64,000 nt of DNA from Candidatus Rokuibacteriota bacterium (GTDB taxonomy: Bacteria > Methylomirabilota > Methylomirabilia > Rokubacteriales > CSP1-6). Of the stretch, positions 1 through 64,000 are shown one piece after another (positions within the stretch are counted from its first letter, which is position 1; each line of letters opens with the position of its first letter). The notes beneath the pieces are model-generated. The model was not told where the DNA came from. It worked only from the letters and a program-made list of their open reading frames with translations, and did no database searches. A program made the translations under genes and the position numbers. The stretch is from the NCBI GenBank assembly GCA_036802765.1, contig DAIRVP010000001.1, positions 2,153 to 66,152 on the forward strand, given 5' to 3'.

Positions 1-329
1 CCGAGCGCTGTCTGGCCGCGGTCGTCGACGCGGTGTTCGACGGCCGGCGCCTCGGCGTGATCGTTCCGATCAAGGAGCAGCAGGCGTCGTCCGCCGAGCG
101 GTGGGCACGCGTCGATCCCGGCGTCGTCGTCACGGTCGCGTCGCCCTACGACGAGCCCGCGCGTCTCGTTGCCGCCGCAGAGGAGCTGCAGCGCGCGCGT
201 GTGAGCCTCGTGGTGCTGGAGTGCCAGGGATTCACCGGCGCGATGAAGAAGGTCGTGCGGGAGGTGACGAGCGCGCCGGCGCTGCTGCCGACGACGGTGC
301 TCGCCCACTTCCTCGCCGAGCTGACCTAG
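1..329 (+). CDS. 3' end of an AroM / Asp-Glu-hydantoin-racemase-like protein (5' end lies outside the window)
   Basis: ORF 33..329 stays open upstream to the window edge in the same frame. The motif ...SLVVLECQGFTGAMKK... resembles AroM-type proteins. Third-codon positions are G/C-rich. Confidence 0.4.
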   Translation, partial: ERCLAAVVDAVFDGRRLGVIVPIKEQQASSAERWARVDPGVVVTVASPYDEPARLVAAAEELQRARVSLVVLECQGFTGAMKKVVREVTSAPALLPTTVLAHFLAELT

Positions 330-346
330 CGGCCGCGGCAGCGGAC

Positions 347-1048
347 CTAGCGACCGCGCCGTCGCGGCGCCGACAATCCCGGCAGCCCGGCCGTCCAACG
401 CGGCATCGGCGGAAACTCTTCGGCCAGTCGCCCGTCGACATACGTCGCAACCGGCCGATACGGCGTGCTGACCATGCTGTTGTCGAAGAGAAACGCCTTG
501 TCGACGACCCCGACTGCGGCGGTCAGATTCTTCAGCGTCCGCGGAAATCGCGCGAACAGCTTGTCGTTCGGCACGTCGTGCCCGCCCCGCGCGACGCGCG
601 TGGCCACGCGAGCCACGGACAGCGCAGGGCTGGCGAGACCGATGAACACCAGCAGCACGACGAAGCCTGACCCCCGAGCGCGCTCGATGAAGTCGAGCTT
701 CGCTCCGGCCGGATCCGACAACACGGTCTCGGTGCAAAACCCGAAACGTAGGTCCAACAGGTCCGCGCGAAGCCGTTCGGCTTCCTCGAACGCGCGCCGC
801 TCGAGCTGCGCCGGCGGCAGGCGGGGGTCGGCGTCGCGCATCACACGCGCGATGTGGTCGGCGTTGACGAAGAGCAGTCCCAAGCCGTGCAGGTATTCAG
901 CGAAGAATGTCGACTTGCCGGCGCCGTTAGGGCCGGCGAGCACGATCAGAACCGGCCGCTCGTCAGCGGCGGCGGCGCGCAGCGATGCGGATGGGGGGAC
1001 GCTCAACGAACGTCCGTCCCTCGAAGTGGCCGAGCGTCCGGCGGCCAT
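347..1048 (-). CDS. Zeta-toxin-like P-loop kinase (toxin of a type II TA pair)
   Basis: Walker A motif LIVLAGPNGAGKST. It overlaps the 3' end of an upstream ParD-like antitoxin gene on the same strand. The true start may be downstream of the first ATG. Confidence 0.6.
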   Translation of the reverse strand: MAAGRSATSRDGRSLSVPPSASLRAAAADERPVLIVLAGPNGAGKSTFFAEYLHGLGLLFVNADHIARVMRDADPRLPPAQLERRAFEEAERLRADLLDLRFGFCTETVLSDPAGAKLDFIERARGSGFVVLLVFIGLASPALSVARVATRVARGGHDVPNDKLFARFPRTLKNLTAAVGVVDKAFLFDNSMVSTPYRPVATYVDGRLAEEFPPMPRWTAGLPGLSAPRRRGR

Positions 1049-1388
1049 CCGGCGCGATCTGGATCACGCTGTCGGGATCCTCGGGGTCCGCTTCGTAGAG
1101 CGGCCCGCCTCCGGCGCGGATCCTGGCCTTGACGGACTCACGGTCGGACTCGTGCGTGAGCTCCGTGAGCACGGCTTCGACGTCGTCGCGTCGCACCCAG
1201 GTGGGCATGGCGAGCCGCTCGCCGGCACGCTTGAGCATGAGCACTTCGCTGTGGCCGGCCATCACCTCGATGGCGCGGCCGAGGGTGGCCCAGTGCTCGA
1301 TCTGCGCGGTGACGGAGCGGTGGGTTTCCTTGGCTTCGGCTTTGGCCCGAGCAAGCAGCCGATCCGAGATCTTCACCGGTGCGGGCAT
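963..1388 (-). CDS. ParD-like antitoxin (partner of the zeta-like toxin)
   Basis: 141-aa protein MPAPVKISDRLLARAKAEA...IEHWATLGRAIEV, typical of ParD-like antitoxins found upstream of zeta/AAA toxins. Gene order is antitoxin then toxin, with an overlap. Confidence 0.55.
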   Translation of the reverse strand: MPAPVKISDRLLARAKAEAKETHRSVTAQIEHWATLGRAIEVMAGHSEVLMLKRAGERLAMPTWVRRDDVEAVLTELTHESDRESVKARIRAGGGPLYEADPEDPDSVIQIAPDGRRTLGHFEGRTFVERPPIRIAARRRR

Positions 1389-1435
1389 GGCCCCTCCCCG
1401 CCGGTAGCCTCAGGCTACCCGCTGGTAGTAGATTA

Positions 1436-1813
1436 CTACTTCAGGGCCACCTCGAGCCACACCCGCCGTTTGATACGGCCGCTGAGGCGCGAAAACAGGT
1501 CCAACAGCGTGACCTGCCAGCCGTACTTGGCGCGCAAGATCGCGTGGGCGTCGATGATCGCGCGCCGGTCCTGCGCGATCCGCGCAGTCCCCTCCTGCCA
1601 CGGTCCGTGCACGATGCCGCGGACGTCGCACGCCGCCACGCGGACGCGCGAATCGTGGCGTAGGCGCTTGACCTTGCCGGAGTCGCCACCGGTCATCATC
1701 CACAGCGCGTCGCCGGTGGTCGCGAACCAGATCGGCGTGCGGACTTCCGTCCCGTTGCGGCGAAACGTCGCGAGGCTCACGTAGCGCTCGCGCGCGAGGT
1801 CGGCGGCCGACAC
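1436..1813 (-). CDS. PPOX-class F420-dependent / pyridoxamine 5'-phosphate oxidase family protein
   Basis: The C-terminal 125 aa of the off-frame ORF 1436..2698 read ...YVSLATFRRNGTEVRTPIWFA...GDALWMMTGGDSGKVKRLRHDSRVRVAACD, a split-barrel signature. A GTG start is proposed at 1813. It overlaps the aminotransferase stop. Confidence 0.5.
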   Translation of the reverse strand: MSAADLARERYVSLATFRRNGTEVRTPIWFATTGDALWMMTGGDSGKVKRLRHDSRVRVAACDVRGIVHGPWQEGTARIAQDRRAIIDAHAILRAKYGWQVTLLDLFSRLSGRIKRRVWLEVALK

Positions 1814-1818
1814 CGCCG

Positions 1819-3165
1819 TCAGCGCGTCAGCTCGCGGTCGAGCTCCCCGATGCTGTCCGCGACGGCCTCCACGAGCCGATCGACCTCCGCCGCGCTGATG
1901 CACAGCGGGGGCGCCAGCCGCACGGTCTGGCCGCGGGCTGAGACGATGGCGCCGCGCTCCCAGGCCTTGCGGTCGAGCTTCACGACCTCCGCCGTCTCGA
2001 GCGGCTTGCCGGAGCCGTCGGGGGCCACCAGCTCGGCGCAGACCATCAGGCCGCGGCCGCGCACGTCGCCGACGATGCGCAGCTTGCCGACGGCATCCTG
2101 CAGCCCCGCGAGCAGGCGGCGACCCATGACCTCCGCGTTGGCGACCAGACCGTCCTTCTCCATGATCTGCAGATTCGCGAGCGCGGCTGCGCACGCAACC
2201 GGGTGCCCCGCGTAAGTGTTGGGGTGGACGACCTCCTGCGTGCCGTTGTCGGGAAACGCGTCGGTCAGCCGACTGCGCGCGATCGCGCCGGACAGCGGGA
2301 GGTAGCCCGACGTGATGCCCTTGGCCACCGTCATCAGATCTGGCACGACACCCTCGTGCTCGACGCCGAACCAGCGTCCCGTCCGGCCGAAGCCGGTGAT
2401 CACCTCGTCGGCGATCATCAACACGTCGAGCTCGTCGCAGATCGCACGCACGCCGCGCAGCCAGCCGATCGGCGGAATGATGAAGCCGCCCGACGACAGC
2501 ACGGGCTCCATGATCACCGCGGAGACCGTGTCGGCGCCCTCGCGGACGATCGCGTCGCGCAATTCCGCAGCGCGGCGCTGCACCAGCTGCGCGTCGGTGC
2601 CCGTGCCGCGATCGCGGAACGGGTACGGCGGCGCGACCTTCGTGAAGCCGGACGGCTGCAGCGCGGAGTAGGCGGCCGTCATGTGCGGCAGCCCGCACAC
2701 GGCGAAGGTCCCCACCGTGGCGCCGTGGTAACCGCCCTGCAGCGAGATCACCTTGTGCTTGCCGACCTTGCCGCGCGCGATCCAGTAGTGACGCGCGATC
2801 TGCATCGCGCGCTCGTTGGCCTCCGAGCCGCTCGTCGCGAACATCGTGTAGTCGAGATCACCGGGGGTCAGCGTGGCGAGCTTCGCCGCGAGCTCGGCGG
2901 CCGGTCGATTGGAGAACTGTCGCGTCGTCGGGTAATACGCCAGCCGCACGGTCTGCTCGGCGATGGCCTCGGCGATTTCGCGCCGGCCGTGGCCGACGTT
3001 GACGACCGCCAGGCCGGCGAAGCCGTCCATCAGCTTCTTGCCGCTCTCCGTCCACACCCACACGCCCTCGGCGCGGTCGATGACGAGCTCTCCGTCGGAG
3101 AGCCAGGGGTGGTCCTGCGTCTTGTGCGTCCACAGATGCTTGATCGCGGCGGCTGGGGTCGTCAT
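1819..3165 (-). CDS. Class III (omega) aminotransferase, PLP-dependent
   Basis: 448-aa ORF with the motifs GSEANE, DEVITGFGRTG and the TVAKG lysine motif. Confidence 0.85.
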   Translation of the reverse strand: MTTPAAAIKHLWTHKTQDHPWLSDGELVIDRAEGVWVWTESGKKLMDGFAGLAVVNVGHGRREIAEAIAEQTVRLAYYPTTRQFSNRPAAELAAKLATLTPGDLDYTMFATSGSEANERAMQIARHYWIARGKVGKHKVISLQGGYHGATVGTFAVCGLPHMTAAYSALQPSGFTKVAPPYPFRDRGTGTDAQLVQRRAAELRDAIVREGADTVSAVIMEPVLSSGGFIIPPIGWLRGVRAICDELDVLMIADEVITGFGRTGRWFGVEHEGVVPDLMTVAKGITSGYLPLSGAIARSRLTDAFPDNGTQEVVHPNTYAGHPVACAAALANLQIMEKDGLVANAEVMGRRLLAGLQDAVGKLRIVGDVRGRGLMVCAELVAPDGSGKPLETAEVVKLDRKAWERGAIVSARGQTVRLAPPLCISAAEVDRLVEAVADSIGELDRELTR

Positions 3166-3184
3166 GGTCGCACAGTATAGCGAC

Positions 3185-3820
3185 TCATCGCGAGCTCCAG
3201 AAGCGCCGATAGTGTTCGGCCAGCTGCGTGGCCGCGGACCGCACGTCGGGATGCCGCCGCGCCGTCACGTACGCCTCCCGCGTGGCCGCATCGTTGAGAT
3301 CGACCTCCCCCTCCGCGCAGCACATCAGCGAGCGTGGATCGCTCACGTGCGGCAGGCCGAGCGCGTGTCCGAGCTCGTGCGCGAGAACCTGATACAGGAC
3401 GATGTCGCGGCTGACCTGGCCGCGAGCGGCAGGCGCGGTGATCGCGATGCGCACCGGGACGCGGATGACGCCGTCATCGCTCTCGAGCTCGGTGACGCCC
3501 ATCCGTCGGGAGGCGTCCGGCGGCTCGGTACGTACCTGCACCTGCGCCTCGTCGGCGCGGGCGACGCGCGCGAAGACCGGCACGCCGAGGACGTCGCGCG
3601 CAAGCGCGTTCCAGTCGTCGACGGCCCGCGCGGCCGCCTCGTCGAGCTTCGCGTCAGCGAACGAGGGCAGGTAGAGCGGCAGCGGCAGCCGCGAGCGGGG
3701 ATGCCCATCGACGCCGGTGAGCGGGGTGTTCGACGCGGCGGCGACCGCGCTCCATAGCGCGATCACGGCCGCTGCCACGACACGAGTCACCCGTCGACGC
3801 TCACCGTGATCGCGACACAC
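3185..3820 (-). CDS. Secreted matrixin-like zinc metalloprotease (M10 family)
   Basis: HELGHALGLPH zinc-binding motif and an N-terminal signal peptide. Confidence 0.75.
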   Translation of the reverse strand: MCRDHGERRRVTRVVAAAVIALWSAVAAASNTPLTGVDGHPRSRLPLPLYLPSFADAKLDEAAARAVDDWNALARDVLGVPVFARVARADEAQVQVRTEPPDASRRMGVTELESDDGVIRVPVRIAITAPAARGQVSRDIVLYQVLAHELGHALGLPHVSDPRSLMCCAEGEVDLNDAATREAYVTARRHPDVRSAATQLAEHYRRFWSSR

Positions 3821-4110
3821 GCGATGATCGTGTCGCCGACGGGGACACGTAGCCCGCCCTCGACCGCTCGCACGGTGACCTCGCCATGCGGCAGGTCTCG
3901 CTTGACCGCGGCCACGTCGACGGCTTTCGGATCCGGCACGCCAACCGTGACGTCGACGAGCATGCGGCCGCCGCGCGCGCGGACGTCGGCGAAGAAGGGA
4001 AGGCTCGAATGGCGGATCGCGTCCGAGACGGCGCGGCGAGCCGCCGTCGTCGCATCAGCGCCGTGCACGTCCACACCCATCCCGAACTCGAGCACGTAGG
4101 GTTTGCTCAT
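3787..4110 (-). CDS. Lin0512-family conserved hypothetical protein
   Basis: 107-aa protein MSKPYVLEFGMGVDVHG..., a Lin0512-like N-terminus. Overlaps flanking genes, which suggests an operon. Confidence 0.5.
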   Translation of the reverse strand: MSKPYVLEFGMGVDVHGADATTAARRAVSDAIRHSSLPFFADVRARGGRMLVDVTVGVPDPKAVDVAAVKRDLPHGEVTVRAVEGGLRVPVGDTIIACVAITVSVDG

Positions 4111-4508
4111 GCCGGTACTGTACGCTCCAACACCATCTGGGTCTGGATGGTCACCGAGAGCAGCCGGCCGGACTCATCGGTCACGCGTGTCTGCCACACG
4201 TGTGTGCGGCGCCCGCGATGCAAAGGCGTCGTCTCCGCGCGCACGGTCCCGGATTTGCCGGCCGCAAAGAAGTTCGTCTTGGACTCGAGCGTCGTCGTGC
4301 CGGCGCCCGCGGGCAGGTTCAGAAACGTCGCGGCGGCGCCGACCGTGTCCGCCAGAGCCATCAGCGTCCCGCCGTGCAGCGCGCCGCCGACGGTGGTGAC
4401 CGCCGGACGGTGATCCAGCTCCGCCACCACGCGTTCGGGCGTGGCCTCCACGAAGCGGATGCCGAGATGTTCTGCGAGCGTCCCCTTGTGCACGTTTTGA
4501 AGATCCAC
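4107..4508 (-). CDS. PaaI-family hotdog-fold thioesterase
   Basis: 133 aa; ...GALHGGTLMALADTVGAAA... 4HBT/PaaI signature. Confidence 0.8.
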   Translation of the reverse strand: MDLQNVHKGTLAEHLGIRFVEATPERVVAELDHRPAVTTVGGALHGGTLMALADTVGAAATFLNLPAGAGTTTLESKTNFFAAGKSGTVRAETTPLHRGRRTHVWQTRVTDESGRLLSVTIQTQMVLERTVPA

Positions 4509-4606
4509 GAGTCCACCTCCGGGCGCAGCATCACTGGACCGCGCCGTGTGCTCAATTACCTCGGGGGTAATGTCCGGGCCGATGGCGGGATGCTAGCATC
4601 CGCGTC

Positions 4607-5440
4607 GTGGAGAAGACGATCCAGGAGGGCGGTTTCGGTCGGCTGCTGCGCGAGTGGCGGTCGCGCCGCGGCATGAGCCAGCTCGATCTTGCGGTCGAAG
4701 CCGGCGTATCGTCACGCCATCTGAGCTTCGTGGAGACCGGCCGCGCGTCGCCGAGTCGCGAGATGGTGGTGTTGCTCGCCCGGGCGCTGGACGTTCCGTT
4801 CCGCGACCGCAACGATCTCCTCACGGCGGCGGGGTATGCTGCAGTCTATCGCGCAACCAGCCTCGATGCGCCCGCGCTCGCCCAGGCGCGCCGGGCGCTC
4901 GACTACATCCTGCGTCAGCAGGAGCCGTACCCGGCGCTCGTGCTGGATCGCCACTGGAACGTGCTGAAGGTCAACGACGGCAGTGCGCGCGTGCAAGCCG
5001 TCTTTCTCGACGCCGCGAGCGTGTCCGCGCTGGGACCGCCCAACGCGATGCGCCTCATGTTCCATCCGAAGGCATTCCGCCCGTGGATCGTGAACTGGGA
5101 GCCGACGGCGGCGTCGCTCATCCAATGGCTGCACCGCGACGTGGCCACGGGCTTTGCGGACGACGAGACGCGCGCGTTGCTCGACGAGCTCCTGTCGTAT
5201 CCGGACACGCCGCGACAGTGGCGCGCGCTGGACCTCGACGCCTCGCCGGCGCCCTTCTTGCCCATCGAGTTTCGCAAGAACGATCTCGTGCTGCGATATT
5301 TCACGACGCTCACGATGCTCGGCACGCCCCACGACATCACGCTGCAGGAGGTGCGTGTCGAGAGCTTCTTTCCGGCGGACGAGGCGACGGAGAAGGCTAC
5401 GGCAGCCCTCTCCGCCCCCTCCGCCGAGCGACTACGCTGA
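4607..5440 (+). CDS. XRE-type HTH transcriptional regulator with an MmyB-like ligand-binding domain
   Basis: N-terminal LREWRSRRGMSQLDLAVEAGVSSRHLSFVETGRASPS is an HTH. The rest is an MmyB-like C-terminal domain. It is divergent from the thioesterase operon. Confidence 0.8.
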   Translation: MEKTIQEGGFGRLLREWRSRRGMSQLDLAVEAGVSSRHLSFVETGRASPSREMVVLLARALDVPFRDRNDLLTAAGYAAVYRATSLDAPALAQARRALDYILRQQEPYPALVLDRHWNVLKVNDGSARVQAVFLDAASVSALGPPNAMRLMFHPKAFRPWIVNWEPTAASLIQWLHRDVATGFADDETRALLDELLSYPDTPRQWRALDLDASPAPFLPIEFRKNDLVLRYFTTLTMLGTPHDITLQEVRVESFFPADEATEKATAALSAPSAERLR

Positions 5441-5893
5441 GCGCTTCGCCGAGCGGCGCGAGACTTCCTGCGCCGCTTCGAGCGCCTCGTCTTTTTCCGG
5501 CGCGCGGAACGCCAGCGAGCTGAGCGTCACCACGCCCACCAGCTGATCCTCGTCGTCCAGAACCGGCAGCCGACCGACCTGCGCTTGGGCCATCGTCTGC
5601 ATCGCTTGCTCGGTGTTCCACTCGGGATGCGCAACGATGGCGTTGATCGAAAGACAGTCACCGACGGCGGTGGACGCGGGATCCGCGTCACGCGCGACCG
5701 CGCGGACGACGATGTCGCGGTCGGTGATGACGCCGAGCACCTTGCCGTCCTGTACGACCGGCAGCATGCCGACGTTCGCCTCCTCCATCGCGCGCGCCGC
5801 GTCGGTGAGCGATGCAGCCGGCTCGATGCTGACGACGTCCTGAACCATGATGTCGCGCACTTTTCGCTCCGATCTTCTCTGGCGCTTGGTCAT
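5432..5893 (-). CDS. CBS-domain pair protein
   Basis: Tandem CBS motifs (DIMVQDVVSIEP...; GVITDRDIVVRAV...). ATG at 5893 is preceded by GGAGGA. The upstream part of the listed ORF is Arg-rich, off-bias extension. Confidence 0.75.
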   Translation of the reverse strand: MTKRQRRSERKVRDIMVQDVVSIEPAASLTDAARAMEEANVGMLPVVQDGKVLGVITDRDIVVRAVARDADPASTAVGDCLSINAIVAHPEWNTEQAMQTMAQAQVGRLPVLDDEDQLVGVVTLSSLAFRAPEKDEALEAAQEVSRRSAKRSA

Positions 5894-6298
5894 TGACGCG
5901 TCCTCCTTCCGCTCAGATGAGGGCTCGAGATCAGAGCCGCTTGTACGGAGCGAACGACATGCCACCGAGTGCGGCTGGCCGCCTCCTTGCACCTGTTGCA
6001 ATCCTTGCCGCACTGCTGCCGGTTGCGCGCGTCGGCGCCGCCGACCCGACACTGAGCGACATCGCGAGCTGTAACCAGGAGGCGGCGCGCCGGGCGCCGA
6101 CATCACGCAGCCCGGAAACACGGGGACCAGCACCGAGAAGACGGATCCCAGCGGGGCGGTGATCACGCAGTCGCCCGACCCGCTGCTGAGGGGCATGGAC
6201 GCGGAGAAGGCGAACGACACCGCGTATCGAACGGCCTATCGCGAGTGCATGCGCGCCAAGGGCGCGCGCTGAATGGAGCGGCGACTTATACTGCCCGC

Positions 6299-7534
6299 GT
6301 GCCTCGGATCAATGAACACTACCTGAACCTGCGCGCCGCCTACCTCTTCGCCGAGATCCGGCGACGGCAGGCGGCGTTCAGCGCCGCGCATCCCGCCGCG
6401 CACGTCATCGACCTGGGCGTCGGTGACGTGACGCGGCCGCTGCCGCCCGCGGTCGTCCGCGCGCTCCACGAGGCCGCCGACGACATGGCGCGGGTCGAGA
6501 CCTTCAAGGGCTACGGGCCATACGTCGGGTACGAGTGGCTGCGCGCCGAGGTCGCTGCGCAGGACTTCGGCCCGCGCGGCGTGACGCTGGCCCCCGACGA
6601 GATCTTCATCAGCGACGGCGGCAAAAGCGACAGCGCCAATCTTCAAGAGATTTTCGCCACCGAGTGCGTGGTCGGCGTGATGGATCCCGTCTATCCCGTG
6701 TATGCCGATGCCAACGTGGTCGCCGGGCGCTCCGGCGCGGCGGATGCGGCCGGCCGCTACGCCGGCATGGTCTACCTGCCGTGCGTCGCGGAAAACGACT
6801 TCCAGCCGGCGCTGCCCGATCGCCGCGTCGACCTCATCTATCTCTGCTATCCGAACAATCCGACGGGCGCCGTGGCGACACGCGAGGCGCTGGCGCGTTG
6901 GGTCGATTACGCGCGCGCGCACCAGGCCGTGATCTTCTACGACGCCGCGTATGAAGCGTACATCGCCGACGAGGCCGTGCCGCACTCGATCTACGAGATC
7001 CCGGGCGCGCGCGACGTCGCGCTCGAGTCCCGCTCGTTTTCGAAGAACGCGGGGTTCACCGGGATGCGTCTGGCCTATACGGTCGTGCCGAAGCAGGCGA
7101 TGGGCCGCAGCGCGGACGGCCGCACGCACAGCCTCAACGCGCTCTGGACCCGCCGGGTGAACATGAAGTCCAACGGGCAGCCCTACATCGTCCAGAAAGC
7201 CGCCGCGGCGATTTATACGCCCGACGGTCAAAAGCAAGTGCAGGCGCTGATCGACTTCTACATGGCGAACGCGCGTGTGATCCGCGACGGGCTGCTCGCG
7301 GCCGGCTTCACCGTGTATGGTGGTCGCAACGCGCCCTACATCTGGTTCCGCACGCCGTCGGGCGTGTCGTCGTGGGATTTCTTCGATCGGCTGCTGGCGG
7401 ATGTCCAGATCGTCGGCTCACCGGGCGCGGGCTTCGGTCCGAGCGGCGAAGGCTACTTCCGGCTCACCGCCTTCGGCTCACGCGAGCAGACCGAGGAGGC
7501 GGTGGAGCGCATTCGCAGGCGGCTTCATCCGTGA
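6299..7534 (+). CDS. dapL: LL-diaminopimelate aminotransferase
   Basis: N-terminus RINEHYLNLRAAYLFAEIRRR and the SFSKNAGFTG lysine motif. GTG start at 6299 was chosen by homology. The stop overlaps the next start (TGATG). Confidence 0.8.
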   Translation: MPRINEHYLNLRAAYLFAEIRRRQAAFSAAHPAAHVIDLGVGDVTRPLPPAVVRALHEAADDMARVETFKGYGPYVGYEWLRAEVAAQDFGPRGVTLAPDEIFISDGGKSDSANLQEIFATECVVGVMDPVYPVYADANVVAGRSGAADAAGRYAGMVYLPCVAENDFQPALPDRRVDLIYLCYPNNPTGAVATREALARWVDYARAHQAVIFYDAAYEAYIADEAVPHSIYEIPGARDVALESRSFSKNAGFTGMRLAYTVVPKQAMGRSADGRTHSLNALWTRRVNMKSNGQPYIVQKAAAAIYTPDGQKQVQALIDFYMANARVIRDGLLAAGFTVYGGRNAPYIWFRTPSGVSSWDFFDRLLADVQIVGSPGAGFGPSGEGYFRLTAFGSREQTEEAVERIRRRLHP

Positions 7535-8391
7535 TGCGCACGCTCACGTTCGGCCGTCTCACCGTCGATGTCGTCGTCGAGCGGTCGGGCCCGACGCGGC
7601 CGACGTGGCTGTTGCCCGATGCGACGCCGGACGCGGTCGAGCGTCATCGCCCGTGGCTCGCGCCGCACTTTCTCGACGACAAGGGTCGATTCCTCCAGTC
7701 GATCCACACGTTCGTGGTCCGCGCACCGGGACTGACCGTGCTCGTGGACACGTGCGTCGGCAACGACAAGGATCGCGGCGGGCGCGCGCCGTTCCACATG
7801 ATGCGCACGACGTTCCTGGACGACCTGCAGACCGCCGGAGTGGCGCCGGAATCCGTGGACGTGGTGATCTGCACTCACCTGCACGTCGACCACGTCGGCT
7901 GGAACACGCGGCTCGAGAACGGTCGTTGGGTGCCGACGTTCCCGCGTGCGCGCCATCTGTTCGCGAGGCGCGAGTGGGAACACTGGTCGAGCGAGCGTGA
8001 CGACGACACGCGCCGCATCATGGCCGACAGCGTGCAGCCCGTGCTCGACGCCGGTTTGGCCGATCTCGTCGAGATGGATCACCGGTTGTCCGCCGAGATC
8101 ACGCTGGAGCCGACGCCGGGACACACGCCGGGGCACACCAGCGTGCGGCTGCGGTCCGAGGGCGGCGACGCGGTGATCACCGGCGACCTCATGCACCACC
8201 CGATTCAGATGGCGGAACCGCAGTGGTGCAGTCATTTCGACGTCGATCCCGAAACGGCGCGCAAAACGCGCCGGGCGTTTTGCGAGCGCTATGCGGGCGG
8301 CGCCGTCGCCGTGCTCGGCACGCACTTCCATGACCCGACCGCCGGCAGGATCGTCCGTCACGGCGAGACGTGGCGTTTCGAGGTGCTCTGA
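7534..8391 (+). CDS. MBL-fold metallo-hydrolase (lactonase-like)
   Basis: HLHVDHVGW motif. ATG overlaps the dapL stop. Its own stop overlaps the EthD start. Confidence 0.8.
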   Translation: MRTLTFGRLTVDVVVERSGPTRPTWLLPDATPDAVERHRPWLAPHFLDDKGRFLQSIHTFVVRAPGLTVLVDTCVGNDKDRGGRAPFHMMRTTFLDDLQTAGVAPESVDVVICTHLHVDHVGWNTRLENGRWVPTFPRARHLFARREWEHWSSERDDDTRRIMADSVQPVLDAGLADLVEMDHRLSAEITLEPTPGHTPGHTSVRLRSEGGDAVITGDLMHHPIQMAEPQWCSHFDVDPETARKTRRAFCERYAGGAVAVLGTHFHDPTAGRIVRHGETWRFEVL

Positions 8392-8771
8392 TGGTGAAGC
8401 TCGTGTTCTCTCTTACGCGGCTGCCGCACCTTTCGCGCGACGAATTCCAGCGCTACTGGCGTGAGCGTCATGGGCCACTGGTGCGTGAGTCGGCCAAGGC
8501 GCTCGGGATCCGTCGATACGTTCAGGTGCACACGCTCGACACAGCGGTGAACGACGCGCTCCGGCGCGGGCGCGGCGGTCCCGAGCCGTACGACGGCGTG
8601 GCCGAGCTGTGGTTCGACAGCCTCGACGCGCTGGCGGCCGCCGGGGCCACACCGGAGGGCCGCGCCGCGGGCCGACGGCTGGTCGAAGACGAGCGCACGT
8701 TCATCGACCTTGCTCGCTCGCCCGTCATGCTGGCCGAGGAGCACGAGATCGTCGGCACCGCTTCGCGCTGA
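8391..8771 (+). CDS. EthD-domain protein
   Basis: MVKLVFSLTRLPHLSRDEFQRYWRERHGPLV... matches the EthD family. TGATG overlap with the upstream gene. Confidence 0.7.
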   Translation: MVKLVFSLTRLPHLSRDEFQRYWRERHGPLVRESAKALGIRRYVQVHTLDTAVNDALRRGRGGPEPYDGVAELWFDSLDALAAAGATPEGRAAGRRLVEDERTFIDLARSPVMLAEEHEIVGTASR

Positions 8772-8859
8772 CGACGACTTGCCGACGCGCGTGCGCGCCC
8801 GTACCCTGTCCGGCGCTTCGGCGTTCGTGAGGCGCATGAACATCCCATAGGAGGAACGC

Positions 8860-9363
8860 ATGGCGATCAAGGTCGGCGATCGGCTGCCCGAGGGCACCCT
8901 GACGGAGATGATCGACACGGAGCGTGAGGGCTGCACGCTCGGTCCCAATGCTTTCAATGTGAGCGACCTGGTCAAAGGCAAGAAGGTCGCGGTCTTCGCG
9001 GTGCCCGGCGCCTTCACGCCGACGTGCTCGGCCAAGCACGTGCCGAGCTACGTGCAAAACTTCGACAAGCTGCGCGCCAAGGGCGTGGACGAGATCTGGT
9101 GCATCGCGGTCAACGACGCGTTCGTCATGGGCGCCTGGGGGCGGGATCAGAAGGCCGGCGGCAAGGTCCGGATGCTGGCCGACGGCAGCGCGACCTACAC
9201 GAAGCAGCTCGGCCTCGACCTGGATCTCGTGGGCCGCGGCATGGGGGTGCGCTCGCAGCGCTATTCGATGCTGGTTGACGATGGCGTCGTCAAGGCGCTG
9301 CACGTCGAGGCCCCGGGCAAGTTCGAGGTCAGCGACGCTGAGACCATGCTGAAAGACCTGTGA
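8860..9363 (+). CDS. Peroxiredoxin, Prx5 type (Redoxin family)
   Basis: FTPTCS peroxidatic-Cys motif. RBS AGGAGGA upstream. Confidence 0.85.
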   Translation: MAIKVGDRLPEGTLTEMIDTEREGCTLGPNAFNVSDLVKGKKVAVFAVPGAFTPTCSAKHVPSYVQNFDKLRAKGVDEIWCIAVNDAFVMGAWGRDQKAGGKVRMLADGSATYTKQLGLDLDLVGRGMGVRSQRYSMLVDDGVVKALHVEAPGKFEVSDAETMLKDL

Positions 9364-9836
9364 TGGCCATCGTCGAGGGCAAGAAGGCGCCTGATTTCAC
9401 GCTCGCGGACGCGGCGGGCAAGAAGGTCTCGCTCGCCGACTTCAAAGGTAAGGACGTCGTCGTCTACTTCTATCCGAAGGACGACACGCCGGGCTGCACC
9501 AAGGAGGCCTGCGGGTTCCGCGATCTGAACAAAGAACTCCAGAATTCCGGCGTCATGGTGCTCGGTGTCTCGGCCGACTCGGGGGAATCACATACGAAGT
9601 TCGCGCAGAAATATCGGCTGCCCTTCACGCTGCTGTCGGATCCCGACCGGAAGGTCATGACCGCATGGGGGGCCTACGGCGACAAGATGATGTACGGCAA
9701 GAAGACGAAGGGCGTCATCCGCTCGACGGTGTGGATCGGCCCCGACGGCGTCGTTCGCAAGCACTGGAAGAAGGTGGCGGATGCCGCCAAGCATCCCGAG
9801 CAGGTGTGGGCCGCGGTCCGTGGAGATGGCGTATGA
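9363..9836 (+). CDS. bcp: Thioredoxin-dependent peroxiredoxin Bcp
   Basis: YFYPKDDTPGCTKEAC motif. The start overlaps the Prx5 stop. Confidence 0.85.
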   Translation: MAIVEGKKAPDFTLADAAGKKVSLADFKGKDVVVYFYPKDDTPGCTKEACGFRDLNKELQNSGVMVLGVSADSGESHTKFAQKYRLPFTLLSDPDRKVMTAWGAYGDKMMYGKKTKGVIRSTVWIGPDGVVRKHWKKVADAAKHPEQVWAAVRGDGV

Positions 9837-10543
9837 CGGACTACGCTGCGATCGAGCGACGCTTGCGCGCGCAGTTGGGTCTCACGCGCCGCCCGGTCGC
9901 CATCGCGTTCCGCGACACGCCGCCCGCTGGCGTGAAGCAATTCTCGGGCTCCGAGCCGTCGGGCTGCTCGTTCTGGCGGATCGCGATGGAAGGACGGACA
10001 TTTTTCACGGTGCCGGGCGATCACTACAACTGCCCTGTCGGCGCTCACACGCACAACATTCCACTTCCGAGCGAGCGCGCCGGCGAGCTGCCGCAAGTGT
10101 TGCAGATCATGACGGGCCTCGGCTACTTGAAGATGGAAGAAGTGCCCGGCATCCCGCGCCTTCCGAAGACGCCGGGCGCGGTCGTGTATGCGCCGCTCGG
10201 CGACACCCCCATGGATCCCGACGTCGTGCTCTTCATCGGCCCGCCGGGACGGCTGATGCTGCTGCAAGAGGCCGCGCTCCGCGCGGGCGTCACCCCTAAC
10301 GTCCCGTTGCTCGGCCGTCCGACCTGCATGGCGCTGCCCGCGGCGCTGGCCGGCGGCGCCGTCGCGAGCACGGGGTGCATCGGCAACCGGGTCTACACGG
10401 GAGCCGGCGAGGACGAGTTGTACGTCGCCGTGGCCGGGCGTGACATCGCGCGCGTTGCCGACGAGACGGAGACCATCGCGCGGGCCAACGCGGCGCTCGC
10501 CGACTATCATCGTGGCCGCCGCGCGACGTTGGCCACGGAGTAA
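9833..10543 (+). CDS. DUF169-family protein
   Basis: 236 aa. ATGA overlap with the bcp stop. Family assignment is recalled from memory. Confidence 0.6.
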   Translation: MTDYAAIERRLRAQLGLTRRPVAIAFRDTPPAGVKQFSGSEPSGCSFWRIAMEGRTFFTVPGDHYNCPVGAHTHNIPLPSERAGELPQVLQIMTGLGYLKMEEVPGIPRLPKTPGAVVYAPLGDTPMDPDVVLFIGPPGRLMLLQEAALRAGVTPNVPLLGRPTCMALPAALAGGAVASTGCIGNRVYTGAGEDELYVAVAGRDIARVADETETIARANAALADYHRGRRATLATE

Positions 10544-10552
10544 GGGGCGGCC

Positions 10553-10957
10553 ATGAAGCTGAAGAAGGGATTTCGCCAGCTCGTCGACGAGGCGAAGGCG
10601 CGCATCATGACGATCAGCCTGGACGACGCCAAGCGGCGTCACGGCCGCGACGACGTCGTGTTCGTGGATCTGCGCGACATCCGTGAGCTCGAGCGCGAAG
10701 GCATGATCCCCGGCGCGTTTCACTGCCCTCGCGGCATGCTCGAGTTCTGGATCGATCCCGACAGTCCCTACCACAAGGACGTGTTCGCGTCGGGCAAGGA
10801 GTTCGTCTTCTACTGCAACGGCGCCTGGCGGTCCGCGCTCGCGACCGACGTGGCGCAACAGATGGGCCTGCCGCGCGTGGTCGAGATGGACGGCGGCTTC
10901 ACCGCCTGGAAGAACGCCGGTCTGCCCGTCGCACAGCGCGAGAAGAAGAAGGTGTGA
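10553..10957 (+). CDS. Rhodanese-domain sulfurtransferase
   Basis: Active-site loop FYCNGAWRS. Confidence 0.8.
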   Translation: MKLKKGFRQLVDEAKARIMTISLDDAKRRHGRDDVVFVDLRDIRELEREGMIPGAFHCPRGMLEFWIDPDSPYHKDVFASGKEFVFYCNGAWRSALATDVAQQMGLPRVVEMDGGFTAWKNAGLPVAQREKKKV

Positions 10958-10967
10958 CCACCCGCTG

Positions 10968-12224
10968 CTACGGCCGGCGATAGTCTCCTGACACGACGCG
11001 CCGACCGATCTGTCGGAGCTGCGCGCGATCGTCGGCGGCCGTCGGCGCCACGGGAACGCGCAGCACCGTGTCCTGACACGAGGTCGTCACGATCTCGCCC
11101 GCCTTCAATCCCAATCCACGCGGCGCCTCGCCCGCCTGGACGGCGCGGATGCCATCGCGGAGGATCTTTCGAAACATGATCACGCCGCGGTCGGTCGACG
11201 CGAGGTGCTCGAGGTCGTGCACCGCAATCGTTCGCTGGCTCGACTGCGCGTCATAGTCGCCCGGATGGCGCTGCCGCTCCTCGTAGGGACGATCCGCCGA
11301 CTGGCCGAATCCCGGCTGCGCGATTTGCGCCGACGTCAGACCCCAGGCCGGGTCCACCTGCGCGAGCTCGAAGTTGAGCGTCTGCGTATCGTCGACGGGC
11401 ACCGCCCAGCGGATGACGACGGGGCGCGAGGCGATACGCTCCGACGCAGCCTCCTCGATCTCGCGCGTGAACTGGTGGATGTTTGGCGCCATGAAGTCGC
11501 AAATGCGCACCCACACGAAATCGCCGACCCGCCGCGTAGCGATATAGATCATCCCGGACGGCGTCTCCTGCCACTCGAGCTCCGCCAGCTCGCCGAAGGC
11601 CGGCGTGAAGTGATACCCGCTGCTGATGGCGTGGAGAAACGACGTGTGGACAGGGTCCATCGCGTTGTCCTTCACCTGAAGCCAATTGCACGGCATCGAG
11701 AATTGCGCGGCCGGGTGGAGCTGAAGTCCCGGCACGTCGAATGTGTCGTACATCGGAAACACGGGCTTCGAGTCCGGCGGCCCCATGTACGCAAAGACCA
11801 GTCCGCAGAACTCGAGCGCGGGGTACGCGCCCTGACACAGTCGATGCCGCAGTGTGCTGTCCGCCGGCTCGCCGGGCGTCTCGAGAATGCGACCGTCGAT
11901 GTCGAAGACCCAGCCGTGATAGCAGCAGCGTATGCCGCGCTCCTGAAGGATGCCGAATTCCAGCGACGTTCCGCGGTGCGTGCAGTGCAATTGTAGTAGA
12001 CCGATACGTCCGGAGCGATCGCGAAAGACCACGAGATCCTCGCCCATGACCCGGATCCTGCGGGGCACGTCCGTCAGGTCTCGCACAAACGCGACCGGCT
12101 GCCAGAACCGCCGCAGGTACTCGCCGCACGGGGTCCCGGGACCGACGCGGGTCAACAGCGGATCCGGCGCGGGGACGTTGCGCGCATGCCAGGCGCCGAA
12201 CGGCACGTTGAGGAAGTCGCGCAT
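10968..12224 (-). CDS. Rieske [2Fe-2S] ring-hydroxylating oxygenase alpha subunit
   Basis: CTHRGTSL...CCYHGW Rieske motif plus a catalytic mononuclear-iron domain. Start placed at ATG 12224; the longer listed ORF is an Arg-rich extension. Confidence 0.8.
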   Translation of the reverse strand: MRDFLNVPFGAWHARNVPAPDPLLTRVGPGTPCGEYLRRFWQPVAFVRDLTDVPRRIRVMGEDLVVFRDRSGRIGLLQLHCTHRGTSLEFGILQERGIRCCYHGWVFDIDGRILETPGEPADSTLRHRLCQGAYPALEFCGLVFAYMGPPDSKPVFPMYDTFDVPGLQLHPAAQFSMPCNWLQVKDNAMDPVHTSFLHAISSGYHFTPAFGELAELEWQETPSGMIYIATRRVGDFVWVRICDFMAPNIHQFTREIEEAASERIASRPVVIRWAVPVDDTQTLNFELAQVDPAWGLTSAQIAQPGFGQSADRPYEERQRHPGDYDAQSSQRTIAVHDLEHLASTDRGVIMFRKILRDGIRAVQAGEAPRGLGLKAGEIVTTSCQDTVLRVPVAPTAADDRAQLRQIGRRVVSGDYRRP

Positions 12225-12338
12225 GGCCGCCCATGGTACCGCACAGGCCGTCGGGCGCGGCGCCCCGCGCCCAAGGCGCTCGCGGGCGAATCGCCCGCGC
12301 GCTCGCGTAAATTTCCGCGAATGGCGCGGGTTTCGGTG

Positions 12339-12353
12339 TGGCACTCCACTTGC
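12339..12353 (+). promoter_or_regulatory. sigma54-type -24/-12 promoter (TGGCAC-N5-TTGC)
   Basis: tggcac tccac ttgc. Exact consensus spacing, 55 nt upstream of the ATG at 12409. Confidence 0.55.
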
Positions 12354-12408
12354 GCTTCGGACGCGGCGACAGGGACGTGGCAGGCAACGCGAGCAAGAGG
12401 AGGCGGCG

Positions 12409-12717
12409 ATGTTCAAGCGTTTGCTCTTCGGCGGTCTATTCGTCCTGTCGGCCACCACGGCGATCTCGGCGACCGTTGTCGCCGCAAGCAGCCTCACCGA
12501 GCGCCTCGATACCCAGCGCATGACCGTCCTCAAGACCGATCTGGCAAGCGGGCGGTTTTTGTGCGCCGAGCATCGGCACTGGACGCCCGTCGTGAAGTCC
12601 GATCTCCGGGGCCTGCAGGCCGGCGACATCGTGCGTGTGGACCCACAAGCCAACGGCCGCGCGCGCCTGGTGCTGCTGCGCACCGCAGCCGACGAGCTCG
12701 AGAGTCCCGAAAAGTAG
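12409..12717 (+). CDS. Small secreted protein, paralog A (102 aa, signal peptide, unknown family)
   Basis: RBS AGAGGAGG. Signal peptide MFKRLLFGGLFVLSATTAISA. About 60% identical to the ORF at 12918..13226. Confidence 0.6.
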   Translation: MFKRLLFGGLFVLSATTAISATVVAASSLTERLDTQRMTVLKTDLASGRFLCAEHRHWTPVVKSDLRGLQAGDIVRVDPQANGRARLVLLRTAADELESPEK

Positions 12718-12723
12718 CGCGCG

Positions 12724-12757
12724 GGCCAGCGCGCGCAAGATTACGCGCGCGCTGGCC
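12724..12757 (+). terminator. GC-rich perfect 13-bp stem-loop directly after paralog A
   Basis: ggccagcgcgcgc / aagattac / gcgcgcgctggcc. No U-tract. Confidence 0.45.
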
Positions 12758-12873
12758 ACCCCGTTCGGCGGACGAAACCTCGCCACTGGTTCGGGACTAG
12801 CCAGGCCCCAGAATCTCCGCACGAGTCGTCGGGCACACCGGCGGCCCGAGCCCCTACCTGTAGATGTCCGCCG

Positions 12874-12888
12874 TGGCATGCGCGTCGC
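12874..12888 (+). promoter_or_regulatory. sigma54-type -24/-12 promoter (TGGCAT-N5-TCGC)
   Basis: tggcat gcgcg tcgc. GG/GC spacing is correct. 30 nt upstream of the ATG at 12918, with GAGGAGGA in between. Confidence 0.45.
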
Positions 12889-12917
12889 AATAGCCTGCTC
12901 GTGAGGAGGAGACGACC

Positions 12918-13226
12918 ATGGTGAAACGAATGCTGTTCGGCGCTCTGTGTGTGATATCCGCCATCGCCGCGGTCTCGGCGACCGTGTTCGCCGCGAGCAC
13001 CCTTACCGAGCGCATCGAAGGCGGGCGCATGACGGTGCTCAAGACCGACGTCCCGACGGGCCGGTTCCTCTGCGTCGAGCATCACAGCTGGTATCCCGTC
13101 CTCAAGTCCGATCTTCGCGGCCTGCAGCCCGGTGACATCGTGCGCGTCGAGCCGCAGGCGAACGGCGACACGCGGCTGATCCGACTGCGCACGGCGGCGG
13201 ACGAGCTCGGCAGCACGGAGAAGTAA
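12918..13226 (+). CDS. Small secreted protein, paralog B (102 aa)
   Basis: Collinear with paralog A: MTVLKTD..GRFLC.EH..W.PV.KSDLRGLQ.GDIVRV.PQANG..RL..LRTAADEL. Confidence 0.6.
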   Translation: MVKRMLFGALCVISAIAAVSATVFAASTLTERIEGGRMTVLKTDVPTGRFLCVEHHSWYPVLKSDLRGLQPGDIVRVEPQANGDTRLIRLRTAADELGSTEK

Positions 13227-13238
13227 GCGGCGCACGAT

Positions 13239-13263
13239 CGCGCGCGGCTAATAGCCGCGCGCG
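13239..13263. terminator. Bidirectional GC hairpin between two convergent genes
   Basis: cgcgcgcggcta a tagccgcgcgcg, a near-perfect palindrome between the paralog B stop and the dehydrogenase stop. Confidence 0.4.
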
Positions 13264-14276
13264 CGATCCACGAGGTTGAGCAGCGGCGTCCCCGCCCGAA
13301 ATCGCCTGAGATTTTCCGCGAAGAGATCCGTGCAGCGGTCGTCGTACGAGGCGAGGAAGCCCGAGACGTGGGGCGAGACGATCACGTCCTCGATCGCATA
13401 AAGCGGATGACCAGCCGGTGGCGGCTCCTGGCTGAAGACGTCGACCGCCGCGCCGGCGAGCCTCCCCGCCTTCAGCGCCGCCGCAAGCGCGGCCTCATCC
13501 ACCGTCGCGCCGCGCCCCACGTTGACGAAGAATGCCGTCGGCTTCATGGCGGCGAGCTCGGCAGCGCCGATCATCGCGCGGGTGTCCGCCGTCAGCGGCG
13601 CGGACATCACCACGACGTCGGAGCGCGCCAGCAAGTCGTGCAGCCGCGACGGCGCGTACCACGCCTCCGGCAACGCGCCCTCTGGATCACCGGTGCCCGG
13701 TAAGCAATAGCCCTCGTCCGCGCGACGCGACGGATCGCGCTTGCCCGCGACGACCCGCATGCCGAGCGCGGTCGTCGCCATACGCGCGAGCTCGCGTCCG
13801 ATACTGCCGTAGCCGATCAGGCCGAGCGTGGCGCCGCGCAACTCCGTCGGCACGAACAGCGGCCAGCGCTGGGCGTCGGGCGGCCAGCCGCCCTTCATGC
13901 GCCAGTGCACCATCCGCGGGACGCGGTGAGCGAGCGCCAGAATCACTGTCAGCGCATACTCCGCGATCGTCGCCGCGTGCACGCCGCTGGTCGTCGTGAT
14001 GGCGATCGAGCTCTTGGTGTAGAGCGGATGGTCGTGCAACGCGTCGATGCCCGCCATGTGAACCTGCACCCACTTCAGACGAGGCGCGCGATCGAGCTCG
14101 CGCGGCGGCGCGCCGGCGTAGAGGACATCGACGTTCGCGTAGTCGGCGCGCGCCGGCTCGGCAGCCGACACGACGACGTCGGGTGAGACGGTGCGCAGCC
14201 GATCCAGTCGCGCTTCGCCGAACGGCATCGTGACGAGAACGTTCAGCACGGGGCGGATGGTATCATCCGCGCTCAT
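13248..14276 (-). CDS. D-isomer-specific 2-hydroxyacid dehydrogenase (NAD-binding)
   Basis: GLIGYGSIGRELA Rossmann motif and catalytic R/E/H residues. Start placed at ATG 14276; the listed ORF extends further upstream off-bias. Confidence 0.8.
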   Translation of the reverse strand: MSADDTIRPVLNVLVTMPFGEARLDRLRTVSPDVVVSAAEPARADYANVDVLYAGAPPRELDRAPRLKWVQVHMAGIDALHDHPLYTKSSIAITTTSGVHAATIAEYALTVILALAHRVPRMVHWRMKGGWPPDAQRWPLFVPTELRGATLGLIGYGSIGRELARMATTALGMRVVAGKRDPSRRADEGYCLPGTGDPEGALPEAWYAPSRLHDLLARSDVVVMSAPLTADTRAMIGAAELAAMKPTAFFVNVGRGATVDEAALAAALKAGRLAGAAVDVFSQEPPPAGHPLYAIEDVIVSPHVSGFLASYDDRCTDLFAENLRRFRAGTPLLNLVDRARGY

Positions 14277-14291
14277 CGAAGGAGGCCCGCC

Positions 14292-15305
14292 ATGTGCTTC
14301 GTCGACGACGTATCGCTCGCTATGCATCACGTTTCGCGCCGTCGTCTGCTCGGGGCGGGCCTTGCGGCCGGCGCGGCGCTCGTCGCCGGCGGTCGTTCGT
14401 TGCTGCTTCCGGGCGTGGCCGAGGGCGCGGAGACGGCGCCGGCCGGCGGCGGCCCCGGCAGCGCTGGCGTGAACTTCACGTGGTTCGGCACGAATGGATG
14501 GGAGATCAGCTTCGGGAGCAAGACCGTCCTGTTCGATCCGTGGTTCAACCGCTTCACGTCCGGGTTCCTGCAGAACAAGCTCGATCCCAACGCGGTCCTG
14601 CCGACGGACACGACGCTGATCGATGCGCATGTGACGAAGGCGGATCAGATCCTCATCGGTCACGGCCACTGGGATCACTTCGCAGACATCCCGTACATCG
14701 CGAAGAAGACGAACGCGATGGTCATCGGCTCCGAGACGCACGCCAATCTCCTGCGCGCCGCCGGCGTTACCGAGGGCAAGATCGTGCAGGTCAAGGGCGG
14801 CGAATACATGCAGTTCGACGGCTACACCATCGAGGTCTTCCCGAGCGTCCATTCGATGGGCGGTACCAAGAAATACGCGGTGCCTGGTCGCCTCATCGCA
14901 CCGCCGGCCTCGCCGCCGACGAAAGTCGGCGACCTGCCCGAAGGCGAGACGTTGATCTACGTCCTCACCATCGGCGGCAAGTGGAGCGTGTTCCTGATGA
15001 GCTCGGGCAACTACATCGAGCGCGCCATCGCCGGGCTCAAGCCCGACGTCGCGCTCGTCGCCCCGCTGTTCTCCAACAACACGCACGCGTTCACGCCGCG
15101 CCTCATGAAGGCACTCAACTATCCCCGAGTGGTGCTACCCACGCACTGGGACAACTTCGAGGCGCCGCTCGCCGAGCAACCTCAAGATTTGCGCGGCGTC
15201 TACGGCGACCCCGCGAATCTCGATCTCTGGGTCAAGGAGATGCGAACCGTCTCGCCGAAGACAAAGATCGTGACGCTGAAATATTTCGGCTCGTACGCGC
15301 CGTAA
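14292..15305 (+). CDS. Tat-exported MBL-fold metallo-hydrolase
   Basis: SRRRLLGAGLAAGAALVA twin-arginine signal and HGHWDH motif. An alternative start is at 14322. Confidence 0.75.
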   Translation: MCFVDDVSLAMHHVSRRRLLGAGLAAGAALVAGGRSLLLPGVAEGAETAPAGGGPGSAGVNFTWFGTNGWEISFGSKTVLFDPWFNRFTSGFLQNKLDPNAVLPTDTTLIDAHVTKADQILIGHGHWDHFADIPYIAKKTNAMVIGSETHANLLRAAGVTEGKIVQVKGGEYMQFDGYTIEVFPSVHSMGGTKKYAVPGRLIAPPASPPTKVGDLPEGETLIYVLTIGGKWSVFLMSSGNYIERAIAGLKPDVALVAPLFSNNTHAFTPRLMKALNYPRVVLPTHWDNFEAPLAEQPQDLRGVYGDPANLDLWVKEMRTVSPKTKIVTLKYFGSYAP

Positions 15306-15323
15306 GTCGGTCGTACGCGCCGT
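15291..15323. repeat. Short tandem duplication (tcgtacgcgccgt x2, 20-nt period) spanning the MBL stop
   Basis: tcgtacgcgccgtaagtcgg tcgtacgcgccgtcgg. Confidence 0.5.
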
Positions 15324-15339
15324 CGGAGGAGGATCGCTC

Positions 15340-16893
15340 ATGAGATTCGGCTGCCGCGCTCCGGTCATCGCCGCCCTCGTGGTTGTCGTCCTCGCTCTCA
15401 CTTCGGCCGCCTCCGCGCAGGAGACACCGCGCATGGGCGGCGTGCTGAAGGTTGCCTCGATCGGCGAGCCGCCGACGCTGGACATCCAGGCGACGACGAC
15501 CACGCTCACGTCCGAGATCATGTGGCACGTCTACGAGCCGTTGTTCACCCACGACCGCGCGTGGAACGTCATTCCGATGCTCGCCGAGGGCGACGTGGTG
15601 AGCGACCGCGGGCTACGCCACACGATCACGCTGCGGCGCGGCGTGAAATTCCACAACGGCAAGGAGATGACGGCCGCCGACGTCGTCGCCTCATTGAAAC
15701 GCTGGGGCCAGATTGCGACGCTTGGCAGGGTGATATGGCCCGGCGTGGAAAGCATCGAGGCGAAGGACCCCTACACCGTGGTAGTCGGCCTCAAGCAGCC
15801 GTCGGGGTCGCTGTTGTACGCCCTGTCGGAGCCGTCGGCGATGATCTACACCAAAGAGGTCGTGGACGCCGCGGGCACGAACCCGATCGCCGAGCACATC
15901 GGCACCGGCCCGTATCGGTTCGTCGAGCACAAGCCCGATCGCCACGTCAAGCTCGTGCGCTTCAAAGACTACTCGGCGCGGTCCGAGCCTCCGAACGGCT
16001 TCGGCGGCAAGCGGACGGCGTGGCTCGACGAGATCCTCTTCATCCCTGTGCCCGACACCGCCGTGCGCCAGGCCGGCGTGGAGACCGGCGAGTACCATCA
16101 CGCGATGTTCATGAAGCAGGACAACTGGGACCGGATCAAGGCGCTGCCGCAGCTCGAGTCTCGAGTCGTCAAGCCGCGCGGCTGGACGCTCGTCTCCATG
16201 AACCACAAGGCGGGGCTCATGACGAGCCGCGCGCTGCGCCAGGCGGTGCAGGCGGCGCTGGACATGGAGCCGATCATGATCGCGGCCTTCGGTCACAAGG
16301 ACTTCTATCGGCTGAGCCCGGCACTGTTCTTCCCCGAGCAGCCGGCATGGTATGTCACCGCGGGCGCGCCGCTCTACAACCAGCACGACCGCGAAAAGGC
16401 CAAACGCCTGATGAAGGAGGCCGGGTACGCCGGCCAGACCGTGCGCTGGATCAGCACGCGCGAATACGAGTTCATGTACAAGTCGTCGCTGGTGGCCAAG
16501 CAGCAGCTCGAGGCCGTCGGCTTCGTCATCGATCTTCAAGTCGTCGACTGGGCGACGCTGAATCAGCGCGTGCAGAAGCCCGAGCTGTGGGAGGCGTACG
16601 TAACAGGCTATCCGCTCAATCCGGACCCCGCGCTCCACGTCGCCTTCCGCTGCTCGTTCCAGGGCTGGTGGTGCAACGAGGAAAAGGAGCGCCTGGTCGC
16701 CGAGATGCGACAGGAGAGCGACGCGAAGAAGCGCAAGGCTCTTCTGGAACGCATCCAGGCGATTCATTACGAGGACGTTGGCCAGGTGAAGCTCGGCGAT
16801 TACAACACCCTGGACGTCGCCCGCAAGGAGCTGCGCGGCGACTTCCGCACGGCGCCGCGGCTGTACTTCTGGAACTCATGGCTGGCCAAATAA
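15340..16893 (+). CDS. ABC transporter substrate-binding protein, family 5 (peptide/nickel/opine type)
   Basis: Signal peptide. SBP_bac_5 architecture. Confidence 0.85.
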   Translation: MRFGCRAPVIAALVVVVLALTSAASAQETPRMGGVLKVASIGEPPTLDIQATTTTLTSEIMWHVYEPLFTHDRAWNVIPMLAEGDVVSDRGLRHTITLRRGVKFHNGKEMTAADVVASLKRWGQIATLGRVIWPGVESIEAKDPYTVVVGLKQPSGSLLYALSEPSAMIYTKEVVDAAGTNPIAEHIGTGPYRFVEHKPDRHVKLVRFKDYSARSEPPNGFGGKRTAWLDEILFIPVPDTAVRQAGVETGEYHHAMFMKQDNWDRIKALPQLESRVVKPRGWTLVSMNHKAGLMTSRALRQAVQAALDMEPIMIAAFGHKDFYRLSPALFFPEQPAWYVTAGAPLYNQHDREKAKRLMKEAGYAGQTVRWISTREYEFMYKSSLVAKQQLEAVGFVIDLQVVDWATLNQRVQKPELWEAYVTGYPLNPDPALHVAFRCSFQGWWCNEEKERLVAEMRQESDAKKRKALLERIQAIHYEDVGQVKLGDYNTLDVARKELRGDFRTAPRLYFWNSWLAK

Positions 16894-17993
16894 CTGGCGT
16901 CGAGGCAATCGCGCTCGACATCCCGCTGACGAAGGATTTCGGCGGCAGCACCTACCACGTGCTCAAGCGCAGCACGGTCATCACGCGCATGCGCACGCAC
17001 GACGGTCTGGTGAGCGAGGTGTACAACGGCGACAACCGGAGCCACGGCCGTGAGATCGTCCGCATCATTGCCGACGAGCTCGCGCCGCTCGTCCGCGGGG
17101 GCAGCATCTTCGAGGGTGAGCGCCTCTGGGAGGCGATGTTCGCGCTCAGTCACGCGCAGCGCGACCGCAAGACGCTGCTCGAAGCGATCGCTTGTGTCGA
17201 CTGCGCCATCTGGGATCTCGTCGGCAAAACCGTCGGCAAGAGCGTGCGCGCGCTGCTCGGCGGCTACCGCGCCGAGCTGCCGATCATCTCCATCGGCGGG
17301 TACTACATGGAGGGCAAGACTCTCGCAGACATCGGGCGCGAAATGGAAACCTACCGGGTCGCCGGCATGGCCGGCTGCAAGTTCAAAGTGGGCGGGCTCA
17401 CGCCCGAAGAGGACGCTCGGCGCGTGGAAGCGGCGCGCCGCGCGGCCGGCGCCGATTTCGTGCTGGCCGTCGACGCCAATCGCGGCTGGAGCGCGGCGGA
17501 CGCGATTCGGTTCGCCCATCTCGTCGAGTTACACGACATCCGCTGGTTCGAGGAGCCCTGCCACTGGTACGACGACGTCGCGATGATGGCGCGGGTGCGG
17601 CAGGCGAGCCGGATTCCCGTCACCGCCGGCCAGAGCGAGATCACGAGCCACGCGATTCGCCGCTTGATCGAGGCGCGCGCGGTCGACTTCGTGAACTACG
17701 ATGCGTCGGAAGGCGGCGGCGTCACGGACTGGCGCCGCGCGGCCGGACTCTGCCACGCGGCTGGCGTGCAGATGGCGCATCACGAGGAGCCGCAGATCGC
17801 GCAGCACCTGCTCGCCGGCGTGCCACACGGCACCTACGTCGAATGCTTTGCCGATCCGGCTCGCGATCCGATGTGGCAAGCCGTGTGGGCCAACCGCCCG
17901 CCCATCAAGAACGGCATCATGACTGTCTCCAACGAGCCCGGTTTCGGCATCGTGCTGGACGAGGCGCTGGTGAAACGGTATCGGGTCGCCTAG
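16878..17993 (+). CDS. Enolase-superfamily enzyme (mandelate racemase / muconate lactonizing / dipeptide epimerase-like)
   Basis: KFKVGG...DANRGW...FEEP motifs. ATG at 16878 overlaps the SBP5 3' end. Confidence 0.8.
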   Translation: MAGQITGVEAIALDIPLTKDFGGSTYHVLKRSTVITRMRTHDGLVSEVYNGDNRSHGREIVRIIADELAPLVRGGSIFEGERLWEAMFALSHAQRDRKTLLEAIACVDCAIWDLVGKTVGKSVRALLGGYRAELPIISIGGYYMEGKTLADIGREMETYRVAGMAGCKFKVGGLTPEEDARRVEAARRAAGADFVLAVDANRGWSAADAIRFAHLVELHDIRWFEEPCHWYDDVAMMARVRQASRIPVTAGQSEITSHAIRRLIEARAVDFVNYDASEGGGVTDWRRAAGLCHAAGVQMAHHEEPQIAQHLLAGVPHGTYVECFADPARDPMWQAVWANRPPIKNGIMTVSNEPGFGIVLDEALVKRYRVA

Positions 17994-18016
17994 ATTCGCC
18001 GCACTGGAGACCGCAC

Positions 18017-18724
18017 ATGGCTGACCTCGCAACGCTCGATCGGACGTACGACTTCATCATGCGGCGAATCATCGCGGACGGACGCGCGCCGCATTACACC
18101 GAGATCGCCTCGGAATTTCGCGTTGCACCCGACGTCGGACTCGGGCTGCTGCGTGATCTCATGGCCGTCGGCCTGCCGAACTGGCTTCATCCTCACACCG
18201 ACCTGATCGCGTCGTTCCCGCCGTTCAACAATCTGCCGACGCAGTACCGCCTCGGCGTCGGCGGCGAGTGGAAGTGGTTCGCGCAGTGCGGCCTCGAAGC
18301 GCTCGCCGCCTGCTGGGCGTTCCCTGGACGCGGCGTGGACATCGAAGCGCCGTGCCTCGACTGCGGCAAGTCCATCGAGGTCACCGTGCGCGATGGCCGG
18401 ATCGAGCGCGCGGTGCCGGCCACGATCCGCTTCTACGTCTCGGTGCCGGTGCGCGACTGGCGCGCGAACATCACCTATACCTGAAGCCACATGAACCTCT
18501 TCCGGTCGGAAGAGGATGCGCGTCGGTGGTCGGACTTCGTGCCTGGCAGCGACGCGGGCATTGTCACGCTCGAACAAGCGATGGCGATCATGAGCACCCC
18601 ACGCCACCGCAACCGATTCGACGGCCGCTACGTTTCGTCGTCGCCGAGCTACGGCGCGGCGTTCTTCGCGAAGCTGCGCGAGGTGACCGGCGGCAGCCCT
18701 TACTGGGAGCCGCCGGCCACCTGA
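18017..18724 (+). CDS. Alkylmercury-lyase (MerB) family protein interrupted by an in-frame TGA at 18482-18484 (candidate Sec codon or nonsense/pseudogene)
   Basis: ORFs 18017..18484 and 18491..18724 are in the same frame. Conserved MerB C-terminal motifs (FxxSVPxxDW; GIVTLEQAMA) lie on both sides of the TGA. Confidence 0.5.
18496..18515 (+). other. SECIS-like hairpin (8-bp perfect stem cctcttcc/ggaagagg, loop GGUC) starting 12 nt after the UGA
   Basis: Seen directly in the sequence. Confidence 0.45.
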
Positions 18725-18736
18725 TCGATCGCCGCG

Positions 18737-19354
18737 CTACTGCAGCGGCGAGAACGAGGACGGCAGGCAGATCTTCGTCTCCTGCGTGATCAGCCGATCG
18801 GCGCCGCCCGGCGGCGGCCACACGCCCTTCTTGCGGGCCTCGTCACGGATCTGCATGCGCTGATCCAGGCTCTGGTATGCCCAGATGTGCACGAAGCCGT
18901 TGGCGCGCCCGAACTCCACGCCGCCCGCAAACACCACCGGCGAGAGCTTGATGCGATCCGGCAGCTTCTCGCTCCAGCCCTTCGCGGTGGCCGGGAGCGA
19001 CCCTCCCTTGAGGGTGTAGTAGCGGATCTCGAAGATCGGGCCCATCCGGCCGGGCTGCGGCGTGGGCACGAAATCGAACGGCGAGATGATCTCCGAGCTC
19101 ATCGTACGGATGAACTCCTGGATCTTCGGCGGCCAGTTCGGGTCCTTGGAGGCCTCGGCGCGGATGCTCGCGCGCTCCGCGAGGTCCTTGTACCCCCAGA
19201 TGTGGATGATCTCGTTGAGCGGCCCGATCTCCGTGTGCAGGAAAGCCGTGAGCGGGGAGTACTTCTTGCGGTGCTCGTACGCCTCGCCGTACCGCTTCTC
19301 GACCTCAGCCAGGCTACCGGGCACGATACCGTAGGTGCGGATCTCGTAGATCAT
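18737..19354 (-). CDS. NIPSNAP-family protein (tandem NIPSNAP domains)
   Basis: MIYEIRTY...IWGYKDLAERASIRA, repeated twice. Confidence 0.75.
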   Translation of the reverse strand: MIYEIRTYGIVPGSLAEVEKRYGEAYEHRKKYSPLTAFLHTEIGPLNEIIHIWGYKDLAERASIRAEASKDPNWPPKIQEFIRTMSSEIISPFDFVPTPQPGRMGPIFEIRYYTLKGGSLPATAKGWSEKLPDRIKLSPVVFAGGVEFGRANGFVHIWAYQSLDQRMQIRDEARKKGVWPPPGGADRLITQETKICLPSSFSPLQ

Positions 19355-19536
19355 GCGCTCTCCTTTCAGACTCCGAACGGTTCAAGGCCGCCCATGCGGC
19401 GCCCAGCCTACGAGGGTGCCGGCCGGGCGTCAACCGGGATGCAGATTGTCTTCCTCGCCGAGCGGCGGTAGCATCCCCGCACTCGTCTCGCGTCGCACGA
19501 ACGTCCGCGCCCCGTGACATCACAGGAGGACTGCTC

Positions 19537-20202
19537 ATGACGACCCCGCGCTCGCGCATCATCGCGAGCAGTGACCTCGGCTGGCAGGAATTCCGGCCTG
19601 GCATCAGCTTCAAAATTTTGTGGGAAGACCCCGCCACGAAACGGCGGGCGCAGATGACGCGCTTCGCGCCGGGCGCCCGGCTGCCTCAGCATCGGCACCT
19701 CGGGGACGAGCTGATCTTCGTCATCGAGGGCGCGCTGACCGACGAGGCGGGAACGGTCACCGCCGGCAACGTCGTGTACCGGCCCAACGGGTGCATCCAC
19801 AACGTCTCGACGCAGAACGGCGCGACGGCCCTCGCCGTGCTCACCGGCGACATCGAGCCGACCGACGACGCGGCCGGCGCGGCGCGCTCGCAGATCGTCA
19901 CGCTGAGCGAGCGGCCGTGGGTCGACGCGCGCCCGGGCGTGCGCCAGAAGCGGATCTGGGAGGACAAATCCACCGAGCGCCGCGCGATTCTGGCGCGCTT
20001 CGAGCCGGGTGCGAAGCTCCCGCTGCATCGTCACGTCGGCGACGAGCTGATCTTTCTGCTCGAGGGCTCCAATGCGGACGAATCGGGCGTCGTGGCCACC
20101 GGCAACCTGAACTACCGCCCGAACGGCTGCGTCCACAGCGTGACGACCCAGAACGGCGCAACGGTATTCGCCGTCGTCTGGGGTCATACAGAACCGGTCT
20201 GA
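19537..20202 (+). CDS. Tandem-cupin protein (ChrR-like cupin domains)
   Basis: Two repeats of ...RF.PGA.LP.HRH.GDELIF..EG...DE.G....GN..YRPNGC.H. Confidence 0.7.
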   Translation: MTTPRSRIIASSDLGWQEFRPGISFKILWEDPATKRRAQMTRFAPGARLPQHRHLGDELIFVIEGALTDEAGTVTAGNVVYRPNGCIHNVSTQNGATALAVLTGDIEPTDDAAGAARSQIVTLSERPWVDARPGVRQKRIWEDKSTERRAILARFEPGAKLPLHRHVGDELIFLLEGSNADESGVVATGNLNYRPNGCVHSVTTQNGATVFAVVWGHTEPV

Positions 20203-20213
20203 GAGGAGTCGAC

Positions 20214-21281
20214 ATGGAGATTCCACGCACGATGAAGGCGACCGTCCTCGTCGCGCCGCACCGCTTCGAGCTGCAAGAGCGGCCCGTGCCGGTGCCCGGC
20301 GACGAAGACGTGCTCGTTCGCGTGCGCGCCTGCGGCGTCTGAGGCACAGATCTGAAAATCATCCACACCGGCATGCCCCAGATGCCGCCGTACGGCGAGT
20401 TCATCTTCGGGCACGAGTACGCGGGCGACGTCGTTGCCATCGGCCGGACCGTGGACGAGTTTCAGGTCGGCGACCGGGTGGTCGTCGAGGCGCACATGGG
20501 CTGCCGTCGCTGCGAGAACTGCATTCGTGGCCTGTACACCGCGTGTCTGAACTACGGCAACGCCAAGCGCGGACACCGCGCGAACGGCTTCACCACCAAC
20601 GGCGGGCTCGCGGAATACGCCGTGAACCACGTCAACACGCTCTATCGGATCCCCGAGGGCGTCTCGTACGAAGAAGCGACGGTCGTGATGACGTCCGGCA
20701 GCCCGCTGTTCGGTCTCGAGAACGCCGGCGGATACTTTGCCGGTGAGACCGTGGCTGTGCTCGGGCCCGGACCGATCGGGCTGATGGCGATCCAGCTGGT
20801 GAAGGCGCTCGGCGCGACGCGCGTGATCCTGACCGGCACGCGAGCCTCGCGGCTGGCCATGGGGCGTCAGCTCGGCGCCGATGTGATCGTGAACAGTCGC
20901 GAGCAAGATCCGATCGAGGCGGTGATGACGGCGACCGGTGGCAAGGGCGCCGACCTCGTCATCGACTGTGCGGGCGCCGACGAGACGTTCGATCAGTCGC
21001 TGAAGATGACGAAGTCGGGCGGCAAGGTGCTGCTCGTCGCGTTCTATCACGGCCCGGTGACCGCCGACGTCAGTCACGCTGTACGCCGCAACGTGACGAT
21101 CTACACCGAGCGCGGCGAGGGCGGCACCAGCGTGGGGCGCGCGCTCGCGCTGCTGGCGGCCGGTCGCCTCACCGCCAAGCCGCTGATCACGCACCAGTTC
21201 CCGCTCTCCCGCGTGCACGAGGCGTTCGACGTGCTCGAAAAACGGATCGGCGATCCTCTGAAAGTCGTTCTCAATCCGTGA
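20214..21281 (+). CDS. Zn-dependent alcohol dehydrogenase (MDR family) with an in-frame TGA at 20340-20342 replacing the catalytic Zn-ligand Cys (candidate Sec or nonsense)
   Basis: ORFs 20214..20342 and 20373..21281 share one frame. Read-through gives VRVRACGV-U-GTDLKIIHTG...GHEYAG...CRRCENC. RBS GAGGAG. Confidence 0.6.
20369..20387 (+). other. Weak hairpin (6-bp stem ccggca(u)/a(u)gccg... loop gccccag) 27 nt after the ADH UGA
   Basis: Seen in the sequence. There is no U in the loop. Less SECIS-like than the other two. Confidence 0.2.
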
Positions 21282-22222
21282 GGCGTGCGCTCGGGCTCGC
21301 CGCCCTCCTGCTGCTGGCAGCAGTCGCGCCGGCGACGGCGTTTCCCGACAAGCCGCTCGAGCTGACCGTGCTCTTCGGGGCCGGCAGCGCCGCGGACCTG
21401 CTCGCGCGCAAGCTCGCGGAGCTCGCTGGGCGCGACCTCGGCCAGCCCGTGGCGGTCGTGAATCGCACCGGCGCCGGCGGCGCGCTCGGGTACACCTACG
21501 TGAAGAGCCAGCCCGCCGACGGCCACGCGCTGGTGTGGAACAGCAACAGCGTCAGCACCGCCTATCACGCCGGCAACATGAAGCTCGACTACAACGCATT
21601 CGCCGGCGTGGCGACGTTGACGAGCGAGCCGGTGTCGCTGGCGGTCAAAGCGGATGCGCCGTGGAAGGCCATCCGCGAGCTGCTCGCGCATGCGAAGGCG
21701 CATCCGGGTCAGGTGCGCATCGGCAACTCGGGCCGCGGCAGCTTCACGCATCTCGTCGCCGTCGCGCTGGAGAACCGCGCCGGCGTCAAGCTGACTCATG
21801 TGCCGTTCGGCCGCGAGCTCGCGGTGACGACGGTGCTCGGCGACAAGATCGAGGCGAGCGTGCAGCTGCCCGCGGAGATCATGGCGCAGATCACCGGCCG
21901 ACAGGTCCGGGTCCTGGCGGTGAGCGGCAACAAGCGCCTCGCCTCCCTGCCCGACGTGCCGACGCTCAAAGAATCCGGCGTCGATCTCACGATGACGCTG
22001 TGGCGGGGCGTGGCGGTGCCGAAGGGCACGCCTCCGGCCGTGATCGTGCGGCTCGAGCGCGCGTTCACACAGGCAGCGCAGAGCGCCGAGTTCCGCGACT
22101 TCGCGACGCGCATGGGCGCCGTCGTCGACGTGCGCGGCGCGGCCGACTTCGATGCGTTCATCGCGCGCGACGACCGCGAGATCGCCGCGCTAATGGAGCA
22201 GATCGGGCTCAGGAAGCAGTAG
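21278..22222 (+). CDS. tctC: Tripartite tricarboxylate transporter substrate-binding protein TctC
   Basis: Bug/TctC family. GTG overlaps the ADH stop. Confidence 0.85.
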   Translation: MRRALGLAALLLLAAVAPATAFPDKPLELTVLFGAGSAADLLARKLAELAGRDLGQPVAVVNRTGAGGALGYTYVKSQPADGHALVWNSNSVSTAYHAGNMKLDYNAFAGVATLTSEPVSLAVKADAPWKAIRELLAHAKAHPGQVRIGNSGRGSFTHLVAVALENRAGVKLTHVPFGRELAVTTVLGDKIEASVQLPAEIMAQITGRQVRVLAVSGNKRLASLPDVPTLKESGVDLTMTLWRGVAVPKGTPPAVIVRLERAFTQAAQSAEFRDFATRMGAVVDVRGAADFDAFIARDDREIAALMEQIGLRKQ

Positions 22223-22224
22223 CG

Positions 22225-22692
22225 GTGGGCCGCGACCGCTGGAGCGCGGCCGGGCTCGCACTGCTGGCCATCATGTATCTCCTCGTCGCCCGGCGTTATC
22301 CCCTCGACACGCTCGCCACGCCAGGCCCGGGCGTCATCCCGCTGATCGCGGGAGTCGCGCTGCTCGCGACGGCGATCTGGCTGTTGATCGTCGCGAGAAC
22401 CGCGAGGCCGGCTCGTGATGTGGGCGGCCTGAGCGGGAGCGGCGCGGCTCCGACACGCCCGATCGAATCGGTGCCTGTTCTCAGGTCGCCGTTCGTGCTG
22501 ACCGCGGCGCTCATCCTCTACGCGGCGCTGCTTCCGCGACTCGGGTTCATCGCCTCCTCGTTCGCACTCGTCGTGCTCGCCTCGCGGCTCATGGGCGCGC
22601 GTGGCTGGTGGCGTCCCGTCGTGCTCGGGCTCGGCGTTGCCGCCACCGCTTACCTGCTCTTCGCGCGCTGGCTCGGCGTGCCGCTGCCGTGA
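22225..22692 (+). CDS. tctB: Tripartite tricarboxylate transporter TctB (small membrane subunit)
   Basis: 4-TM 155-aa protein between tctC and tctA. GTG start. Confidence 0.6.
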   Translation: MGRDRWSAAGLALLAIMYLLVARRYPLDTLATPGPGVIPLIAGVALLATAIWLLIVARTARPARDVGGLSGSGAAPTRPIESVPVLRSPFVLTAALILYAALLPRLGFIASSFALVVLASRLMGARGWWRPVVLGLGVAATAYLLFARWLGVPLP

Positions 22693-24167
22693 GCGAGCTC
22701 TTCGTCGCGCTGACACCGGCGAATCTGCTCGCGTGCTTCGTCGGCACGGTGCTCGGCACGATCGTCGGCGTGCTGCCCGGGCTCGGGCCCGCCGGCGCGA
22801 TGGCCCTGGTGCTGCCGCTCACGATCAAGCTAGGGCCGACGGCCGGTCTGATCATGCTCGCCGGCATCTATTACGGCGCGATGTACGGCGGCTCGACGAC
22901 GTCGATCCTCGTCAACGTGCCCGGCGAGGCGGCGAGCGTCGTGACCACGATCGACGGGTATCGCCTTGCGCGAAAAGGCCGCGCCGGTGCCGCGCTCGCC
23001 ATCGCTGCGATCGCGTCGTTCGTCGCGGGCACGATCAGCGTCGTCGCGCTGCAAGTCGCCGCGCCGTTCGTCGCTCGGGCGGCGCTCGCGTTCGGTCCCG
23101 CGGAATATTTCGCCTTCGCACTGCTCGGTCTCGTGCTGCTCGCGAATCTCACCGGCGGCTCGCGCGCGAAATCGCTCGCGATGGTGCTCACCGGTCTCAT
23201 GCTGTCCACGGTCGGCATGGACCCGCTGGGCGGCACGGTGCGGTTCACGTTCGATCTGGCCGGCGCGCAGGCCGGGCTCAGCTTCGTCGCCGTCACGACG
23301 GGACTCTTCGGTGTCGCCGAGGTGCTTGCGAGCATGGCCGAGCCGGCGGCAAGCAGCGCCGTCGCCCGCGTGCGCTTCCGCGATCTCTATCCGAACCGCG
23401 AGGAGCTGCGTCGCTCGGTGCCGCCGATGCTGCGCGGCACCGTGCTCGGCTTTCTCGTCGGCCTCGTACCGGGACCGGCCGCGACGATCGCGTCGTTCGT
23501 GTCGTACGGCATCGAAAAAAAGGTAAGCAGACATCGTCGCGAGCTCGGCACCGGCGCCATCGAAGGCGTCGCCGGCCCCGAGGCGGCGAACAACGCGGCC
23601 GCCGGTGGCGGGATGATTCCACTACTCTCGCTCGGGCTGCCGTTCACGCCGTCGACGGCGGTGCTGCTGAGCGGGATGCTGCTGATGAGCGTGACGCCGG
23701 GGCCCTTTTTGTTGCGCGACCATCCGAGCGTTTTCTGGGGCGTGATCGGATCCTTCTACGTCGGCAACGTGATGCTGCTCCTGCTCAACCTGCCGCTGGT
23801 CGGCGTCTTCGCGCGCGTCGCCACGATTCCGCCGAAGTATCTGATGCCCGGCGTGCTCGTGCTCTGCGCGGTGGCCGCGTACTCGGACAACAACAACATC
23901 TTCGACGTGTGGGTCATGGTCGTCGCGGGCATCGCCGGCTGGGCGATGCGCGCGCTCGATTTCTCTCCCGCGCCGCTGGTGCTCGGACTCGTGCTCGGCC
24001 CGGTGCTCGAGCGCTCACTGCTGCAGGCGCTGACGATCGCGCGCGGCGAGGTCCGCGGCCTGTGGGCATCGGGCCCCGCCGCGGTCATGCTGGCGGCCGC
24101 CGTGGTCGCCTTCGTCGCGCCGGGTCTCGTGGCGCTGGTCCGCCGAAGCGCCACGCGGACGACTTAG
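22689..24167 (+). CDS. tctA: Tripartite tricarboxylate transporter permease TctA
   Basis: Polytopic membrane protein. GTGA overlap with tctB. Confidence 0.85.
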   Translation: MSELFVALTPANLLACFVGTVLGTIVGVLPGLGPAGAMALVLPLTIKLGPTAGLIMLAGIYYGAMYGGSTTSILVNVPGEAASVVTTIDGYRLARKGRAGAALAIAAIASFVAGTISVVALQVAAPFVARAALAFGPAEYFAFALLGLVLLANLTGGSRAKSLAMVLTGLMLSTVGMDPLGGTVRFTFDLAGAQAGLSFVAVTTGLFGVAEVLASMAEPAASSAVARVRFRDLYPNREELRRSVPPMLRGTVLGFLVGLVPGPAATIASFVSYGIEKKVSRHRRELGTGAIEGVAGPEAANNAAAGGGMIPLLSLGLPFTPSTAVLLSGMLLMSVTPGPFLLRDHPSVFWGVIGSFYVGNVMLLLLNLPLVGVFARVATIPPKYLMPGVLVLCAVAAYSDNNNIFDVWVMVVAGIAGWAMRALDFSPAPLVLGLVLGPVLERSLLQALTIARGEVRGLWASGPAAVMLAAAVVAFVAPGLVALVRRSATRTT

Positions 24168-24185
24168 ACACGCGGACGACTTAGA
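24152..24185. repeat. Perfect 17-bp tandem duplication cacgcggacgacttaga x2 covering the tctA stop
   Basis: Seen directly. The second copy sits in the spacer before the RidA RBS. Confidence 0.6.
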
Positions 24186-24197
24186 AAGGAGGCAACC

Positions 24198-24593
24198 GTG
24201 AATCGTCGGCTCATCAGCTCAGGCTCGACATTCGAACGAGAGATCGGTTACTCGCGAGCGGTCGTCGATGGCGAATGGGTGTTCGTCTCGGGGACGACCG
24301 GCTACGACTACCAGGCGATGACGATTTCGGACAACCTGCTCGAGCAAACCGAGCAGTGCTTGCGCAACATCAAATCTGCGCTCGAGCAGGCCGGCGCCTC
24401 CTTTGCGGACGTCGTGCGCGTCACCTACATCCTCCCTCGGAGCGACGACTTCCCGGCGTGCTGGCCCGTCCTCCGGAAATATTTCGGTGACGTTCGACCG
24501 GCGGCGACGATGATTTCGGCGGGGCTGGCCGACCCCAGGATGCGGATCGAGATCGAAGTCACGGCGCGCCGTCGGGCGGCGGCGGTGGTATAA
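24198..24593 (+). CDS. ridA: RidA/YjgF-family reactive-intermediate deaminase
   Basis: 131 aa, GTG start, RBS AAGGAGG. Confidence 0.8.
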   Translation: MNRRLISSGSTFEREIGYSRAVVDGEWVFVSGTTGYDYQAMTISDNLLEQTEQCLRNIKSALEQAGASFADVVRVTYILPRSDDFPACWPVLRKYFGDVRPAATMISAGLADPRMRIEIEVTARRRAAAVV

Positions 24594-24602
24594 GTCGGGA
24601 CC

Positions 24603-26288
24603 ATGACAAGCGCAGAGCCCATGTACGACGTTGTCTGGCCGCTCGCCCCGTCCGCCGCACCGCCGGGATCACTCGCGGCGCGTTCCCAGGATCTTCGCGG
24701 CAAAACCGTCGGTGAGCTATGGGATTACCTGTTCAAGGGCGAGGAGATCTTTCCCCTCATCCGAACGGCGCTCGAGGCCCGCTATCCCGGTATCCGCTTC
24801 GTCGAGTTCGAGACCTTCGGCTCGACGCACGGCCGCGACGAGAAAGAGCTCGCAGCGACGCTGCCCGGACTGCTGCGCCAGCACGGCTGCGACGCGGTGA
24901 TCTCCGCCGTCGGCGCCTGAGGATCGTGCACGCCCGCCGTGTTGCGGGCCGCCGCGATCGCCGAGCGCGCCGGAGTGCCGAGCGTCTCTATCGTCACGAC
25001 ACCGTTCATGCAGCAGGCCGCGGTCGTGTCCAAGGGCGTCGGCCTGCCGTCGCTGCCGATCGCTGAGTACCCCGGCGTGCCGATGACCGACGGCTCGGAC
25101 GCCGTCGCACGAAAGATCGACGCGCTGTTGCCACAGATCGTGGCGGGCCTCGCCGGCGCCCGCGACGTCGTGCGCACCGCAGTCGCCGAGCCGGGGCCGC
25201 GCGACATCGTGGCGCGTGGCACGCTCGACGAGGTCCAGGAGCTCTATCACCGCAATCTTTGGAGCGACGGGCTGCCGGTGATTCCCCCGACGATCGACCG
25301 CGTCGAGCGCTTTCTCGCTCAAACGCGGCGCGCACCAGACGAAGTGATCGGACGGCTGCTGCCCGAGAACCGTGCGGCCACCGTCTGGAGCATCGCGGTC
25401 AACGGCGTCATGGCAGGCTGCCGGCCCGAATACATGCCGGTCCTCGTTGCTATCGTGGAAGCCATCGCGGAGCCGATCTTCCGCGTCGAGGACGCCGGCT
25501 CGACGCCGGGCTGGGAGCCGCTCGTGATCGTGAGCGGCCCCATCGCCAGGCGTCTCGACCTCAATCACGGTCAGGGCGTGATGCGTGTGGGGCGCCAGGC
25601 CAACACGAGTCTCGGTCGCTTCTTGCGGCTCTACCTTCGCAACGTCGCGGGGCTGCGAATTCCGCCCGGCGCGGGCGACAAGGGCGGCATCGCGGCCTCG
25701 TTCAACGTGGCGCTGGCCGAAGACGAAGACGCCGCTGCCGCGCTGGGATGGCCGACGTTCGGCGCGGACCAAGGCTTCACGCGCGACGACAGCGTGGTCA
25801 CCGTGCAGAGCGTGGTGAGCATCAGCCCGCCGATCTACTCCGCCGGCACGCGCGCGCTCGAGCATGCGCGCATCCTCGCCGAGGTGTTCGGCGGCGCGTG
25901 CAGCTACTGGTCGTCGATCGGCATGAAGTACGCGCGCTGGGAGCCGCTGCTCGTGCTGGGCCCGTCGATCGCGCGTGTGATCGCCGACGACGGCTGGTCG
26001 AAGGACGATCTGCGCCGTTACCTCCACGAGCACGTGACGATCACCGCACGCCAGGCCGAGACGTATGCGCTGCAGGTCGGCGCAACGTCGTTCACGCTCG
26101 ACGCCCACGTCAAGGCCGGCGTGCTGCCCGCCTCCTACGCGACGTCCAGCGATCCGGAACGCGCGGTGCCGGTGTTCGTGCAGCCGGAGAAGATCGGGAT
26201 TCTCGTCGCCGGCGATCCCGGCCGCAATCAGTCCAAAGGCTACGTCAACAACCACATTCAGGGTGGCCGCATCAGCAAGAGGGTTTGA
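24603..26288 (+). CDS. Candidate selenoprotein with a U-G-S-C motif (in-frame TGA 24918-24920) and a long C-terminal domain of unknown function
   Basis: ORFs 24603..24920 and 24939..26288 share one frame. GC3 bias is continuous through the whole 561 codons. Context reads ...HGCDAVISAVGA-U-GSCTPAVLRAAAIAERAGVPS... Confidence 0.55.
24932..24949 (+). other. SECIS-like hairpin (gcccgc / CGUGUU / gcgggc) starting 12 nt after the UGA
   Basis: Seen directly. GU in the apical loop. Confidence 0.45.
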
Positions 26289-26289
26289 T

Positions 26290-26796
26290 ATGGATGCCAA
26301 TGCGAAGAAAACCGCGCTGCGAATGATTCCGTACGGCCTCTACGTCCTCACCGCCGCAGACAAGAGCGGCGGCCGCGTGGCCGCCGGCACCGTGAACTGG
26401 GTGACGCAGGTCGCGTTCGAGCCGCCGCTGGTCGTCGTCGGCGTGAAGACGGACTCGCACGCGCATCCACTCATCAAGGAAACGAAGGCGTTCGCGCTGA
26501 ACGTGCTCGGCAAGGGTCAGCAGGCGATGGCATTCACATTCTTCAAACCGGCCGAGCTCGCCGGCGACACCGTCTCCGGTCAGCCATTTCGTCGCGGCAC
26601 GACGGGGGCGCCGATTCTGAGCAACGCGCCGGCCTTCGTCGAGTGCACGCTCGAGACGACCGTCGAACAAGGCGATCACTCGATCTTCGTCGGCCGCGTC
26701 GTCGAGGCCGGGGTGGCGAAGGCGCCGGACGGGCGACCCGATGACGCCACGCTGTGGCTGCGCGATCTCGGCGACAAGGTTTTCTACGGAGGCTAG
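26290..26796 (+). CDS. Flavin reductase-like (FMN-binding split-barrel) protein
   Basis: MDANAKKTALRMIPYGLYVLTA... Start overlaps the upstream stop. Confidence 0.8.
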   Translation: MDANAKKTALRMIPYGLYVLTAADKSGGRVAAGTVNWVTQVAFEPPLVVVGVKTDSHAHPLIKETKAFALNVLGKGQQAMAFTFFKPAELAGDTVSGQPFRRGTTGAPILSNAPAFVECTLETTVEQGDHSIFVGRVVEAGVAKAPDGRPDDATLWLRDLGDKVFYGG

Positions 26797-26800
26797 GCGC

Positions 26801-28327
26801 ATGAGGCACGTCATGAGAGTCCTGCTCGGTGCGGCGCTCGTCGTCGCGCTGGTGCCGGTGGTCGGCCTCGCCGCCGAAGGCGAGCTGCGTTATGGCCTGC
26901 ACGTCACCGTTCCCGCCAAGTGGCTGGACCCCGGGGAAACCGAGGCCTTCAGTACGCCGTACATGGTGCTTTACGCCGTTCACGACGCGCTGGTGAAGCC
27001 GATGCCGGCCGGCATGACCACGCCGAGCCTTGCGGAATCCTGGAATGAATCGAAAGACCATCTGACCTACACGTTCACGCTGCGCAAGAACGCCAAGTTC
27101 CACGACGGCTCGCCAGTGACCGCCGAGGACGCGAAGTTCTCGTTCGAGCGTTACAAGGGCGCCTCCGCCACGCTGCTGAAGGAAAAGGTCAAAGAGGTTC
27201 AGGTTGTCTCGCCGGGCCAGGTGCGAGTCGTCCTCAAAGAGCCGTGGCCCGACTTCATGCTCTTCTACGGCACCACCGCCTCCGGCGCCGGCTGGATCGT
27301 GCCGAAGCACTACGTCGAGAAGGTCGGCGACGACGGGTTCAAGCGCGCGCCGATCGGCGCCGGTCCGTACAAGGTCGTCTCGTTCTCGCCCGGCGTCGAG
27401 CTGGTCCTCGAGGCGTTCGACGGCTATTGGCGAAAGGCTCCGAGCATCAAGCGGCTCGTCATGCGCACAATGACGGAAGAGAGCACCCGTGCGGCCGCGG
27501 TCAAGCGCGGCGAGGTCGATCTCGCGTATCTCTTCGCCGGACCCGTGGCCGAAGAGCTGAAGCGCACGCCGGGCATCAAGCTGGAGGCGCCCCTGCTCAC
27601 CGGCGCCTTCTGGCTCGAGCTGCCGGAGCAGTGGGACCCGAAATCACCGTGGCACGACCGGCGCGTGCGGCTGGCCGCCAGCCACGCCATCGATCGCGCC
27701 GCCATCAATCAGGCCGAAACGCTGGGATACTCGAAGCTCAACGGCTCGATCGTGCCGCGCATCTTCCAGTTCGCGGTGCCGGTCGAGCCCCCGGCCTACG
27801 ACCCGGCCCGCGCGAAGAAGCTTCTGGCCGAAGCCGGATATCCCAACGGCTTCGACGCGGGAGACTTCTATCCGTTTCCCCCGTACAACTCGATGGCGGA
27901 GGCGATCCAGGGCTACCTGCAGGCGGTCGGGATCAGGAGTCGTCTGCGCGCGATGGAGCGCGCGGCGTACTTTGCCGCGTGGCGGGAGAAGAAGCTGCAC
28001 GGCATCATCCTCGTCATCACGTCGGTCATGGGGAACGCGGCCACGCGTCTGGAACCGTACGCGACCAAGCAGGGCGTCTACGCCTACGGTTCGCTGCCAG
28101 AGATCGACGATCTCTTCTACCGTCAGGCCAAGGAGGTGGACGTCAAGAAGCGCGAGGCGCTCGTGCAGCAAATGCAGAAAATCATGACCGAGCACGTCTT
28201 GAACGTTCCCATCTACGATCTCGCATTCATCTGGGCCGTCGGTCCGCGCGTCGAGGTCAGCGGCGCCAACGCGATTCCCGGCTTTCCGTACTCGGCGCCG
28301 TTCGAGGATCTGAAGCTGAAGAAATGA
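26801..28327 (+). CDS. ABC transporter substrate-binding protein, family 5
   Basis: Signal peptide. RBS GGAGG. Confidence 0.85.
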   Translation: MRHVMRVLLGAALVVALVPVVGLAAEGELRYGLHVTVPAKWLDPGETEAFSTPYMVLYAVHDALVKPMPAGMTTPSLAESWNESKDHLTYTFTLRKNAKFHDGSPVTAEDAKFSFERYKGASATLLKEKVKEVQVVSPGQVRVVLKEPWPDFMLFYGTTASGAGWIVPKHYVEKVGDDGFKRAPIGAGPYKVVSFSPGVELVLEAFDGYWRKAPSIKRLVMRTMTEESTRAAAVKRGEVDLAYLFAGPVAEELKRTPGIKLEAPLLTGAFWLELPEQWDPKSPWHDRRVRLAASHAIDRAAINQAETLGYSKLNGSIVPRIFQFAVPVEPPAYDPARAKKLLAEAGYPNGFDAGDFYPFPPYNSMAEAIQGYLQAVGIRSRLRAMERAAYFAAWREKKLHGIILVITSVMGNAATRLEPYATKQGVYAYGSLPEIDDLFYRQAKEVDVKKREALVQQMQKIMTEHVLNVPIYDLAFIWAVGPRVEVSGANAIPGFPYSAPFEDLKLKK

Positions 28328-30423
28328 GCTATTCGCTCGGCATCGACATCGGCGGCACGTTCACCGACATCGTCGTCTACGACCACGCGCGCGGCCGACA
28401 GTACAGCCGCAAGCTGCTGACCACGCACGACGACCCTGCGCGCGCCGTCGCCACCGGCGTCGACGGATTGCTGCGTCGCCATCGCCTGCCCGCTCGGGAC
28501 TTCACGCGCGTGGTGCACGCCACCACGCTGTTCACCAACGCGCTGATCGAGCGCCGTGGTGCCGTCACGGGACTCATCACCACCACGGGCTTTGCCGATG
28601 CGCTGGAAATCGGCCGCGAGCGGAAGTTCGAGCTCTACGACCTCAATATCGTGAAGCCCGAGCCGCTCGTGCCGCGAAATTTGCGAGCAGAGGTGCGCGA
28701 GCGCCTGAGAGCCGACGGATCGGTGGAGCGACGGCTCGACGCGCGGGAGGTGGCGGCCCGCGCGAAGTCGCTCGTCGCCGCGGGTGTGACGTCCATCGCC
28801 ATCGTGTTCCTGCATTCGTATGCGAACCCGCGTCACGAGGCCGAGGCGGCACGCGTCATCGCCCGCCGCCACCGCGGCGTGTCGGTCACCACATCGCACG
28901 AGGTCGCGCCGGAGATCCGCGAATACGAGCGGGCATCGACGACGGTCGCCAACGCGTACATCAAGCCGCTGGCCCGCCAGTATCTCGACGCGATGGCCCG
29001 ACGCGTGGCCGCGCTGGGCATCCCGGCGCCGCTGCTGCTGATGCTCTCGAGCGGTGGGCTGACGCACGTGGCCGAAGCCGAACGCACACCGGTGCAGATG
29101 CTCGAGTCCGGCCCGGCCGCCGGCGCGCTTGCCGCTGCGTTCTTCGGCCGCGAGGACAGCCGCGGCAACCTGCTCGCCTTCGACATGGGCGGGACGACGG
29201 CGAAGCTGTCACTCGTGGACGGCGGCGAGCCGCTGACCGCCTACGCCTTCGAGGCCGCGCGACAGAAACGGTTCATGGAAGGCAGCGGGCTGCCGATCCG
29301 GATCTCGACCATCGAGCTCATCGAGATCGGCGCCGGCGGCGGTTCCATCGCGTCCGTCGACGAGATCGGGCTGCTCAAGGTCGGCCCGCGCAGCGCCGGA
29401 TCACACCCGGGTCCGGCGTCCTACGGCCTCGGAGGCGCCGAGCCGACGGTGACCGACGCGGACTTCCTGCTCGGTTACCTCAATCCCGAGTACTTCGCGG
29501 GCGGCGAAGTGCGCGTCGACATCGACGCCGCGCGCCGAGCCATCGACCGGCTCGCCAAGCAGGTGGGTCTCCCGCAGACGGACGTCGCGTGGGGCATCCA
29601 CGACGTCGTCAACGAGAACATGGCCTCCGCCGCGCGCGTGCACGTCGCCGAGCGCGGCCGCGATCCGCGGGATTACGCCTTGCTCTGCACGGGCGGCGCC
29701 GGTCCGGTGCACGCGTGGGGCGTCGCGCGCAAGCTCGGCCTGCACCAGATTATCTGCCCGCCGGCCGCGGGCGTCGCGTCCGCCCTTGGTCTGCTCGTCG
29801 CGCCCGCGCGGGTCGATCGCATGGCCACGGTCGGCATCCGGCTCGACCGCGACAGTCCCGTGGCGCTGGAAGACGCGTTCCAGCGATTGGAAGAGGAGGC
29901 CCGCGCGGTGATGGCAGACACGGGACTGAAGCTCGAAACCGCGACCGTCACGCGCCTGGCCGACGGGCGGTTTCTCGGACAAGGCTTCGATCTCGTCGTC
30001 GATCTGCCGCCGGGCCCGTACATGGACAACACGGAGAGTCGGCGACGACTGGCCGACGCGTTCGAAGCGGCGTATCGCGACAAGTTCGCGCTCACACCGC
30101 CCGACGTGCCGATCGAGTTCATCAACATCCGCGTCGCCGTGCGAGCCCCGGTCGCGGGCGCCGACGTCACCGTCCATGGCGAGACGGCGGACGGCGGCCG
30201 CGCGGTGAAAGGCGCGCGCCCGGCGTACTTCGCCGAGCGCCGCGGCTTCGTCGACACCACGGTGTACGACCGTGGTCGCCTGGTGTCGGGCGACGAGGTG
30301 CGCGGGCCGGCGGTCGTCGAGGAAGAAGGCTCGACGCTGGTCATCGGGCCCGGCGGGGTCGCGCGCGTGGCGCCGAGCGGCAATCTCGTCGTGACGCTCC
30401 CCGACCCGGAGTCGCGACCATGA
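28324..30423 (+). CDS. hyuA: Hydantoinase/oxoprolinase A subunit (HyuA family)
   Basis: MSYSLGIDIGGTFTDIV... ATGA overlap. Confidence 0.85.
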   Translation: MSYSLGIDIGGTFTDIVVYDHARGRQYSRKLLTTHDDPARAVATGVDGLLRRHRLPARDFTRVVHATTLFTNALIERRGAVTGLITTTGFADALEIGRERKFELYDLNIVKPEPLVPRNLRAEVRERLRADGSVERRLDAREVAARAKSLVAAGVTSIAIVFLHSYANPRHEAEAARVIARRHRGVSVTTSHEVAPEIREYERASTTVANAYIKPLARQYLDAMARRVAALGIPAPLLLMLSSGGLTHVAEAERTPVQMLESGPAAGALAAAFFGREDSRGNLLAFDMGGTTAKLSLVDGGEPLTAYAFEAARQKRFMEGSGLPIRISTIELIEIGAGGGSIASVDEIGLLKVGPRSAGSHPGPASYGLGGAEPTVTDADFLLGYLNPEYFAGGEVRVDIDAARRAIDRLAKQVGLPQTDVAWGIHDVVNENMASAARVHVAERGRDPRDYALLCTGGAGPVHAWGVARKLGLHQIICPPAAGVASALGLLVAPARVDRMATVGIRLDRDSPVALEDAFQRLEEEARAVMADTGLKLETATVTRLADGRFLGQGFDLVVDLPPGPYMDNTESRRRLADAFEAAYRDKFALTPPDVPIEFINIRVAVRAPVAGADVTVHGETADGGRAVKGARPAYFAERRGFVDTTVYDRGRLVSGDEVRGPAVVEEEGSTLVIGPGGVARVAPSGNLVVTLPDPESRP

Positions 30424-32030
30424 GCGCGCGGCTGGATGCGGTCACGCTCGAAGTGTTGTGGACGCGCATCATCTCGGTCGTCGACGAGGCGGCCAAGGCG
30501 ATCGTGCGGACGTCATTCTCCACGCTGTCCAACGAGGCGAACGACTTCGCGTGCGTGCTGACCGACGCGCGGGGCCGCGCGCTCGCCCAGAACACCGGCT
30601 CCATCCCGTCGTTCATCGGCACGCTGCCGGCGACCGTGCGCCACTTCATCCGCGAGCTCGGCGTCGACTCGATGAAGCCGGGTGACGTGCTGATCACCAA
30701 CGACGCGTGGATGGGCACCGGCCATATGAGCGACGTCTCGGTGCTCAAACCCATCTTCCATCGCGACCGTCTCGTCGCCTTCTCGGCGACGACGTCGCAC
30801 ATGCCGGACATCGGCGGTCGCATCCGGGCCATCGAGGCGCGCGAGATCTTCGAGGAAGGTCTGCACATCCCGCTGGCGCGCCTGAGGCGCGATGGCCGCG
30901 TGGACGACACACTGGTCGCGCTGATTCGCGCCAACGTTCGCACGCCCGACCAGACGATGGGAGACATCTGGGCGCAGGTGAGCGCCAATGAGCTGATGGA
31001 GCGCCGCGTGCGGGCGCTGATGGACGATTACCATCTCGACACGCTGGAGACGCTCGGGGACGAGCTCTTCAGCCGCTCGGAGCGCGCGATGCGCGACGCG
31101 ATCCGCGCCGTGCCGGATGGCACGTATCGTTATGGCTTTCGCACCGACGGCACCGGCGCGCCCTTCGAGTTCAAGATCGCGCTCACGGTGAAGGGCGACG
31201 AGATCATTGCCGACTACACGGGCACCTCGCCGCAGCAGCCGCGCGCCATCAATTGCGTGATGGCCTACACGTACGCGATGACGGCGTACGCGGTGCGGTG
31301 CGTGCTGCTGCCGGGGCTGCCGAACAACGAGGGCATGTACCGGCCGATTACCGTCGAAGCGCCCGAAGGCTCCATCCTGAACCCGCGCTTCCCCGCCGCG
31401 GTGGTGAGCCGCGCCACCACGGGCCACTACGTGCCCGCGCTCGTGCTCGGCGCTCTGCATCGCGTGATCCCCGATCGCGTGATGGCGGGCGTCGGCTCGC
31501 CGCTGTGGGCGCTGAGCCTGTCCAGCACACGCGCCGACGGCAAGCCCTACACGACGGTGCTGTTCTTCAACGGCGGGATGGGCGCCACGCCGCTCAAGGA
31601 CGGCGAAAACGTGCTGTCGTGGCCCAGCAACATCTCGTCGACGCCGGTCGAGGTCGCCGAGCGCCAGAGCCCGCTCTTCTTCCACTACAAGCGGCTGCGC
31701 CCGAGCTCAGGCGGAGCCGGCCGCTTCCGCGGCGGCCTCGGTCAGGACATTTCGATCGAGAGCCGCTCGGCGCGGCCGATGGTGCTCAGTGTGATGGCCG
31801 AGCGCACGGCGTACCCGGCGCCTGGTCTCGCCGGCGGTGCCGCCGGCGGCTTGGGCGACGTGCAAATCAACGGTCGCCGCATCGACAACCGCAGGCAGCA
31901 CATTCTCGAGCGCGGCGATCGCGTGCTCGTGCGCACACCTGGCGGGGGCGGCTACGGCCCACGGCGGCAGCGCAGCAAAAATCTGATCGCGCGGGATCGT
32001 GCGCTGGGCTATGTGACCCGCGGCCGCTGA
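30420..32030 (+). CDS. hyuB: Hydantoinase/oxoprolinase B subunit (HyuB family)
   Basis: ATGA overlap with hyuA. HyuB signature regions. Confidence 0.85.
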   Translation: MSARLDAVTLEVLWTRIISVVDEAAKAIVRTSFSTLSNEANDFACVLTDARGRALAQNTGSIPSFIGTLPATVRHFIRELGVDSMKPGDVLITNDAWMGTGHMSDVSVLKPIFHRDRLVAFSATTSHMPDIGGRIRAIEAREIFEEGLHIPLARLRRDGRVDDTLVALIRANVRTPDQTMGDIWAQVSANELMERRVRALMDDYHLDTLETLGDELFSRSERAMRDAIRAVPDGTYRYGFRTDGTGAPFEFKIALTVKGDEIIADYTGTSPQQPRAINCVMAYTYAMTAYAVRCVLLPGLPNNEGMYRPITVEAPEGSILNPRFPAAVVSRATTGHYVPALVLGALHRVIPDRVMAGVGSPLWALSLSSTRADGKPYTTVLFFNGGMGATPLKDGENVLSWPSNISSTPVEVAERQSPLFFHYKRLRPSSGGAGRFRGGLGQDISIESRSARPMVLSVMAERTAYPAPGLAGGAAGGLGDVQINGRRIDNRRQHILERGDRVLVRTPGGGGYGPRRQRSKNLIARDRALGYVTRGR

Positions 32031-32168
32031 CTGGATCGAAGTCGGAGCGAGACCAGCCCTTCGTCGCATCCCGATCGTTGCCAATCGAGGACAACAAAGC
32101 GTTGCGCAGTCCGATGACGTCAGTGCTGCGTCGGCCCGCGCTGCGCCAACAACGGCGCGTGGCCGCGC

Positions 32169-33032
32169 GTGGCGAGCTTGTTGCTCTCACACACGCGCAT
32201 GCTCAATCTGAAATTCGTCATCGTCACCTCTGGTCGTCTCCCCGAAGCCTACTTCCTCGCATTCCACCTCGACTCGCGCAGGCAGCAATTCGCGATCGTC
32301 GACGTTGCTCGCCCTGCGGGCAGTTATCTGAACGTGCTGCGCCGGCTGCGTCGCTCGCGCGGCGCCCTGTATGTTGCCGATCTGCTGCTGGCGCGGCTGA
32401 CGGATCGGCTGCTGACCCCGATCGTGCGGCCCACGCTACCGCCGGGCTCCAGCGCCTTTCCCGAAGTCGACGCTGGGCGCATCGAACACATTCTCGCTCG
32501 GCACCCGCACATCGAGTGCACGGATCCTCACGCGCCCGAGGTGCTCGACTTCGTGCGCACGTTCGGCCCCGACTACATCCTGCTCGCCGGGTGCCCAATT
32601 CTGAAAGAGTGCTTCTACGGCCTTGCGCGCCGTGGCGCGCTGAACCGCCATCTGGGAATGCTGCCGGAGTTCCGGGGAGCGGACTGCCCATGGTGGGCCT
32701 TCGCGCTCGAGCAGCCCGACCGCGCCGGCTACTCGATCCACGTGGTCAGCGAGCGCGTGGACGCCGGCGACGTCGTGCTCCGGCGATGTGTGGCCGTTCA
32801 GGACGAGCCTTCGTTGCCTCGTTATCTGCGCCGACTCCGTCGCGAGGCGTCGCAAGCGTTCGTGGAGGTCGTCGATCAACTCCTTCACGGTGCGCCGCTG
32901 TCCAGCGAGCCGCAGAACGGCGCGGGACGCTACTATCCGCCCGCGGGACTCGTGACGCAGTTGCGTGCGTGCCGCAGCTACGCCCGCATCCTCCGCTCAG
33001 CGTCCCTGACGCTCACCCCAAAACGCGCGTGA
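32169..33032 (+). CDS. Formyltransferase-family protein (Formyl_trans_N-like)
   Basis: ...ILLAGCPILKE... and HPS-like motifs. The start may be at 32199. Confidence 0.55.
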   Translation: MASLLLSHTRMLNLKFVIVTSGRLPEAYFLAFHLDSRRQQFAIVDVARPAGSYLNVLRRLRRSRGALYVADLLLARLTDRLLTPIVRPTLPPGSSAFPEVDAGRIEHILARHPHIECTDPHAPEVLDFVRTFGPDYILLAGCPILKECFYGLARRGALNRHLGMLPEFRGADCPWWAFALEQPDRAGYSIHVVSERVDAGDVVLRRCVAVQDEPSLPRYLRRLRREASQAFVEVVDQLLHGAPLSSEPQNGAGRYYPPAGLVTQLRACRSYARILRSASLTLTPKRA

Positions 33033-34157
33033 TGCCAGCCGCGCCCCCTCGGCGAGGCTTCGCATCTTCGCCCACGCGACGCCGGGATCCACGGCGGCCT
33101 GACCGACCCACGTGCCGAAGCCACAGTCGGTGCTTCCGAGGACACGCTCGCGGCCGACGAGCGCGGCATAGCGGCCGATCCGCTGCGCCACCAGCTCGGG
33201 ATGCTCGATGTAATTCGTTTTCGACTCGATGACGCCGGGAATCAGGATCTTGTCGTCCGGCAGCTTCACGCGCTCGAACACCGTCCACTCGTGACCGTGC
33301 CGCGGATTGGCAGCCTCGAACGAGATGGCCGAGGGCCGCGCGGCGAAGACGATGTCGATGATGTCCGCTAACGCGACGTCGTAGTGATGCGGGCCCTCGT
33401 AGTTGCCCCAGCATACGTGCATGCGCAGCTGCTCGGGCGGGATGTTGGCGGTGGCGTGATTGAGCGCCTCGACGTGCAGCCGCGCCGCCCTGCGGAACTC
33501 CGCGAGACTCAGCTGCGCGTACTGGATGTGCCGGCCCATGGCCAGGTCGGGACAATCGATCTGTAAGATCAGGCCGGCGCGCGCGATGGTCTCGTACTCG
33601 TGGCGCATGGCATCGGCGATCGCGGCCAGGTACGCCTCGTGGCTCGCGTAGTGATCGTTGTGGAAGAAGAGCGAGATCACGCCGGGCGAGGCCGCCGAGA
33701 GAAATCCCTCGCCGGCCTTCGCGCGGGCCACCGCCGTCGTGACGACCTCGGCGTCGGTCTGCGCGGCGCGCGGATCGCGCACGCTGATCGGCCCCGTGCA
33801 CGCGGGGGTCCGCCGCCGTGAGCGGCCGGGATCGCCGAACACGCGCTGCGCGAGCTCGGGGAACTCCGCGAGATCCTGGTAGACGAGCGCGTGGCTTTCG
33901 CCGCCGAAGCCGTGCAGGCGATCCTTGATGTAGGTCGCGTAGCTCGGCTTGCTCAGCTCGCCGTCGTTGACGACGTCGAGCCCGCACTCGACCTGCATGC
34001 GCACCACGTCGTCGACGGCGGCGCGAATGCGGGCCGCCAGCGCCGTCGGATCGACCGGCACCCCTTCCTCGCGCGCGAACATCATGCGGATCAGATCCGG
34101 CGGTCGCGGCAGGCTTCCGGTGTGCGTCGTGAGGAATCGCTCCGTGCTGCGCTTCAC
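32997..34157 (-). CDS. MetE C-terminal-domain-like protein (cobalamin-independent methionine synthase family methyltransferase)
   Basis: Meth_synt_2-like 386-aa protein. Confidence 0.7.
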   Translation of the reverse strand: MKRSTERFLTTHTGSLPRPPDLIRMMFAREEGVPVDPTALAARIRAAVDDVVRMQVECGLDVVNDGELSKPSYATYIKDRLHGFGGESHALVYQDLAEFPELAQRVFGDPGRSRRRTPACTGPISVRDPRAAQTDAEVVTTAVARAKAGEGFLSAASPGVISLFFHNDHYASHEAYLAAIADAMRHEYETIARAGLILQIDCPDLAMGRHIQYAQLSLAEFRRAARLHVEALNHATANIPPEQLRMHVCWGNYEGPHHYDVALADIIDIVFAARPSAISFEAANPRHGHEWTVFERVKLPDDKILIPGVIESKTNYIEHPELVAQRIGRYAALVGRERVLGSTDCGFGTWVGQAAVDPGVAWAKMRSLAEGARLASRAFWGERQGR

Positions 34158-34372
34158 GAGTGCCCTCCCAGATCCGGAATGGACAGCACCAGATGCAGCG
34201 ACCCACCGAGCTCGTTCAGTCGTCGCGGGTTCCAGCGCACGAACGCGGCGCGCTCCTCGTCGGTCAGCTCGGCCGCGCTCAGCGCGTCGGCCGGATCGCG
34301 GCGGAAGCGCTCGCGAAAGGCGGCGTCCTTCTTGAGCCGGTACAGCAGCACGTTGACGTCGTAACGGCTCAT
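34154..34372 (-). CDS. LigA-like small subunit of a class III extradiol dioxygenase
   Basis: 72 aa MSRYDVNVLLYRLKKDAAFRERFRRDPADALSAAELTDEERAAF... Confidence 0.55.
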   Translation of the reverse strand: MSRYDVNVLLYRLKKDAAFRERFRRDPADALSAAELTDEERAAFVRWNPRRLNELGGSLHLVLSIPDLGGHS

Positions 34373-35211
34373 AGGATGCACTCCACCGCGGCGAGATCGA
34401 TGCGACCCATCTCGCCGAAAAACCGAACGCGCGCGCGGGCGGGGGCCACGGCGCCCAGCAGCACCATCCAGTTCAGCAGCTCGTGCGATCCCGTGGTGTG
34501 CAGCTCCTTGGACGTGAGCGCGGTGAGGCTCGCGTGATCGCCGCGCTCCATCAAGCCCACCACGCGGCGGTCGAACTCGGGATCGGACTCGCCGACCCGC
34601 GCCAGCGACAGCTCGGGAAAGTGCGAGAGGCCACCGGTGGCGATGATGCCGACGTTCCACGGGCTGTTCGCCACGACGCGCGCGATGTGCTGGCCCGCCG
34701 CGAAGCAGCGGCGCGCCGATGGCAGCGGCGAGACGAAGCAGTTGACCCAGAAGGGCACGAGCGGCGTCATCGGCCGCTCGCCGTGCAACACGCTCAGCGG
34801 TGAGAGGAAGGCGTGATCGAGCGGCGCCGACCACGAGGCGGCGAAATCGAAGCCGGCCTCGAGGCCGTCCTCGAGGATCCTGTTGGCGAGATCCTCGTGC
34901 AGCGGATAGCGGTCGGCCAGCCCGTCGAGCGCGCGATCGAATTCGATCGCGCCCTGCTGCGCCATCCGCGACACCGAGCGGCCAATGCGCACGCACATCG
35001 CCGGCACGGCATCGAACGAGAACACATTCAGGTGATCGTCGGCCACGACGACGAGCGCGTCGGGACGCCGCGCGGCGAGCTCGCGGCCCATCTCACCCAC
35101 GACGGCGATCAGCTCCTCCACCATCCGCTTGCCGTGTGGCCCGACGTTTTTCTCGTAGTACGGCGGATGCAGCACGTGCGACATCGCCGCCGCGTAGACG
35201 ATCCGGCCCAT
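34369..35211 (-). CDS. LigB-type class III extradiol ring-cleavage dioxygenase catalytic subunit
   Basis: 280 aa. His ligand motifs. Confidence 0.8.
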   Translation of the reverse strand: MGRIVYAAAMSHVLHPPYYEKNVGPHGKRMVEELIAVVGEMGRELAARRPDALVVVADDHLNVFSFDAVPAMCVRIGRSVSRMAQQGAIEFDRALDGLADRYPLHEDLANRILEDGLEAGFDFAASWSAPLDHAFLSPLSVLHGERPMTPLVPFWVNCFVSPLPSARRCFAAGQHIARVVANSPWNVGIIATGGLSHFPELSLARVGESDPEFDRRVVGLMERGDHASLTALTSKELHTTGSHELLNWMVLLGAVAPARARVRFFGEMGRIDLAAVECIL

Positions 35212-35344
35212 CTCAGAACGTGGGGGGCCCCGACATGGCCCCCCAAATTGACCGAGCGAAGGGGCTACGCCCCCTCGGCCTCCCCGGCCAGCGCTCGTCC
35301 CGGCCCGGCAAAGCCGTGCCGGGCCTCGATCCGCGCTGCATCAC

Positions 35345-36439
35345 TTAGAACACCACGACGCCGCGCGCGACCTGTCCCGAGCGAAGCGCCGCAAAACCCT
35401 CGTTGATTTCCTCGAGCCGGTACGTCCGGCTCACCAGCTCGTCGATCTTGAGCTGACCGGCGAGATACTGATCCACCAGCCACGGGAAATCGAGGTTCGG
35501 CCGCACCGACCCGTACATCGTCCCTTTGATGCACTTCTCCTGGAGCGCCATCATGTAGGGCGTGATCGGCGCGCGAACGTTCATCGCGGCCATGCCGACG
35601 ATGACGGCGGTGCCGCCGGGCCGGATCGCGTCGAGGATCTGCAGCGTGGTGGCCTCGCCGCCGATCGCGTCGAACGCATAGTCCACGCCGCGCCCGGCCG
35701 TCAGCGAGCGGACGAGCTCCACCGCGTTGGTCTTCGACGCGTTCACAGTGTGCGTGGCGCCGAACTTCTTGGCGAACTCGAGCTTGTTGTCGAGCAGGTC
35801 GACGGCCACGATGATGCCGGCGCCGGCGAGCCGCGCGCCCTGAACGACGTTCAATCCGACGCCGCCGCAGCCGACGATCATAACCGACGCGCCAGGCTCG
35901 ACCTCGGCGCAGCGCGTGACCGCGCCGACACCGGTCGGGACGCAGCAACCGAGCAACGCCGCCTGCGGCCACGGCATCTCCTTGCGGATCGGCACGAGCT
36001 GCTCGGCGGGGCAGACGACCTGCTCGGCGAACGTCCCGATGCGCGCCATCTGCTTGATCTCGTCGCCGTTGCGCTTCAGACGGTGCGTGCCGTCGAACAT
36101 CACCCAGCGCGGGCTGTCGTTGTGGCCGTCGCAGAGGATCGAGCGGCCGATCGAGCAGTAGAGGCAGCGACCGCAGTGCGGCCGAAACGAGAAGATGACG
36201 TGATCGCCAGGCTTGACGTTCGTCACGCCGGGCGCGACCTCTTCGACGATGCCCGCCGCCTCGTGGCCGAGCACCATCGGCAGCGGCAGTGGCCAGTCGC
36301 CGTTCATGATGTGCCAGTCGCTGTGACACACGCCCGCCGCCTTGACCTTCACGCGCGCTTCGCCGGCCTTCGGTCCCTGCTGCTCGACGTCTACGACCTC
36401 GAGCCCCATGTTCGCCTTGTAGAGCACCGCGGCTTTCAT
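35345..36439 (-). CDS. Zn-dependent alcohol dehydrogenase (class III-like)
   Basis: AGVCHSD with the Cys codon intact. Confidence 0.85.
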
Positions 36440-36551
36440 GCTTGGCCTCCTCGGCTTCCCAAACGTGCGACAACCCTACTCGGCCGGAGGGGCGGCGGTC
36501 AACGCCGCGCGTCGGCGCGGCGGCGGGACGCCGATTTGCCACGGGCGCCGC

Positions 36552-37454
36552 CTAGGCGCGACGCACGGCTCGCGCCATACCGACCGCGACGCCGGCGATG
36601 CCGACGAGCTGCACGACCGCGGGCACTTCGCCGAGCACGACCACGCCCAGCGACACAGCGAACACGGGAACGAGCGGCATGAAGAGCGAGGCGAGTCCGT
36701 CGCCGAGCACTCGGATCGCCCACGCGTACAGGGCGAGCGCGACGATCGCGACACCGAGTCCCTGAAACAGAGCCTGAAAGATGACCTCGCCGCGCGGCGC
36801 ATCGAGCACGCGGCGTCCTGCGACGACGGCGTAGAACGGAACGTATGGAAGCGCCAGCACCCACACCGCAGCCGTCGCGGGCAGCGGGTCGATCCGCCAT
36901 CGCCGCGCGGCAACGGTGAAGAGCGCCCACAGCACGGCGGCCACGGTGAACAGCGCGTCGCCGAGCCAGGCGGTGCCGCCGGCGGCGAGCGCGGGCCAGC
37001 CGACGAGCGTCAGTCCGATCACGATCAGCGCGAGGCCGAGCGCCTTCGACGACGACTGCCGCTCGCCGAGCCAGAGCCATGCGAGCACCGCGGCGAACAC
37101 CGGCATGGCGCCGGTGATGATGACAGCGCCGTGCGCCGCCGGGGCCTGCGTGAGTCCCGCATACATGATGAGCGTGTACGGCCCGCCGGCGCCGAGGGAC
37201 AGCACGGCGATTCGCCGCCATGCGCGCGTGCCGTCGGGCGGGCGTCGGATGACGATCGGCAGGCTGACGAGCCCGGCGACGGTGAAGCGCAGGGCCGCCA
37301 GATCCCAGAGCGGGATCGTGCGCTGCATGCTCCAGCGCGAGAACACGAACTGGCTGGCGTAGATCAACATCGCGAGCACCGCCGCGCCGACTGCCAGCGC
37401 GCGGCGCGCTCGCGAGGGCGCGACGCTCAGCTCGACGCTGGGGGCCGGCGCCAC
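36552..37454 (-). CDS. EamA/DMT-family transporter
   Basis: 10-TM profile. Confidence 0.75.
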   Translation of the reverse strand: MAPAPSVELSVAPSRARRALAVGAAVLAMLIYASQFVFSRWSMQRTIPLWDLAALRFTVAGLVSLPIVIRRPPDGTRAWRRIAVLSLGAGGPYTLIMYAGLTQAPAAHGAVIITGAMPVFAAVLAWLWLGERQSSSKALGLALIVIGLTLVGWPALAAGGTAWLGDALFTVAAVLWALFTVAARRWRIDPLPATAAVWVLALPYVPFYAVVAGRRVLDAPRGEVIFQALFQGLGVAIVALALYAWAIRVLGDGLASLFMPLVPVFAVSLGVVVLGEVPAVVQLVGIAGVAVGMARAVRRA

Positions 37455-38563
37455 CAGATCTCGCCCGCGCGGAGCGTGAGCGCCGGGGCAAAGCGGTGGC
37501 GGCCGGTGATGTGCTGGCCGTGCGCGTCCTCGTAATCGAACGCGCCCTCCTCGAGGTCGAAGACGGCGACGTCGGCGACCGCGCCCGGCTTCAGCGTCCC
37601 CAGCCGCCCGTCGCGGCCGATCGCCTTCGCGGGATTCGTCGTGACCGCGCGCACGACGTCCGGAAGCGGCATCCCGAGGCTGAGAAACTTGCCCATCGTG
37701 GTCGGCAGGTCTTTGACGCAGCCGGCGGCGCCGCCGCTGGTGAGATCCGACGAGATCGTGTCGGGATAGAACCCTTCGGCAAACGCCGCGCGCACCACGG
37801 GGAAGTTCACGTGCATGCGGCCATGGGCGACGTCGAAGACGATCCCGCGCTCGCGCGCGGCGCGAATGTCCTTCGATACCTTGCCCTGCGCGTCGAGGAT
37901 GCCGTGGCCGCGGCCGTGCAGGAAGTGGCTCACGATGTCGCCGGGCCGCATCAGCGCGAGCAGCTCCGCGAGCGGGCGCGGCGGGTTCGTGCAGTGCAGC
38001 ATCACGCGGCCGCCGATGGCGTCGGCCGCGCGGACCGCGCGCTTGAGCGGCTCGAGCCCCGCCTCGCCGACCACCTCGATCTGGTTGCGAACCTTGATCC
38101 CGAGGATCAAGTCGGCGTGATCACGCGCGGCGCCGACGGCCGCGTCGACGTCGGCATAGGCGAGATGGTTGAGCTCGCCGACCTTGAGATACGTGAGCCC
38201 GATCGCCGAGATGTTGAGGAAGGCGAACATGCGGACGCGCGAGCGCGACATCACCCACTCGCGCATGCCCTCGAAATTGCCGGCGCCCGTGCTGCCGCCG
38301 TCCACCCAGGTGGTGACGCCAGTCGCGCGCGCAACGTCGTCGGTGCGGGGGCCGAAGTCGGAGGCGCCGGCAAAGCAGTGAGCGTGCAGATCGATGAGCC
38401 CTGGCAGCACCAGTCTTCCGCTCACGTCGATGACGGTATCGCCATCGGGGGCGAGTCCCGCGCGCACGTCGGTGACGAGCCCGTCGCGCACGCGCACGTC
38501 GAGCGCGCCAGTCAACCCCCCGCTCGGATCCATCACCTGTCCGCCTCGCAGCAGCACGCCCAT
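37427..38563 (-). CDS. Amidohydrolase-family metallo-hydrolase
   Basis: DLHAHC... metal-binding motif. Start placed at ATG 38563. Confidence 0.75.
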   Translation of the reverse strand: MGVLLRGGQVMDPSGGLTGALDVRVRDGLVTDVRAGLAPDGDTVIDVSGRLVLPGLIDLHAHCFAGASDFGPRTDDVARATGVTTWVDGGSTGAGNFEGMREWVMSRSRVRMFAFLNISAIGLTYLKVGELNHLAYADVDAAVGAARDHADLILGIKVRNQIEVVGEAGLEPLKRAVRAADAIGGRVMLHCTNPPRPLAELLALMRPGDIVSHFLHGRGHGILDAQGKVSKDIRAARERGIVFDVAHGRMHVNFPVVRAAFAEGFYPDTISSDLTSGGAAGCVKDLPTTMGKFLSLGMPLPDVVRAVTTNPAKAIGRDGRLGTLKPGAVADVAVFDLEEGAFDYEDAHGQHITGRHRFAPALTLRAGEIWWRRPPASS

Positions 38564-38609
38564 GACTCGCCTCCGCCCGCATCGAGCACATCCCGTAAGA
38601 TCGGGCGCC

Positions 38610-39476
38610 GTGAGCTTACCCGAACGAATTCTATTGATCCAGGGTTCGCCGCTCCTCGCAGCGCTGCAACGACTCGCGCGCGACGCGCGGTGTGTGTTCT
38701 TCGCCGGCTTGCCAGGCACCGGCAAGAGCCTGCTGATCCACCAGCTCGCGCACCTGGCTGGCGCGAGCGGACGAGCCATGCATCTGCTGCAATGGGACGT
38801 CGCTCGCCCCGCCTTCGAGGCGAGCCCGGCCGGGCGCCGGTATCCCCAACACCACGGCGTCACGCACGCGATGATTCGCATCGCGGTCGGACGCTGGGCC
38901 CGTCCCGCGATCGCGCGGTGGGACGCCGTGCAGCCGTCGAGCGCCCTGCTCGTCGGCGAGACACCGTTCGTCGGCCATCGCTTCATCGACCTCGCCCGAT
39001 CGTTCGACGATGCGGCGGAGCGGGTCCTGAGCGCGCCTACGACGCGCTTCGTGATTCCCGTGCCCTCGGTCTCGCTCCGACGCCATCTCGAAGCCGAGCG
39101 CGTCCGCCGCGCCGCAGCACCCGTCCACGCCCGCGAGCGTGAGGACGCGCCGCCCGACGTGCTGCGCGCCGTGTGGCGCGAGCTCGTCGGCGCCGCCGCC
39201 GCGCTCGGCCTCGCGCGCATCGCCGACGACGCCGACTACGATCCCGAAGTCTATCGAGCGGTCTACGAACGGCTGCTGGCGCGTCGTCACGTCGAAGCGC
39301 TGATGCTCGACGAACGGCTGCCGACGAGCGGGATGTCGGCCTACGAGTTCGGGATCCCGGCCACGGATCTCGTGCCGAGCGAGCAGGAAACCACACGCTT
39401 CATCGCCGAAGCCGAGCGCGAGTACACTGACTCGGCGGCGCTCGAGCGCGCCATCGTCGGCTGGTTCGAGCCCTGA
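38610..39476 (+). CDS. P-loop NTPase of unknown function
   Basis: GLPGTGKS Walker A. GTG start proposed. Confidence 0.4.
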   Translation: MSLPERILLIQGSPLLAALQRLARDARCVFFAGLPGTGKSLLIHQLAHLAGASGRAMHLLQWDVARPAFEASPAGRRYPQHHGVTHAMIRIAVGRWARPAIARWDAVQPSSALLVGETPFVGHRFIDLARSFDDAAERVLSAPTTRFVIPVPSVSLRRHLEAERVRRAAAPVHAREREDAPPDVLRAVWRELVGAAAALGLARIADDADYDPEVYRAVYERLLARRHVEALMLDERLPTSGMSAYEFGIPATDLVPSEQETTRFIAEAEREYTDSAALERAIVGWFEP

Positions 39477-39500
39477 TACCCTGACCGCCGGAGGACGGCC

Positions 39501-40382
39501 ATGACCACGACGATCGCCCAGCGCTATCTCACCGAGGAGCAGATCGCGAGCTACCGCCGGGACGGCTACCTCGCCGTGCCCGGCGTCATCGACGCCGAGC
39601 GCGTGCAGGCACTCCGCCGCGTGACCGAGGCGTTCGTCGAGCGCGCGCGGGGCCTCGCGCGGAGCGATGCGGTGTTCGACCTCGATCCGCGTCATACGGC
39701 CGCGGCGCCGATCGTGAGGCGGATCAAGAATCCCGCCGATCACGATCCGCTCTACGCGTGGGTGTCGCTGGAGTCGCCGATCCTCGACATCGTCACCGAG
39801 CTGCTCGGGCCGTCGATCCGTTTTCATCACAGCAAGCTGAATCTCAAGGGCGGTCACGTCGGCGCGCCGGTCGAGGTGCATCAGGACGCGGCGTTCTACC
39901 CGCACTCGAACGACGACGTGCTCGCCGTCGGCCTGTTGCTGGACGACGCGACGGCGGAAAACGGCGCCATGTCCGTGCTGCCTGGCAGCCATCGCGGACC
40001 GATCTACACGCACTACGATGCGCAGGGGCGCTTCGTCGGCGGCCTGCGCGCCGAGGACATCTCGCGGCTCGATCGGAGCGGCGCCACGCTGCTCGCGCTG
40101 CCGGCTGGCAGCATCCACATCCATCACTACCGGCTCGTGCACTGGTCGGCCCCCAACACGTCGCCCGCGGATCGCCGGCTGCTCATCGACGCGTACTCCG
40201 CGGCCGATGCGATCCCGCTCGCGGCGGATCCGACGTGCTCACCGCGCTACGGACGGCTCGTGCGTGGCTCCTATCCGTCCGTCGCGCGCCGCACCGCCGG
40301 CGACATGCCGATGCCGCCCGACTTCAGTCGCGGTTACACGTCGATTTACGAGCTGCAGCAGAACGACGCCGTCAGCCCTTGA
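39501..40382 (+). CDS. Phytanoyl-CoA dioxygenase (PhyH) family Fe(II)/2OG oxygenase
   Basis: HQD...H facial-triad context. Confidence 0.8.
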   Translation: MTTTIAQRYLTEEQIASYRRDGYLAVPGVIDAERVQALRRVTEAFVERARGLARSDAVFDLDPRHTAAAPIVRRIKNPADHDPLYAWVSLESPILDIVTELLGPSIRFHHSKLNLKGGHVGAPVEVHQDAAFYPHSNDDVLAVGLLLDDATAENGAMSVLPGSHRGPIYTHYDAQGRFVGGLRAEDISRLDRSGATLLALPAGSIHIHHYRLVHWSAPNTSPADRRLLIDAYSAADAIPLAADPTCSPRYGRLVRGSYPSVARRTAGDMPMPPDFSRGYTSIYELQQNDAVSP

Positions 40383-41196
40383 CGGACCCGGCCGCCAGCC
40401 CTTCCACCATCCAGCGGTGGATGAACATGTAGAGCGCGACGACAGGGAGCGTCGTGATGACGGAGGCCGCCATCAGCTGGCCCCACGAGAACACGTCGCC
40501 GTAGATCAACAAGTTCAGTCCCACCGGCACGGTGATCGCCGTCTCGTCCTGGATGAACACCAGCGCGTACAGAAACTCGTTCCACGACAGCGTGAACGCG
40601 AAGATCGAGGACGCCACGAGGCCCGGCGCGGCCAGCGGCAGCAGCACACGCGTCAGCGCCGCCGCGCGCGTCGCGCCGTCCACGAATGCCGCTTCCTCGA
40701 GCTCGCGCGGCAGGGCCTTGAAGAAGCCGATCAGGAGCCACGTGCAGAACGGAACCGTGAACGTCGGATAGGACAGCACGAGCGCCATGAGGCTGTTCGT
40801 GGCGCCCAGCTCGGCCAGCACGCGATAGAGCGGGATGAAGAGCAACGCCGGCGGCACGAGGTAGAGGACCAGGATGAGCGTCGCGAAGGACTCGCGTCCA
40901 GGAAAGCGCAGCCGCGCGACCGCATAGCCGGCGAGGCTCGCCACGATCGTGGTCACGGCTGTCACGAGGACCGCGGTCACCAGGCTGTTGCGCAGCCACA
41001 GCGGAAAGCGCGTCGCCGTCAACAACAGCGTGTAGTTCTCCCACGTGAACGGGCGCGGCACGTAGATGCTGGTCGCGAACTGTACCTGCTCGTAGGTCTT
41101 GAACGACATGCTGGCGATCCACCAGAACGGCACGAGCACGATCAGCAGAAACGCAATGATGCCGGCGATGGTGATGACACGCGCCCGCGTGCTCAT
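40372..41196 (-). CDS. Carbohydrate ABC transporter permease (MalG-like)
   Basis: EAA loop. Start placed at ATG 41196. Confidence 0.8.
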   Translation of the reverse strand: MSTRARVITIAGIIAFLLIVLVPFWWIASMSFKTYEQVQFATSIYVPRPFTWENYTLLLTATRFPLWLRNSLVTAVLVTAVTTIVASLAGYAVARLRFPGRESFATLILVLYLVPPALLFIPLYRVLAELGATNSLMALVLSYPTFTVPFCTWLLIGFFKALPRELEEAAFVDGATRAAALTRVLLPLAAPGLVASSIFAFTLSWNEFLYALVFIQDETAITVPVGLNLLIYGDVFSWGQLMAASVITTLPVVALYMFIHRWMVEGLAAGSVKG

Positions 41197-42086
41197 TCCC
41201 GCTCTCTCAGCAGATACCGGCTCACGAGCGCGATGGCGACGATGAGCGCGGGCACGAGGAAGATCGAGATCGTCACCCCGCGCCCCCAGCGCAGCTGGTT
41301 GAAGGCCACCTCGTAGGAATACGTCGCGAACACCTGCGTGGCGGTGCCGGGCCCGCCACGCGTCATCACGTACACGATGTTGAAGTCGTTGATGGTGAGA
41401 ATGAACGACAGCACGATCGTCACGATGAGAACGTGCCGTAGCCCGGGCAGCGTGACGTGCCGAAACCGATGCCAGGCGCCGGCGCCGTCGACCGAGGCGG
41501 CGTCGTAGAGCTCGCGCGGGATAGCCTGCATCGCCGCCAGGTACGACACGCCGAAGAATGGAAACGCGCGCCACCAGTTCGCGACGATGACGGCCGCCAT
41601 GGCGCCGGCGGGCGTCGCCATGAACGCGATCGGCCGGCTCACCAGGCCGGCGTCGAGCAGCACGCTGTTGAAAAAGCCGCGGCCTGGAAATGCGTCGAAC
41701 ATCCAGCGCCACGTGAGCGCGATGATCACCGTCGACGTGATCCAAGGCAGCAGGAACAGCCCGCGGAAGAACGTGCGTCCGCGCCACACGGCGTTGAGCA
41801 CGAGCGCCATCGCCAGTCCGGTGAGCACCTTGAGCACGAGCGAGCCGGCGGTGAAGACGAGCGTGTTCCGGACGACCTCGTGAAACGTGTCGTCGTCCAG
41901 CAGGTAAGCGTAGTTGCGGAGGCCCACGAACCGCTCCGGGTAGCCGACGAGCTTGTCGGTCAGCGACAGCCAGATCGCGCGCGAGAACGGATACGCGATG
42001 AGACCGACCACGAGCAGTAGGAGCGGCGACAGAAACAGAAACGCGGCGCCGGTGTCGCGGGACCGTCTTCTATTGAATGATCTCAT
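41193..42086 (-). CDS. Carbohydrate ABC transporter permease (MalF-like)
   Basis: EAA loop ...AAMQAIPRELYDAASVDGAG... Confidence 0.8.
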   Translation of the reverse strand: MRSFNRRRSRDTGAAFLFLSPLLLLVVGLIAYPFSRAIWLSLTDKLVGYPERFVGLRNYAYLLDDDTFHEVVRNTLVFTAGSLVLKVLTGLAMALVLNAVWRGRTFFRGLFLLPWITSTVIIALTWRWMFDAFPGRGFFNSVLLDAGLVSRPIAFMATPAGAMAAVIVANWWRAFPFFGVSYLAAMQAIPRELYDAASVDGAGAWHRFRHVTLPGLRHVLIVTIVLSFILTINDFNIVYVMTRGGPGTATQVFATYSYEVAFNQLRWGRGVTISIFLVPALIVAIALVSRYLLRERE

Positions 42087-43047
42087 CCGCTCGCAGCAGC
42101 AGCGACTGCGGGATGGTCACGCCGAGGACCCTGGCCGTCTTGAGGTTGATGACCAGCTTGAACTTGGTCGGCTGCTCGAAGGGCAGGTCGGCCGGCTTCG
42201 CGCCTCTCAGGATCTTGTCGGTGAGGTCGGCCGCACGCCGCCAGAGCTCCTCTTCTTCCGCCCCGTAGCTCAGCAAGGCGCCGGCCGTCTCGGGATACGA
42301 GCGGTCGAGCATGCTCGGAATCCGCTTCTGCGTCGCGAACTCCACGATTTGTTCACCGTGCTGGAGCGTCAGACGATCGCCGATCAGGAGGACCGCGTCG
42401 GGGCGCTCTCGAGCCGTGTCATTCAGAACGCGCTCGAAATCCGACGGGCCGCGCACCTCGCGCGATTGCAGCGTGATGTGCAAGACGCGGGCGGCGTCCT
42501 GCACTTCCCTCCACGACCGCGCGTTCGCCGGGTTGGCGGCGTTCCACACGACGGCCACGGTGGCCACGTGCGGGATCGCTTGCGCCAGCAGCTGCAGTCG
42601 CTTGGCGAAGAGGTCGGGGGCCTGCTGCGTCGTGCCCGTGATGTTCCCGCCAGGCCGCGCGAGGCTCGCCACCAGCCCGACGCCCACGGGATCGATCGAG
42701 TTCGCCAGAACGACCGGTATCGTCTTCGTCACGTTCTTGACGGCCAGCGCGGCCGGGGTCGTCGTGGCGATGATCAGGTCGAGGTTGAGTCGGGCGAGCG
42801 CGGTCGCAAATTCCGGAAACCGCTCCGCGCGTCCGTCGGAGTATCGACGCTCCACGACGAGGTTCTGTCCCTCCACGTACCCGAGTTGGTTCAGATGCTG
42901 GAAGAAGACGTTCTCGATCCTCATGTACGCGACCGAGATGAAGCCGATGCGCCACACCTTGCCCGCCTGCTGCGCCTCGATGGCGAGCGGATGGATGGCG
43001 AGCGCGACGGCGAGTGCCGCTGCGAGCGCCGCGCGAAGGCGGGTCAT
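42070..43047 (-). CDS. ABC-type substrate-binding protein (ABC_sub_bind/BMP-like family)
   Basis: Signal peptide. It sits between the family-1 SBP and the two permeases. Confidence 0.65.
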   Translation of the reverse strand: MTRLRAALAAALAVALAIHPLAIEAQQAGKVWRIGFISVAYMRIENVFFQHLNQLGYVEGQNLVVERRYSDGRAERFPEFATALARLNLDLIIATTTPAALAVKNVTKTIPVVLANSIDPVGVGLVASLARPGGNITGTTQQAPDLFAKRLQLLAQAIPHVATVAVVWNAANPANARSWREVQDAARVLHITLQSREVRGPSDFERVLNDTARERPDAVLLIGDRLTLQHGEQIVEFATQKRIPSMLDRSYPETAGALLSYGAEEEELWRRAADLTDKILRGAKPADLPFEQPTKFKLVINLKTARVLGVTIPQSLLLRADEIIQ

Positions 43048-43075
43048 GCCGGGGCGGTGCCGAGCAACGTGGGTC

Positions 43076-44428
43076 TCACCCGCCGAGCGTGCCGTAAATC
43101 TCCTTGATCTTCTTGTCCTCCCACTCGATCGCCTGGTCGACCGACCATTTATCGACGATGACCTTGGCGGGCGCGTCGGTGAGAACGTTGCTCGCCTGCA
43201 CTTCGGCGGCGGCCGCTGTCACGGGTCCCGGCCAGCCGGTGGGCACGAACCACTCTGCCGCCTTGCCGAATGTTCGGTAGTTCTCGTTCTTGTTGAAGTA
43301 GTCCTTTGAGGCCGCACGCCCTTTGTCCAGCACAGGCGCGAACTGGCCGTACGAATCCTTCATCACACCCAGGGTCTCTTCGGGGGACAGCAGGTGTGCG
43401 ACCAGGCTCATAGCGGCCTCGGGATCCTTGCTGTTCTTGAAGATGCCGAAGCTCATCGCGATGGCCCACATCCGGCGGCCGTCGGGTCCGGCCGGGTGCG
43501 GGAGCGCGAGGTGATTCGCGAGCGCCTCTTCCTTCTTCTTGCGATCCGCCGCGTCGGTGGCCTTGGCCACCGCGTTCTCCATCGCGAACGTGATGCTCGG
43601 GCCATTGGACGTTTGCGCGATGTTCTTGGCGATGAAGTTCTCGTTGTTGCCCGAGCCCGTCCACGTCAGCGTGTCAGCGGGCTGGATGCCTTCCTTGTAG
43701 ATGTCCGTCGCCCAGCGCATCACCGTCTGCATCGCAGGCGTTTTGATCGAGCGATACTTGCCTTCTTTCGTCACCCAGCTCGCGCCATACGAGTACATCA
43801 GGCTCTGCATGACCCCGTAGCCGTCGGCGGTGCGGTTCCAGGATTGGCCGAGGCCGTAGAAGTTGTCCTTGGGGCGGTTCAGCGCCTGCGCGGCCTGCTT
43901 GGCTTCTTCGAACGTGGTCGGAAGCTTGACCTTCTTCTTCTCGAACTCGTCGCGCCAGACGTACCAGAACGGCGCCATGATGTACCACGGAATCGCCCAC
44001 GTCTTGCCGTCGACGATGTTGACGGGCGCGACGTTGGCCGGCGGCTTACCGACTTGCCCCTCGATCTGCTTGGCGAAGCCGGTGAGATCCAGCAGCTGGC
44101 CCATCCCCGCAAAGCGCGCGGGCGCGCTCGTCTCGAGCTGGCCGACGTCGGGCGTGTTCTTGTTCTCGATGGCCGCCACGTACTTCGTCTGCATGTCCTC
44201 GAAGGTGAAGTACTCGACGACGACGCTGCCGCCGTTCTTGGCCGCCCAGCGCTGCGCGCTGGCCTCGATGGCCTTATTCGTCGGCTCGACGTAGGTCTTG
44301 AGGATCCAGAGGCGGAGGTTGGCCGCCTTCTTCTGAGCGGGCGCCTCACGAGCGCCGAGCGCCAATGCCGCGCCCGCCGTCGTTGCGCCGATGAGGAAAT
44401 GCCGCCGACTCACGCGCCGGTGTGCCAT
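43076..44428 (-). CDS. Extracellular solute-binding protein family 1, Tat signal (sugar ABC SBP)
   Basis: SRRHFLIGATTAGAALALG. A sigma70-like TTGACA-N18-GATACT lies upstream. Confidence 0.8.
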   Translation of the reverse strand: MAHRRVSRRHFLIGATTAGAALALGAREAPAQKKAANLRLWILKTYVEPTNKAIEASAQRWAAKNGGSVVVEYFTFEDMQTKYVAAIENKNTPDVGQLETSAPARFAGMGQLLDLTGFAKQIEGQVGKPPANVAPVNIVDGKTWAIPWYIMAPFWYVWRDEFEKKKVKLPTTFEEAKQAAQALNRPKDNFYGLGQSWNRTADGYGVMQSLMYSYGASWVTKEGKYRSIKTPAMQTVMRWATDIYKEGIQPADTLTWTGSGNNENFIAKNIAQTSNGPSITFAMENAVAKATDAADRKKKEEALANHLALPHPAGPDGRRMWAIAMSFGIFKNSKDPEAAMSLVAHLLSPEETLGVMKDSYGQFAPVLDKGRAASKDYFNKNENYRTFGKAAEWFVPTGWPGPVTAAAAEVQASNVLTDAPAKVIVDKWSVDQAIEWEDKKIKEIYGTLGG

Positions 44429-44496
44429 GGGAGCCTCCCGTGTGCGCGCGAGTATCGGCGCCGCCCGCGGCCGGTGTCAACCCGGGCGGCGCCGCG

Positions 44497-44898
44497 TCAG
44501 ATCTCGGTCTTCGTCGTCGTCGTCTTCACACCCTGCTCGTCGTCGGGCGTGTCGCTCCCGTCGGTGCCCTGGTCGAGCGCCTCGAGCATCTGCTTTCCGG
44601 CCTCGTCGGCGAAGAGGACACCGACCAGCACCCGATCACCGACGATCCGCATGCCGGTCAACGCGACGACGGCGGGCTCGAACGCAATGGCCCCGTTCGC
44701 AGCATCCTCCACCGCATCCTGGAGCGCCCGCTCAAAATCGTGCGGCGATTTGATGTCGGCGATGTCGATCGCCGTCGTCACCTGCACCACGTGCGCAGAG
44801 ACAACGCTCGCAATGACGAGCGTCGCGAGCATGAACGCGAGCGCCACGGAGACGATCGGCAAACGGCGATGGTCCGTCGAGAGTCTGAGCCTGGTCAT
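44497..44898 (-). CDS. Small membrane-anchored/exported hypothetical protein
   Basis: N-terminal hydrophobic segment. RBS GGAGGG. Confidence 0.45.
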   Translation of the reverse strand: MTRLRLSTDHRRLPIVSVALAFMLATLVIASVVSAHVVQVTTAIDIADIKSPHDFERALQDAVEDAANGAIAFEPAVVALTGMRIVGDRVLVGVLFADEAGKQMLEALDQGTDGSDTPDDEQGVKTTTTKTEI

Positions 44899-44927
44899 AT
44901 TGGGCGCCCTCCGGCCGCACGTGTCTT

Positions 44928-44942
44928 GCAGGGTTCAGGCCA
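44928..44942 (-). promoter_or_regulatory. Possible sigma54-type promoter (TGGCCT-N5-CTGC) upstream of 44497..44898
   Basis: GG/GC spacing is correct. The -24 box is imperfect. Confidence 0.3.
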
Positions 44943-44974
44943 GCCAGTGCGCGCTCAGAGAGGCGGTGTAGGAC

Positions 44975-45472
44975 TTACTTGCGGGACGCGTCGGACGCGG
45001 GCGGCTCGCCGGCTACGAACTCGAGCGACGCGGAGTTCAGGCAGTAGCGACGGCCGGTTGGTGGGGGGCCGTCGGGAAAGACGTGGCCGAGATGACCGTC
45101 GCACCGTCGGCAACGGATCTCGACCCGTTCCATGCCGTACGACCGATCGCGCAGATACGTGATGTGGTCGGGATCGAAGGATTCATAGAACGACGGCCAA
45201 CCGGTCCCCGACTCGAACTTTGTCGCGGAGCGAAAGAGCGGAAGCCCGCAGAGCCGGCAGGTGTAGACTCCGGCCTCCTTGTTGTTCAACAGGCCACCGC
45301 AGAACGGCGGCTCGGTCCCGTGATCGAGCAGCACACGCCGCTCCTCGGCCGACAGTCGCCGCGCGAGGCCCTCGCGTTCCGTTGCCGCGAGCGGATCGAT
45401 CTCGTAACCGGACTTCGAGCGCGTGCTCATGGCCGTCATTATATGATCCTTGCCCGGAGGTGGCGCGGGCAT
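44975..45472 (-). CDS. msrB: Peptide-methionine (R)-S-oxide reductase MsrB
   Basis: CxxC...CxxC zinc motifs and RYCLNSAS catalytic Cys. The start is probably at an internal Met. Confidence 0.85.
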
Positions 45473-46460
45473 GGACTATCGCACGCTCGGACGGACGGGA
45501 CTCCGCGTTGGGGCGCTCGGCTTCGGCTGCGGCAACGTGGGCGGTCTGCTTATCCGCGGCACGCCCGCCGAGCGCGAGCGCGCCGTGGCGCGCGCGCTCG
45601 AGCTGGGTCTGAATTACTTCGACACCGCGCCGCTCTATGGCGACGGCCAGTCGGAGACGAACCTCGGCCAGGTGCTGCGCACGCTGAAGCCGCAGCTGTA
45701 CGTCGGCACGAAGTTCCGCGTCCCTGACGTGCCCGCGGCCGACTTGCCCGCCGCGGTGGTGAGCTCGCTCGAGGCCAGCCTCAGACGCCTCGGCCTCGAG
45801 CGCGTCGATCTGCTGCAGTGCCACAACCTCGTCACTCGAGAACGCAACGGGCGCAGCGTGGCCGTCAAAGACATGCGCGACGCGATCGTGCCCGCGCTGG
45901 TGCGTCTGGTCGAACAGGGCAAGATCAGTTTTTACGGTATGACTGCGCTCGGCGAGACCGGCGCGCTGCACGACGTGCTCGACAGCGCCATGGTGCAGAC
46001 GGCACAGGTGTGCTTCAACCTGCTCAATCCGAGCGCGGCGCGCGCGCTGCCGCCAGGCTTCCCCGCTCACGATTTCGGCAAGCTGCTCGACCACGCCGCG
46101 AAGAGCCGCGTCGGGGTGATCGTGATCCGGGTCCTCGCCGCCGGCGCGCTCAGCGGCACCGAGGCGCGCCATCCGATCGCGGTACCCACCGTCGATCCGA
46201 TCGGCTCGGCGCCGGACTACGCCGTCGACGTGCGGCGCGCGCGGCTGCTCGAGCCGCTCGTCAAGGAAGGCCACGCGGCGAGTCTCGTCGAGGCTTCGCT
46301 ACGGTTCGCGCTCACGAGCCCCGCCGTCTCGACCGTGCTGCTCGGCTATTCGAGCCTCGAGCATCTCGAATACGCCGCTGCGGCCGTCGCCAAGGGGCCG
46401 CTGTCGGATGCCGCGCTGACGCGACTGTCGCAGCTCTGGGCGCAGCTCGCTCAGCAGTGA
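45471..46460 (+). CDS. Aldo/keto reductase
   Basis: [19 protein letters not shown]... Confidence 0.85.
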
Positions 46461-46473
46461 TAGGCTCGGAGCC

Positions 46474-47355
46474 ATGACGCTGACGTTCAAGCAACTTCAT
46501 CCCGCTTTCGTCGGCGAAGCGAGTCCCTTCGAGCTGCGCCAGATCCACGACGACGCCACGCTCGCAGCCATCCGCGACGCGATGAACCGCTACGCCGTGC
46601 TGGTGTTTCACGATCAGCTCTTCACCGACGACGAGCATCTCGCGTTCGCTCAACGGCTCGACGGCGCGTTGCATACCAAGCTCGGCTCGGCGGCCATCCA
46701 GAAGAATCGCTTCGGCAACGAGGCGCTCGGCGACATCTCGAACATCGGCGCCGATGGCGAGATTCTCCAGCCCGGCGACCGACGGCGCGCGTATAGCCTC
46801 GGCAACCGTCTCTGGCACACCGACGCGTCATTTCAGGATCCGCCCGGCCGCTACTCGATGCTCCACGCCAAGGTGATCCCGCCGGTCGGCGCCGACACCG
46901 AATACGCCGACATGCGCGCCGCCTACGACGCGCTGCCGGCGGCGACGAAGGCGCAGCTCGAAGGGCTGCGCGTGCACCATTCGATCGCCTACTCGCGCCA
47001 GACGCTCGGCTTCGATTTCTCGAAGGACGAAGAGGAGATGCTCAAGGGCGCGGTGCACCCTCTCGTGAGGACGTTGCCGCGCTCCGGGCGCCGCGCGCTC
47101 TATCTGGCCTCGCACGCGTCACGGATCATCGACTGGCCCGTGCCCGAAGGCCGCCTGCTGCTCCGCGACCTGATCGAGCACGCCACACAGCGGCAGTTCG
47201 TGCACCGACACGCCTGGCGCGTCGGTGACCTCGTCATCTGGGACAACCGCTGCACGATGCACCGGGCGACCCCGTTCGAGGACGTCGAGCACCGCCGTGA
47301 GCTGCGGCGGGTGACGACGCTCGATCTGCCCGAGCCCGTCGCCGCGCGCGCCTAG
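46474..47355 (+). CDS. TauD/TfdA-family Fe(II)/2OG dioxygenase
   Basis: HTD...H motif. Confidence 0.8.
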   Translation: MTLTFKQLHPAFVGEASPFELRQIHDDATLAAIRDAMNRYAVLVFHDQLFTDDEHLAFAQRLDGALHTKLGSAAIQKNRFGNEALGDISNIGADGEILQPGDRRRAYSLGNRLWHTDASFQDPPGRYSMLHAKVIPPVGADTEYADMRAAYDALPAATKAQLEGLRVHHSIAYSRQTLGFDFSKDEEEMLKGAVHPLVRTLPRSGRRALYLASHASRIIDWPVPEGRLLLRDLIEHATQRQFVHRHAWRVGDLVIWDNRCTMHRATPFEDVEHRRELRRVTTLDLPEPVAARA

Positions 47356-47462
47356 CCCACCGCGCCGGACGCCTCCCGCCGCCTGCGCGCGGCCGTCGTG
47401 CCGCTCGGCGCCGTGGTCGTGCCGCTTGACAGCGGCGTGAAACACATGTTTCATTCAGCTTC

Positions 47463-48413
47463 GTGAGCCAGCAACAACTTCTGCTCCTGCTGGTCGGGGT
47501 GCCGCCGACGCCGTCGAGCCTGCGCGTGCGCGTGTGGCGGCGGCTTCGCTCCCTCGGGGCCGTGCCGCTCAAGCGCTCGGCCTATCTGCTCCCCGACACG
47601 CCCGACCGCTACGAAGACTTCCAGTGGCTCGCGCAGGAGATCGAGCGAGACGGCGGCGACGCCACCTTGGTGCGAGTCCAGCAGATCGAGAACGCGAGCC
47701 CGGCGGACGTGCTCGGGCTCTTCCACGAGCCGCGCGACCGCGACTACAAGCACCTCGCCGCGCGCTACAGGAAATTGCTTCAAAGCCTCGACCGGAAGAC
47801 GGCGGCGGCGAGCTCGCGCGTCCACGACGAGCTCGCGCGGCTTTCGAAGGAGCATCAACGGATCCGCGAGATCGACTTCTTCAGCGCCCCCGGTGGCGCC
47901 GAGGTGAGGCGGCTCGAGGAGGCGATCGCCATGCGTGTCAGACGTCCGGAATCTGCTCGTCCCGAACCCACCCCGACCCTCGACCTGACGAAGCTGCGCG
48001 GCCGCCGCTGGGTCACCCGGCCTCGGCCGCACGTCGATCGGGTCGCGTCCGCGTGGCTCATCAAGCGCTTCATCGATCCCGCGGCGGTGTTCGTCTTCGC
48101 GCCGCCCGCCGAGTTTCCGAAGGACGCGATCGCGTTCGACGCCCCCGGCGTGGAGCTCAGCCACCACGGCGAGGACTGCACGTTCGAGACGCTGGTCAAG
48201 CGCGCGCGCCTGCGCGACCGGCGCCTCACTCGCCTCGCCGAGGTCGTCCACGAGGCGGACTTGCGCGACGGCAAGTTTCCGCACGAAGAGGCGCGCGGGA
48301 TCGATGTCGCGATCCGCGCATTGCTCGCCGCGTCGCCGGACGACCAGCAGGTGCTGACGCAGGGCATGGCGATGTTCGAAGGGCTGTACGCGACGACGCC
48401 ACGGAGAGGCTGA
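47463..48413 (+). CDS. ChrB-domain (chromate-resistance regulator-like) protein
   Basis: Chrome_Resist-like. GTG start. TTGACA-N17-TTTCAT lies upstream. Confidence 0.7.
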   Translation: MSQQQLLLLLVGVPPTPSSLRVRVWRRLRSLGAVPLKRSAYLLPDTPDRYEDFQWLAQEIERDGGDATLVRVQQIENASPADVLGLFHEPRDRDYKHLAARYRKLLQSLDRKTAAASSRVHDELARLSKEHQRIREIDFFSAPGGAEVRRLEEAIAMRVRRPESARPEPTPTLDLTKLRGRRWVTRPRPHVDRVASAWLIKRFIDPAAVFVFAPPAEFPKDAIAFDAPGVELSHHGEDCTFETLVKRARLRDRRLTRLAEVVHEADLRDGKFPHEEARGIDVAIRALLAASPDDQQVLTQGMAMFEGLYATTPRRG

Positions 48414-48509
48414 GTTTTCTGCCCGGCAGTCGCCGCGCCGCCGTGTACCAGGACCGTCCGTGATTCGACGACCTCGTCGTCCGCGGCCAGAGTCTCTCGC
48501 GCTCGGCCT

Positions 48510-48920
48510 CTAGCAGCAGCCTCCCGACGGCGTCTTGCGCTCGACCAGCTCGAGACGCGTGTCGTCCGGGCCCTTGAGGAATGCGATGCGCGGGCCCTTG
48601 GGCACCTGCGTCGGGCCCTCGAGCAGCGTCGCCCCCAGACCTCTCAGGCGCGCGATGTCCGCTTCGATGTCCTGCGAGTCGAAGCCGAAGTGTTCCAGGC
48701 CGTGGTGCGGGTTGGCGTCGCCCGCGCCGAGCCGCTCGTTCGTGCGGGCGCCGGAGATGTTGACGGCGAAGCCGTCTTCACTCGTGCAGCGCACGAAGCG
48801 ATCGCCGAACACGCGCGTCTCGTCGCTGACGATCTTGAAGCCGAAGGCGCTGACGTACCACTCGGCCGTCTTCCGCGGATCCGGCGACTTCAGATGGATG
48901 TGGTTGATCCGATAGGGCAT
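48510..48920 (-). CDS. VOC/glyoxalase-family protein
   Basis: MPYRINHIHLKSPDPRKTAEWY... Confidence 0.7.
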   Translation of the reverse strand: MPYRINHIHLKSPDPRKTAEWYVSAFGFKIVSDETRVFGDRFVRCTSEDGFAVNISGARTNERLGAGDANPHHGLEHFGFDSQDIEADIARLRGLGATLLEGPTQVPKGPRIAFLKGPDDTRLELVERKTPSGGCC

Positions 48921-48956
48921 GAGGTCACCTCCGGCCGGGTATCGTACAATGCGCCG

Positions 48957-49775
48957 GTGCGACTCGGCCTGGCCCTGCCCACCACGACGTCGGACGGGCG
49001 TCCCCTCACCGGCGCCGCCCTGATCGCCGGCGCGCGCGCGATCGAGCGCGCGGGCTTCGACAGTCTCTGGTGCTTCGACTCGATCGGGCGCGGCTTCATG
49101 ATCCCGGATCCGCTCATCGCGGTGAGCGTGGCCGCGACGGCGACCGAGCGACTCACGCTGGGCACCGGCATTCTTCAAGTACCGCTGCGACGTCCGGTGG
49201 AGCTGGCGCACCGCATCCTCACCGCGCATCTGATCTGTGGCGACCGCCTGCTGCTCGGCGTCGGCGCGGGCTCGACCAAGGCGGATTTCGACGCGGTCGG
49301 CGTGGATTTCGAAACGCGCATGCGGCAGTTCGAAGACGCGCTGGCGCTGATGCGACGACTCTGGCAGGGCGAGAAGAGCGGCCCCGCGCAGCTGAACCCG
49401 TGGCCGGCGACCATCGGCGGGCCGAAGCTGCTCATCGGCTCGTGGGCGGGCAGCCGGTGGATTCCGCGCGCGGCGAAGGATTTCGACGGCTGGGTCGGAT
49501 CAGGCGCGCGCAGCAGCGTCGCGGCGCTGCGTGATGGCATCAAGCGCTTCCGGGAGGCCGGCGGGCGGCGCGCGATCGCCACCAACATTCCCGTGGATCT
49601 CGACTCGCCGACCGCGCCGATGCCCGACGAGGGGCAGTTCCACCTGCGCTGTGACGCGAAGACCGCCGCCGAGCGGCTCCGTATGCTCGCCGATCTCGGC
49701 TTCGACGACGCGGTGCTCGTGACGCGCCGTTACGGCGACGACGATCTGGCCGCGCTGCGCGCGCTTATCCGATAG
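48957..49775 (+). CDS. LLM-class (luciferase-like) flavin/F420-dependent oxidoreductase
   Basis: GTG start proposed. Confidence 0.7.
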   Translation: MRLGLALPTTTSDGRPLTGAALIAGARAIERAGFDSLWCFDSIGRGFMIPDPLIAVSVAATATERLTLGTGILQVPLRRPVELAHRILTAHLICGDRLLLGVGAGSTKADFDAVGVDFETRMRQFEDALALMRRLWQGEKSGPAQLNPWPATIGGPKLLIGSWAGSRWIPRAAKDFDGWVGSGARSSVAALRDGIKRFREAGGRRAIATNIPVDLDSPTAPMPDEGQFHLRCDAKTAAERLRMLADLGFDDAVLVTRRYGDDDLAALRALIR

Positions 49776-50649
49776 TTTTCGCGACCTCCTTGTCGGTCTT
49801 CCTGACGTCGTCGAGCACGTCGCCGATCCTCAGCCCGGCGCTCCGCGCAAACGCAGCCCAGCCCTGGCCCGCCTTGCGAGCGGCGAGAACACGGTCGAGG
49901 GCTTGCTGGCGCGTGCTCTTGTTGTGCTTCATGAGCTGCTGCGAGAACGCGAGCGACGCGCTGATTTCGCCATACCCGAGCTTCCGATCACGCAGGTCGG
50001 TGATCAGCTTTTCCTGAACGCTGTACTGCTTCGCGAGCAGCGTCGTCATGCGTGCGCGTCCGTCCGGCTTGGCGGTCAGTTTCGTGGTGTCGGTGTCGAG
50101 CCGCTTCTGCTCCGCCCACAGCTCTTCGGACAGCTTGCGCTCGGCATCGGTGAGCGTCACCGCGGCCGGCACCGCTTTCGGCTCGGGCTGCGCCTTCGGC
50201 GCCGTCTGCACGCTCGCCACCGTCCGTGGCTGTGAGGCCGCCTCGGTGCGCGGCGCCTCGGTGCGCGGCGCCTCGGCGCGCGGCTGTGCCGGCGACGCGT
50301 TCTTCTGTTGCTGTGCCGCGGTCATGGTCCACGCAGGTGGTGTTCCAGGCCGCGACTGTGGCGCCGCCGCGGTCCGCGATGGTGTCGCGGTCTTGGTCGT
50401 CTTGGTCGGCTTTTGCATCTGGACCATCACGACGACCGACACGATGCCAGCAACCATGGCCGCCGCGCCGACCGCGCCGGCCCAGTAGCGAACCGAATCT
50501 CGTGCCGCTCCCGTGCGTGCCTCCCGCGCCGCCATGCGAGCCTCCCCGCGCCGATACTGCGCTGCGGGCCCTGCGCGGACACTCCGCCCCGGGCCCGGCG
50601 CGAGGCTCCCGTGCACCGCACGTGCCACATTGCGAGCGCGGAAAATCAT
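49765..50649 (-). CDS. Membrane-anchored hypothetical protein with a low-complexity Ala/Pro/Thr-rich region and EAPRT repeats
   Basis: The start may be the internal Met at 50535. Confidence 0.4.
   Translation of the reverse strand: MIFRARNVARAVHGSLAPGPGRSVRAGPAAQYRRGEARMAAREARTGAARDSVRYWAGAVGAAAMVAGIVSVVVMVQMQKPTKTTKTATPSRTAAAPQSRPGTPPAWTMTAAQQQKNASPAQPRAEAPRTEAPRTEAASQPRTVASVQTAPKAQPEPKAVPAAVTLTDAERKLSEELWAEQKRLDTDTTKLTAKPDGRARMTTLLAKQYSVQEKLITDLRDRKLGYGEISASLAFSQQLMKHNKSTRQQALDRVLAARKAGQGWAAFARSAGLRIGDVLDDVRKTDKEVAKTIG
50241..50285. repeat. 15-bp tandem repeat x3 (cctcggtgcgcggcg) inside the hypothetical gene
   Basis: Encodes EAPRTEAPRTEA. Confidence 0.55.
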
Positions 50650-50817
50650 CGACCGCTATGGTTCTCGAGCGTGGGCAACGCTAGCGGTGCGCGGGACGTG
50701 ACGATTCGACGCGGAGCCACGCGTCATGCTGACACGTGTGCCGGCGCGGATCCGCCGGTGGCGACGCCGTTCCCCAACCCTTTGAGTTGCCCACGCGTTT
50801 GTTGTCAGGGGACGGCG

Positions 50818-50832
50818 TGGCACTCTTTCTGC
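50818..50832 (+). promoter_or_regulatory. sigma54-type -24/-12 promoter (TGGCAC-N5-CTGCA)
   Basis: 30 nt upstream of the ATG at 50862. RBS GGGAGGA lies between them. Confidence 0.5.
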
Positions 50833-50861
50833 ACGATGCCGCGACCCGGGAGGAACGATCG

Positions 50862-51308
50862 ATGACCCGCACGTGGCCGCTCCTCACTGTTGCGCTCGTT
50901 GTTGTCGAGCTGCTCGCCGCCGTCGCGGCGGCTGGTGACGTGAACATGAACATCGATCTCGGCTGGCCGCCGCCGCTGATCGTCGAGAAACCGCGCGTGA
51001 TCGCGGTGCCGGACACCCGCGTCTATCGCGCGCCGAATCTCGAGTTCAACGTCTTCATGTTCGGCGGCAAGTACTACAGCCAGCACAACGATCAGTGGTT
51101 CATGACGGTGAAGGTCGGCGCGCCGTGGACGCCGGTCGTCTATGAGCACGTGCCCGTCGAGGTGCGCGCGGTGCCGGTGAAGTACTACAAGATCCCGCCC
51201 GGCCACGCCAAGAAGATGCGGGACCGGAATGACGACGACGACCAGGGCCGTGGCAAAGAACACGGCAAGGGCTGCCCCCCGGGTCTGGCGAAGCAAGGCC
51301 GCTGCTAG
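50862..51308 (+). CDS. Small secreted hypothetical protein (148 aa, signal peptide, C-terminal Lys/Asp-rich tail)
   Basis: MTRTWPLLTVALVVVELLAAVAAAGD... Confidence 0.5.
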   Translation: MTRTWPLLTVALVVVELLAAVAAAGDVNMNIDLGWPPPLIVEKPRVIAVPDTRVYRAPNLEFNVFMFGGKYYSQHNDQWFMTVKVGAPWTPVVYEHVPVEVRAVPVKYYKIPPGHAKKMRDRNDDDDQGRGKEHGKGCPPGLAKQGRC

Positions 51309-52372
51309 ATCGCGTCCGCGATCGCTTTCCCCAGATCCGTCGTCTTGTCCTTGCCACCGAGGTCGGGCGTCCGCGGGGCGCCCGACCTCGGCTCCAACAG
51401 GGTCTCGATCGCGCGCACGATCGCCGCACCCGCCTCCGGATGTCCGAGGTGCTCGAGCATCATGGCCGCCGCCCAGATCTGACCGATCGGATTCGCGATG
51501 CCCTTGCCGTAGATGTCCGGCGCCGAGCCGTGCACCGGCTCGAACAGCGACGGAAATGCGCGCTCGGGGTTGATGTTGCCCGACGGCGCGATCGCAATCG
51601 TGCCCGTGCACGCTGGACCGAGGTCCGACAGGATGTCGCCGAAGAGATTCGACGCGACGACGACGTCGAACCAGTCGGGATGCTGCACGAAGTGCGCGCT
51701 GAGGATGTCGATGTGGAACTTGTCCCACTTCACGTCGGGATACGTCTTCGCCATCGCCTCCACGCGCTCGTCCCAATACGGCATGGTGATCGAAATGCCG
51801 TTGGACTTCGTGGCCGACGTCAGGTGCTTCTTCGGTCGTTTCTTCGCGAGCTCGAACGCGAACTTCAGAATCCGATCGACGCCCTTGCGTGAGAACACCG
51901 ATTGCTGGAACACGATCTCGCGCTCGGTGCCCTCGTACATCCGCCCGCCCACGCTCGAGTACTCGCCCTCGGTGTTCTCGCGCACCACGAAGAAGTCGAT
52001 GTCGCCCGGCTTGCGGTCCGCCAGCGGCGTCCGCATGCCCGGCATGAGGCGACAGGGACGAAGATTCACGTACTGATCGAAATCCCGGCGGAACTTGATC
52101 AGCGAGCCCCACAGAGAGACGTGATCCGGCACCTTCGCGGGCCAGCCGACGGCGCCGAAGAAGATCGCATCGTGGCGGCCGATCTGTTCCTTCCAGTTCT
52201 CCGGCATCATCGTGCCGTGCTGCAGGTAGTAGTCGCACGACCAGTCGAAGTGATCGAGCTGCAGCTCGACCTTGAACTTTCGCGCCGCCGCGTCCAGGAC
52301 GCGCAGGCCCTCGGGCACGACTTCCTTGCCGATGCCGTCGCCCGGAATCACCGCGATCTTATGCTTCGCCAA
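51305..52372 (-). CDS. Tartrate/D-malate dehydrogenase-like (isocitrate/isopropylmalate dehydrogenase family)
   Basis: IAVIPGDGIGKEV... TTG start proposed with GGGGAGGG. A possible longer form starts at 52444. Confidence 0.75.
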   Translation of the reverse strand: MAKHKIAVIPGDGIGKEVVPEGLRVLDAAARKFKVELQLDHFDWSCDYYLQHGTMMPENWKEQIGRHDAIFFGAVGWPAKVPDHVSLWGSLIKFRRDFDQYVNLRPCRLMPGMRTPLADRKPGDIDFFVVRENTEGEYSSVGGRMYEGTEREIVFQQSVFSRKGVDRILKFAFELAKKRPKKHLTSATKSNGISITMPYWDERVEAMAKTYPDVKWDKFHIDILSAHFVQHPDWFDVVVASNLFGDILSDLGPACTGTIAIAPSGNINPERAFPSLFEPVHGSAPDIYGKGIANPIGQIWAAAMMLEHLGHPEAGAAIVRAIETLLEPRSGAPRTPDLGGKDKTTDLGKAIADAI

Positions 52373-52989
52373 CTCACCCTCCCCGACGGCGTCTCGACGT
52401 GCGTCGAGCCGTCGCCCTGATAGACGTAGCGGAACGTCAGACATCCGGGTCGCGCGCCCGGACAGTAGTATCCGATGATTTGCATCTTGGCGTAACGGCC
52501 GTCCGCCGTCCGCACCGCCCACACGTGCGGCTTCGGACTCAGCACGTGCGTGAAGAAGCCGTAGTGATACCACGATGCGATGGCGGGATTGCGCGGCTCA
52601 CCGCGGCTGTCGTTGGCGAGGTAGCCATCTGCGGGCACGTCGCGGACGTCGTCGAAGCGTGTGTCGCCCAGATCGCGGATCCCCGCACCGACACCGGCGA
52701 CGATCGAGTAGCGGCGAAAGCCGAGATCACCGGTCCCATCGACGACGGAGCCGAGCCGGAACGAAAATGCGCGCCACGCGTCAGGCGCGGTGGCGTCGAC
52801 GGTGTAGACGACCGGCCCGACGAGCGCAGCGCCGACATCGTGTGGCGCGGGCGCCGTCGGTGACCAGGTCGGCACCATCGGCTGACGCAGCGTCAGCGCC
52901 ACCAGGATCACGGCGCCGAAGATCAGACCCGCGACGGCCAGCGCCGGCACGAAGCGCCCCATGCGCGAGATGCTAGCATCGGGGTTCAT
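52348..52989 (-). CDS. Membrane-anchored hypothetical protein
   Basis: One N-terminal TM segment, then a 180-aa domain. Confidence 0.4.
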   Translation of the reverse strand: MNPDASISRMGRFVPALAVAGLIFGAVILVALTLRQPMVPTWSPTAPAPHDVGAALVGPVVYTVDATAPDAWRAFSFRLGSVVDGTGDLGFRRYSIVAGVGAGIRDLGDTRFDDVRDVPADGYLANDSRGEPRNPAIASWYHYGFFTHVLSPKPHVWAVRTADGRYAKMQIIGYYCPGARPGCLTFRYVYQGDGSTHVETPSGRVSWRSIRSR

Positions 52990-53818
52990 GACCTCAGGAC
53001 AGCCCGCGCCGCTTCGCCACGAGACCTACACGCACGGCCACGCGCCCGCAGTGGTGCGCCAGCACGCGCAGCGCACCGCCGACGAGGCCGCGGCATTCCT
53101 GCTGCCGTCGTTGCGGCCGGGCATGCGCCTGCTCGACGTGGGCTGCGGTCCCGGTAGCATCACGCGCGGCCTGGCCGAGCGCGTGGCGCCCGGTGAGGCG
53201 ATCGGTCTCGATCTGTCGAAGGACACGCTGGAGGACGCGCGCCGCGACGCCGCCGCGCGCGGGCTGACGAATCTGAAGTTCCAGGAGGGCAGCGTCTATG
53301 CGCTGCCCTTCGGCGACGCCGCGTTCGACGTCGTCTACGCGCACCAGGTCTTCCAGCACCTGCGCGAGCGCGACGCGGCGCTGCGCGAGATGCTGCGCGT
53401 GCTGCGCCCTGGCGGGCTCGCCGCGGTGCGTGACGTCGACTGGGGAACCGCCGCCTACTGGCCGCGCGATCCCCGGCTCGATCGGTGGATCGAGCTGCAC
53501 CGCGACGCGTGGTATCGCAACGGCGGCGAGCCGCTCATGGGCCGTCAGCTTCGTGCGCTGTTCAACGCCGTCGGCGTCGACGATCTGGAGGTCACCGCCG
53601 CGGTCTGGTGCTACACCACACCGGACGACACGATCGCGTGGGGCGATGCGTACGCCGACCGCCTGCTCACGTCGCCGATGGGCGGCCGGCTGGTCGAGTA
53701 CGGCATGGTGACGCGCGCGGAGCTCGAGGGCATGGCCGAGGCGTTCCGGGCGTGGGCGCGCCACCCAGACGCGCTCTGGTCATTCATTCACGTCGCCGCA
53801 TTGGGTCGCAAGCGCTAG
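52961..53818 (+). CDS. Class I SAM-dependent methyltransferase
   Basis: LLDVGCGPGSIT motif I. Confidence 0.8.
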   Translation: MREMLASGFMTSGQPAPLRHETYTHGHAPAVVRQHAQRTADEAAAFLLPSLRPGMRLLDVGCGPGSITRGLAERVAPGEAIGLDLSKDTLEDARRDAAARGLTNLKFQEGSVYALPFGDAAFDVVYAHQVFQHLRERDAALREMLRVLRPGGLAAVRDVDWGTAAYWPRDPRLDRWIELHRDAWYRNGGEPLMGRQLRALFNAVGVDDLEVTAAVWCYTTPDDTIAWGDAYADRLLTSPMGGRLVEYGMVTRAELEGMAEAFRAWARHPDALWSFIHVAALGRKR

Positions 53819-53864
53819 CTCAGGCCGCAGGCGCTAGCAGCGACGGCCGGCGTCTCGCGCTATC

Positions 53865-54362
53865 ATGCGCGCCATGCCGAACGATCTCTCGATCGCCGGC
53901 GCGCTCGGCGCGCTGCTCAAAGACCGCAAGCAGACCGTCGCCGTCGCGGAGTCGTCCGCCGGCGGCCTCATCTCGGCTGCGCTGCTCGCCGTGCCCGGCG
54001 CCTCGGCGTACTTCCTCGGCGGCAGCGTCATCTATACCCAGCCGGCGCGACGCGCACTGCTGCGCATCGGCGACGATGCCGTGAAAGGCATCCGCTCGAG
54101 CACGGAAGCCTACGCGCAGCTCAAAGCCAGAACCGTGCGCGAGCTGCTCGGCGCCACGTGGGGCCTGGCCGAGACGGGCGCGAGCGGACCGACGGGCAAT
54201 CGTTACGGCGATGCCGCCGGCCACGCCTGCATCGCGGTCGCCGGCCCGGTCGAGCGCGTGATGACGTTGGAGACGGGCGTCGTGGATCGCGAGAGCAACA
54301 TGTGGGCGTTCACGCGTGCCGCGCTGAAGCTGCTGGAGGACGCGATGCGCGCAGCCGGCTAG
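53865..54362 (+). CDS. CinA C-terminal-domain / PncC-like nicotinamide-nucleotide amidohydrolase
   Basis: ...TVAVAESSAGGLIS... Confidence 0.75.
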   Translation: MRAMPNDLSIAGALGALLKDRKQTVAVAESSAGGLISAALLAVPGASAYFLGGSVIYTQPARRALLRIGDDAVKGIRSSTEAYAQLKARTVRELLGATWGLAETGASGPTGNRYGDAAGHACIAVAGPVERVMTLETGVVDRESNMWAFTRAALKLLEDAMRAAG

Positions 54363-55864
54363 GCGGGCGGGCGCCGAACGTCTACGCGGAGCAGCGTGAC
54401 CGAGTGCGAGGGCGCCGTGAGCGACAGCGCCGTGCCACGCGCCTCCAGCTTTCGCTCGCGCACGTCCACCGCGCGCGGCGTCTCGAACGAGTTCGTCGCG
54501 CCGACGTCGGGTCCGTTCACTTCCCACGCGCTCGCCGCGCCAGCGAACTCGGCGCCGGCGAGCTCGAGCGTGACCGGCAGATCGCGGTCCCGATCGCGGT
54601 TGACCAGCGCTACTGATAGCGCGCGACCCGGCTCGTCGCACGTGGCGCTGGCATCGACCAGCGTGAAGGGACCGAGGTCGGCGACGTGATGCACGCGGCC
54701 GTCGGGCGATTCCTGCTCGGCCCGCAGATCGCACGTCTCGCCGTCGACGTGGACGTCGAGGGCGACGTCCTGCGTGTGCTCGGCGTAGAGCCGCAGCGGG
54801 TGATAGATGGTTTGTAAGAAGAGTCCCTTGGGATTCGTGAAGATCGGGGCGATCGCGTTGACGAGCTGCGCGAAGTTCGCGATCCGTACCGCGCGGCACT
54901 GGCGAATGAATCCGTTCAGGTAGGCTGCGACAGCGAGCGCGTCGGATAGCGTGTAACGCTCCTCGACGCCGCCCACGCGATCCTCGTGGCTGCGCGTGCG
55001 CCACCAGACGTTCCACTCGTCGAACGCGATGTGGATGGGGTGCGCGATCCGCTGCGTGTAGCGGACGCGCTCGATGAGCGCCGCGCAGATGCGGATGGCG
55101 CGCTCGGCCTGGTGCGACTGGAACACCGTCGCGTAATGATCGGGGCCGCCGGTGTAGAGATGAATCGAATGGAAGTCGATGAACGGCGCCAGTCCGTTCA
55201 GCGTGATCTCGTCCCAGTCGCTCCAGCCGTCGCGTCCGCAGCCGATGAGCTGGATCGACGGATCGGTGCGCTTCATGACCATCGCGAAGGCGCGCGCCTT
55301 CTTGACGTAATCGTGGGCGTTCATGTTGCCGATCTGCCAGGCGCCGTACATCTCGTTGCCGAGCCCCCAGTAGCGCACGCGATAAGGCTCGGGATGACCG
55401 TGCTGTCGACGGAGATTCGCCCAGGACGTGTTGCCGGTGCCGTTGCAGTACTCGACCCACGCCTGCGCCTCGTCCATCGTGCCGGAGCCCATGTTCACGC
55501 AGATGAACGGCTCGGCACCGAGCACGCGACAGTACTCGATGAACTCGTCGGTGCCGAACCGATTGGACTCCTCCGCGTACCACGCCAGCTCGCTGCGCCG
55601 CGGCCGCTTGTCCTTCGGACCTACGCCGTCGAGCCAGTGATAGCCGCTCACAAAGTTGCCGCCTGGCCAGCGCAAGATCGGAATACGCAGGGGCCGCGCG
55701 GCGTCCAGCACGTCGCGCCGAAAGCCGCGCGCATCGGCGAGCGGCGAGCCCTCGTCGTAGATACCGCCGTAGATGCAGCGGCCGAGATGCTCGATGAACT
55801 GCCCGAAGATGCGACGATCCACGACGCCGAGCCGCCGCGCGAGATCGATGCCGACGCGAGTCAT
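54359..55864 (-). CDS. abfA: alpha-L-arabinofuranosidase, GH51
   Basis: RWPGGNFVSGYHW...GLGNEMYG motifs. Confidence 0.85.
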   Translation of the reverse strand: MTRVGIDLARRLGVVDRRIFGQFIEHLGRCIYGGIYDEGSPLADARGFRRDVLDAARPLRIPILRWPGGNFVSGYHWLDGVGPKDKRPRRSELAWYAEESNRFGTDEFIEYCRVLGAEPFICVNMGSGTMDEAQAWVEYCNGTGNTSWANLRRQHGHPEPYRVRYWGLGNEMYGAWQIGNMNAHDYVKKARAFAMVMKRTDPSIQLIGCGRDGWSDWDEITLNGLAPFIDFHSIHLYTGGPDHYATVFQSHQAERAIRICAALIERVRYTQRIAHPIHIAFDEWNVWWRTRSHEDRVGGVEERYTLSDALAVAAYLNGFIRQCRAVRIANFAQLVNAIAPIFTNPKGLFLQTIYHPLRLYAEHTQDVALDVHVDGETCDLRAEQESPDGRVHHVADLGPFTLVDASATCDEPGRALSVALVNRDRDRDLPVTLELAGAEFAGAASAWEVNGPDVGATNSFETPRAVDVRERKLEARGTALSLTAPSHSVTLLRVDVRRPPA

Positions 55865-55890
55865 GCGCGGAGTCTACAATACCGGCCGCC

Positions 55891-56403
55891 ATGCTGGTGC
55901 GCGTCCTCGGCCCAACAGATGCCGCGGCATTTCGCACGCTGCGAATCCGCGCACTGCGCGAGCATCCCGAGGCGTTCGGGCGCACGCCGGAAGAAGTCGA
56001 CTCGGTCGAGGTGTGGACGGAGCGGCTCCGTGTCGACACTGGCTCGGATCTCGACTTCGTGCTCGGCGCGTTCGAGGCCGACATGCTCGTCGGCACCGCG
56101 GGGTGTCATCGCGATCACGGCGCCAAGCAGCGCCACATCGTCTATGTCTGGGGAATGTATGTCGTCCCCGACCAGCGCGGCAAAGGCCTCGGGCGTCGGC
56201 TTCTGCTCGCCGCGCTCGAGCGCGCTCGCGCGTGGCCCGAGGTCGAGCAGGTCTGGCTCGACGTGACGACCGGCAACATCGCCGCCCGTGCGCTCTACGT
56301 CGCGTGCGGATTCACGTCGATCGCCATCAAGCCGCGTGTGCTCAAGGTCGGCGACCACTATCACGACGAGGAGCTGATGGCGCTTGCGCTGAAACCGTCG
56401 TAG
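55891..56403 (+). CDS. GNAT-family N-acetyltransferase
   Basis: ...VPDQRGKGLGRRLL... acetyl-CoA-binding motif. Confidence 0.75.
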   Translation: MLVRVLGPTDAAAFRTLRIRALREHPEAFGRTPEEVDSVEVWTERLRVDTGSDLDFVLGAFEADMLVGTAGCHRDHGAKQRHIVYVWGMYVVPDQRGKGLGRRLLLAALERARAWPEVEQVWLDVTTGNIAARALYVACGFTSIAIKPRVLKVGDHYHDEELMALALKPS

Positions 56404-56438
56404 AGTCGCGCCGATCGCGTTTTCACCGAGGAGGACTC

Positions 56439-57680
56439 ATGAACCGTCGTGCGTTTCTGGCCGGCGCCGCGGCGGCCACGGCGGCGTGGCCGCCTCGCGG
56501 CGCCGCGCAGCCCAAACCGAGCATCACCTACTGGAACGGCCTCACCGGCGCCGACGGCAAGGTGATGGACGAGCTCATCGAGCGGTTCACGCGCGAGACG
56601 GGTATCCGCATCGAGCAGCAGCGGCTGCCGTGGGCTGAGCTGTACCCGAAGCTGCAGGTCTCTGTGCCCGCCGGCGAGGGGCCCGACCTCGCGCTGATCC
56701 ACACGGTGGAGGTGCCGCACTTCGCCAACGATGGCGTGCTCGAGACGATCGACGACGCAACCGCCGCGGCGAAAGGCTTTCGCGGCGACGACTATCTGCC
56801 GGCGACGTGGCAGGGCGGAACGTTCCAGGGCAAGCGTTACTCGCTGCCGCTCGACGTCCCGCAGCACGTGCTCTATCTGAACGTCAAGGTCATGAAGGAT
56901 GCCGGCCTCACCGGCGCCGACGGCAAGCCGAAAGTGCCGGCCAGTCGCGACGAGCTCGTGAGCATGGCCAAGAAGATGACCAAAGCGGACTCATTCGGCT
57001 TCGCGATCGGCACGAGCAACCCCGGCCGCTACACGTGGGGCTTCCACAATCTGCTCTGGCAGAACGGCGCCAACATCTACACGGCCGATCTCAAGCGCGC
57101 CGGCGTGGGCGACCCGGCGGCGCTGGAGGCCGCGGAGTTCTGGGCGGGGCTCGCGGGCGGTCTGGGCATCGCGCCACCGGCCAACGCCAACTGCCGCGAT
57201 GCGTTCATCGCCAACCGGCTCGGCATGTGGATCGCCGGCTCGTGGAACTTCACCGGCCTGCGCGAGGCCAAGATCGATTTCACCGCCGCGCCGGTGCCGA
57301 AGCTCTTCAAGCAGCCCGTGGTCTGGTCCATGCCGCACCAGTACGCGTTTCCGAAGCCGAAGAGCGTCGACCGCGCCAAGCGCGACGCGGCGTGGACGCA
57401 CATCCGTTGGATGACGGACCACGTGGCGGAGTGGACGCTCAAGGCGGGTCAGGTCTCGGCCAGCCGTAAGGCTCACACCGATCCGCGAATCACCGGCGAT
57501 CCAGTCCTCAAGACGCTGCTCGGTCAGGCGCCGAACTGGCAGGTCGGCCAGCCCACACCGAAGTGGGTCGCGGCGGAGAACCTCACCCGCCCGGTGATCG
57601 AGAGTGTCTACACGGGTCAGAAGCCGGCGAAGGCGGCAATGGAGGACCTGGCCCGCCAGATCAACGCGCTGCCGGACTGA
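56439..57680 (+). CDS. Extracellular solute-binding protein family 1 (sugar ABC SBP), Tat signal
   Basis: MNRRAFLAGAAAATAAW... RBS GAGGAGGA. Confidence 0.8.
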   Translation: MNRRAFLAGAAAATAAWPPRGAAQPKPSITYWNGLTGADGKVMDELIERFTRETGIRIEQQRLPWAELYPKLQVSVPAGEGPDLALIHTVEVPHFANDGVLETIDDATAAAKGFRGDDYLPATWQGGTFQGKRYSLPLDVPQHVLYLNVKVMKDAGLTGADGKPKVPASRDELVSMAKKMTKADSFGFAIGTSNPGRYTWGFHNLLWQNGANIYTADLKRAGVGDPAALEAAEFWAGLAGGLGIAPPANANCRDAFIANRLGMWIAGSWNFTGLREAKIDFTAAPVPKLFKQPVVWSMPHQYAFPKPKSVDRAKRDAAWTHIRWMTDHVAEWTLKAGQVSASRKAHTDPRITGDPVLKTLLGQAPNWQVGQPTPKWVAAENLTRPVIESVYTGQKPAKAAMEDLARQINALPD

Positions 57681-57682
57681 GC

Positions 57683-58561
57683 GTGAGGCGCCGCCGTCGC
57701 CGGCAGACGGGGACGGCCTACTTGTTTCTGCTCCCTGGCCTGCTGCTGTTCGTGGTGTTTCGTCTCTACCCGTTGCTGGAAGGCCTGCGCATGTCGTTCA
57801 CCAACGCGCGACTCGGGCGCGCGACGTATCAGTACGTCGGGCTCGCCAACTACACGCGGCTCGCCGAGGACACGCGCTTCGGCGTGAGCCTCTGGAATAC
57901 GGCGTTCTACACGGTGGCGAGCACGCTCCCTATTCTGGCGGTGCCGCTCGGGCTCGCGCTGGCGCTCAACCGCGGCGCGCTTCGCAACGTGCTGCGCGGC
58001 GTCTTCTTCTTTCCGTTCACGCTGTCGGTGGTGACGGTCGGGCTCGCGTGGCTCTGGCTGCTCGATCCCGTCGTCGGACCGTTCAACTATTATCTGCGCG
58101 CGCTCGGCGTGCCGGCGCGCTCGTGGCTGGCCGATCCCGCGACCGCGATGTGGGCCATCATCGGCACGACCGTGTGGTGGGTGACCGGCTACTACCTCGT
58201 CGTCTATCTCGCCGGGCTCCAGGACATCCCGCGCGAGCTCTATGAGGCCGCCGCGCTCGACGGCGCCGGCGGCTGGCGCACGTTCTGGACGATCACGCTG
58301 CCGCTGCTGCGTCCCGTGCTGCTCTTCGTCGTGGTCACCCACGTCATCGGCTCGTTCCAGATCTTCGGTCAGGTCTTCGTGCTCACCATGGGCGGCCCGG
58401 GCGATGCCACGCGCACGGTCGTGCAGCACCTCTACGAGACGGCGTTTCAAAACTTCTTTCAGTTCGGCGCCGCCTCGGCGATGGCGTGGGTCCTGTTCGC
58501 GATCATCATGGTGTTCTCGATCTTACAGTTCCGGCTGCTGCGCGGGCACACGGAGTACTGA
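57683..58561 (+). CDS. Sugar ABC transporter permease (MalF-like)
   Basis: GTG start. EAA loop. Confidence 0.75.
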   Translation: MRRRRRRQTGTAYLFLLPGLLLFVVFRLYPLLEGLRMSFTNARLGRATYQYVGLANYTRLAEDTRFGVSLWNTAFYTVASTLPILAVPLGLALALNRGALRNVLRGVFFFPFTLSVVTVGLAWLWLLDPVVGPFNYYLRALGVPARSWLADPATAMWAIIGTTVWWVTGYYLVVYLAGLQDIPRELYEAAALDGAGGWRTFWTITLPLLRPVLLFVVVTHVIGSFQIFGQVFVLTMGGPGDATRTVVQHLYETAFQNFFQFGAASAMAWVLFAIIMVFSILQFRLLRGHTEY

Positions 58562-58563
58562 CG

Positions 58564-59409
58564 GTGCGCCGGTCGCGGGTGCAGACGCTCGTGCTCACGC
58601 TCGCGCTCGGCGCGCTCGCCATCCTGTGGCTGGCGCCGATCGTCTGGGTGATGGTCACCTCGCTCAAGGTCACCGCCGACATCGTGCGGCTGCCGCCGGA
58701 ATGGATCCCGTGGCCGATGACCGCCGAGCACTACCGGGAGGTGCTCTTCAGCAGCTCGCGGACGGCGCGCATCGGGCGGGCGTTCGCCAACAGCCTCGTG
58801 ATCGCGCTCGGCGCCGTCGTCATCGTCGTCCTCACCGCGGCCATGGCGGCCTACCCGCTGGCCCGGATGCGCTTTGCCGGCCGCGACGTCGTGTTCACCC
58901 TCGTCGTGGGCAGCTTGATGATTCCGAACGCGGTGGTTCTGGTTCCTCAGTACGTGCTCGTCCAGCGGCTCGGCTGGCTGAGCACCTATCAGGGGCTGAT
59001 CGTGCCGGAGGCGGCGATGACGTTCGCGTTCGGCGTGTTCCTGCTGCGGCAGTTCTTCCTCACGATGCCCGGCGACCTGGAGGAGGCGGCGCGCATCGAC
59101 GGGGCGAATGCGTGGCAGATCTTCACGCGCATCGTGCTGCCGCTGTCCCAGCCCGTGCTCGCGGCGCTCGCGATCTTCGCGTTCCGCTCGGCGTGGAACG
59201 ATTTTCTCTGGCCGCTGATCGCGGTCAACAAGCCGGAGATGTTTCCACTGCCCGTCGCGCTGGCGCTGCTGCGCAGCGCGTACAGCTCGGAGTCCTACGG
59301 ACCGATCATGGCCGGCGCCGCGCTCAGCGCGCTGCCGCTGCTGGTCGTCTTCATCGTCGCCAACCAGCGCATCGTCGAGGGCGTTCGGGTCAGCGGGCTG
59401 AAGGGCTGA
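58564..59409 (+). CDS. Sugar ABC transporter permease (MalG-like)
   Basis: GTG start. EAA loop ...EAARIDGANAWQIF... Confidence 0.75.
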   Translation: MRRSRVQTLVLTLALGALAILWLAPIVWVMVTSLKVTADIVRLPPEWIPWPMTAEHYREVLFSSSRTARIGRAFANSLVIALGAVVIVVLTAAMAAYPLARMRFAGRDVVFTLVVGSLMIPNAVVLVPQYVLVQRLGWLSTYQGLIVPEAAMTFAFGVFLLRQFFLTMPGDLEEAARIDGANAWQIFTRIVLPLSQPVLAALAIFAFRSAWNDFLWPLIAVNKPEMFPLPVALALLRSAYSSESYGPIMAGAALSALPLLVVFIVANQRIVEGVRVSGLKG

Positions 59410-59450
59410 CGACGGCCGCGCATTCCGCGGCCTAGTCCCTTTAGGGGCCG

Positions 59451-60461
59451 TTACCTCGTCGCGACGATCTTGTCCCAGAGCTCGGCGTACTGCTGCCGGT
59501 AAGGCGGCCAGATCTTCTCCTCGGCGATCTTGCGGAACGACGCGACGTCCGCGGCGTTGACCTTCATCCCGCGCGCCTCGAGGATCTCTTTGGCCTTGGC
59601 GAAGTTGTCGACGCTCTCCGTGACCTCGCGCACCTTCTTCTGAGCCTCGCGCCCGACCTCCATCACCAGCTTCTGCTGCTCCGGCGTCAGCCCTTTCCAG
59701 GCATCGAGGTTCATCACGAGCAGCGTCGGGCCGTAGTTGTGGAACGTCATCGAGACGTACTTGCTGACCTCGTAGACCTTGAGCGCGTTGATGTTGTAGA
59801 TCGGCAGGTCGGCGCCGTCGATCACGCCCTGCTGCGCGGCGGCGATGACCTCGCCCCACGGCATCGGCACCGCGCTGGCGCCGAGGCCATTGACGGTGTC
59901 GGCGAAGACCCGGCCCTGCTGCACGCGCAGCTTGAGGCCCTTGAGATCGGCCGGGGTGTTGATCGGCTTGCGGCTGTTCCAGAAGTGGCGGAAGCCGTAG
60001 TCGTAGAAGTAAATGATCTTGACCTTGTACTTCTTCTGGAACGTCTCGTCGAGCTGGCGCCCGATCTCGCCGTTGAACATCGCGTAGGCGTGGTTGTAGT
60101 CCCGCACGAGATACGGCGTGAGGAAGACGCACATCTCCGGAAACACCGTGCACGCCGCGCCCACCGGCGTGCCGAACGCGATGTTGCCCGACTTGACCGC
60201 GTCCATGATCTCCAGCTCTTTGCCGAGCAGCGTGCCGCCGTGGAAGACGACGTTGAGCTGGCCGTTCGAGCGCTTCGTGACTTCGTCGGCGAAATACTTG
60301 TAGCCGATCGCGCCCGACTCCGGCGGCGGCATGATGTGCGCGAGGTCGAGCTTCTTCCCGGCCGCCTGCGCCGGCCGCGCGGCCGGCATCAAGCTCCCCA
60401 GCCCGATCATCACCGCCATCACCACCGCGACACACGCGACGCTGCGCTGCGCTCGGCTCAT
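59451..60461 (-). CDS. dctP: TRAP transporter substrate-binding protein DctP
   Basis: DctP family. Signal peptide. Confidence 0.85.
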   Translation of the reverse strand: MSRAQRSVACVAVVMAVMIGLGSLMPAARPAQAAGKKLDLAHIMPPPESGAIGYKYFADEVTKRSNGQLNVVFHGGTLLGKELEIMDAVKSGNIAFGTPVGAACTVFPEMCVFLTPYLVRDYNHAYAMFNGEIGRQLDETFQKKYKVKIIYFYDYGFRHFWNSRKPINTPADLKGLKLRVQQGRVFADTVNGLGASAVPMPWGEVIAAAQQGVIDGADLPIYNINALKVYEVSKYVSMTFHNYGPTLLVMNLDAWKGLTPEQQKLVMEVGREAQKKVREVTESVDNFAKAKEILEARGMKVNAADVASFRKIAEEKIWPPYRQQYAELWDKIVATR

Positions 60462-60555
60462 GGAAGCCTCCTGTCGGCGTGCGACCTTCGCGCGTCGTCG
60501 GGGTGGTTGTCAAGCTTGACGCGCGCGGCCGGCTACCCGTACGATCCGCGCCGTC

Positions 60556-61053
60556 GTGATCCCGCTCCTGCGCGTCATCCGGTGGCTGCCGCACGTCGTG
60601 ATGACGGCGCTGATGATCGTCGCCATGGTCGACATGCTCGTCGGCGTCTTCCTGCGCTACGTCATGACATGGGTCTCGGCGACGTTCGACCTGCCGTCCG
60701 TCCGGTTCTTCTGGGTCGAGGAGATCGGCGAATACTCGCTCGCGTGGCTGACGTTCATCGGCGCGGCCATCGGCATCCGCCGCGGCACACACTTCGCGGT
60801 GCACATTCTCACTGATCGGTTTCCGCCGGCCGTTCGGCGCGGCGTGAAGGTCGGTCACTACGTGCTGCTGATCGGCTTCGGCCTGCTGCTCACCGTGTAC
60901 GGCTGGCAGGTCAGCGAGCTGAACTCGCAGTCCTACTCGCCGGCTCTCGATCTGAATCTGCGCTGGCTCTATCTCTCGTCGGTGGTCGGCGGCGTTCTGA
61001 CGATGATCTACAGCGCCGCCGGCGCGCTCGACGCCTGGCGCGCGCCCGCCTGA
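60556..61053 (+). CDS. dctQ: TRAP transporter small permease DctQ
   Basis: 4-TM. Divergent from dctP. Confidence 0.8.
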   Translation: MIPLLRVIRWLPHVVMTALMIVAMVDMLVGVFLRYVMTWVSATFDLPSVRFFWVEEIGEYSLAWLTFIGAAIGIRRGTHFAVHILTDRFPPAVRRGVKVGHYVLLIGFGLLLTVYGWQVSELNSQSYSPALDLNLRWLYLSSVVGGVLTMIYSAAGALDAWRAPA

Positions 61054-62336
61054 TGCTGTTCAGCGCCGTCGCGGTGACGTTCCTGGCGCTGACGATCGTC
61101 TCGCTGCCCATCGTGTTCTCGCTCGGCATCGCCGGCTTCGTCGGGCTCGTCGTCGGCAACTTCTCGCTCGGCAAGCTGCCCTCGAGCCTGGTGGCCGGCT
61201 CGCAGAGCTGGGTGCTGCTCGCGATTCCGACGTTCATTTTCGCGGGCAACCTGATGGAGCGGTGCGGGATGTCCTACGCGCTCGTCGATCTCGCGCGCGC
61301 GCTCATCGGCTGGGTGCGCGGCGGGCTCGGCATGTCCGTGGTGCTCGCGGAGTATTTCTTCTCCGGTATCTCGGGCTCGACGATCGCCGACGTCTCGGCG
61401 ATCGGGGCGATGCTCACACCACCGATGCTGCGCGCGGGCTACAAACCGGAGCACGCCGCGTCGCTCGTGGCCTCCGCCACCGCTATGGGAATCCTCGTGC
61501 CGCCGGCGATCTTCATGATCGTGCTTGGTCAGGTGACCGACACGTCCGTCGTCGGCATCTTCCTCGGCGGCTTCCTGCCCGCCGCCGTCACCGCGGTCTG
61601 TCTCATGGTGGTCATCTTCGGGCAGGCGCATCGGCTGAACTGGCCGAAGGACCGTCGCCCGACGCGTGCGGAGTTCGGTGTGGCCGCACGCGCCTCGCTG
61701 GTGCCGATGGTGGTGCCGATCGTCATCGTCCTGGGGTTTTACTTCGGCGTGTTCACCGCCACGGAGGCGGGCGCGCTCGTCGCCGCCTACGCCGTCGGCG
61801 CCGCGCTGCTCTACTACCGCAACGTCTCGCCGCGCGAAATGCTGGTGTTGATCCACGAGAGCGCGCTGCTCACCGCGGCGGTGGTGTTTCTGCTCGCGGT
61901 GGCGAGCGTCTACCAGTTCTTGATGGGGATGCTCGGCGTCCCGGCGATGCTGGGCGCACTGCTGCAGCCGCTGCACGCGACACCGTGGCTCTTCCTGCTT
62001 GCGGTGTCGGTCATCGTCATTCTGTTCGGTATGGTGCTCGAAGGCCTGCCGGCGGCGGTCGTGCTGGTGCCCGTCGTCTTTCCGATCGCCAAGCAGATCG
62101 GTATCCACCCAATCCACTTCAACATCGTGCTCACGGCGGCTGTCGGCATCGGGCTTTTCCTGCCGCCGATCGGGGTGGGGCTGCTCATGGCGCTGCGCTT
62201 CGCGAACATCTCGGTCGGCCAGCACTTCCGCTCGTACTGGCCGTATCTCGCCTCGCTCGTGGTCGGGCTGATGATCCTGATCCTGTTTCCGGAGATCACG
62301 CTGTTTCTACCCCGGCGCGCGGGGCTGGTGCGCTGA
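61053..62336 (+). CDS. dctM: TRAP transporter large permease DctM
   Basis: TGATG overlap with dctQ. Confidence 0.85.
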   Translation: MLFSAVAVTFLALTIVSLPIVFSLGIAGFVGLVVGNFSLGKLPSSLVAGSQSWVLLAIPTFIFAGNLMERCGMSYALVDLARALIGWVRGGLGMSVVLAEYFFSGISGSTIADVSAIGAMLTPPMLRAGYKPEHAASLVASATAMGILVPPAIFMIVLGQVTDTSVVGIFLGGFLPAAVTAVCLMVVIFGQAHRLNWPKDRRPTRAEFGVAARASLVPMVVPIVIVLGFYFGVFTATEAGALVAAYAVGAALLYYRNVSPREMLVLIHESALLTAAVVFLLAVASVYQFLMGMLGVPAMLGALLQPLHATPWLFLLAVSVIVILFGMVLEGLPAAVVLVPVVFPIAKQIGIHPIHFNIVLTAAVGIGLFLPPIGVGLLMALRFANISVGQHFRSYWPYLASLVVGLMILILFPEITLFLPRRAGLVR

Positions 62337-62339
62337 GCG

Positions 62340-63140
62340 CTAGCGCGAATCCCGCTCCGGCGCGGTGATCGTCGTGCCGCCGTCGACGACCAGCGTGTGG
62401 CCCGTAATGTAGCGCGCGTAGTCGGATAACAGAAACCGCACGGCGTGGCCGATGTCCCAGCCGGTGCCCTCCTGCTTCAGCACCGACGCGTTCTTGCGCA
62501 GCTCGCGCGCGGCGGGCGTCATGCCGCCGGCGTACACCATCGGCGTGTACACTGGGCCGGGCGCGACGCAGTTGACGCGAATGCCGTCGCGGCCGTGATC
62601 GACCGCCATCGCGCGCGTGAGCGCGATGACCGCCCCCTTCGACGCCGTGTAGGCGGTGAGCCCGCGCGGCCGCAGTGCCGAGATCGACGACACGTTCACG
62701 ATGGCGCCACCACCCGCGCGCTTCATGGCGGGGATCGCGTGCTTGGCCACCAGGAACATCGTCTCGACGTTCACCTGCATCACGCGGCGCCACTCGTCCT
62801 CGGCGAGATCGACGACTGACCCTCGGCTGCCGATGCCGACATTGTTGTCGAGCAGATCGAGGCGGCCATACCGCTCGACGGCCGTTTTCACCAGCGCCGC
62901 GCAGTCCGGAGAGCGCGTGACGTCGACCTCGATCGCGGTCGCCTGGCCGCCGGCGGACTCGATCATCTCGACAGTGCGACGCGCGAGCTTCAGATCTCGG
63001 TCGGCGACCACGACGCGCGCGCCGGCCTTTGCCAGCAAGATCGCCGCCGCACGACCGTTGCCGATGCCGTCGCCCGCGGCGCCGCCGCCCGTCACGAGCG
63101 CCACCTTGCCCTCGAGTCCCCAGCCATCCGGAATGTCCAT
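62340..63140 (-). CDS. SDR-family oxidoreductase
   Basis: TGGGAAGDGIG and YTASK motifs. Confidence 0.85.
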   Translation of the reverse strand: MDIPDGWGLEGKVALVTGGGAAGDGIGNGRAAAILLAKAGARVVVADRDLKLARRTVEMIESAGGQATAIEVDVTRSPDCAALVKTAVERYGRLDLLDNNVGIGSRGSVVDLAEDEWRRVMQVNVETMFLVAKHAIPAMKRAGGGAIVNVSSISALRPRGLTAYTASKGAVIALTRAMAVDHGRDGIRVNCVAPGPVYTPMVYAGGMTPAARELRKNASVLKQEGTGWDIGHAVRFLLSDYARYITGHTLVVDGGTTITAPERDSR

Positions 63141-63205
63141 CGCGCCCTCCTTGTCGTGAGCGGCGAGTCTTGTCGTCGGCGGCGAGTACGGTACACTCCC
63201 CCACC

Positions 63206-63970
63206 ATGAGATTCCAGGGAGGGATCGCGCTCATCACCGCCGGCGGCCGCGGCATCGGTCGCGCGACCGCAGAGATCATCGGTCGCGAGGGCGGCACGGT
63301 CGTGCTCGTCGACAACGACAAAGCGGCGCTCGATGAGGCGGCGGGCGCAGTGCGTGCGAGCAGCGGCACGGCCGACACGATCCTCGCCGACGCGCTCGAC
63401 GCCGCGCAGGTCGAAAGCGTCGTGCAGCGTGTCGTGCAGTCGCACCGACGTATCGACATTCTCGTCAATGCCGTCGGCGGCAGCACGATCATCGGCAAGC
63501 CCGCGGCGCCCATCGACGAGCTGGCATTCGAGGACTGGCAGCGGCTGCTGCACTTCAATCTGACGGGGACGTTCCTCTTCTGCCACGCGGTTGTCCCGAT
63601 CATGAAGCGCCAGGCCGCGGGCAAGATCGTCAACATCTCGTCGATCGCCGGTCGTGGCATCAGCGCCAGCAGCAGCGCCGCGTATGCCACCGCCAAGGGC
63701 GGCATCATCGCGCTCACGCGCAAGCTGTCGCTCGAGCTCGGACCGTTCGGCATCAACGTCAACGCCATCGCGCCGAGCCTGACGCTGTCGCCGCGACTGC
63801 GCCCTCGCTGGGACGGCATGTCGCCGATCGAGCAGAAGGCGGAGGTCGAGCGCGTGCCGCTGCGCCGCGTCGCCGAGCCAGAGGATCAGGCGCGCGTGAT
63901 CTGCTTCCTCGCCTCGCGCGACGCCGATTTCGTCACGGGCCTGACGATCGACGTGACCGGCGGCCAGTAG
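63206..63970 (+). CDS. SDR-family oxidoreductase
   Basis: ITAGGRGIG and YATAK motifs. Confidence 0.85.
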   Translation: MRFQGGIALITAGGRGIGRATAEIIGREGGTVVLVDNDKAALDEAAGAVRASSGTADTILADALDAAQVESVVQRVVQSHRRIDILVNAVGGSTIIGKPAAPIDELAFEDWQRLLHFNLTGTFLFCHAVVPIMKRQAAGKIVNISSIAGRGISASSSAAYATAKGGIIALTRKLSLELGPFGINVNAIAPSLTLSPRLRPRWDGMSPIEQKAEVERVPLRRVAEPEDQARVICFLASRDADFVTGLTIDVTGGQ

Positions 63971-64000
63971 CGTCTCCTGAAAGGAGCCTCATGTTCACCG

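What the first reader, a model, noticed from the sequence alone, without database searches (positions are those of the whole stretch)
20214..21281. Zn-alcohol dehydrogenase with UGA exactly at the catalytic zinc-ligand Cys codon (A-C-G-V-U-G-T-D)
The MDR-family ADH is intact in one frame from 20214 to 21281 apart from a single TGA (20340-20342). That TGA falls precisely where this family has the invariant Cys of the C-G-x-C-G-[ST]-D motif, which is the catalytic Zn ligand. The GHE His motif and the structural-zinc CxxCxxC follow in frame. A random nonsense mutation landing on the one codon where Sec/Cys pairs are expected is unlikely. A Sec-for-Cys zinc ligand in an ADH would be unusual. No strong hairpin follows immediately; the best is a 6-bp stem at 20369..20387, 27 nt downstream. 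So the Sec reading is less supported here than at the other two sites. TGC to TGA nonsense decay or a sequencing error remain open.
Basis: partly seen in the sequence, partly recalled or inferred. Interest (0 to 1): 0.8.

Follow-up and report, generated by a model that had tools for sequence, protein, structure and literature searches.

The report
Selenocysteine alcohol dehydrogenase with remote SECIS
A soil-bacterium (Rokubacteria) zinc alcohol dehydrogenase encodes its catalytic zinc-binding cysteine as UGA, almost certainly read as selenocysteine. The RNA signal linked to that UGA is not the usual adjacent hairpin: it lies about 130 bases downstream and appears to be folded back to the UGA by a long-range helix.

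Summary
The ADH ORF 20214-21281 has one internal stop, TGA 20340-20342, aligned with the catalytic-zinc Cys of solved threonine dehydrogenases.

It is neither an error nor a pseudogene.
- 80 distinct orthologous sequences from independent Rokubacteria/Methylomirabilota assemblies carry TGA at this codon; 28 carry TGC/TGT.
- Purifying selection is the same upstream and downstream of the TGA.
- Two other genes in the window have in-frame TGAs followed by textbook SECIS hairpins.

The UGA-specific signal lies elsewhere:
- P1 is a 17-position helix, 20350-20366 paired with 20451-20467.
- P2 follows it directly at 20469-20486 (GGCGACC-GGGU-GGUCGUC). It is essentially invariant in all 80 Sec forms and degenerate in Cys forms.

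With P1 closed, P2's G/U loop sits about 19-22 nt from the UGA, close to where canonical bacterial SECIS loops lie.

Best reading: a previously uncatalogued selenoprotein family with Sec as a zinc ligand, using a discontinuous bacterial SECIS. Selenium insertion, SelB binding and the sel genes could not be tested.

The parts
20214..21281 (+). Gene for a 355-residue MDR zinc-type alcohol/polyol dehydrogenase with Sec at residue 43. Start is ATG 20214, with a Shine-Dalgarno GAGAGGAG at 20201-20208. The terminal TGA 21279-21281 overlaps the GTG start (21278) of the downstream TctC gene.
   Evidence: Pfam ADH_N 7.9e-28, ADH_zinc_N 2e-30; PDB TDH 2d8a, E=5.5e-51.
20340..20342 (+). In-frame UGA, codon 43, at the catalytic-zinc Cys position. 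Proposed Sec codon. Together with Cys40 (20331-20333) it forms a C-x-x-U motif.
   Evidence: TGA in 85 orthologous sequences (80 unique), TGC/TGT in 29; purifying selection on both sides.
20350..20366 (+). P1 5' strand (AUCUGAAAAUCAUCCAC, codons 46-51). It starts 7 nt after the UGA.
   Evidence: RNAalifold predicts it de novo on Sec forms. 15 of its pairs are paired in at least 99% of Sec forms. It appears in the MFE fold of 79/80 Sec forms vs 6/28 Cys forms. Mean pair probability is 0.95 vs 0.43.
20451..20467 (+). P1 3' strand (GUGGACGAGUUUCAGGU, codons 80-85). It includes the rare Phe codon UUU (20460-20462), which pairs with AAA of Lys48.
   Evidence: Column 123 (third base of codon 83) is U in 79/80 Sec forms vs 1/28 Cys forms. 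Pair 15:124 is G-C in 79/80 vs 10/28. Covarying pairs are 12:127 (CG/UG/UA), 18:121 (AU/GU/GC) and 19:120 (A.G to C-G in 11).
20469..20486 (+). P2, a SECIS-like hairpin GGCGACC-GGGU-GGUCGUC (7 bp, loop 20476-20479), one nucleotide after P1. Proposed SelB-binding element.
   Evidence: All 18 positions are invariant in 80 unique Sec forms, apart from one U-to-C that turns a G.U pair into G-C. Cys forms vary at six synonymous sites. Codons 86-91 are the only 6-codon window of the gene with zero third-position entropy in Sec forms. Hairpin energy is -10.2 kcal/mol. It appears in the MFE fold of 78/80 Sec vs 2/28 Cys forms.
20332..20336 (+). P0 5' strand (GCGGC), a tentative closing helix upstream of the UGA.
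   Evidence: RNAalifold. Pairs -4:168 and -3:167 are paired in 91-95% of Sec forms vs 46-61% of Cys forms. Helix is 95.9% paired in A4. Third-position conservation of codons 36-42 is Sec-specific.
20506..20510 (+). P0 3' strand (GUCGC), tentative.
20369..20387 (+). It is a by-product of the G-M-P-x-M-P codons and probably not the recoding signal.
   Evidence: Same stability in Sec and Cys forms (-8.07 vs -8.23 kcal/mol). Pair probability is about 0.00 in Sec forms and 0.29 in Cys forms.
20412..20417 (+). Codons for His67 and Glu68 (G-H-E), the other catalytic-zinc ligands.
20502..20546 (+). Codons for Cys97, Cys100, Cys103 and Cys111, the structural-zinc lobe.

Best explanation
The TGA at 20340-20342 is a genuine selenocysteine codon in a Rokubacteria/Methylomirabilota zinc-dependent MDR dehydrogenase of the polyol/threonine-dehydrogenase type. 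Its substrate is unknown. The gene lies in an operon with a cupin and a tripartite tricarboxylate transporter.

Sec43 replaces the Cys that, with His67 and Glu68, holds the catalytic zinc. With Cys40 it forms a C-x-x-U motif.

- A 17-position long-range helix (P1, 20350-20366 with 20451-20467) loops out 84 nt of coding sequence.
- This places a 7-bp hairpin with a GGGU loop (P2, 20469-20486) directly beside the single-stranded UGA segment.
- P2's loop then lies at an effective 19-22 nt from the UGA. Canonical bacterial SECIS loops, including the two others in this window, lie at about nt 21-26.
- SelB carrying Sec-tRNA would bind P2 while the ribosome holds the UGA in the A site. P1 starts 7 nt after the UGA and can stay folded at the mRNA entrance.

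Shown here: conservation of the UGA, selection on both sides of it, and the Sec-specific conservation, covariation and repeated loss of P1/P2.

Inferred: selenium insertion, SelB binding to P2, the geometry, and a Zn-Se bond.
For: 1. The TGA sits at the identical codon in 80 unique orthologs from independent soil, groundwater and lake assemblies, and in a 73%-identical tandem paralog (L031). 28 Cys forms align at the same codon.

2. All Sec forms keep the start codon, the frame and the full length. pN/pS is 0.21-0.27 for codons 1-42 and 0.20 for codons 44-355. G-T-D-L-K-I-I-H directly after the UGA is conserved despite synonymous change.

3. UGA is otherwise a normal stop in this organism: most ORFs end in TGA, including this gene.

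4. The same window holds two further in-frame TGAs with classic SECIS hairpins. One is in a UGSC-family gene (TGA 24918, loop CGUGUU). The other is in a MerB-like gene (TGA 18482, 11-nt spacer, 8-bp stem, GGUC loop). A 2026 review reports a Methylomirabilota MAG predicted to carry 63 selenoprotein genes (PMC13188914).

5. RNAalifold on Sec forms predicts P1 and P2 de novo in every window tried, and predicts neither for Cys forms.

6. P2 coincides with the single strongest Sec-specific synonymous constraint in the gene.

7. In the 80-sequence alignment, P0+P1+P2 is 96.9% paired, against 25-55% for slid controls. 0 of 500 shuffles reach the observed covariation score.

8. Cys forms fall in 9 separate clades nested among Sec forms: 7 parsimony changes, root inferred as Sec. 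In all but one sequence UUU has become UUC, in every one AAA has become AAG, and P2 is mostly degraded.

9. P2 meets the published bSECIS rules for loop size, stem length, leading G followed by G/U, and energy (-10.2 kcal/mol) (rules from PMC13188914).
Against: No experiment and no proteomic data were available, so selenium at residue 43 is inferred.

selA/selB/selC/selD could not be looked for in the source genome. None is in the window and no tRNA-Sec was found in the window or in 27 loci.

P2's loop is 133 nt downstream of the UGA in the linear sequence, outside the 16-37 nt range of known bacterial SECIS elements. The 'effective distance' argument rests on a predicted fold.

Covariation in P1 is modest: 3 pairs show double changes. 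Much of the P1 complementarity also exists in Cys forms (83.5% paired in the 11-sequence set), because the L-K-I-I-H and V-D-E-F-Q codons happen to be complementary.

P2 never varies in Sec forms, so its stem is supported by conservation and by the contrast with Cys forms, not by compensatory change.

The NJ tree behind the count of independent losses is based on about 850 nt.
Confidence: 0.7

Rival explanations
1. The UGA is read as Sec, but the functional SECIS is the local stem-loop at 20369-20387 (5-6 bp, loop GCCCCAG, about 32 nt after the UGA). P1/P2 would be only an accessory element, for example a ribosome-pausing or mRNA-stabilising structure analogous to a eukaryotic Sec redefinition element.
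For: The local hairpin formally fits the loose bSECIS consensus: 7-nt loop beginning with G, 5-6-bp stem, spacing within 16-37 nt, mean MFE -8.07 kcal/mol (rules in PMC13188914). The Gly53 codon GGC is somewhat more conserved in Sec forms; pair 33:45 is paired in 96% vs 82%.
Against: It is equally stable in Cys forms (-8.23 kcal/mol), so it follows from the G-M-P-x-M-P codons. Five Sec forms carry a mismatch in it. Its ensemble pairing probability in Sec forms is about 0.00. The loop G is followed by C, not G/U. The dominant Sec-specific constraint lies at P1/P2, not here.
Confidence: 0.12
2. The conserved UGA is decoded as something other than Sec. Candidates are Cys via a tRNASec-like tRNACys with a SelB-like factor, or Trp/Cys by near-cognate read-through stimulated by the P0/P1/P2 structure.
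For: Nothing here measures selenium. Stimulatory RNA structures can promote read-through without SelB. Cys is what the enzyme family uses at this site.
Against: A Sec/Cys pair at a conserved metal-ligand Cys is the standard selenoprotein signature. P2 has the size, G/U loop and effective position of a SelB-binding hairpin. The same window has two canonical Sec sites. Trp at a zinc-ligand position would inactivate the enzyme, yet the gene is under purifying selection.
Confidence: 0.06
3. The TGA is a true stop. The gene would be a pseudogene, a sequencing error, or a split gene that yields a 42-residue peptide plus a 302-residue protein starting at Met54 (as gene callers annotate it).
For: About 88 of the 120 best database hits are annotated as 299-309-residue proteins that begin just after the TGA. 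An ATG (20373) follows in frame.
Against: The TGA is in 80 unique sequences from independent assemblies. Codons 1-42 and 44-53 are under the same purifying selection as the rest of the gene. The start codon and frame are always intact. A protein starting at Met54 would lack the zinc ligand and part of the GroES-like domain. The truncated database entries are artefacts of gene calling.
Confidence: 0.02

Closest known systems
Bacterial SECIS elements (E. coli fdhF type; consensus model summarised in PMC13188914)
   Same: The element lies within the coding sequence, downstream of the UGA. P2 is a short GC-rich hairpin (7 bp) with a small apical loop that starts with G followed by G/U. It resembles the GGUC loop of the MerB-like gene in this window and, from my own knowledge, the GGUC loop of fdhF. 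If P1 is closed, the loop lies about 19-22 nt from the UGA.
   Different: In the linear sequence the apical loop is 133 nt from the UGA, against 16-37 nt in the consensus. A 17-position long-range helix enclosing 84 nt of coding sequence is needed to bring it close. I found no such discontinuous bacterial SECIS in the literature searched. BSepDB notes that about 12.6% of bacterial selenoprotein genes lack a canonical SECIS and gives no explanation.
Archaeal and eukaryotic SECIS elements in 3' UTRs, and the eukaryotic Sec redefinition element
   Same: The recoding signal acts at a distance from the UGA. An RNA structure near the UGA assists.
   Different: Those systems use SBP2/eEFSec-type factors and kink-turn or GAA_A motifs located outside the ORF. 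Here the element is inside the ORF, has bacterial-type hairpin features, and the distance is bridged by RNA-RNA pairing rather than by protein.
Zinc-dependent MDR dehydrogenases: P. horikoshii/T. thermophilus L-threonine 3-dehydrogenase, sorbitol dehydrogenase (PDB 2d8a, 2dq4, 1pl6)
   Same: GroES-like plus Rossmann domains. Catalytic triad positions Cys42/His67/Glu68 align with U43/H67/E68. The structural Cys4 zinc lobe and G-x-G-x-x-G are present. E = 5e-51 to 7e-44.
   Different: Sec takes the place of the zinc-ligand Cys. The position of Glu152 (TDH) is Met159. Scores are far below the NCBIfam equivalog cut-offs for TDH (217 vs 458 bits) and scyllo-inosose 3-dehydrogenase IolM (219 vs 450), so the substrate is unknown.
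Selenoenzymes in which Sec ligates a metal: formate dehydrogenase (Mo/W) and [NiFeSe] hydrogenase (Ni)
   Same: Sec replaces a metal-ligand Cys, and Cys-containing isoforms coexist in related organisms (PMC13188914).
   Different: The metal here would be zinc, which is redox-inert, in an NAD(P)-dependent dehydrogenase. No MDR/zinc ADH appears among the 119 prokaryotic selenoprotein families and subfamilies tabulated in 2026. No paper linking Sec to this enzyme family was found.

Membership tests
MDR zinc-dependent alcohol/polyol dehydrogenase superfamily | GroES-like ADH_N domain plus Rossmann ADH_zinc_N domain | tested here: met
   Pfam PF08240 (7.9e-28) and PF00107 (2e-30). G-P-G-P-I-G nucleotide-binding motif seen in the translation.
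MDR zinc-dependent alcohol/polyol dehydrogenase superfamily | Catalytic zinc ligands Cys-His-Glu at the conserved positions | tested here: met
   U43 (Cys in 28 orthologs), His67 and Glu68 align with Cys42/His67/Glu68 of PDB 2d8a. The Cys is encoded as UGA.
MDR zinc-dependent alcohol/polyol dehydrogenase superfamily | Structural zinc lobe with four Cys | tested here: met
   Cys97, Cys100, Cys103 and Cys111 are present.
MDR zinc-dependent alcohol/polyol dehydrogenase superfamily | Bound zinc and NAD(P)-dependent dehydrogenase activity | not testable with these tools
   Needs purified protein.
L-threonine 3-dehydrogenase / scyllo-inosose 3-dehydrogenase (NCBIfam equivalogs) | Score above the curated equivalog cut-off | tested here: not met
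   TIGR00692: 216.9 bits vs cut-off 458. NF041097: 219.3 bits vs 450.
Bacterial selenoprotein gene | In-frame UGA conserved among orthologs, with Cys-containing homologs aligned at the same position | tested here: met
   80 unique TGA forms and 28 Cys forms at codon 43.
Bacterial selenoprotein gene | Coding-type selection on both sides of the UGA | tested here: met
   pN/pS 0.21-0.27 upstream, 0.20 downstream. Intact frame and start codon in all Sec forms.
Bacterial selenoprotein gene | Sec machinery (selA, selB, selC, selD) in the same genome | not testable with these tools
   None found in the 64-kb window or the fetched loci. Indirect support comes from two canonical Sec sites in the window and from the literature on the phylum (PMC13188914).
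Bacterial selenoprotein gene | Selenium incorporated at the UGA position | not testable with these tools
   Needs 75Se labelling or mass spectrometry.
Bacterial SECIS consensus (as in PMC13188914) | [quoted passage not shown] | tested here: met
   P2 has a GGGU loop, a 7-bp stem and -10.2 kcal/mol.
Bacterial SECIS consensus (as in PMC13188914) | 16-37 nt between the UGA and the apical loop | tested here: not met
   P2's loop starts 133 nt after the UGA. Only if P1 loops out columns 11-128 does the path shorten to about 15 nt plus the helix junction. The local hairpin that does meet this spacing is not Sec-specific.

The most novel reading that the evidence does not exclude
Bacteria can use a discontinuous SECIS: a SelB-binding hairpin more than 100 nt downstream of the UGA, delivered to the decoding ribosome by a long-range RNA helix. 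This would relax the rule that the hairpin must lie immediately downstream and could account for part of the roughly 12% of bacterial selenoprotein genes that lack a canonical SECIS. The gene it serves would also be the first natural enzyme with a selenolate ligand on a catalytic zinc, possibly doubling as a C-x-x-U redox switch.
Probability: 0.55. Interest if true: 0.88.

Novelty: new variant of a known kind. Interest (0 to 1): 0.8.

Why it matters
1. It adds an abundant, soil-wide enzyme family to the selenoproteome. About three quarters of the close orthologs sampled are TGA forms. The family is absent from the 2026 catalogue of 119 families and is systematically truncated to 299-309 residues in public annotation.

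2. Sec as a ligand of a catalytic zinc in an NAD(P)-dependent dehydrogenase would be a new kind of selenium-metal site. It offers natural Sec/Cys pairs at more than 90% identity for direct comparison.

3. The SECIS architecture gives a concrete, testable explanation for bacterial selenoprotein genes that lack a canonical SECIS. It also shows why hairpin-proximity predictors miss such genes. If confirmed, it would loosen a design constraint for recombinant selenoprotein production, because the codons next to the UGA would not need to form the hairpin.

Tried and rejected
- Folding only the 66 nt after the UGA gave no significant structure (z = 0.21) and RNAalifold found only trivial pairs. This first suggested 'no SECIS'. 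It was overturned once synonymous-site conservation pointed to codons 80-91.
- A helix pairing GGCGUCUGAGG with CCCCAGAUGCC (UGA inside the stem) looked attractive in the window sequence. It is not maintained in orthologs with Lys or Met at codon 56, so I dropped it on reading.
- Rfam gave no hit at gathering thresholds for the window. The only weak hit in 20300-20560 is a chance match to MAT2A_D (E = 0.77).
- ARAGORN found no tRNA-Sec in the window or in 27 loci.
- Pfam scans of 20 window ORFs found no SelA/SelB/SelD.
- GC3- and hairpin-based scans for further Sec sites were too noisy in this 68% GC sequence. The MerB-like site was found through ORF adjacency instead.
- Literature look-ups for Deng et al. 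2026, Haft & Tolstoy 2025 and Liu et al. 1998 failed because the papers are not held.
- I did not run structure prediction. The tools return no coordinates, and the PDB alignment already fixes the residue equivalences.
Full report
**Observation.** The stretch 20214-21281 (+) translates in one frame to a 355-residue protein with a single internal stop, TGA 20340-20342, in the context R-A-C-G-V-*-G-T-D-L-K.
- Pfam finds the two domains of zinc-type medium-chain dehydrogenases: ADH_N 7.9e-28 and ADH_zinc_N 2e-30.
- The best solved relatives are L-threonine 3-dehydrogenases and sorbitol dehydrogenases (2d8a, E = 5.5e-51). In the printed alignment the stop falls on the Cys of I-C-G-T-D, the catalytic-zinc ligand.
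- His67/Glu68 and the four structural-zinc cysteines (97, 100, 103, 111) are present.

**Is it real?** A protein search returned 29 full-length (355-376-residue) relatives; the ten whose sequences I read (P0001, 92% identical, and nine others) all have Cys at this site. It also returned about 88 relatives annotated as 299, 302 or 309 residues that begin just after it, which is the pattern gene callers produce at an unrecognised in-frame stop.

I fetched the DNA from one genome per species and from metagenomes. Among orthologs of at least 78% identity there are 85 sequences (80 unique) with TGA at precisely codon 43 and 29 (28 usable) with TGC/TGT. Almost all titled records are Rokubacteria/Methylomirabilota MAGs from soil, groundwater and lakes.
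- A tandem paralog of 73% identity in L031 also has the TGA.
- More distant homologs (60% identity or less) all have Cys.
- Every Sec form keeps the start codon, the frame and the length.
- pN/pS for the 42 upstream codons is 0.21-0.27, against 0.20 downstream and 0.19-0.32 in Cys forms.
- G-T-D-L-K-I-I-H directly after the stop is conserved through synonymous changes.

Sequencing error, recent nonsense decay and a split gene are thereby excluded.

UGA is not reassigned in this organism. Most ORFs with coding-type composition, including this gene, end in TGA.

**Does the organism make selenoproteins?** The window has two further in-frame TGAs.
- TGA 24918 lies in a UGSC-family domain (NF041046). 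A strong hairpin with loop CGUGUU begins one base after it. The TGA and hairpin are conserved in L001, L007 and L009.
- TGA 18482 lies in a MerB-like protein. After an 11-nt spacer comes the hairpin CCUCUUCC-GGUC-GGAAGAGG.

Both are textbook bacterial SECIS arrangements, with apical loops at about nt 21-26 counted from the U of UGA. A 2026 review reports a Methylomirabilota MAG predicted to hold 63 selenoprotein genes (PMC13188914). No sel gene or tRNA-Sec lies in the window or the fetched loci, so the machinery itself was not verified.

**The missing SECIS.** The 66 nt after the ADH UGA fold no better than shuffled sequence (z = 0.21), and RNAalifold finds nothing there.

Comparing third-codon-position variability between Sec and Cys forms across the whole gene located the real signal.
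- Codons 86-91 (GGC GAC CGG GTG GTC GTC) are the only six-codon window with zero entropy in 80 Sec forms. The same sites vary freely in Cys forms (0.78 bit), and the gene-wide mean in Sec forms is also 0.78 bit.
- Codon 83 is the rare UUU (or CUU) in 79/80 Sec forms but UUC in 27/28 Cys forms.
- Codon 48 is AAA in 54/80 Sec forms and never in Cys forms.

**The structure.** These sites define two helices (column 1 = U of UGA = window 20340).
- P1: columns 11-27 (AUCUGAAAAUCAUCCAC, 20350-20366) pair with columns 112-128 (GUGGACGAGUUUCAGGU, 20451-20467).
- P2: one nucleotide later, GGCGACC-GGGU-GGUCGUC (20469-20486), -10.2 kcal/mol.

Support for this fold:
- RNAalifold predicts both de novo on 24 and on 80 Sec forms in three different windows. 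It predicts neither on Cys forms.
- Single-sequence MFE folds contain P1 in 79/80 Sec vs 6/28 Cys forms, and P2 in 78/80 vs 2/28.
- On a subsample (20 Sec, 14 Cys forms), mean pair probabilities are 0.95 and 0.98 in Sec forms vs 0.43 and 0.12 in Cys forms. They remain 0.84 and 0.87 in a 350-nt context.
- On the 80-sequence alignment, P0+P1+P2 is 96.9% paired, against 25-55% for slid controls. 0 of 500 shuffles reach the observed covariation score.
- Covarying pairs are 12:127 (CG/UG/UA), 18:121 (AU/GU/GC; AAG pairs with CUU in L023, L028, L149) and 19:120 (A.G becomes C-G in 11 sequences).
- A tentative closing helix P0 (20332-20336 with 20506-20510) and a purine preference at column 9 are also Sec-specific.

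**Phylogenetic replication.** I built an NJ tree from gene regions outside the element. On it the Cys forms fall in 9 maximal clades nested among Sec forms. Parsimony gives 7 Sec/Cys changes with Sec at the root. In all but one Cys sequence UUU has become UUC, in every one AAA has become AAG, and P2 usually carries 1-4 substitutions. The link between the UGA and P1/P2 has therefore been broken repeatedly and in the same way. This is what one expects if P1/P2 exist only to serve the UGA.

**Mechanism proposed (inference).** P1 loops out 84 nt of coding sequence. P2 then abuts the single-stranded segment UGA-GGN-ACR-G. Counting along the closed structure, P2's loop occupies virtual positions 19-22, compared with about 21-26 for the two canonical sites in this window and 16-37 nt of spacing in the published consensus (PMC13188914).

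P2 satisfies every other consensus rule: loop size, leading G followed by G, stem length and energy. P1 begins 7 nt after the UGA, so it could stay folded at the mRNA entrance while the UGA is in the A site. SelB would bind the P2 loop as it binds ordinary SECIS loops.

A plausible reason for this arrangement is that the codons just after the UGA specify a nearly invariant active-site segment and cannot form a suitable hairpin. The L-K-I-I-H and V-D-E-F-Q codons were already largely complementary (83.5% paired even in Cys forms).

**The enzyme.** It scores far below the equivalog cut-offs for threonine dehydrogenase and scyllo-inosose 3-dehydrogenase, so the substrate is unknown.

The gene sits between a ChrR-type cupin (19537-20202) and TctC/TctA transporter genes. 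Its stop overlaps the TctC start. ADH-TctC-TctA is kept in many Sec and Cys loci. This suggests a hydroxy-carboxylate or polyol-acid substrate (inference).

Sec43 with Cys40 forms a C-x-x-U motif. The residue at the position of TDH Glu152 is Met159 in this clade.

What Sec contributes is speculative. It may tune the zinc's Lewis acidity. Alternatively it may protect an oxidation-prone zinc thiolate through a reversible Se-S bond.

**Comparison with what is known.** The 2026 table of 119 prokaryotic selenoprotein families and subfamilies has no MDR/zinc dehydrogenase. Full-text searches found no paper linking Sec to this enzyme family or to a zinc ligand in it. NCBIfam has no selenoprotein model for it.

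Bacterial SECIS elements are described as lying immediately downstream of the UGA. BSepDB notes that 12.6% of entries lack a canonical SECIS and calls for expanded models. I found no description of a bacterial SECIS bridged by a long-range helix.

This is Sec recoding, a known kind of system, in a new protein family and with a new SECIS architecture. I therefore rate it a new variant of a known kind.

**Limits.** There is no selenium, SelB-binding or structure-probing data. The sel genes were not located. P2 is supported by invariance and by the contrast with Cys forms, not by compensatory changes. The tree is approximate. Deng et al. 2026, which may list this gene among its predictions, could not be read.

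Noticed in passing
window 24603-26288 (+), TGA at 24918-24920: A UGSC-family (seleno)protein domain (NF041046) fused to a ~450-residue C-terminal region. It has an in-frame TGA in the motif V-G-A-U-G-S-C. A strong canonical SECIS hairpin (GCCCGC-CGUGUU-GCGGGC inside GAUCGUG/CGCGAUC) starts one base after the UGA. The TGA and hairpin are conserved in L001, L007 and L009.
   Followed up: partly
window ~17999-18724 (+), TGA at 18482-18484: A MerB-like (PF03243) protein with an in-frame TGA (A-N-I-T-Y-T-U-S-H-M-N-L-F). After an 11-nt spacer comes the hairpin CCUCUUCC-GGUC-GGAAGAGG, an E. coli fdhF-like SECIS. The Sec context is not the C-U dipeptide described for the MerB-like SaoL family, so it may be a different subfamily.
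   Followed up: partly
window 20688-20690 (codon 159 of the ADH): The residue aligned with Glu152 of P. horikoshii TDH, which holds the fourth catalytic-zinc ligand in related MDR enzymes, is Met in all Rokubacteria Sec and Cys forms. It is mostly Thr (44 of 55; also Val, Asn, Glu) in homologs below 60% identity. A thioether next to a selenolate ligand could hint at altered metal chemistry.
   Followed up: partly
L031 4724-5790 and 6001-7065: Two tandem ADH paralogs (73% and 81% identical to the window protein). Both have TGA at the zinc-ligand codon, an identical P2 hairpin and a largely maintained P1.
   Followed up: partly
public protein databases (P0021, P0023, P0026, P0036, P0056, P0091 and others): About 88 of the 120 best database hits to this ADH are truncated gene calls (299, 302 or 309 residues) that start just after the TGA. 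NCBI and JGI name them 'zinc-binding dehydrogenase' or 'L-iditol 2-dehydrogenase'. The selenoprotein is systematically mis-annotated.
   Followed up: yes
window 19537-24167 (+): Apparent operon: ChrR-type cupin (19537-20202), Sec-ADH, TctC (21278-22222; its start overlaps the ADH stop) and TctA (22608-24167). The ADH-TctC-TctA order recurs in many Sec-form and Cys-form loci. Other Sec forms (L012, L017, L018, L021, L023-L026) lie in a different context.
   Followed up: partly
L013 (codon 67 of its ADH): One Sec-form ortholog has GAT (Asp) instead of CAC (His) at the zinc-ligand His67 and CGC (Arg) for Pro59. It may be a decaying copy or an assembly variant.
   Followed up: no
L032 and L033: Two long-read MAG contigs labelled Miltoncostaeaceae and Actinomycetes carry this Rokubacteria-type ADH at 88-91% identity, with frameshifts. 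These are probably binning or consensus errors rather than lateral transfer.
   Followed up: no

What the first reader, a model, noticed from the sequence alone, without database searches (positions are those of the whole stretch)
24198..32030. RidA - UGSC selenoprotein candidate - flavin reductase - SBP5 - HyuA - HyuB: a co-directional catabolic block (possible N-heterocycle or cyclic-amide utilisation)
Seven co-oriented genes have overlapping or near-abutting boundaries (ATGA/TGATG-type overlaps at 26290, 28324 and 30420). HyuA/HyuB-type ATP-dependent hydantoinase/oxoprolinase subunits sit beside a peptide/opine-type binding protein. A racemase-like Sec protein and a flavin reductase lie upstream. 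Hydantoin racemases belong to the Asp/Glu/hydantoin racemase fold to which the UGSC N-domain loosely resembles. No permease or ATPase genes accompany the SBP.
Basis: inference. Interest (0 to 1): 0.6.

Follow-up and report, generated by a model that had tools for sequence, protein, structure and literature searches.

The report
Selenoprotein gene beside a lactam-hydrolase operon
The genes are as described and one is a genuine selenocysteine protein of unknown function, but its link to the neighbouring ring-opening amidase holds only in very close relatives, so the block is a lineage-specific arrangement of known families and not a demonstrated pathway.

Summary
The gene content is confirmed: Rid-family protein, UGSC selenoprotein, flavin reductase, SBP5, HyuA and HyuB, all on the + strand from 24198 to 32030. 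SBP5/HyuA and HyuA/HyuB share ATGA overlaps. The co-directional run starts earlier, with cupin, Zn-ADH and a complete TctC-TctB-TctA transporter from 19537.

The UGSC gene is a real selenoprotein gene. Its TGA aligns with TGA in 61 of 76 homologous loci and with Cys codons in 15. A GU-loop hairpin follows the TGA in the Sec loci.

UGSC-SBP5-HyuAB synteny holds only in orthologues of at least 85% identity. Homologues at or below 74% lack it, and HyuAB orthologues at 85-86% occur without UGSC.

The "racemase-like" idea is not supported. The N-domain is a generic flavodoxin/Rossmann-like fold. In relatives it weakly but consistently matches the PrdB/GrdB reductase selenoproteins.

The 370-aa C-domain has no Pfam or NCBIfam match and no PDB neighbour. 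Its family-wide partners are paralogues, thioredoxin-reductase-like genes and TctC.

HyuAB keeps the ATP and Zn motifs of ATP-dependent lactamases; its substrate is unknown.

The parts
19537..20202 (+). ChrR-type cupin gene; first gene of the co-directional run
   Evidence: Pfam Cupin_7 E=1.6e-40. A divergent NIPSNAP gene lies upstream at 18737-19354.
20373..21281 (+). Zn-dependent alcohol dehydrogenase family gene. The true start is probably upstream of 20373.
   Evidence: ADH_zinc_N and ADH_N. NCBIfam profiles match only from about position 57 onward.
21278..22222 (+). TctC (Bug-family) periplasmic binding protein of a tripartite tricarboxylate transporter
   Evidence: PF03401 E=3.8e-49
22219..22692 (+). 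TctB small membrane subunit
   Evidence: PF07331 E=1.6e-20
22608..24167 (+). TctA large permease subunit. The start is uncertain; the Pfam match begins at residue 40 of this ORF.
   Evidence: PF01970 E=2.1e-150
24198..24593 (+). Rid (YjgF/RidA) family protein that lacks the catalytic Arg of RidA
   Evidence: PF01042 E=1.8e-24. TIGR00004 scores 64 bits against a cutoff of 106.
24603..26288 (+). One 561-aa UGSC-family selenoprotein. It consists of an N-terminal Sec domain (aa 10-183) and an uncharacterised C-terminal domain of about 370 aa.
   Evidence: The two ORFs share a frame. PF24696 scores 98.7 bits. Full-length Cys forms of about 573 aa exist. The C-domain has no Pfam or NCBIfam match.
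24918..24920 (+). TGA read as selenocysteine (Sec106), in the motif U-G-S-C
   Evidence: The aligned codon is TGA in 61 and TGC/TGT in 15 of 76 homologous loci.
24922..24959 (+). SECIS-type hairpin. Lower stem 24922-24928/24953-24959; upper stem 24932-24937/24944-24949; apical loop CGUGUU.
   Evidence: Folds. A hairpin sits at the same place in the Sec loci, with a different sequence in the divergent subfamily. Mean dG is -13.9 in Sec loci against -7.1 in Cys loci, p=9e-9. Column covariation is modest.
26290..26796 (+). NAD(P)H:flavin reductase-like gene; a variable insert between UGSC and SBP5
   Evidence: PF01613 E=2.1e-35. Present in L086 and L092. Absent in L081, L087 and L089. L080 carries a 164-aa gene with no recorded Pfam hit in this slot.
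26801..28327 (+). Family-5 (peptide/opine/nickel type) solute-binding protein with an N-terminal signal-like hydrophobic segment and no adjacent ABC permease or ATPase
   Evidence: PF00496 E=7.7e-78. All NCBIfam equivalogs score far below cutoff. Sequence.
28324..30423 (+). HyuA: ATP-binding (ASKHA) alpha subunit of an ATP-dependent hydantoinase/oxoprolinase/lactamase
   Evidence: Three Pfam domains. CapA model 511.7 bits against a cutoff of 1000. PDB 7hk5 scores 382 bits and 6yra_A 350 bits. Motifs DIGGTFTD, DMGGT and GSHPGP are visible and match the motifs listed in PMC8453981.
30420..32030 (+). HyuB: metal-site beta subunit
   Evidence: PF02538 E=3.5e-153. CapB model 223 bits against a cutoff of 1000. 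The alignment to 6yra_B keeps residues aligned with the Asp, His-x-x-Asp and His Zn-site positions.
32169..33032 (+). Formyltransferase-domain protein. Its membership of the unit is uncertain, and it does not hit a PurU model.
   Evidence: PF00551 E=4.9e-15. Only weak PurN, Fmt and ArnA hits. Conserved after HyuB in L081 and L087.

Best explanation
The window most likely comes from a Methylomirabilota/Rokubacteria-like soil bacterium; that is where the named close homologues come from. It carries a lineage-specific, probably co-transcribed run of genes that joins two modules.

Module A: SBP5-HyuA-HyuB. The three genes are translationally coupled through ATGA overlaps. A periplasmic family-5 binding protein captures a small N-containing cyclic compound. 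After import, the two-subunit enzyme activates the ring amide with ATP at the ASKHA site of HyuA. It then hydrolyses the ring at the Zn site of HyuB, as caprolactamase, N-methylhydantoinase and eukaryote-type 5-oxoprolinase do. The enzyme class is shown by sequence. The substrate and the transport route are inferred.

Module B: the UGSC gene. It is one 561-aa selenoprotein made by reading TGA 24918 as Sec with the help of the downstream hairpin. Its N-domain has a flavodoxin/Rossmann-like fold and places U-x-x-C at a strand-helix turn. In relatives it is distantly related to the Sec region of the selenoprotein B components (PrdB/GrdB) of the D-proline and glycine reductases. I infer that it is a selenol/thiol redox enzyme. 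In this model the new C-terminal domain holds the substrate, and the selenenyl-sulfide is re-reduced by an NAD(P)H flavoprotein. That flavoprotein is a dedicated thioredoxin-reductase-like protein in many other lineages. Here it may be the flavin reductase in the same slot, or the housekeeping thioredoxin system.

The upstream TctCBA transporter and the Rid-family protein fit the family-wide habit of UGSC-long genes to sit beside TctC. Whether modules A and B act on the same metabolite is not established.
For: Gene identities and junctions.

Sec:
- TGA/Cys alternation, 61 to 15.
- A hairpin specific to Sec loci, with GU apical loops and a different sequence at the same place in a divergent subfamily.
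- selA-selB lie next to a 58% homologue.
- All close homologues are called as split 105 + 451 aa genes.

HyuAB class:
- Pfam.
- The best NCBIfam models are CapA/CapB, matched over their full length.
- PDB N-methylhydantoinase and caprolactamase are the best solved relatives.
- The ATP motifs and Zn-ligand positions are conserved.
- HyuB is 536 aa, against the 776-aa chain that is its acetone-carboxylase counterpart, and no gamma subunit gene was seen among the annotated genes of 14.3-43 kb.

Core synteny:
- Among orthologues of at least 85% identity with enough downstream DNA, 6 of 6 have SBP5 and 4 of 4 have HyuA-HyuB, while the flanks vary.
- A non-orthologous SBP5-type ABC system also flanks HyuAB orthologues elsewhere.

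Redox model for UGSC-long:
- 24 of 37 relatives weakly hit PrdB (best E 7e-5), and 9-12 hit GrdB, GrdF or GrdH.
- A thioredoxin-reductase homologue with a CAWCDG motif lies beside UGSC-long in 22-24 loci.
- One C-domain protein is fused to a ferredoxin:thioredoxin-reductase catalytic domain.
- The domain order is reversed in P0250.
- The Cys of the MAGC(R)PEY motif is invariant in UGSC-long proteins.
Against: - The UGSC-Hyu link is seen only at 85% identity or above, where synteny is expected anyway.
- Homologues at 58-74% identity and 77 of 79 species-representative loci lack Hyu.
- HyuAB orthologues of equal divergence occur without UGSC.
- Flr and Rid are dispensable in close relatives.
- No TrxR-like gene and no C-domain paralogue is in the window.
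- The window's own protein gave no PrdB hit at E<=0.01. All PrdB/GrdB scores are far below the family cutoffs.
- The MAGC Cys is replaced by Ala in some stand-alone C-domain proteins.
- The flavin reductase has no oxygenase partner among the annotated genes of 14.3-43 kb, and its role is a guess.
- CapA/CapB equivalog cutoffs are not met, so the substrate is unknown.
- No promoter or terminator signal defines the transcription unit.
Confidence: 0.5

Rival explanations
1. There are two unrelated modules that are merely neighbours. UGSC-long, with the Rid protein and the upstream TctCBA transporter, acts on a TTT-imported carboxylate. SBP5-HyuA-HyuB is an independent cyclic-amide uptake and hydrolysis unit. 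Their adjacency in this clade is a historical accident.
For: - Across the family, the recurrent neighbours of UGSC-long are TctC (within 10 kb in 23 of 79 loci; the immediately downstream gene in 11 of 95), C-domain paralogues (40 of 165 loci) and TrxR-like genes (22-24 loci). Hyu is not among them.
- The 73% homologue sits beside a divergent TctBAC and has no Hyu.
- HyuAB orthologues occur alone or with other partners.
- The slot between UGSC and SBP5 is variable.
Against: - UGSC-SBP5-HyuA-HyuB stays contiguous in every close orthologue with enough sequence, while TctCBA, Rid, Flr and a PhoX insert come and go.
- In L081, L087 and L089, SBP5 follows UGSC directly.
- TctC genes are very abundant in Burkholderiales and Rokubacteria, so part of that association is background.
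Confidence: 0.35
2. One reading: a hydantoin or cyclic-amide pathway in which the UGSC protein is a racemase-like enzyme (Asp/Glu/hydantoin racemase fold) that feeds a stereospecific hydantoinase.
For: - HyuAB belongs to the hydantoinase/oxoprolinase family.
Against: - There is no PF01177 hit even at E<=10.
- The domain is a single alpha/beta unit with one UxxC motif. It does not have the two pseudo-symmetric domains, each with a catalytic Cys, of that racemase family (established knowledge of the family).
- Sequence similarity points instead to PrdB/GrdB.
- The link to Hyu is not conserved.
Confidence: 0.04
3. HyuA/HyuB is an ATP-dependent ketone carboxylase (acetone or acetophenone carboxylase type) and not a lactam or hydantoin hydrolase.
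For: The same superfamily is involved. The ApcC, ApcA and ApcD models and acetone carboxylase chains are hit at lower scores.
Against: - Scores are much higher for caprolactamase and N-methylhydantoinase (512 against 300 bits for alpha; 223 against 97 bits for beta).
- HyuB is 536 aa, against the 776-aa chain that is its acetone-carboxylase counterpart, and matches only that chain's residues 58-281.
- No gamma or epsilon subunit gene was seen among the annotated genes of 14.3-43 kb.
Confidence: 0.05
4. TGA 24918 is an ordinary stop codon, so the region encodes two separate proteins (105 aa and about 449 aa), or a pseudogene.
For: Public gene callers annotate the homologues as two genes. No Sec machinery or tRNA-Sec is present in the window.
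Against: - The two ORFs share a frame, and the UGSC Pfam domain spans the TGA (aa 10-183).
- Cys replaces the TGA in 15 full-length homologues.
- A conserved SECIS-type hairpin is present.
- The family is a recognised selenoprotein family (PMC2398784; PMC13188914).
Confidence: 0.02

Closest known systems
UGSC-containing selenoprotein family (Zhang & Gladyshev metagenome surveys; Pfam PF24696; NCBIfam NF041046 'UGSC family (seleno)protein')
   Same: - The motif is the same: U-G-S-C after a beta-strand, with Sec/Cys alternation and a SECIS hairpin directly downstream.
- PF24696 is matched well above its gathering score.
- A 'UGSC/Unknown_1' fusion was already reported in 2008.
- Long Cys or Sec forms are already named 'UGSC family (seleno)protein' by NCBI.
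   Different: - This is the long form, with an extra domain of about 370 aa. It scores only 57 bits on the 147-position NF041046 equivalog, whose cutoff is 125.
- I could not verify that 'Unknown_1' is this C-domain, because that figure is held only as an image.
- The family's function is unknown in the four sources that describe it.
Selenoprotein B components of the glycine, sarcosine, betaine and D-proline reductases (GrdB, GrdF, GrdH, PrdB)
   Same: - Both have a UxxC redox motif.
- 24 of 37 UGSC-long relatives show weak but consistent sequence similarity around the Sec.
- At family level, UGSC-long genes sit beside a thioredoxin-reductase gene, as grd operons do (the grd operon organisation is from established knowledge).
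- The reaction type of those enzymes, reductive C-N cleavage including ring opening of proline, would suit a catabolic N-compound context.
   Different: - All scores are far below the family cutoffs (about 15 bits against 300).
- No GrdE- or PrdA-type pyruvoyl proprotein, GrdA or GrdC/D was seen nearby.
- The partner domain is a new one.
- The hosts are largely aerobic soil and freshwater lineages, not amino-acid-fermenting anaerobes.
- The window's own protein gave no such hit at E<=0.01.
ATP-dependent caprolactamase CapAB of Pseudomonas jessenii (PDB 6YRA), with N-methylhydantoinase (PDB 7HK5) and eukaryote-type 5-oxoprolinase
   Same: - The alpha/beta architecture is the same: an ASKHA ATP subunit and a Zn subunit.
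- The ATP motifs and metal-ligand positions are conserved.
- The NCBIfam models and the PDB chains are matched over full length.
   Different: - Bit scores are well below the NCBIfam equivalog cutoffs, so the substrate need not be caprolactam or N-methylhydantoin.
- The gene order is A-B, whereas capAB is encoded B-A.
- The genes are coupled to an orphan SBP5 gene and lie next to a selenoprotein gene.
Rut pyrimidine-utilisation pathway proteins (RutC Rid-family protein and RutF flavin reductase)
   Same: A Rid-family protein and a PF01613 flavin reductase occur together in an N-heterocycle catabolic setting. Both give weak hits to the RutC and RutF models.
   Different: - Scores are 43 against a cutoff of 169, and 46 against 255.
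- No RutA, RutB, RutD, RutE or RutG is present.
- The Rid protein lacks the catalytic Arg.
- Both genes are dispensable in close relatives.

Membership tests
UGSC family (seleno)protein | Match to Pfam PF24696 above the gathering score | tested here: met
   98.7 bits against a cutoff of 25, over aa 10-183
UGSC family (seleno)protein | Match to the NCBIfam NF041046 equivalog above its cutoff | tested here: not met
   57.4 bits against a cutoff of 125. The model has 147 positions, and this protein is a long fusion form.
UGSC family (seleno)protein | In-frame TGA in a U-G-S-C motif, replaced by Cys in some homologues | tested here: met
   Sequence. The aligned codon is TGA in 61 and TGC/TGT in 15 of 76 loci.
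UGSC family (seleno)protein | Bacterial SECIS hairpin shortly after the UGA, with G/U in the apical loop | tested here: met
   The hairpin is at 24922-24959. It is conserved in position in the Sec loci and has a different sequence in the divergent subfamily. Hairpins in Cys loci are weaker, -7.1 against -13.9 kcal/mol. Column covariation is only modest, and GC content is a partial confound.
UGSC family (seleno)protein | Actual selenocysteine insertion; selABCD present in the host | not testable with these tools
   No sel genes or tRNA-Sec are in the window. A 58% homologue sits next to selA-selB.
ATP-dependent hydantoinase/oxoprolinase/lactamase (HyuAB, CapAB) | Hydant_A_N + Hydantoinase_A + Hydant_A_C in one subunit and Hydantoinase_B in the other | tested here: met
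   All matches are above the gathering scores.
ATP-dependent hydantoinase/oxoprolinase/lactamase (HyuAB, CapAB) | ASKHA ATP motifs: DxGGTxTD, DxGGT and GxxPGP | tested here: met
   DIGGTFTD, DMGGT and GSHPGP are present in the HyuA translation. The motifs are taken from PMC8453981.
ATP-dependent hydantoinase/oxoprolinase/lactamase (HyuAB, CapAB) | Zn-site residues of the beta subunit (CapB D41, H99, D101, H124) | tested here: met
   The alignment to 6yra_B shows Asp, His-x-x-Asp and His conserved at the aligned positions. The numbering of one Asp differs by one from the paper's.
Caprolactamase CapA/CapB (NCBIfam equivalogs NF050156 and NF050157) | Score above the equivalog cutoff | tested here: not met
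   511.7 and 223.3 bits, both against a cutoff of 1000
Acetone/acetophenone carboxylase | Extra gamma (and epsilon) subunits, a long metal-binding subunit of 684-776 aa, and scores above the equivalog cutoffs | tested here: not met
   Apc models score 300, 181 and 97 bits against cutoffs of 1250-1500. HyuB is 536 aa. No gamma subunit was seen among the genes annotated in 14.3-43 kb.
Asp/Glu/hydantoin racemase (proposed for the UGSC N-domain) | Sequence match to the family (PF01177) | tested here: not met
   No hit at E<=10
Asp/Glu/hydantoin racemase (proposed for the UGSC N-domain) | Specific fold similarity (two pseudo-symmetric alpha/beta domains, each with a catalytic Cys) | tested here: not met
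Reductase selenoprotein B (GrdB/PrdB family) | Score above the family cutoffs | tested here: not met
   P0071 scores 15.4 bits against a cutoff of 300 on the PrdB model. The best E among 37 relatives is 7.1e-5.
Reductase selenoprotein B (GrdB/PrdB family) | Homology of the Sec-containing region | tested here: inconclusive
   24 of 37 relatives hit PrdB and 9-12 hit GrdB, GrdF or GrdH at E<=1. The matched stretch, P0071 78-132, brackets the CGTC motif. The window's own protein gave no hit at E<=0.01. A profile-profile test could not be run.
Reductase selenoprotein B (GrdB/PrdB family) | Partner pyruvoyl proprotein (GrdE/PrdA) and GrdA/GrdCD encoded nearby | tested here: not met
   None were found among the annotated window genes or among the recurrent neighbours.
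RidA imine deaminase | TIGR00004 cutoff and the catalytic Arg105 | tested here: not met
   64.3 bits against a cutoff of 106.25.
ABC importer with a family-5 binding protein | Cognate permease and ATPase genes adjacent to the binding-protein gene | tested here: not met
   No BPD_transp_1 or ABC_tran gene lies within 19.5-37.5 kb. The nearest BPD_transp_1 gene is at 41196-42086, next to a different SBP type.
Tripartite tricarboxylate transporter (TTT) | TctC, TctB and TctA genes together | tested here: met
   PF03401, PF07331 and PF01970 in consecutive genes over 21278-24167

The most novel reading that the evidence does not exclude
UGSC-long proteins may be a widespread, so far unrecognised class of selenocysteine-dependent reductases in aerobic soil and freshwater bacteria. 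In this reading they are distant relatives of the Stickland-type selenoprotein B (PrdB/GrdB). The Sec/Cys pair would be recycled by a dedicated thioredoxin-reductase-like, FTR-like or flavin-reductase partner. It would reductively cleave a C-N (or C-X) bond of a carboxylate substrate held by a structurally new 370-aa domain. In this clade the enzyme would work downstream of the ATP-dependent ring-opening amidase on the same N-heterocycle.
Probability: 0.2. Interest if true: 0.8.

Novelty: new member of a known kind. Interest (0 to 1): 0.45.

Why it matters
UGSC-containing proteins are among the most abundant selenoproteins in aquatic metagenomes and have had no assigned function since about 2005-2008. 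This locus gives a concrete, clonable context: a TTT transporter, an SBP5 and an ATP-dependent lactamase.

The family-wide comparison gives testable leads:
- Weak PrdB/GrdB relatedness of the Sec domain.
- Dedicated thioredoxin-reductase-like neighbours.
- A fusion of the C-domain to an FTR catalytic domain.
- Paralogue arrays.
- A C-terminal domain family of at least 4,000 50%-identity clusters with no Pfam model and no solved structural neighbour.

If the reductase reading holds, Stickland-type selenium chemistry would extend into aerobic heterotrophs. If it does not, the block is simply another uncharacterised HyuAB operon.

Tried and rejected
- Rfam gathering scan of the whole window: no hits, so no annotated SECIS or riboswitch.
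- ARAGORN: no tRNA, including no tRNA-Sec.
- Sigma-70 promoter and intrinsic-terminator scan over 18.5-34.5 kb: no promoter-like sites, and terminator-like sites not clearly above shuffles. It is uninformative for operon limits.
- Folding 24910-24990 alone: z = -1.17 against shuffles. It is not significant by itself in 68% GC DNA, so I relied on comparative evidence.
- Column-wise covariation of the hairpin: paired cells and the covariation score exceed the shuffles, but slid controls are similar. The divergent subfamily's hairpin is shifted by one register.
- PDB profile search with the UGSC-long alignment: only chance-level hits.
- The AFDB50 Foldseek library was unavailable.
- Figure S1A of the GOS paper is held only as an image, so the identity of 'Unknown_1' could not be checked.
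- PurU assignment for 32169-33032: rejected. Only generic formyltransferase models hit, and weakly.
- A search for a C-domain paralogue or a TrxR-like gene in the window found none.

Full report
**1. What is in the sequence**

The window is about 68% GC. ORF listing, third-position GC and HMM scans agree on a continuous run of + strand genes. They are listed here in order:
- ChrR-type cupin, 19537-20202
- Zn-alcohol-dehydrogenase family, 20373-21281
- TctC, 21278-22222
- TctB, 22219-22692
- TctA, ending at 24167
- Rid family, 24198-24593
- UGSC protein, 24603-26288
- Flavin reductase, 26290-26796
- SBP_bac_5, 26801-28327
- HyuA, 28324-30423
- HyuB, 30420-32030
- Formyltransferase-domain protein, 32169-33032

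SBP5/HyuA and HyuA/HyuB overlap by ATGA. UGSC and Flr abut (TGA-T-ATG) without overlapping. It misses the complete TTT transporter that ends 30 nt before the Rid gene.

The genes downstream on the opposite strand are a MetE-like protein, LigB, a Zn-ADH and an EamA transporter. The genes upstream are an MBL-fold hydrolase, a second orphan SBP5, an MR/MLE enolase-superfamily enzyme and a divergent NIPSNAP gene.

**2. The UGSC gene is a genuine selenoprotein gene**

ORFs 24603-24920 and 24939-26288 are in the same frame. They are separated by TGA 24918-24920, and the next codons read G-S-C. The Pfam UGSC domain spans the TGA, covering aa 10-183.

A search of 5.8 billion proteins gave 4,535 relatives. 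The closest are about 450-aa fragments that start just after the TGA. Cys forms of about 573 aa are full length, and some are named 'UGSC family (seleno)protein' by NCBI.

In 76 homologous loci from genomes and metagenomes, the aligned codon is TGA in 61 and TGC/TGT in 15.

A hairpin follows the TGA at 24922-24959, with the apical loop CGUGUU:
- A hairpin sits at the same position in the 59 other Sec loci that were folded. A divergent subfamily has a hairpin of different sequence there (GUCGUGGAGUxUCCACGAC), and all apical loops contain GU.
- Hairpin stability is -13.9 kcal/mol in Sec loci against -7.1 in Cys loci (p=9e-9). GC content partly confounds this comparison.
- Column-wise covariation is only modest.

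One 58% homologue sits next to selA-selB. The family is an established selenoprotein family. The four sources that describe it give no function for it.

**3. What the UGSC-long protein looks like**

*The C-terminal domain.* The last 370 aa or so match no Pfam or NCBIfam model. Searched alone against 1.84 billion cluster representatives, the domain finds 4,079 proteins at E<=1e-3. These include:
- stand-alone forms of about 350 aa
- tandem-duplicated forms
- a form with the domain order reversed, C-domain then UGSC
- one fusion to a ferredoxin:thioredoxin-reductase catalytic domain

*Structure.* AF2 models are confident. The window's residues 107-561 give pLDDT 85, and a full-length Cys homologue gives pLDDT 89 with pTM 0.90.

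*Sequence relatedness.* 24 of 37 relatives weakly hit the PrdB model (best E 7e-5), and 9-12 hit the GrdB, GrdF and GrdH models. In P0071, the member whose coordinates were reported, the match covers the stretch that brackets the Sec-equivalent Cys. The window's own protein gave no such hit at E<=0.01. I treat this as a lead, not as membership.

**4. Neighbourhoods**

*Close orthologues (at least 85% identity).*
- All six with enough downstream DNA have SBP5.
- All four with more than 3 kb downstream have HyuA-HyuB.
- The flanks vary. The upstream transporter is TctCBA or a TRAP system. Rid is present or absent.
- The slot between UGSC and SBP5 holds a flavin reductase, a 164-aa gene with no recorded Pfam hit (L080), or nothing.
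- A PhoX gene is inserted between HyuA and HyuB in L080, and a gap of similar size is seen in L089.

*More distant homologues.* At 73%, 63% and 58% identity there is no Hyu or SBP5. The neighbours there are TctBAC, TctC with a molybdo-hydroxylase, and selAB with TctC. Among 79 species-representative loci (29-62% identity):
- HyuA/B occur within 10 kb in 2, non-adjacent and on the opposite strand.
- Flr and Rid occur in none.
- TctC occurs in 23.

*HyuAB without UGSC.* HyuAB orthologues at 85-86% identity occur without UGSC. One sits next to an MBL hydrolase. Another sits next to a complete Dpp-type ABC system whose SBP5 is only 26% identical to the window's.

*Recurrent partners of UGSC-long across the family.*
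- A stand-alone paralogue of the C-domain is the immediately downstream gene in 16 of 95 loci. At least one extra copy lies within 10 kb in 40 of 165 loci.
- TctC is the immediately downstream gene in 11 of 95 loci.
- A thioredoxin-reductase homologue with a CAWCDG motif is adjacent in 22-24 loci. It matches PDB thioredoxin reductases at E=3e-49.

None of the last two kinds of gene is in the window.

**5. HyuAB and the small genes**

HyuA carries the ASKHA phosphate and adenosine motifs. HyuB keeps the residues aligned with the Zn ligands of caprolactamase CapB. The best curated models are CapA/CapB, but both score far below their cutoffs. The best solved relatives are a fused N-methylhydantoinase and caprolactamase. 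The acetone and acetophenone carboxylases score much lower, and no gamma subunit gene was seen nearby. The class, an ATP-dependent cyclic-amide hydrolase, is well supported. The substrate is not identified.

It also falls below the RidA and RutC cutoffs. The flavin reductase resembles the reductase components of two-component monooxygenases, below all cutoffs. No oxygenase partner was seen among the annotated genes of 14.3-43 kb.

**6. Interpretation**

The best reading is a lineage-specific gene run that joins two modules. One is an SBP5-HyuAB module for uptake and ring opening of a cyclic amide. The other is a genuine Sec-dependent redox protein of unknown substrate, with a TTT transporter upstream.

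The thioredoxin-reductase-like and FTR-like partners, the UxxC motif and the PrdB/GrdB-like signal all point to a selenol/thiol redox cycle feeding chemistry in the new C-domain. In this clade a flavin reductase sometimes occupies a position next to UGSC comparable to that of TrxR-like genes in other lineages.

Functional coupling of the two modules is possible, because the four core genes stay contiguous while the flanks change. It is not demonstrated, because synteny at 85% identity or above is weak evidence and disappears beyond it. The main rival is that the two modules are independent neighbours. The racemase idea, a carboxylase function and an ordinary stop codon are each unlikely.

**7. 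Novelty**

Every gene belongs to a named family. The UGSC family, and a UGSC fusion to an unknown domain, were reported in 2008. The block itself is therefore a new member of known kinds. Four leads may be new:
- The weak PrdB/GrdB relationship.
- The conserved TrxR-like, paralogue and TctC partners.
- The FTR fusion.
- The absence of any structural neighbour for a very large domain family.

I rate interest as moderate.

Noticed in passing
window 14292-16893: An MBL-fold hydrolase gene is followed by a second orphan SBP_bac_5 gene that is 25% identical to the one in the block. HyuAB orthologues in L166 are themselves followed by an MBL-fold gene, so an MBL/SBP5/HyuAB theme may recur in this lineage.
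   Followed up: partly
window 32997-36439 (- strand): A MetE-like (Meth_synt_2) gene, a 211-nt gap that could hold a LigA-like small subunit, LigB (class III extradiol dioxygenase) and an NDMA-dependent-type Zn-ADH. The set, including LigA, is conserved convergent to HyuB in L081 and largely so in L080; L087 and L089 retain MetE-like (and, in L089, LigB) at their ends. It looks like an aromatic ring-cleavage module.
   Followed up: partly
L085 4051-7483: selB and selA are encoded divergently, immediately upstream of a 58%-identical UGSC-long gene. A 302-aa pyridine-nucleotide disulfide oxidoreductase lies next to them.
   Followed up: partly
P0223 (494 aa; cluster representative): A stand-alone C-domain is fused to a ferredoxin:thioredoxin reductase catalytic beta-chain domain (PF02943, E=1e-16). 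The same region also weakly hits the NCBIfam 'FtrB family double-selenoprotein' model.
   Followed up: partly
L019, L024-L029, L048, L143 and others (about +70 to +2300 after the UGSC-long stop): There is a conserved three-gene order in a 40-45%-identity subfamily: UGSC-long, a stand-alone C-domain paralogue of about 390 aa, then a thioredoxin-reductase-like gene with a CAWCDG motif.
   Followed up: yes
P0250, P0236-P0238, P0191, P0197: The C-domain family shows a reversed domain order (C-domain then UGSC), proteins of 709-741 aa with two or three matched stretches, and proteins of more than 1,200 aa carrying pentapeptide or copper-amine-oxidase N-terminal domains.
   Followed up: partly
L080 15556-16884 (- strand): A PhoX-like gene is inserted on the opposite strand between HyuA and HyuB. 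This breaks the ATGA coupling seen in the window. L089 shows a HyuA-HyuB gap of similar size.
   Followed up: no
window 8851-12740: Two adjacent peroxiredoxin-type genes (Redoxin; AhpC-TSA), a rhodanese gene and a Rieske/LigXa-like oxygenase on the minus strand. The rhodanese and the Rieske oxygenase are also upstream of the UGSC locus in a 77-kb relative.
   Followed up: no
window 16899-17993 and 18737-19354: An MR/MLE enolase-superfamily gene (PDB 3msy, E=3.5e-100) and a divergent NIPSNAP gene. In L081, NIPSNAP lies directly upstream of the Rid gene, so cupin-ADH-TctCBA is an insertion here or a deletion there.
   Followed up: partly
window 20373-21281: The listed start of the Zn-ADH gene is probably too far downstream, because family profiles align only from about position 57. 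The true start is likely near 20210.
   Followed up: no
window 47430-48413: A ChrB-type chromate-resistance regulator gene, preceded by aldo/keto reductase and TauD-family dioxygenase genes.
   Followed up: no

What the first reader, a model, noticed from the sequence alone, without database searches (positions are those of the whole stretch)
24603..26288. In-frame UGA inside a U-G-S-C motif: candidate UGSC-type selenoprotein with a SECIS-like hairpin
ORF 24603..24920 ends at TGA (24918-24920). ORF 24939..26288 continues in the same frame 18 nt later. G/C third-position bias is uninterrupted across all 561 codons, so the whole frame looks coding. Reading UGA as Sec gives ...HGCDAVISAVGA-U-GSCTPAV... 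The four-residue motif U-G-S-C is, as I recall, the motif that names the UGSC family of predicted selenoproteins from marine metagenome selenoproteome surveys. A 6-bp GC stem with a CGUGUU loop (24932..24949) begins exactly 12 nt after the UGA, which matches bacterial SECIS geometry (GU in the apical loop about 18-23 nt downstream). The segment around the Sec (hydrophobic strand, U/C-G-S/F-C/T, ...ERAGVPS...TT) resembles the ...VVLECQGFTG... segment of the AroM/racemase-like fragment at the window start. That suggests a racemase-like active-site Cys replaced by Sec.
Basis: partly seen in the sequence, partly recalled or inferred. Interest (0 to 1): 0.85.

Follow-up and report, generated by a model that had tools for sequence, protein, structure and literature searches.

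The report
UGSC-family selenoprotein gene with SECIS

Summary
One frame runs from ATG 24603 through TGA 24918-24920 to the stop at 26286-26288. It encodes 561 codons with the motif U-G-S-C.

- **Family:** residues 10-183 match Pfam PF24696 (UGSC family, 98.7 bits against a cut-off of 25).
- **Cys-form relatives:** full-length relatives of 570-590 aa carry Cys at the Sec column (CG[STG]C).
- **Conserved TGA:** across the window and 164 fetched loci from many phyla, 156 copies have an in-frame TGA at this column, 5 have TGC and 1 has TAG.
- **SECIS hairpin:** the hairpin at 24932-24949 starts 11 nt after the UGA. Synonymous-codon choice maintains it: Pro CCC 98.6% against 29.6% in the same genes, Arg CGG 96.5% against 23.6%, Leu UUG 75.8% against 12.2%.
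- **Sec machinery:** selA, selB and tRNA-Sec lie beside homologues in 10-12 loci.
- **Independent check:** a separate assembly has the identical TGA.

The family, its UxxC motif and a fusion to an unnamed domain were described in 2008, and NCBI already names such proteins. This is a new member of a known kind. Its function is still unknown; I infer a selenol/thiol redox module serving an uncharacterised catalytic domain.

The parts
24603..26288 (+). Complete selenoprotein gene: 561 codons plus stop, one reading frame through an internal UGA
   Evidence: The N-terminus MTSAEPMYDVVWPL aligns with the N-termini of full-length Cys homologues. GC3 is 0.81 and 0.87 on the two sides of the UGA.
24918..24920 (+). 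UGA selenocysteine codon (residue 106), first residue of the U-G-S-C motif (24918-24929)
   Evidence: The same column holds TGA in 156 copies, TGC in 5 and TAG in 1. It is Cys in 17 of 18 rows of alignment A1, where the window's own row was written with C for Sec. An independent assembly has the identical TGA.
24932..24949 (+). SECIS upper stem-loop: GCCCGC / CGUGUU / GCGGGC, 11-nt spacer after the UGA, G22-U23 in the apical loop
   Evidence: All six pairs form in 82% of 141 distinct Sec-form segments, and each single pair forms in 86-100%. Synonymous codons are forced: CCC 98.6%, CGG 96.5%, UUG 75.8%, ACG 82.8%, against 29.6%, 23.6%, 12.2% and 38.3% in the same genes. Pair 15-32 switches from G-C to A-U in 9 sequences.
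24922..24959 (+). Whole predicted hairpin, including a 7-bp lower stem (24922-24928 with 24953-24959) around a 3x3 internal loop
   Evidence: RNAfold gives -27.2 kcal/mol on 24915-24975 and the same structure at -23.6 on the 54-nt segment from the UGA. The lower stem's register differs between lineages. With the commonest register, 82.4% of cells pair, against 25-53% when the partners are slid.
24630..25151 (+). UGSC domain (residues 10-183), a Rossmann/flavodoxin-like alpha/beta domain with U106-x-x-C109 between a beta-strand and a helix
25194..26285 (+). C-terminal domain of 364 aa, probably the 'Unknown_1' of Zhang & Gladyshev 2008, not covered by Pfam
25419..25421 (+). Cys273 codon in the invariant motif NGVMAGCRPEY of the C-terminal domain
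   Evidence: Invariant across 59 sequences and kept in stand-alone forms P0184, P0258 and P0234. It is Ala in the FTR-B fusion P0222.
24198..24593 (+). Upstream neighbour: RidA / L-PSP family gene, ending 9 nt before the selenoprotein start
   Evidence: PF01042, E 1.8e-24. Found beside the close orthologues in 10 related loci.
26290..26796 (+). Downstream neighbour: flavin reductase-like gene, starting 1 nt after the selenoprotein stop
   Evidence: PF01613, E 2.1e-35. Present in 7 closely related loci at 95-100% identity. The gene in this position in the 86%-identical orthologue L081 is not homologous.
26741..28327 (+). ABC-type solute-binding protein (SBP_bac_5). The true start is probably near 26795.
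   Evidence: PF00496, E 8.7e-78. Same position in L081. Found in 22 loci.
28324..32030 (+). Hydantoinase/oxoprolinase A (28324-30423) and B (30420-32030) subunit genes
   Evidence: PF01968, PF05378 and PF19278; PF02538 at E 3.5e-153. HyuA is found in 10 close-relative loci. Both follow the selenoprotein gene in L081.
21278..24167 (+). Tripartite tricarboxylate transporter genes: TctC 21278-22222 and TctA 22608-24167
   Evidence: PF03401 and PF01970. TctC-family genes lie near homologues in 41 loci.

Best explanation
24603-26288 is a single gene for a two-domain selenoprotein of the UGSC family.

**Decoding.** During translation, SelB carrying Sec-tRNA(Sec) binds the hairpin that begins 11 nt after UGA 24918-24920. 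Selenocysteine is inserted as residue 106, so the stop codon is read through.

**Inferred function.** U106 and C109 sit between a beta-strand and the N-terminus of a helix in a Rossmann/flavodoxin-like domain. They form a selenol/thiol to selenenylsulfide redox couple. This N-terminal module serves the 364-aa C-terminal domain, which is the substrate-handling part and carries the invariant Cys273. An NAD(P)H-dependent flavoprotein re-reduces the couple: thioredoxin-reductase-like in many homologue loci, possibly the adjacent flavin-reductase-like protein here. The closest mechanistic analogue is the UxxC centre of selenoprotein B (PrdB/GrdB), which cleaves a substrate bond reductively and is then recycled. 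The substrate is unknown. It is probably a small imported organic acid or amide, given the flanking transporters and the RidA and hydantoinase A/B genes.

**Shown:** one reading frame, family membership, Cys-aligned homologues, conserved UGA, a selected hairpin, and linkage to Sec machinery in relatives.

**Inferred:** the redox-relay role, the reductant and the substrate class. I put about 0.35 on the specific reductase model.
For: - **Single frame and motif:**
- **Family:** Pfam UGSC, 98.7 bits against GA 25.
- **Homologue lengths:** more than 4500 homologues. Close ones are about 450 aa because gene callers start after the TGA. Those at about 50% identity are full length and carry Cys at the U column.
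- **Conserved TGA:** 156 TGA, 5 TGC and 1 TAG in the window plus 164 loci, from Proteobacteria, Chloroflexi, Acidobacteria, Actinomycetota and others.
- **Hairpin:** kept in 82% of 141 distinct sequences and held by synonymous-site choice. 82.4% of cells pair, against 25-53% in slid controls. All four distinct Cys-form segments (from the 5 TGC copies) break at least one of the six pairs.
- **Sec machinery:** selA (PF03841, E 8e-158), selB (SelB-specific domains) and tRNA-Sec flank homologues in 10-12 loci. A thioredoxin-reductase-like gene does so in 22 loci and a glutaredoxin-like gene in 8.
- **Independent assembly:** identical TGA.
- **Redox-module reading:** the C-terminal domain also occurs alone, or fused to a ferredoxin:thioredoxin reductase catalytic-chain domain in place of UGSC.
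- **Selenoprotein B link:** 14 of 18 family members weakly hit the PrdB model, 8 GrdF, 7 GrdB and 5 GrdH. hhalign places UxxC on the UxxC of a PrdB-like read.
Against: - No Sec-decoding gene or tRNA-Sec lies in this 64-kb window, so the machinery is unverified for this genome.
- Rfam finds no SECIS family here, and the hairpin alone is not unusually stable.
- The NCBIfam UGSC equivalog model is missed (57.4 against 125 bits).
- The PrdB/GrdB link is weak. For this protein the E-values are 0.03-0.05, and the hhalign probability is 11.5%. No PrdA/GrdE-type pyruvoyl partner lies nearby.
- The flavin reductase neighbour is kept only in very close relatives.
- Cys273 is Ala in the FTR-B fusion.
- No experiment on any family member was found in the papers searched.
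Confidence: 0.9

Rival explanations
1. The locus is a broken or split gene. A nonsense mutation, or two separately initiated genes, yields a 105-aa UGSC fragment and a 449-aa protein starting at GTG 24939. No selenocysteine is inserted.
For: Gene callers annotate exactly this pair in every assembly examined. No Sec machinery is visible in the window.
Against: The same TGA sits at the same column in 156 copies from many phyla. Both halves are under protein-level conservation and are contiguous in Cys forms. The GTG at 24939 is the conserved Val codon inside the hairpin loop, not a conserved start. The hairpin is held by synonymous selection only in TGA forms. Sec machinery is adjacent in relatives.
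Confidence: 0.02
2. The UGA is read through by something other than Sec. Examples are a suppressor or near-cognate tRNA inserting Trp, Cys or Gly, or a reassigned genetic code.
For: Nothing specific. It would also explain an open frame across the TGA.
Against: TGA is used as an ordinary stop in this window, including by this gene at 26286-26288 and by other genes. The downstream hairpin has bacterial SECIS geometry and is under selection. selA, selB and tRNA-Sec(UCA) lie next to homologues. Cys, the sulfur analogue of Sec, occupies the column in non-TGA forms.
Confidence: 0.03
3. It is a genuine selenoprotein, but the UxxC domain acts as a general thiol-disulfide oxidoreductase or peroxide/antioxidant protein, the 'Trx-like' reading in the literature. 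It is not the recycling centre of a substrate-specific reductase, and the C-terminal domain is regulatory or a scaffold.
For: The 2008 paper suggests a Trx-like fold and a redox function. TrxR-like and Grx-like neighbours would suit a general redox protein equally well.
Confidence: 0.3

Closest known systems
UGSC-containing selenoprotein family (Zhang & Gladyshev; Pfam PF24696, NCBIfam NF041046), including the 'UGSC/Unknown_1 fusion' of PMC2398784
   Same: It has the U-G-S-C (UxxC) motif at an in-frame UGA and passes the Pfam model. TGA forms far outnumber TGC forms here (156 to 5), as Sec forms did in GOS (255 to 21). It is abundant in non-marine samples. It is fused to a conserved, Cys-bearing domain of unknown function. 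NCBI gives full-length homologues (P0081, P0094) the family name.
   Different: The N-terminal domain scores only 57 bits against the 125-bit cut-off of the short-form equivalog model, so it is a divergent long-form subfamily. The literature's 'likely Trx-like fold' does not match the Rossmann/flavodoxin-like model. I could not check that 'Unknown_1' is the same domain, because Figure S1A is held only as an image.
Selenoprotein B of the glycine/sarcosine/betaine and D-proline reductases (GrdB, GrdF, GrdH, PrdB; TIGR01917, TIGR01918, TIGR04483)
   Same: The local pattern is shared: beta-strand, U-x-x-C, helix, then E..G-(I/V)P-(S/T)V and another strand. The window has CDAVISAVGA-U-GSC-TPAVLRAAAIAERAGVPSV, and a GOS PrdB-like read has VDVVLLVPN-U-PVC-HQTVSLVARHLEANKIPTV. 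Weak hits recur from 14 of 18 family members. hhalign puts U on U. This gives a worked example of a UxxC centre that attacks a substrate and is recycled by a dithiol or flavoprotein system (my own knowledge of the Stickland reductases).
   Different: Scores are far below every cut-off (13 bits against 65-602). The rest of the proteins do not align. No pyruvoyl partner (PrdA/GrdE) or GrdA/C/D genes lie nearby. The hosts here are mostly aerobic soil and freshwater lineages rather than amino-acid-fermenting anaerobes.
Escherichia coli fdhF-type bacterial SECIS
   Same: A hairpin lies directly downstream of the UGA within the coding sequence. The spacer to the upper stem is 11 nt, and G-U sits in the apical loop at positions 22-23 counted from the U of UGA. 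In fdhF these are G23 and U24, and the minimal element lies 11 nt downstream (my recollection of Liu et al. 1998, not checked here).
   Different: No bulged U is evident in the 6-bp upper stem. The loop is 6 nt (CGUGUU). No Rfam model matches. SelB binding is untested.

Membership tests
UGSC selenoprotein family | In-frame UGA within a U-G-S-C / UxxC motif, with coding signal on both sides | tested here: met
UGSC selenoprotein family | Match to the Pfam family model PF24696 above its gathering score | tested here: met
   98.7 bits against 25, residues 10-183 on profile positions 2-170 of 172.
UGSC selenoprotein family | Match to the NCBIfam equivalog NF041046 above its curated cut-off | tested here: not met
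   57.4 bits against 125. Homologues that NCBI itself names UGSC score 41-52 bits. The long form lies outside this short-form model.
UGSC selenoprotein family | Homologues with Cys aligned at the Sec position | tested here: met
   C in 17 of 18 rows of alignment A1 (the window's own row was written with C for Sec) and S in one. The second Cys of the motif is invariant. TGC in L030, L084, L140, L148 and L149.
UGSC selenoprotein family | Bacterial SECIS hairpin just downstream of the UGA | tested here: met
   Hairpin at 24932-24949 with an 11-nt spacer. Conservation, synonymous-codon bias and some compensatory change are seen across 138-141 sequences. Not detected by Rfam.
UGSC selenoprotein family | Sec-decoding machinery (selA, selB, selC, selD) in the same genome | not testable with these tools
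   None lies in the 64-kb window, and the rest of the genome is not available. In homologue loci, selA (10 loci), selB (11) and tRNA-Sec (11) lie next to the gene.
UGSC selenoprotein family | Selenium actually incorporated into the protein | not testable with these tools
   This needs 75Se labelling or mass spectrometry.
Selenoprotein B family (GrdB/GrdF/GrdH/PrdB) | Match to the family or subfamily models above their cut-offs | tested here: not met
   12-14 bits against cut-offs of 65-602 for this protein. The best E-value among 18 relatives is 1.6e-4.
Selenoprotein B family (GrdB/GrdF/GrdH/PrdB) | The UxxC redox centre aligns with the family's Sec | tested here: inconclusive
   hhalign aligns 49 columns at 33% identity and puts UxxC on UxxC, but E is 0.0026 and probability 11.5%.
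Selenoprotein B family (GrdB/GrdF/GrdH/PrdB) | Genomic partners: a pyruvoyl proprotein (PrdA/GrdE) and GrdA/GrdC/GrdD | tested here: not met
   The annotated neighbours in the window are TctC/A, RidA, flavin reductase, SBP5 and hydantoinase A/B. The top neighbour clusters across 159 loci contain none of the partners.
Thioredoxin-fold oxidoreductases (the literature's suggestion) | Thioredoxin-like fold around the UxxC motif | tested here: not met

The most novel reading that the evidence does not exclude
The long-form UGSC proteins may be the catalytic selenoproteins of a large, unrecognised class of substrate reductases in aerobic soil and freshwater bacteria. On this reading they are mechanistic cousins of the Stickland selenoprotein B enzymes. 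A PrdB-like UxxC module, recycled by a dedicated TrxR-like flavoprotein, drives chemistry in a C-terminal domain whose fold has no solved relative. In many Burkholderiales the whole Sec-decoding apparatus (selA-selB-selC) would then be kept mainly for this one enzyme.
Probability: 0.3. Interest if true: 0.6.

Novelty: new member of a known kind. Interest (0 to 1): 0.3.

Why it matters
**For annotation.** In every assembly examined, this gene is split into a 99-105 aa piece and a piece of about 450 aa. Those records should be merged and marked as Sec-containing.

**For biology.** UGSC is among the most abundant bacterial selenoprotein families in environmental data, yet nothing is known about what it does. 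The evidence gathered here gives concrete, testable leads towards a function:
- heavy dominance of Sec over Cys forms;
- a codon-level signature of the SECIS hairpin;
- Sec machinery and a TrxR-like gene beside homologues;
- a faint PrdB/GrdB-like redox centre;
- a large C-terminal domain with no Pfam family and no solved structural relative.

None of this changes the fact that the family itself is already known.

Tried and rejected
- **Rfam:** a scan of the whole window at gathering thresholds found no family, so no SECIS model applies.
- **Single-sequence folding:** the z-score for the hairpin is 0.05. This is uninformative in 68% GC sequence, so I moved to comparative tests.
- **AroM/racemase kinship:** rejected.
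- **PDB by sequence:** the family profile found nothing at E<=1. A PrdB-like read found no solved relative either.
- **Foldseek against PDB:** no hit at E<=1e-3 for the full-length model.
- **Figure S1A of PMC2398784 (UGSC/Unknown_1):** held only as an image, and the sequence supplement is cut, so the identity of 'Unknown_1' could not be checked.
- **Structure prediction of the read-through protein:** I used the Cys homologue P0060 and the window's own C-terminal domain instead.
- **Flavin reductase as a conserved partner:** the gene in the same position in the 86% orthologue L081 is not homologous. Conservation is limited to very close relatives.
- **Motif scan for SelD/SelB/SelA in the window:** negative, but this is a weak test.
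- **Look-up of the 105-aa N-terminal product:** not on record.
- **Cys-form control group for the hairpin:** a metagenome scan seeded with Cys forms still returned almost only TGA forms, so the contrast rests on 4 sequences.
Full report
**Observation**

The sequence is as described. ATG 24603 opens a frame that meets TGA at 24918-24920 and then stays open to TGA 26286-26288. The mechanical ORF list shows 24603..24920 and 24939..26288 in the same frame, 18 nt apart. GC3 is 0.81 before and 0.87 after the TGA, with GC2 at 0.51 on both sides, so the coding signal is continuous. Reading UGA as U gives ...HGCDAVISAVGA-U-GSCTPAVLRA....

The hairpin GCCCGC/CGUGUU/GCGGGC lies at 24932-24949, with 11 nt between the UGA and the stem. 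RNAfold adds a 7-bp lower stem. On its own the fold is no better than shuffled sequence (z = 0.05). The hairpin therefore had to be judged by comparison with other loci.

**Family assignment**

The read-through protein, with C written for U, matches Pfam PF24696 'UGSC family' over residues 10-183 (98.7 bits, gathering score 25). It also matches NCBIfam NF041046 'UGSC family (seleno)protein', but at 57.4 bits this is below the 125-bit equivalog cut-off. Residues from about 198 to 561 match no Pfam family, even at E<=10.

A search of 5.8 billion proteins returned more than 4500 relatives. Those at 60-99% identity are about 450 aa and cover only 80% of the query. That is the pattern expected when gene callers restart after a Sec-UGA. 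Those at about 50% identity are 570-590 aa and cover 99%. Two of them, from Chelativorans alearense, are already named 'UGSC family (seleno)protein' by NCBI.

In alignment A1, which holds the window's protein (with C written for Sec) and 17 full-length relatives, the Sec column is C in 17 of 18 rows and S in one. The second Cys of the motif is invariant: CG[STG]C.

**The UGA is conserved**

I fetched 80 loci from species-representative genomes and 80 from metagenomes, plus four contigs found by exact-protein look-up. Across these and the window, the aligned codon is TGA in 156 copies, TGC in 5 and TAG in 1. The hosts include Burkholderiales, other Proteobacteria, Chloroflexi, Acidobacteria, Actinomycetota, Binataceae and Methylomirabilota.

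A contig assembled independently from run SRR5689908 encodes the identical 449-aa downstream product. It is identical in DNA across the TGA and the hairpin. An error peculiar to this one assembly is therefore excluded, and a private nonsense mutation is excluded by the cross-phylum conservation.

**The hairpin is under selection as RNA**

I number from the U of UGA as position 1. The upper stem pairs 15-20 with 27-32, and the loop is 21-26. In 141 distinct Sec-form sequences, each pair forms in 86-100% of cases and all six form in 82%.

Because the peptide TPAV(L/V/M)RA is itself conserved, I compared codon choice at these sites with the same amino acids elsewhere in the same genes.

| Codon | At the hairpin site | Background in the same genes |
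|---|---|---|
| Pro CCC | 98.6% | 29.6% |
| Pro CCG | 0% | 55.7% |
| Arg CGG | 96.5% | 23.6% |
| Arg CGC | 0% | 48.3% |
| Leu UUG | 75.8% | 12.2% |
| Leu CUC | 0% | 28.5% |
| Thr ACG | 82.8% | 38.3% |

Each favoured third base is the one that pairs. Pair 15-32 changes from G-C to A-U in nine sequences, where Ala becomes Val and the Thr codon changes from ACG to ACA. With a common lower-stem register added, 82.4% of cells pair, against 25-53% when partners are slid by 1-3 columns. None of 500 shuffles reaches the observed number of double changes.

The 5 TGC copies give four distinct Cys-form segments, and each loses at least one pair (CGC, AGG or GUC codons appear). The direction is as expected, but the sample is small. 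G22-U23 is invariant in the loop. The geometry matches what I recall of the E. coli fdhF minimal SECIS: the upper stem-loop lies 11 nt after the UGA, with GU in the loop. Rfam has no matching model.

**Sec machinery**

The window holds no tRNA. A motif scan found no SelD, SelB or SelA signature, although this is a weak test. The genome's competence therefore cannot be shown directly.

In relatives the link is close. Clustering the neighbours of 159 loci, followed by Pfam scans, identified several recurrent neighbours.

| Neighbour | Loci |
|---|---|
| selA (PF03841, E 8e-158) | 10 |
| selB (GTP_EFTU plus SelB-specific barrel and winged-helix domains) | 11 |
| thioredoxin-reductase-like Pyr_redox_2 protein | 22 |
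| glutaredoxin-like protein | 8 |

tRNA-Sec(UCA) is present in 11 of the 164 loci. In L004, L007, L009 and L010 a selA-selB-TrxR-like operon is divergently transcribed from the position immediately upstream of the UGSC gene; tRNA-Sec follows it in L004, L009 and L010 but was not detected in L007.

**Structure**

An AlphaFold2 model of the full-length Cys homologue P0060 is confident (pLDDT 90.7, pTM 0.91). The N-terminal domain alternates strands and helices. The C/UxxC motif lies between strand 97-103 and helix 108-121.

**The C-terminal domain elsewhere**

A full HMMER scan of 1.84 billion cluster representatives found 4061 proteins at E<=1e-3 and 2641 at E<=1e-10. Four length classes appear:
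- about 450 aa, which are Sec forms cut at the UGA;
- about 570 aa, which are Cys forms;
- about 350-390 aa, which are stand-alone forms;
- 700-1250 aa, which carry two or three copies.

Stand-alone forms have no Pfam hit and keep the motif MAGCRPEY. One form, P0222, carries a ferredoxin:thioredoxin-reductase catalytic-chain domain in place of UGSC; in it the motif Cys is Ala. Swapping one disulfide-reducing module for another suggests that UGSC is an electron-delivering redox module for this domain.

**A faint link to selenoprotein B**

Fourteen of 18 family members give weak NCBIfam hits to PrdB (best E 1.6e-4). Eight hit GrdF, seven GrdB and five GrdH. The hits always fall on the segment around the Sec. 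The window's protein does so at E 0.03-0.05.

A PrdB-like read from the GOS supplement has ...VDVVLLVPN-U-PVC-HQTVSLVARHLEANKIPTV.... hhalign aligns this with ...CDAVISAVGA-U-GSC-TPAVLRAAAIAERAGVPSV..., U on U, over 49 columns at 33% identity, E 0.0026, probability 11.5%. This is suggestive, not established. No pyruvoyl partner genes lie nearby.

**Gene context in the window**

The order is as follows:
- TctC, 21278-22222
- TctA, 22608-24167
- RidA/L-PSP, 24198-24593
- the selenoprotein, 24603-26288
- flavin reductase-like, 26290-26796
- SBP_bac_5, 26741-28327
- hydantoinase/oxoprolinase A, 28324-30423
- hydantoinase/oxoprolinase B, 30420-32030
- a formyltransferase-like gene

The intergenic gaps around the selenoprotein are 9 nt and 1 nt, which suggests one operon. 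The RidA-UGSC-flavin reductase-SBP5-HyuA order recurs in 7-10 closely related metagenome contigs. In the 86%-identical orthologue L081, SBP5 and HyuA/HyuB follow the gene, but the small gene in between is unrelated.

Across distant homologues the recurrent neighbours are solute-binding proteins (TctC in 41 loci, SBP5 in 22), further UGSC paralogues (31 loci), SDRs and PrpD-like proteins. That pattern, together with at least nine Sec-containing copies in one Chloroflexi MAG, looks like a substrate-diversified metabolic enzyme family.

**What it most likely is and does**

Established: this is one gene for a long-form UGSC-family selenoprotein. Its UGA is decoded as Sec with the help of the hairpin at 24932-24949.

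Inferred: U106/C109 form a redox couple that serves the C-terminal domain and is recycled by a flavoprotein. The nearest mechanistic precedent is the PrdB/GrdB UxxC centre. The substrate is unknown.

My confidence in the identity is about 0.9. My confidence in the specific reductase model is about 0.35. A general thiol-oxidoreductase role is the main functional rival.

**Comparison with what is known, and novelty**

Zhang & Gladyshev (PLoS Genet 2008, PMC2398784) list 'UGSC-containing' proteins with motif UxxC among the most abundant GOS selenoprotein families (255 Sec forms and 21 Cys forms). They note enrichment in non-marine samples and describe a 'UGSC/Unknown_1' fusion with a conserved Cys. 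Reviews from 2022 and 2026 still list the family with no function, and no functional study turned up.

The window's gene is therefore a new member of a known kind.

Noticed in passing
L025:1230-1232 (Actinomycetota MAG JALYMS010000293.1): This homologue has TAG, not TGA, at the Sec column (VGA*GSCMPAVMRAA), and the hairpin is kept (GCCUGC-CGUGAU-GCGGGC). This fits the Sec-UAG recoding with tRNA-Sec(CUA) reported for UGSC-motif selenoproteins of Geodermatophilaceae (as cited in PMC5330540). No tRNA-Sec lies within the 8.6-kb locus.
   Followed up: partly
L004, L007, L009, L010 (about 1100-5900); also L015, L018, L021, L039, L040: A selA-selB-thioredoxin-reductase-like operon sits directly beside the UGSC-long gene, usually followed by tRNA-Sec (detected in L004, L009 and L010 but not L007). 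In the first four loci it is divergently transcribed. These genomes may keep the Sec apparatus largely for this one protein.
   Followed up: partly
L003, L006, L008, L012, L014, L020, L034 (Chloroflexi MAG JACPQD01): One MAG carries at least nine TGA-containing paralogues of this gene, two of them as pairs on one contig. Tandem paralogues occur in 31 loci overall. In L023 a Cys form lies next to a Sec form.
   Followed up: no
P0222 (494 aa): A relative of the C-terminal domain is fused to a ferredoxin:thioredoxin reductase catalytic beta-chain domain (PF02943) in place of the UGSC domain. In it, the otherwise invariant Cys of MAGCRPEY is Ala.
   Followed up: partly
P0190, P0196, P0234, P0195: These proteins of 700-1250 aa contain two or three copies of the C-terminal domain, some with a UGSC domain plus pentapeptide repeats or a copper amine oxidase N-terminal domain.
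   Followed up: no
window 3-329 (+): The fragment at the window start is the C-terminal half of an AroM-family protein (PF07302, E 1.2e-26). It shows no detectable relation to the UGSC domain.
   Followed up: yes
window 18737-21281: Upstream genes are a tandem NIPSNAP protein (- strand), a ChrR-like cupin and a zinc-type alcohol dehydrogenase. None has a counterpart near the homologues.
   Followed up: partly
window 32169-36475: Downstream genes are a formyltransferase-like gene (+), a MetE-like cobalamin-independent synthase domain protein (-), a LigB-type extradiol ring-cleavage dioxygenase (-) and a second zinc-type dehydrogenase (-). This suggests an aromatic or amide catabolic neighbourhood.
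   Followed up: no
L081:9353-9847: In the 86%-identical orthologue, the small gene between the selenoprotein and SBP5 (164 aa, no Pfam hit on record) is unrelated to the window's flavin reductase. This slot in the operon has been swapped.
   Followed up: partly
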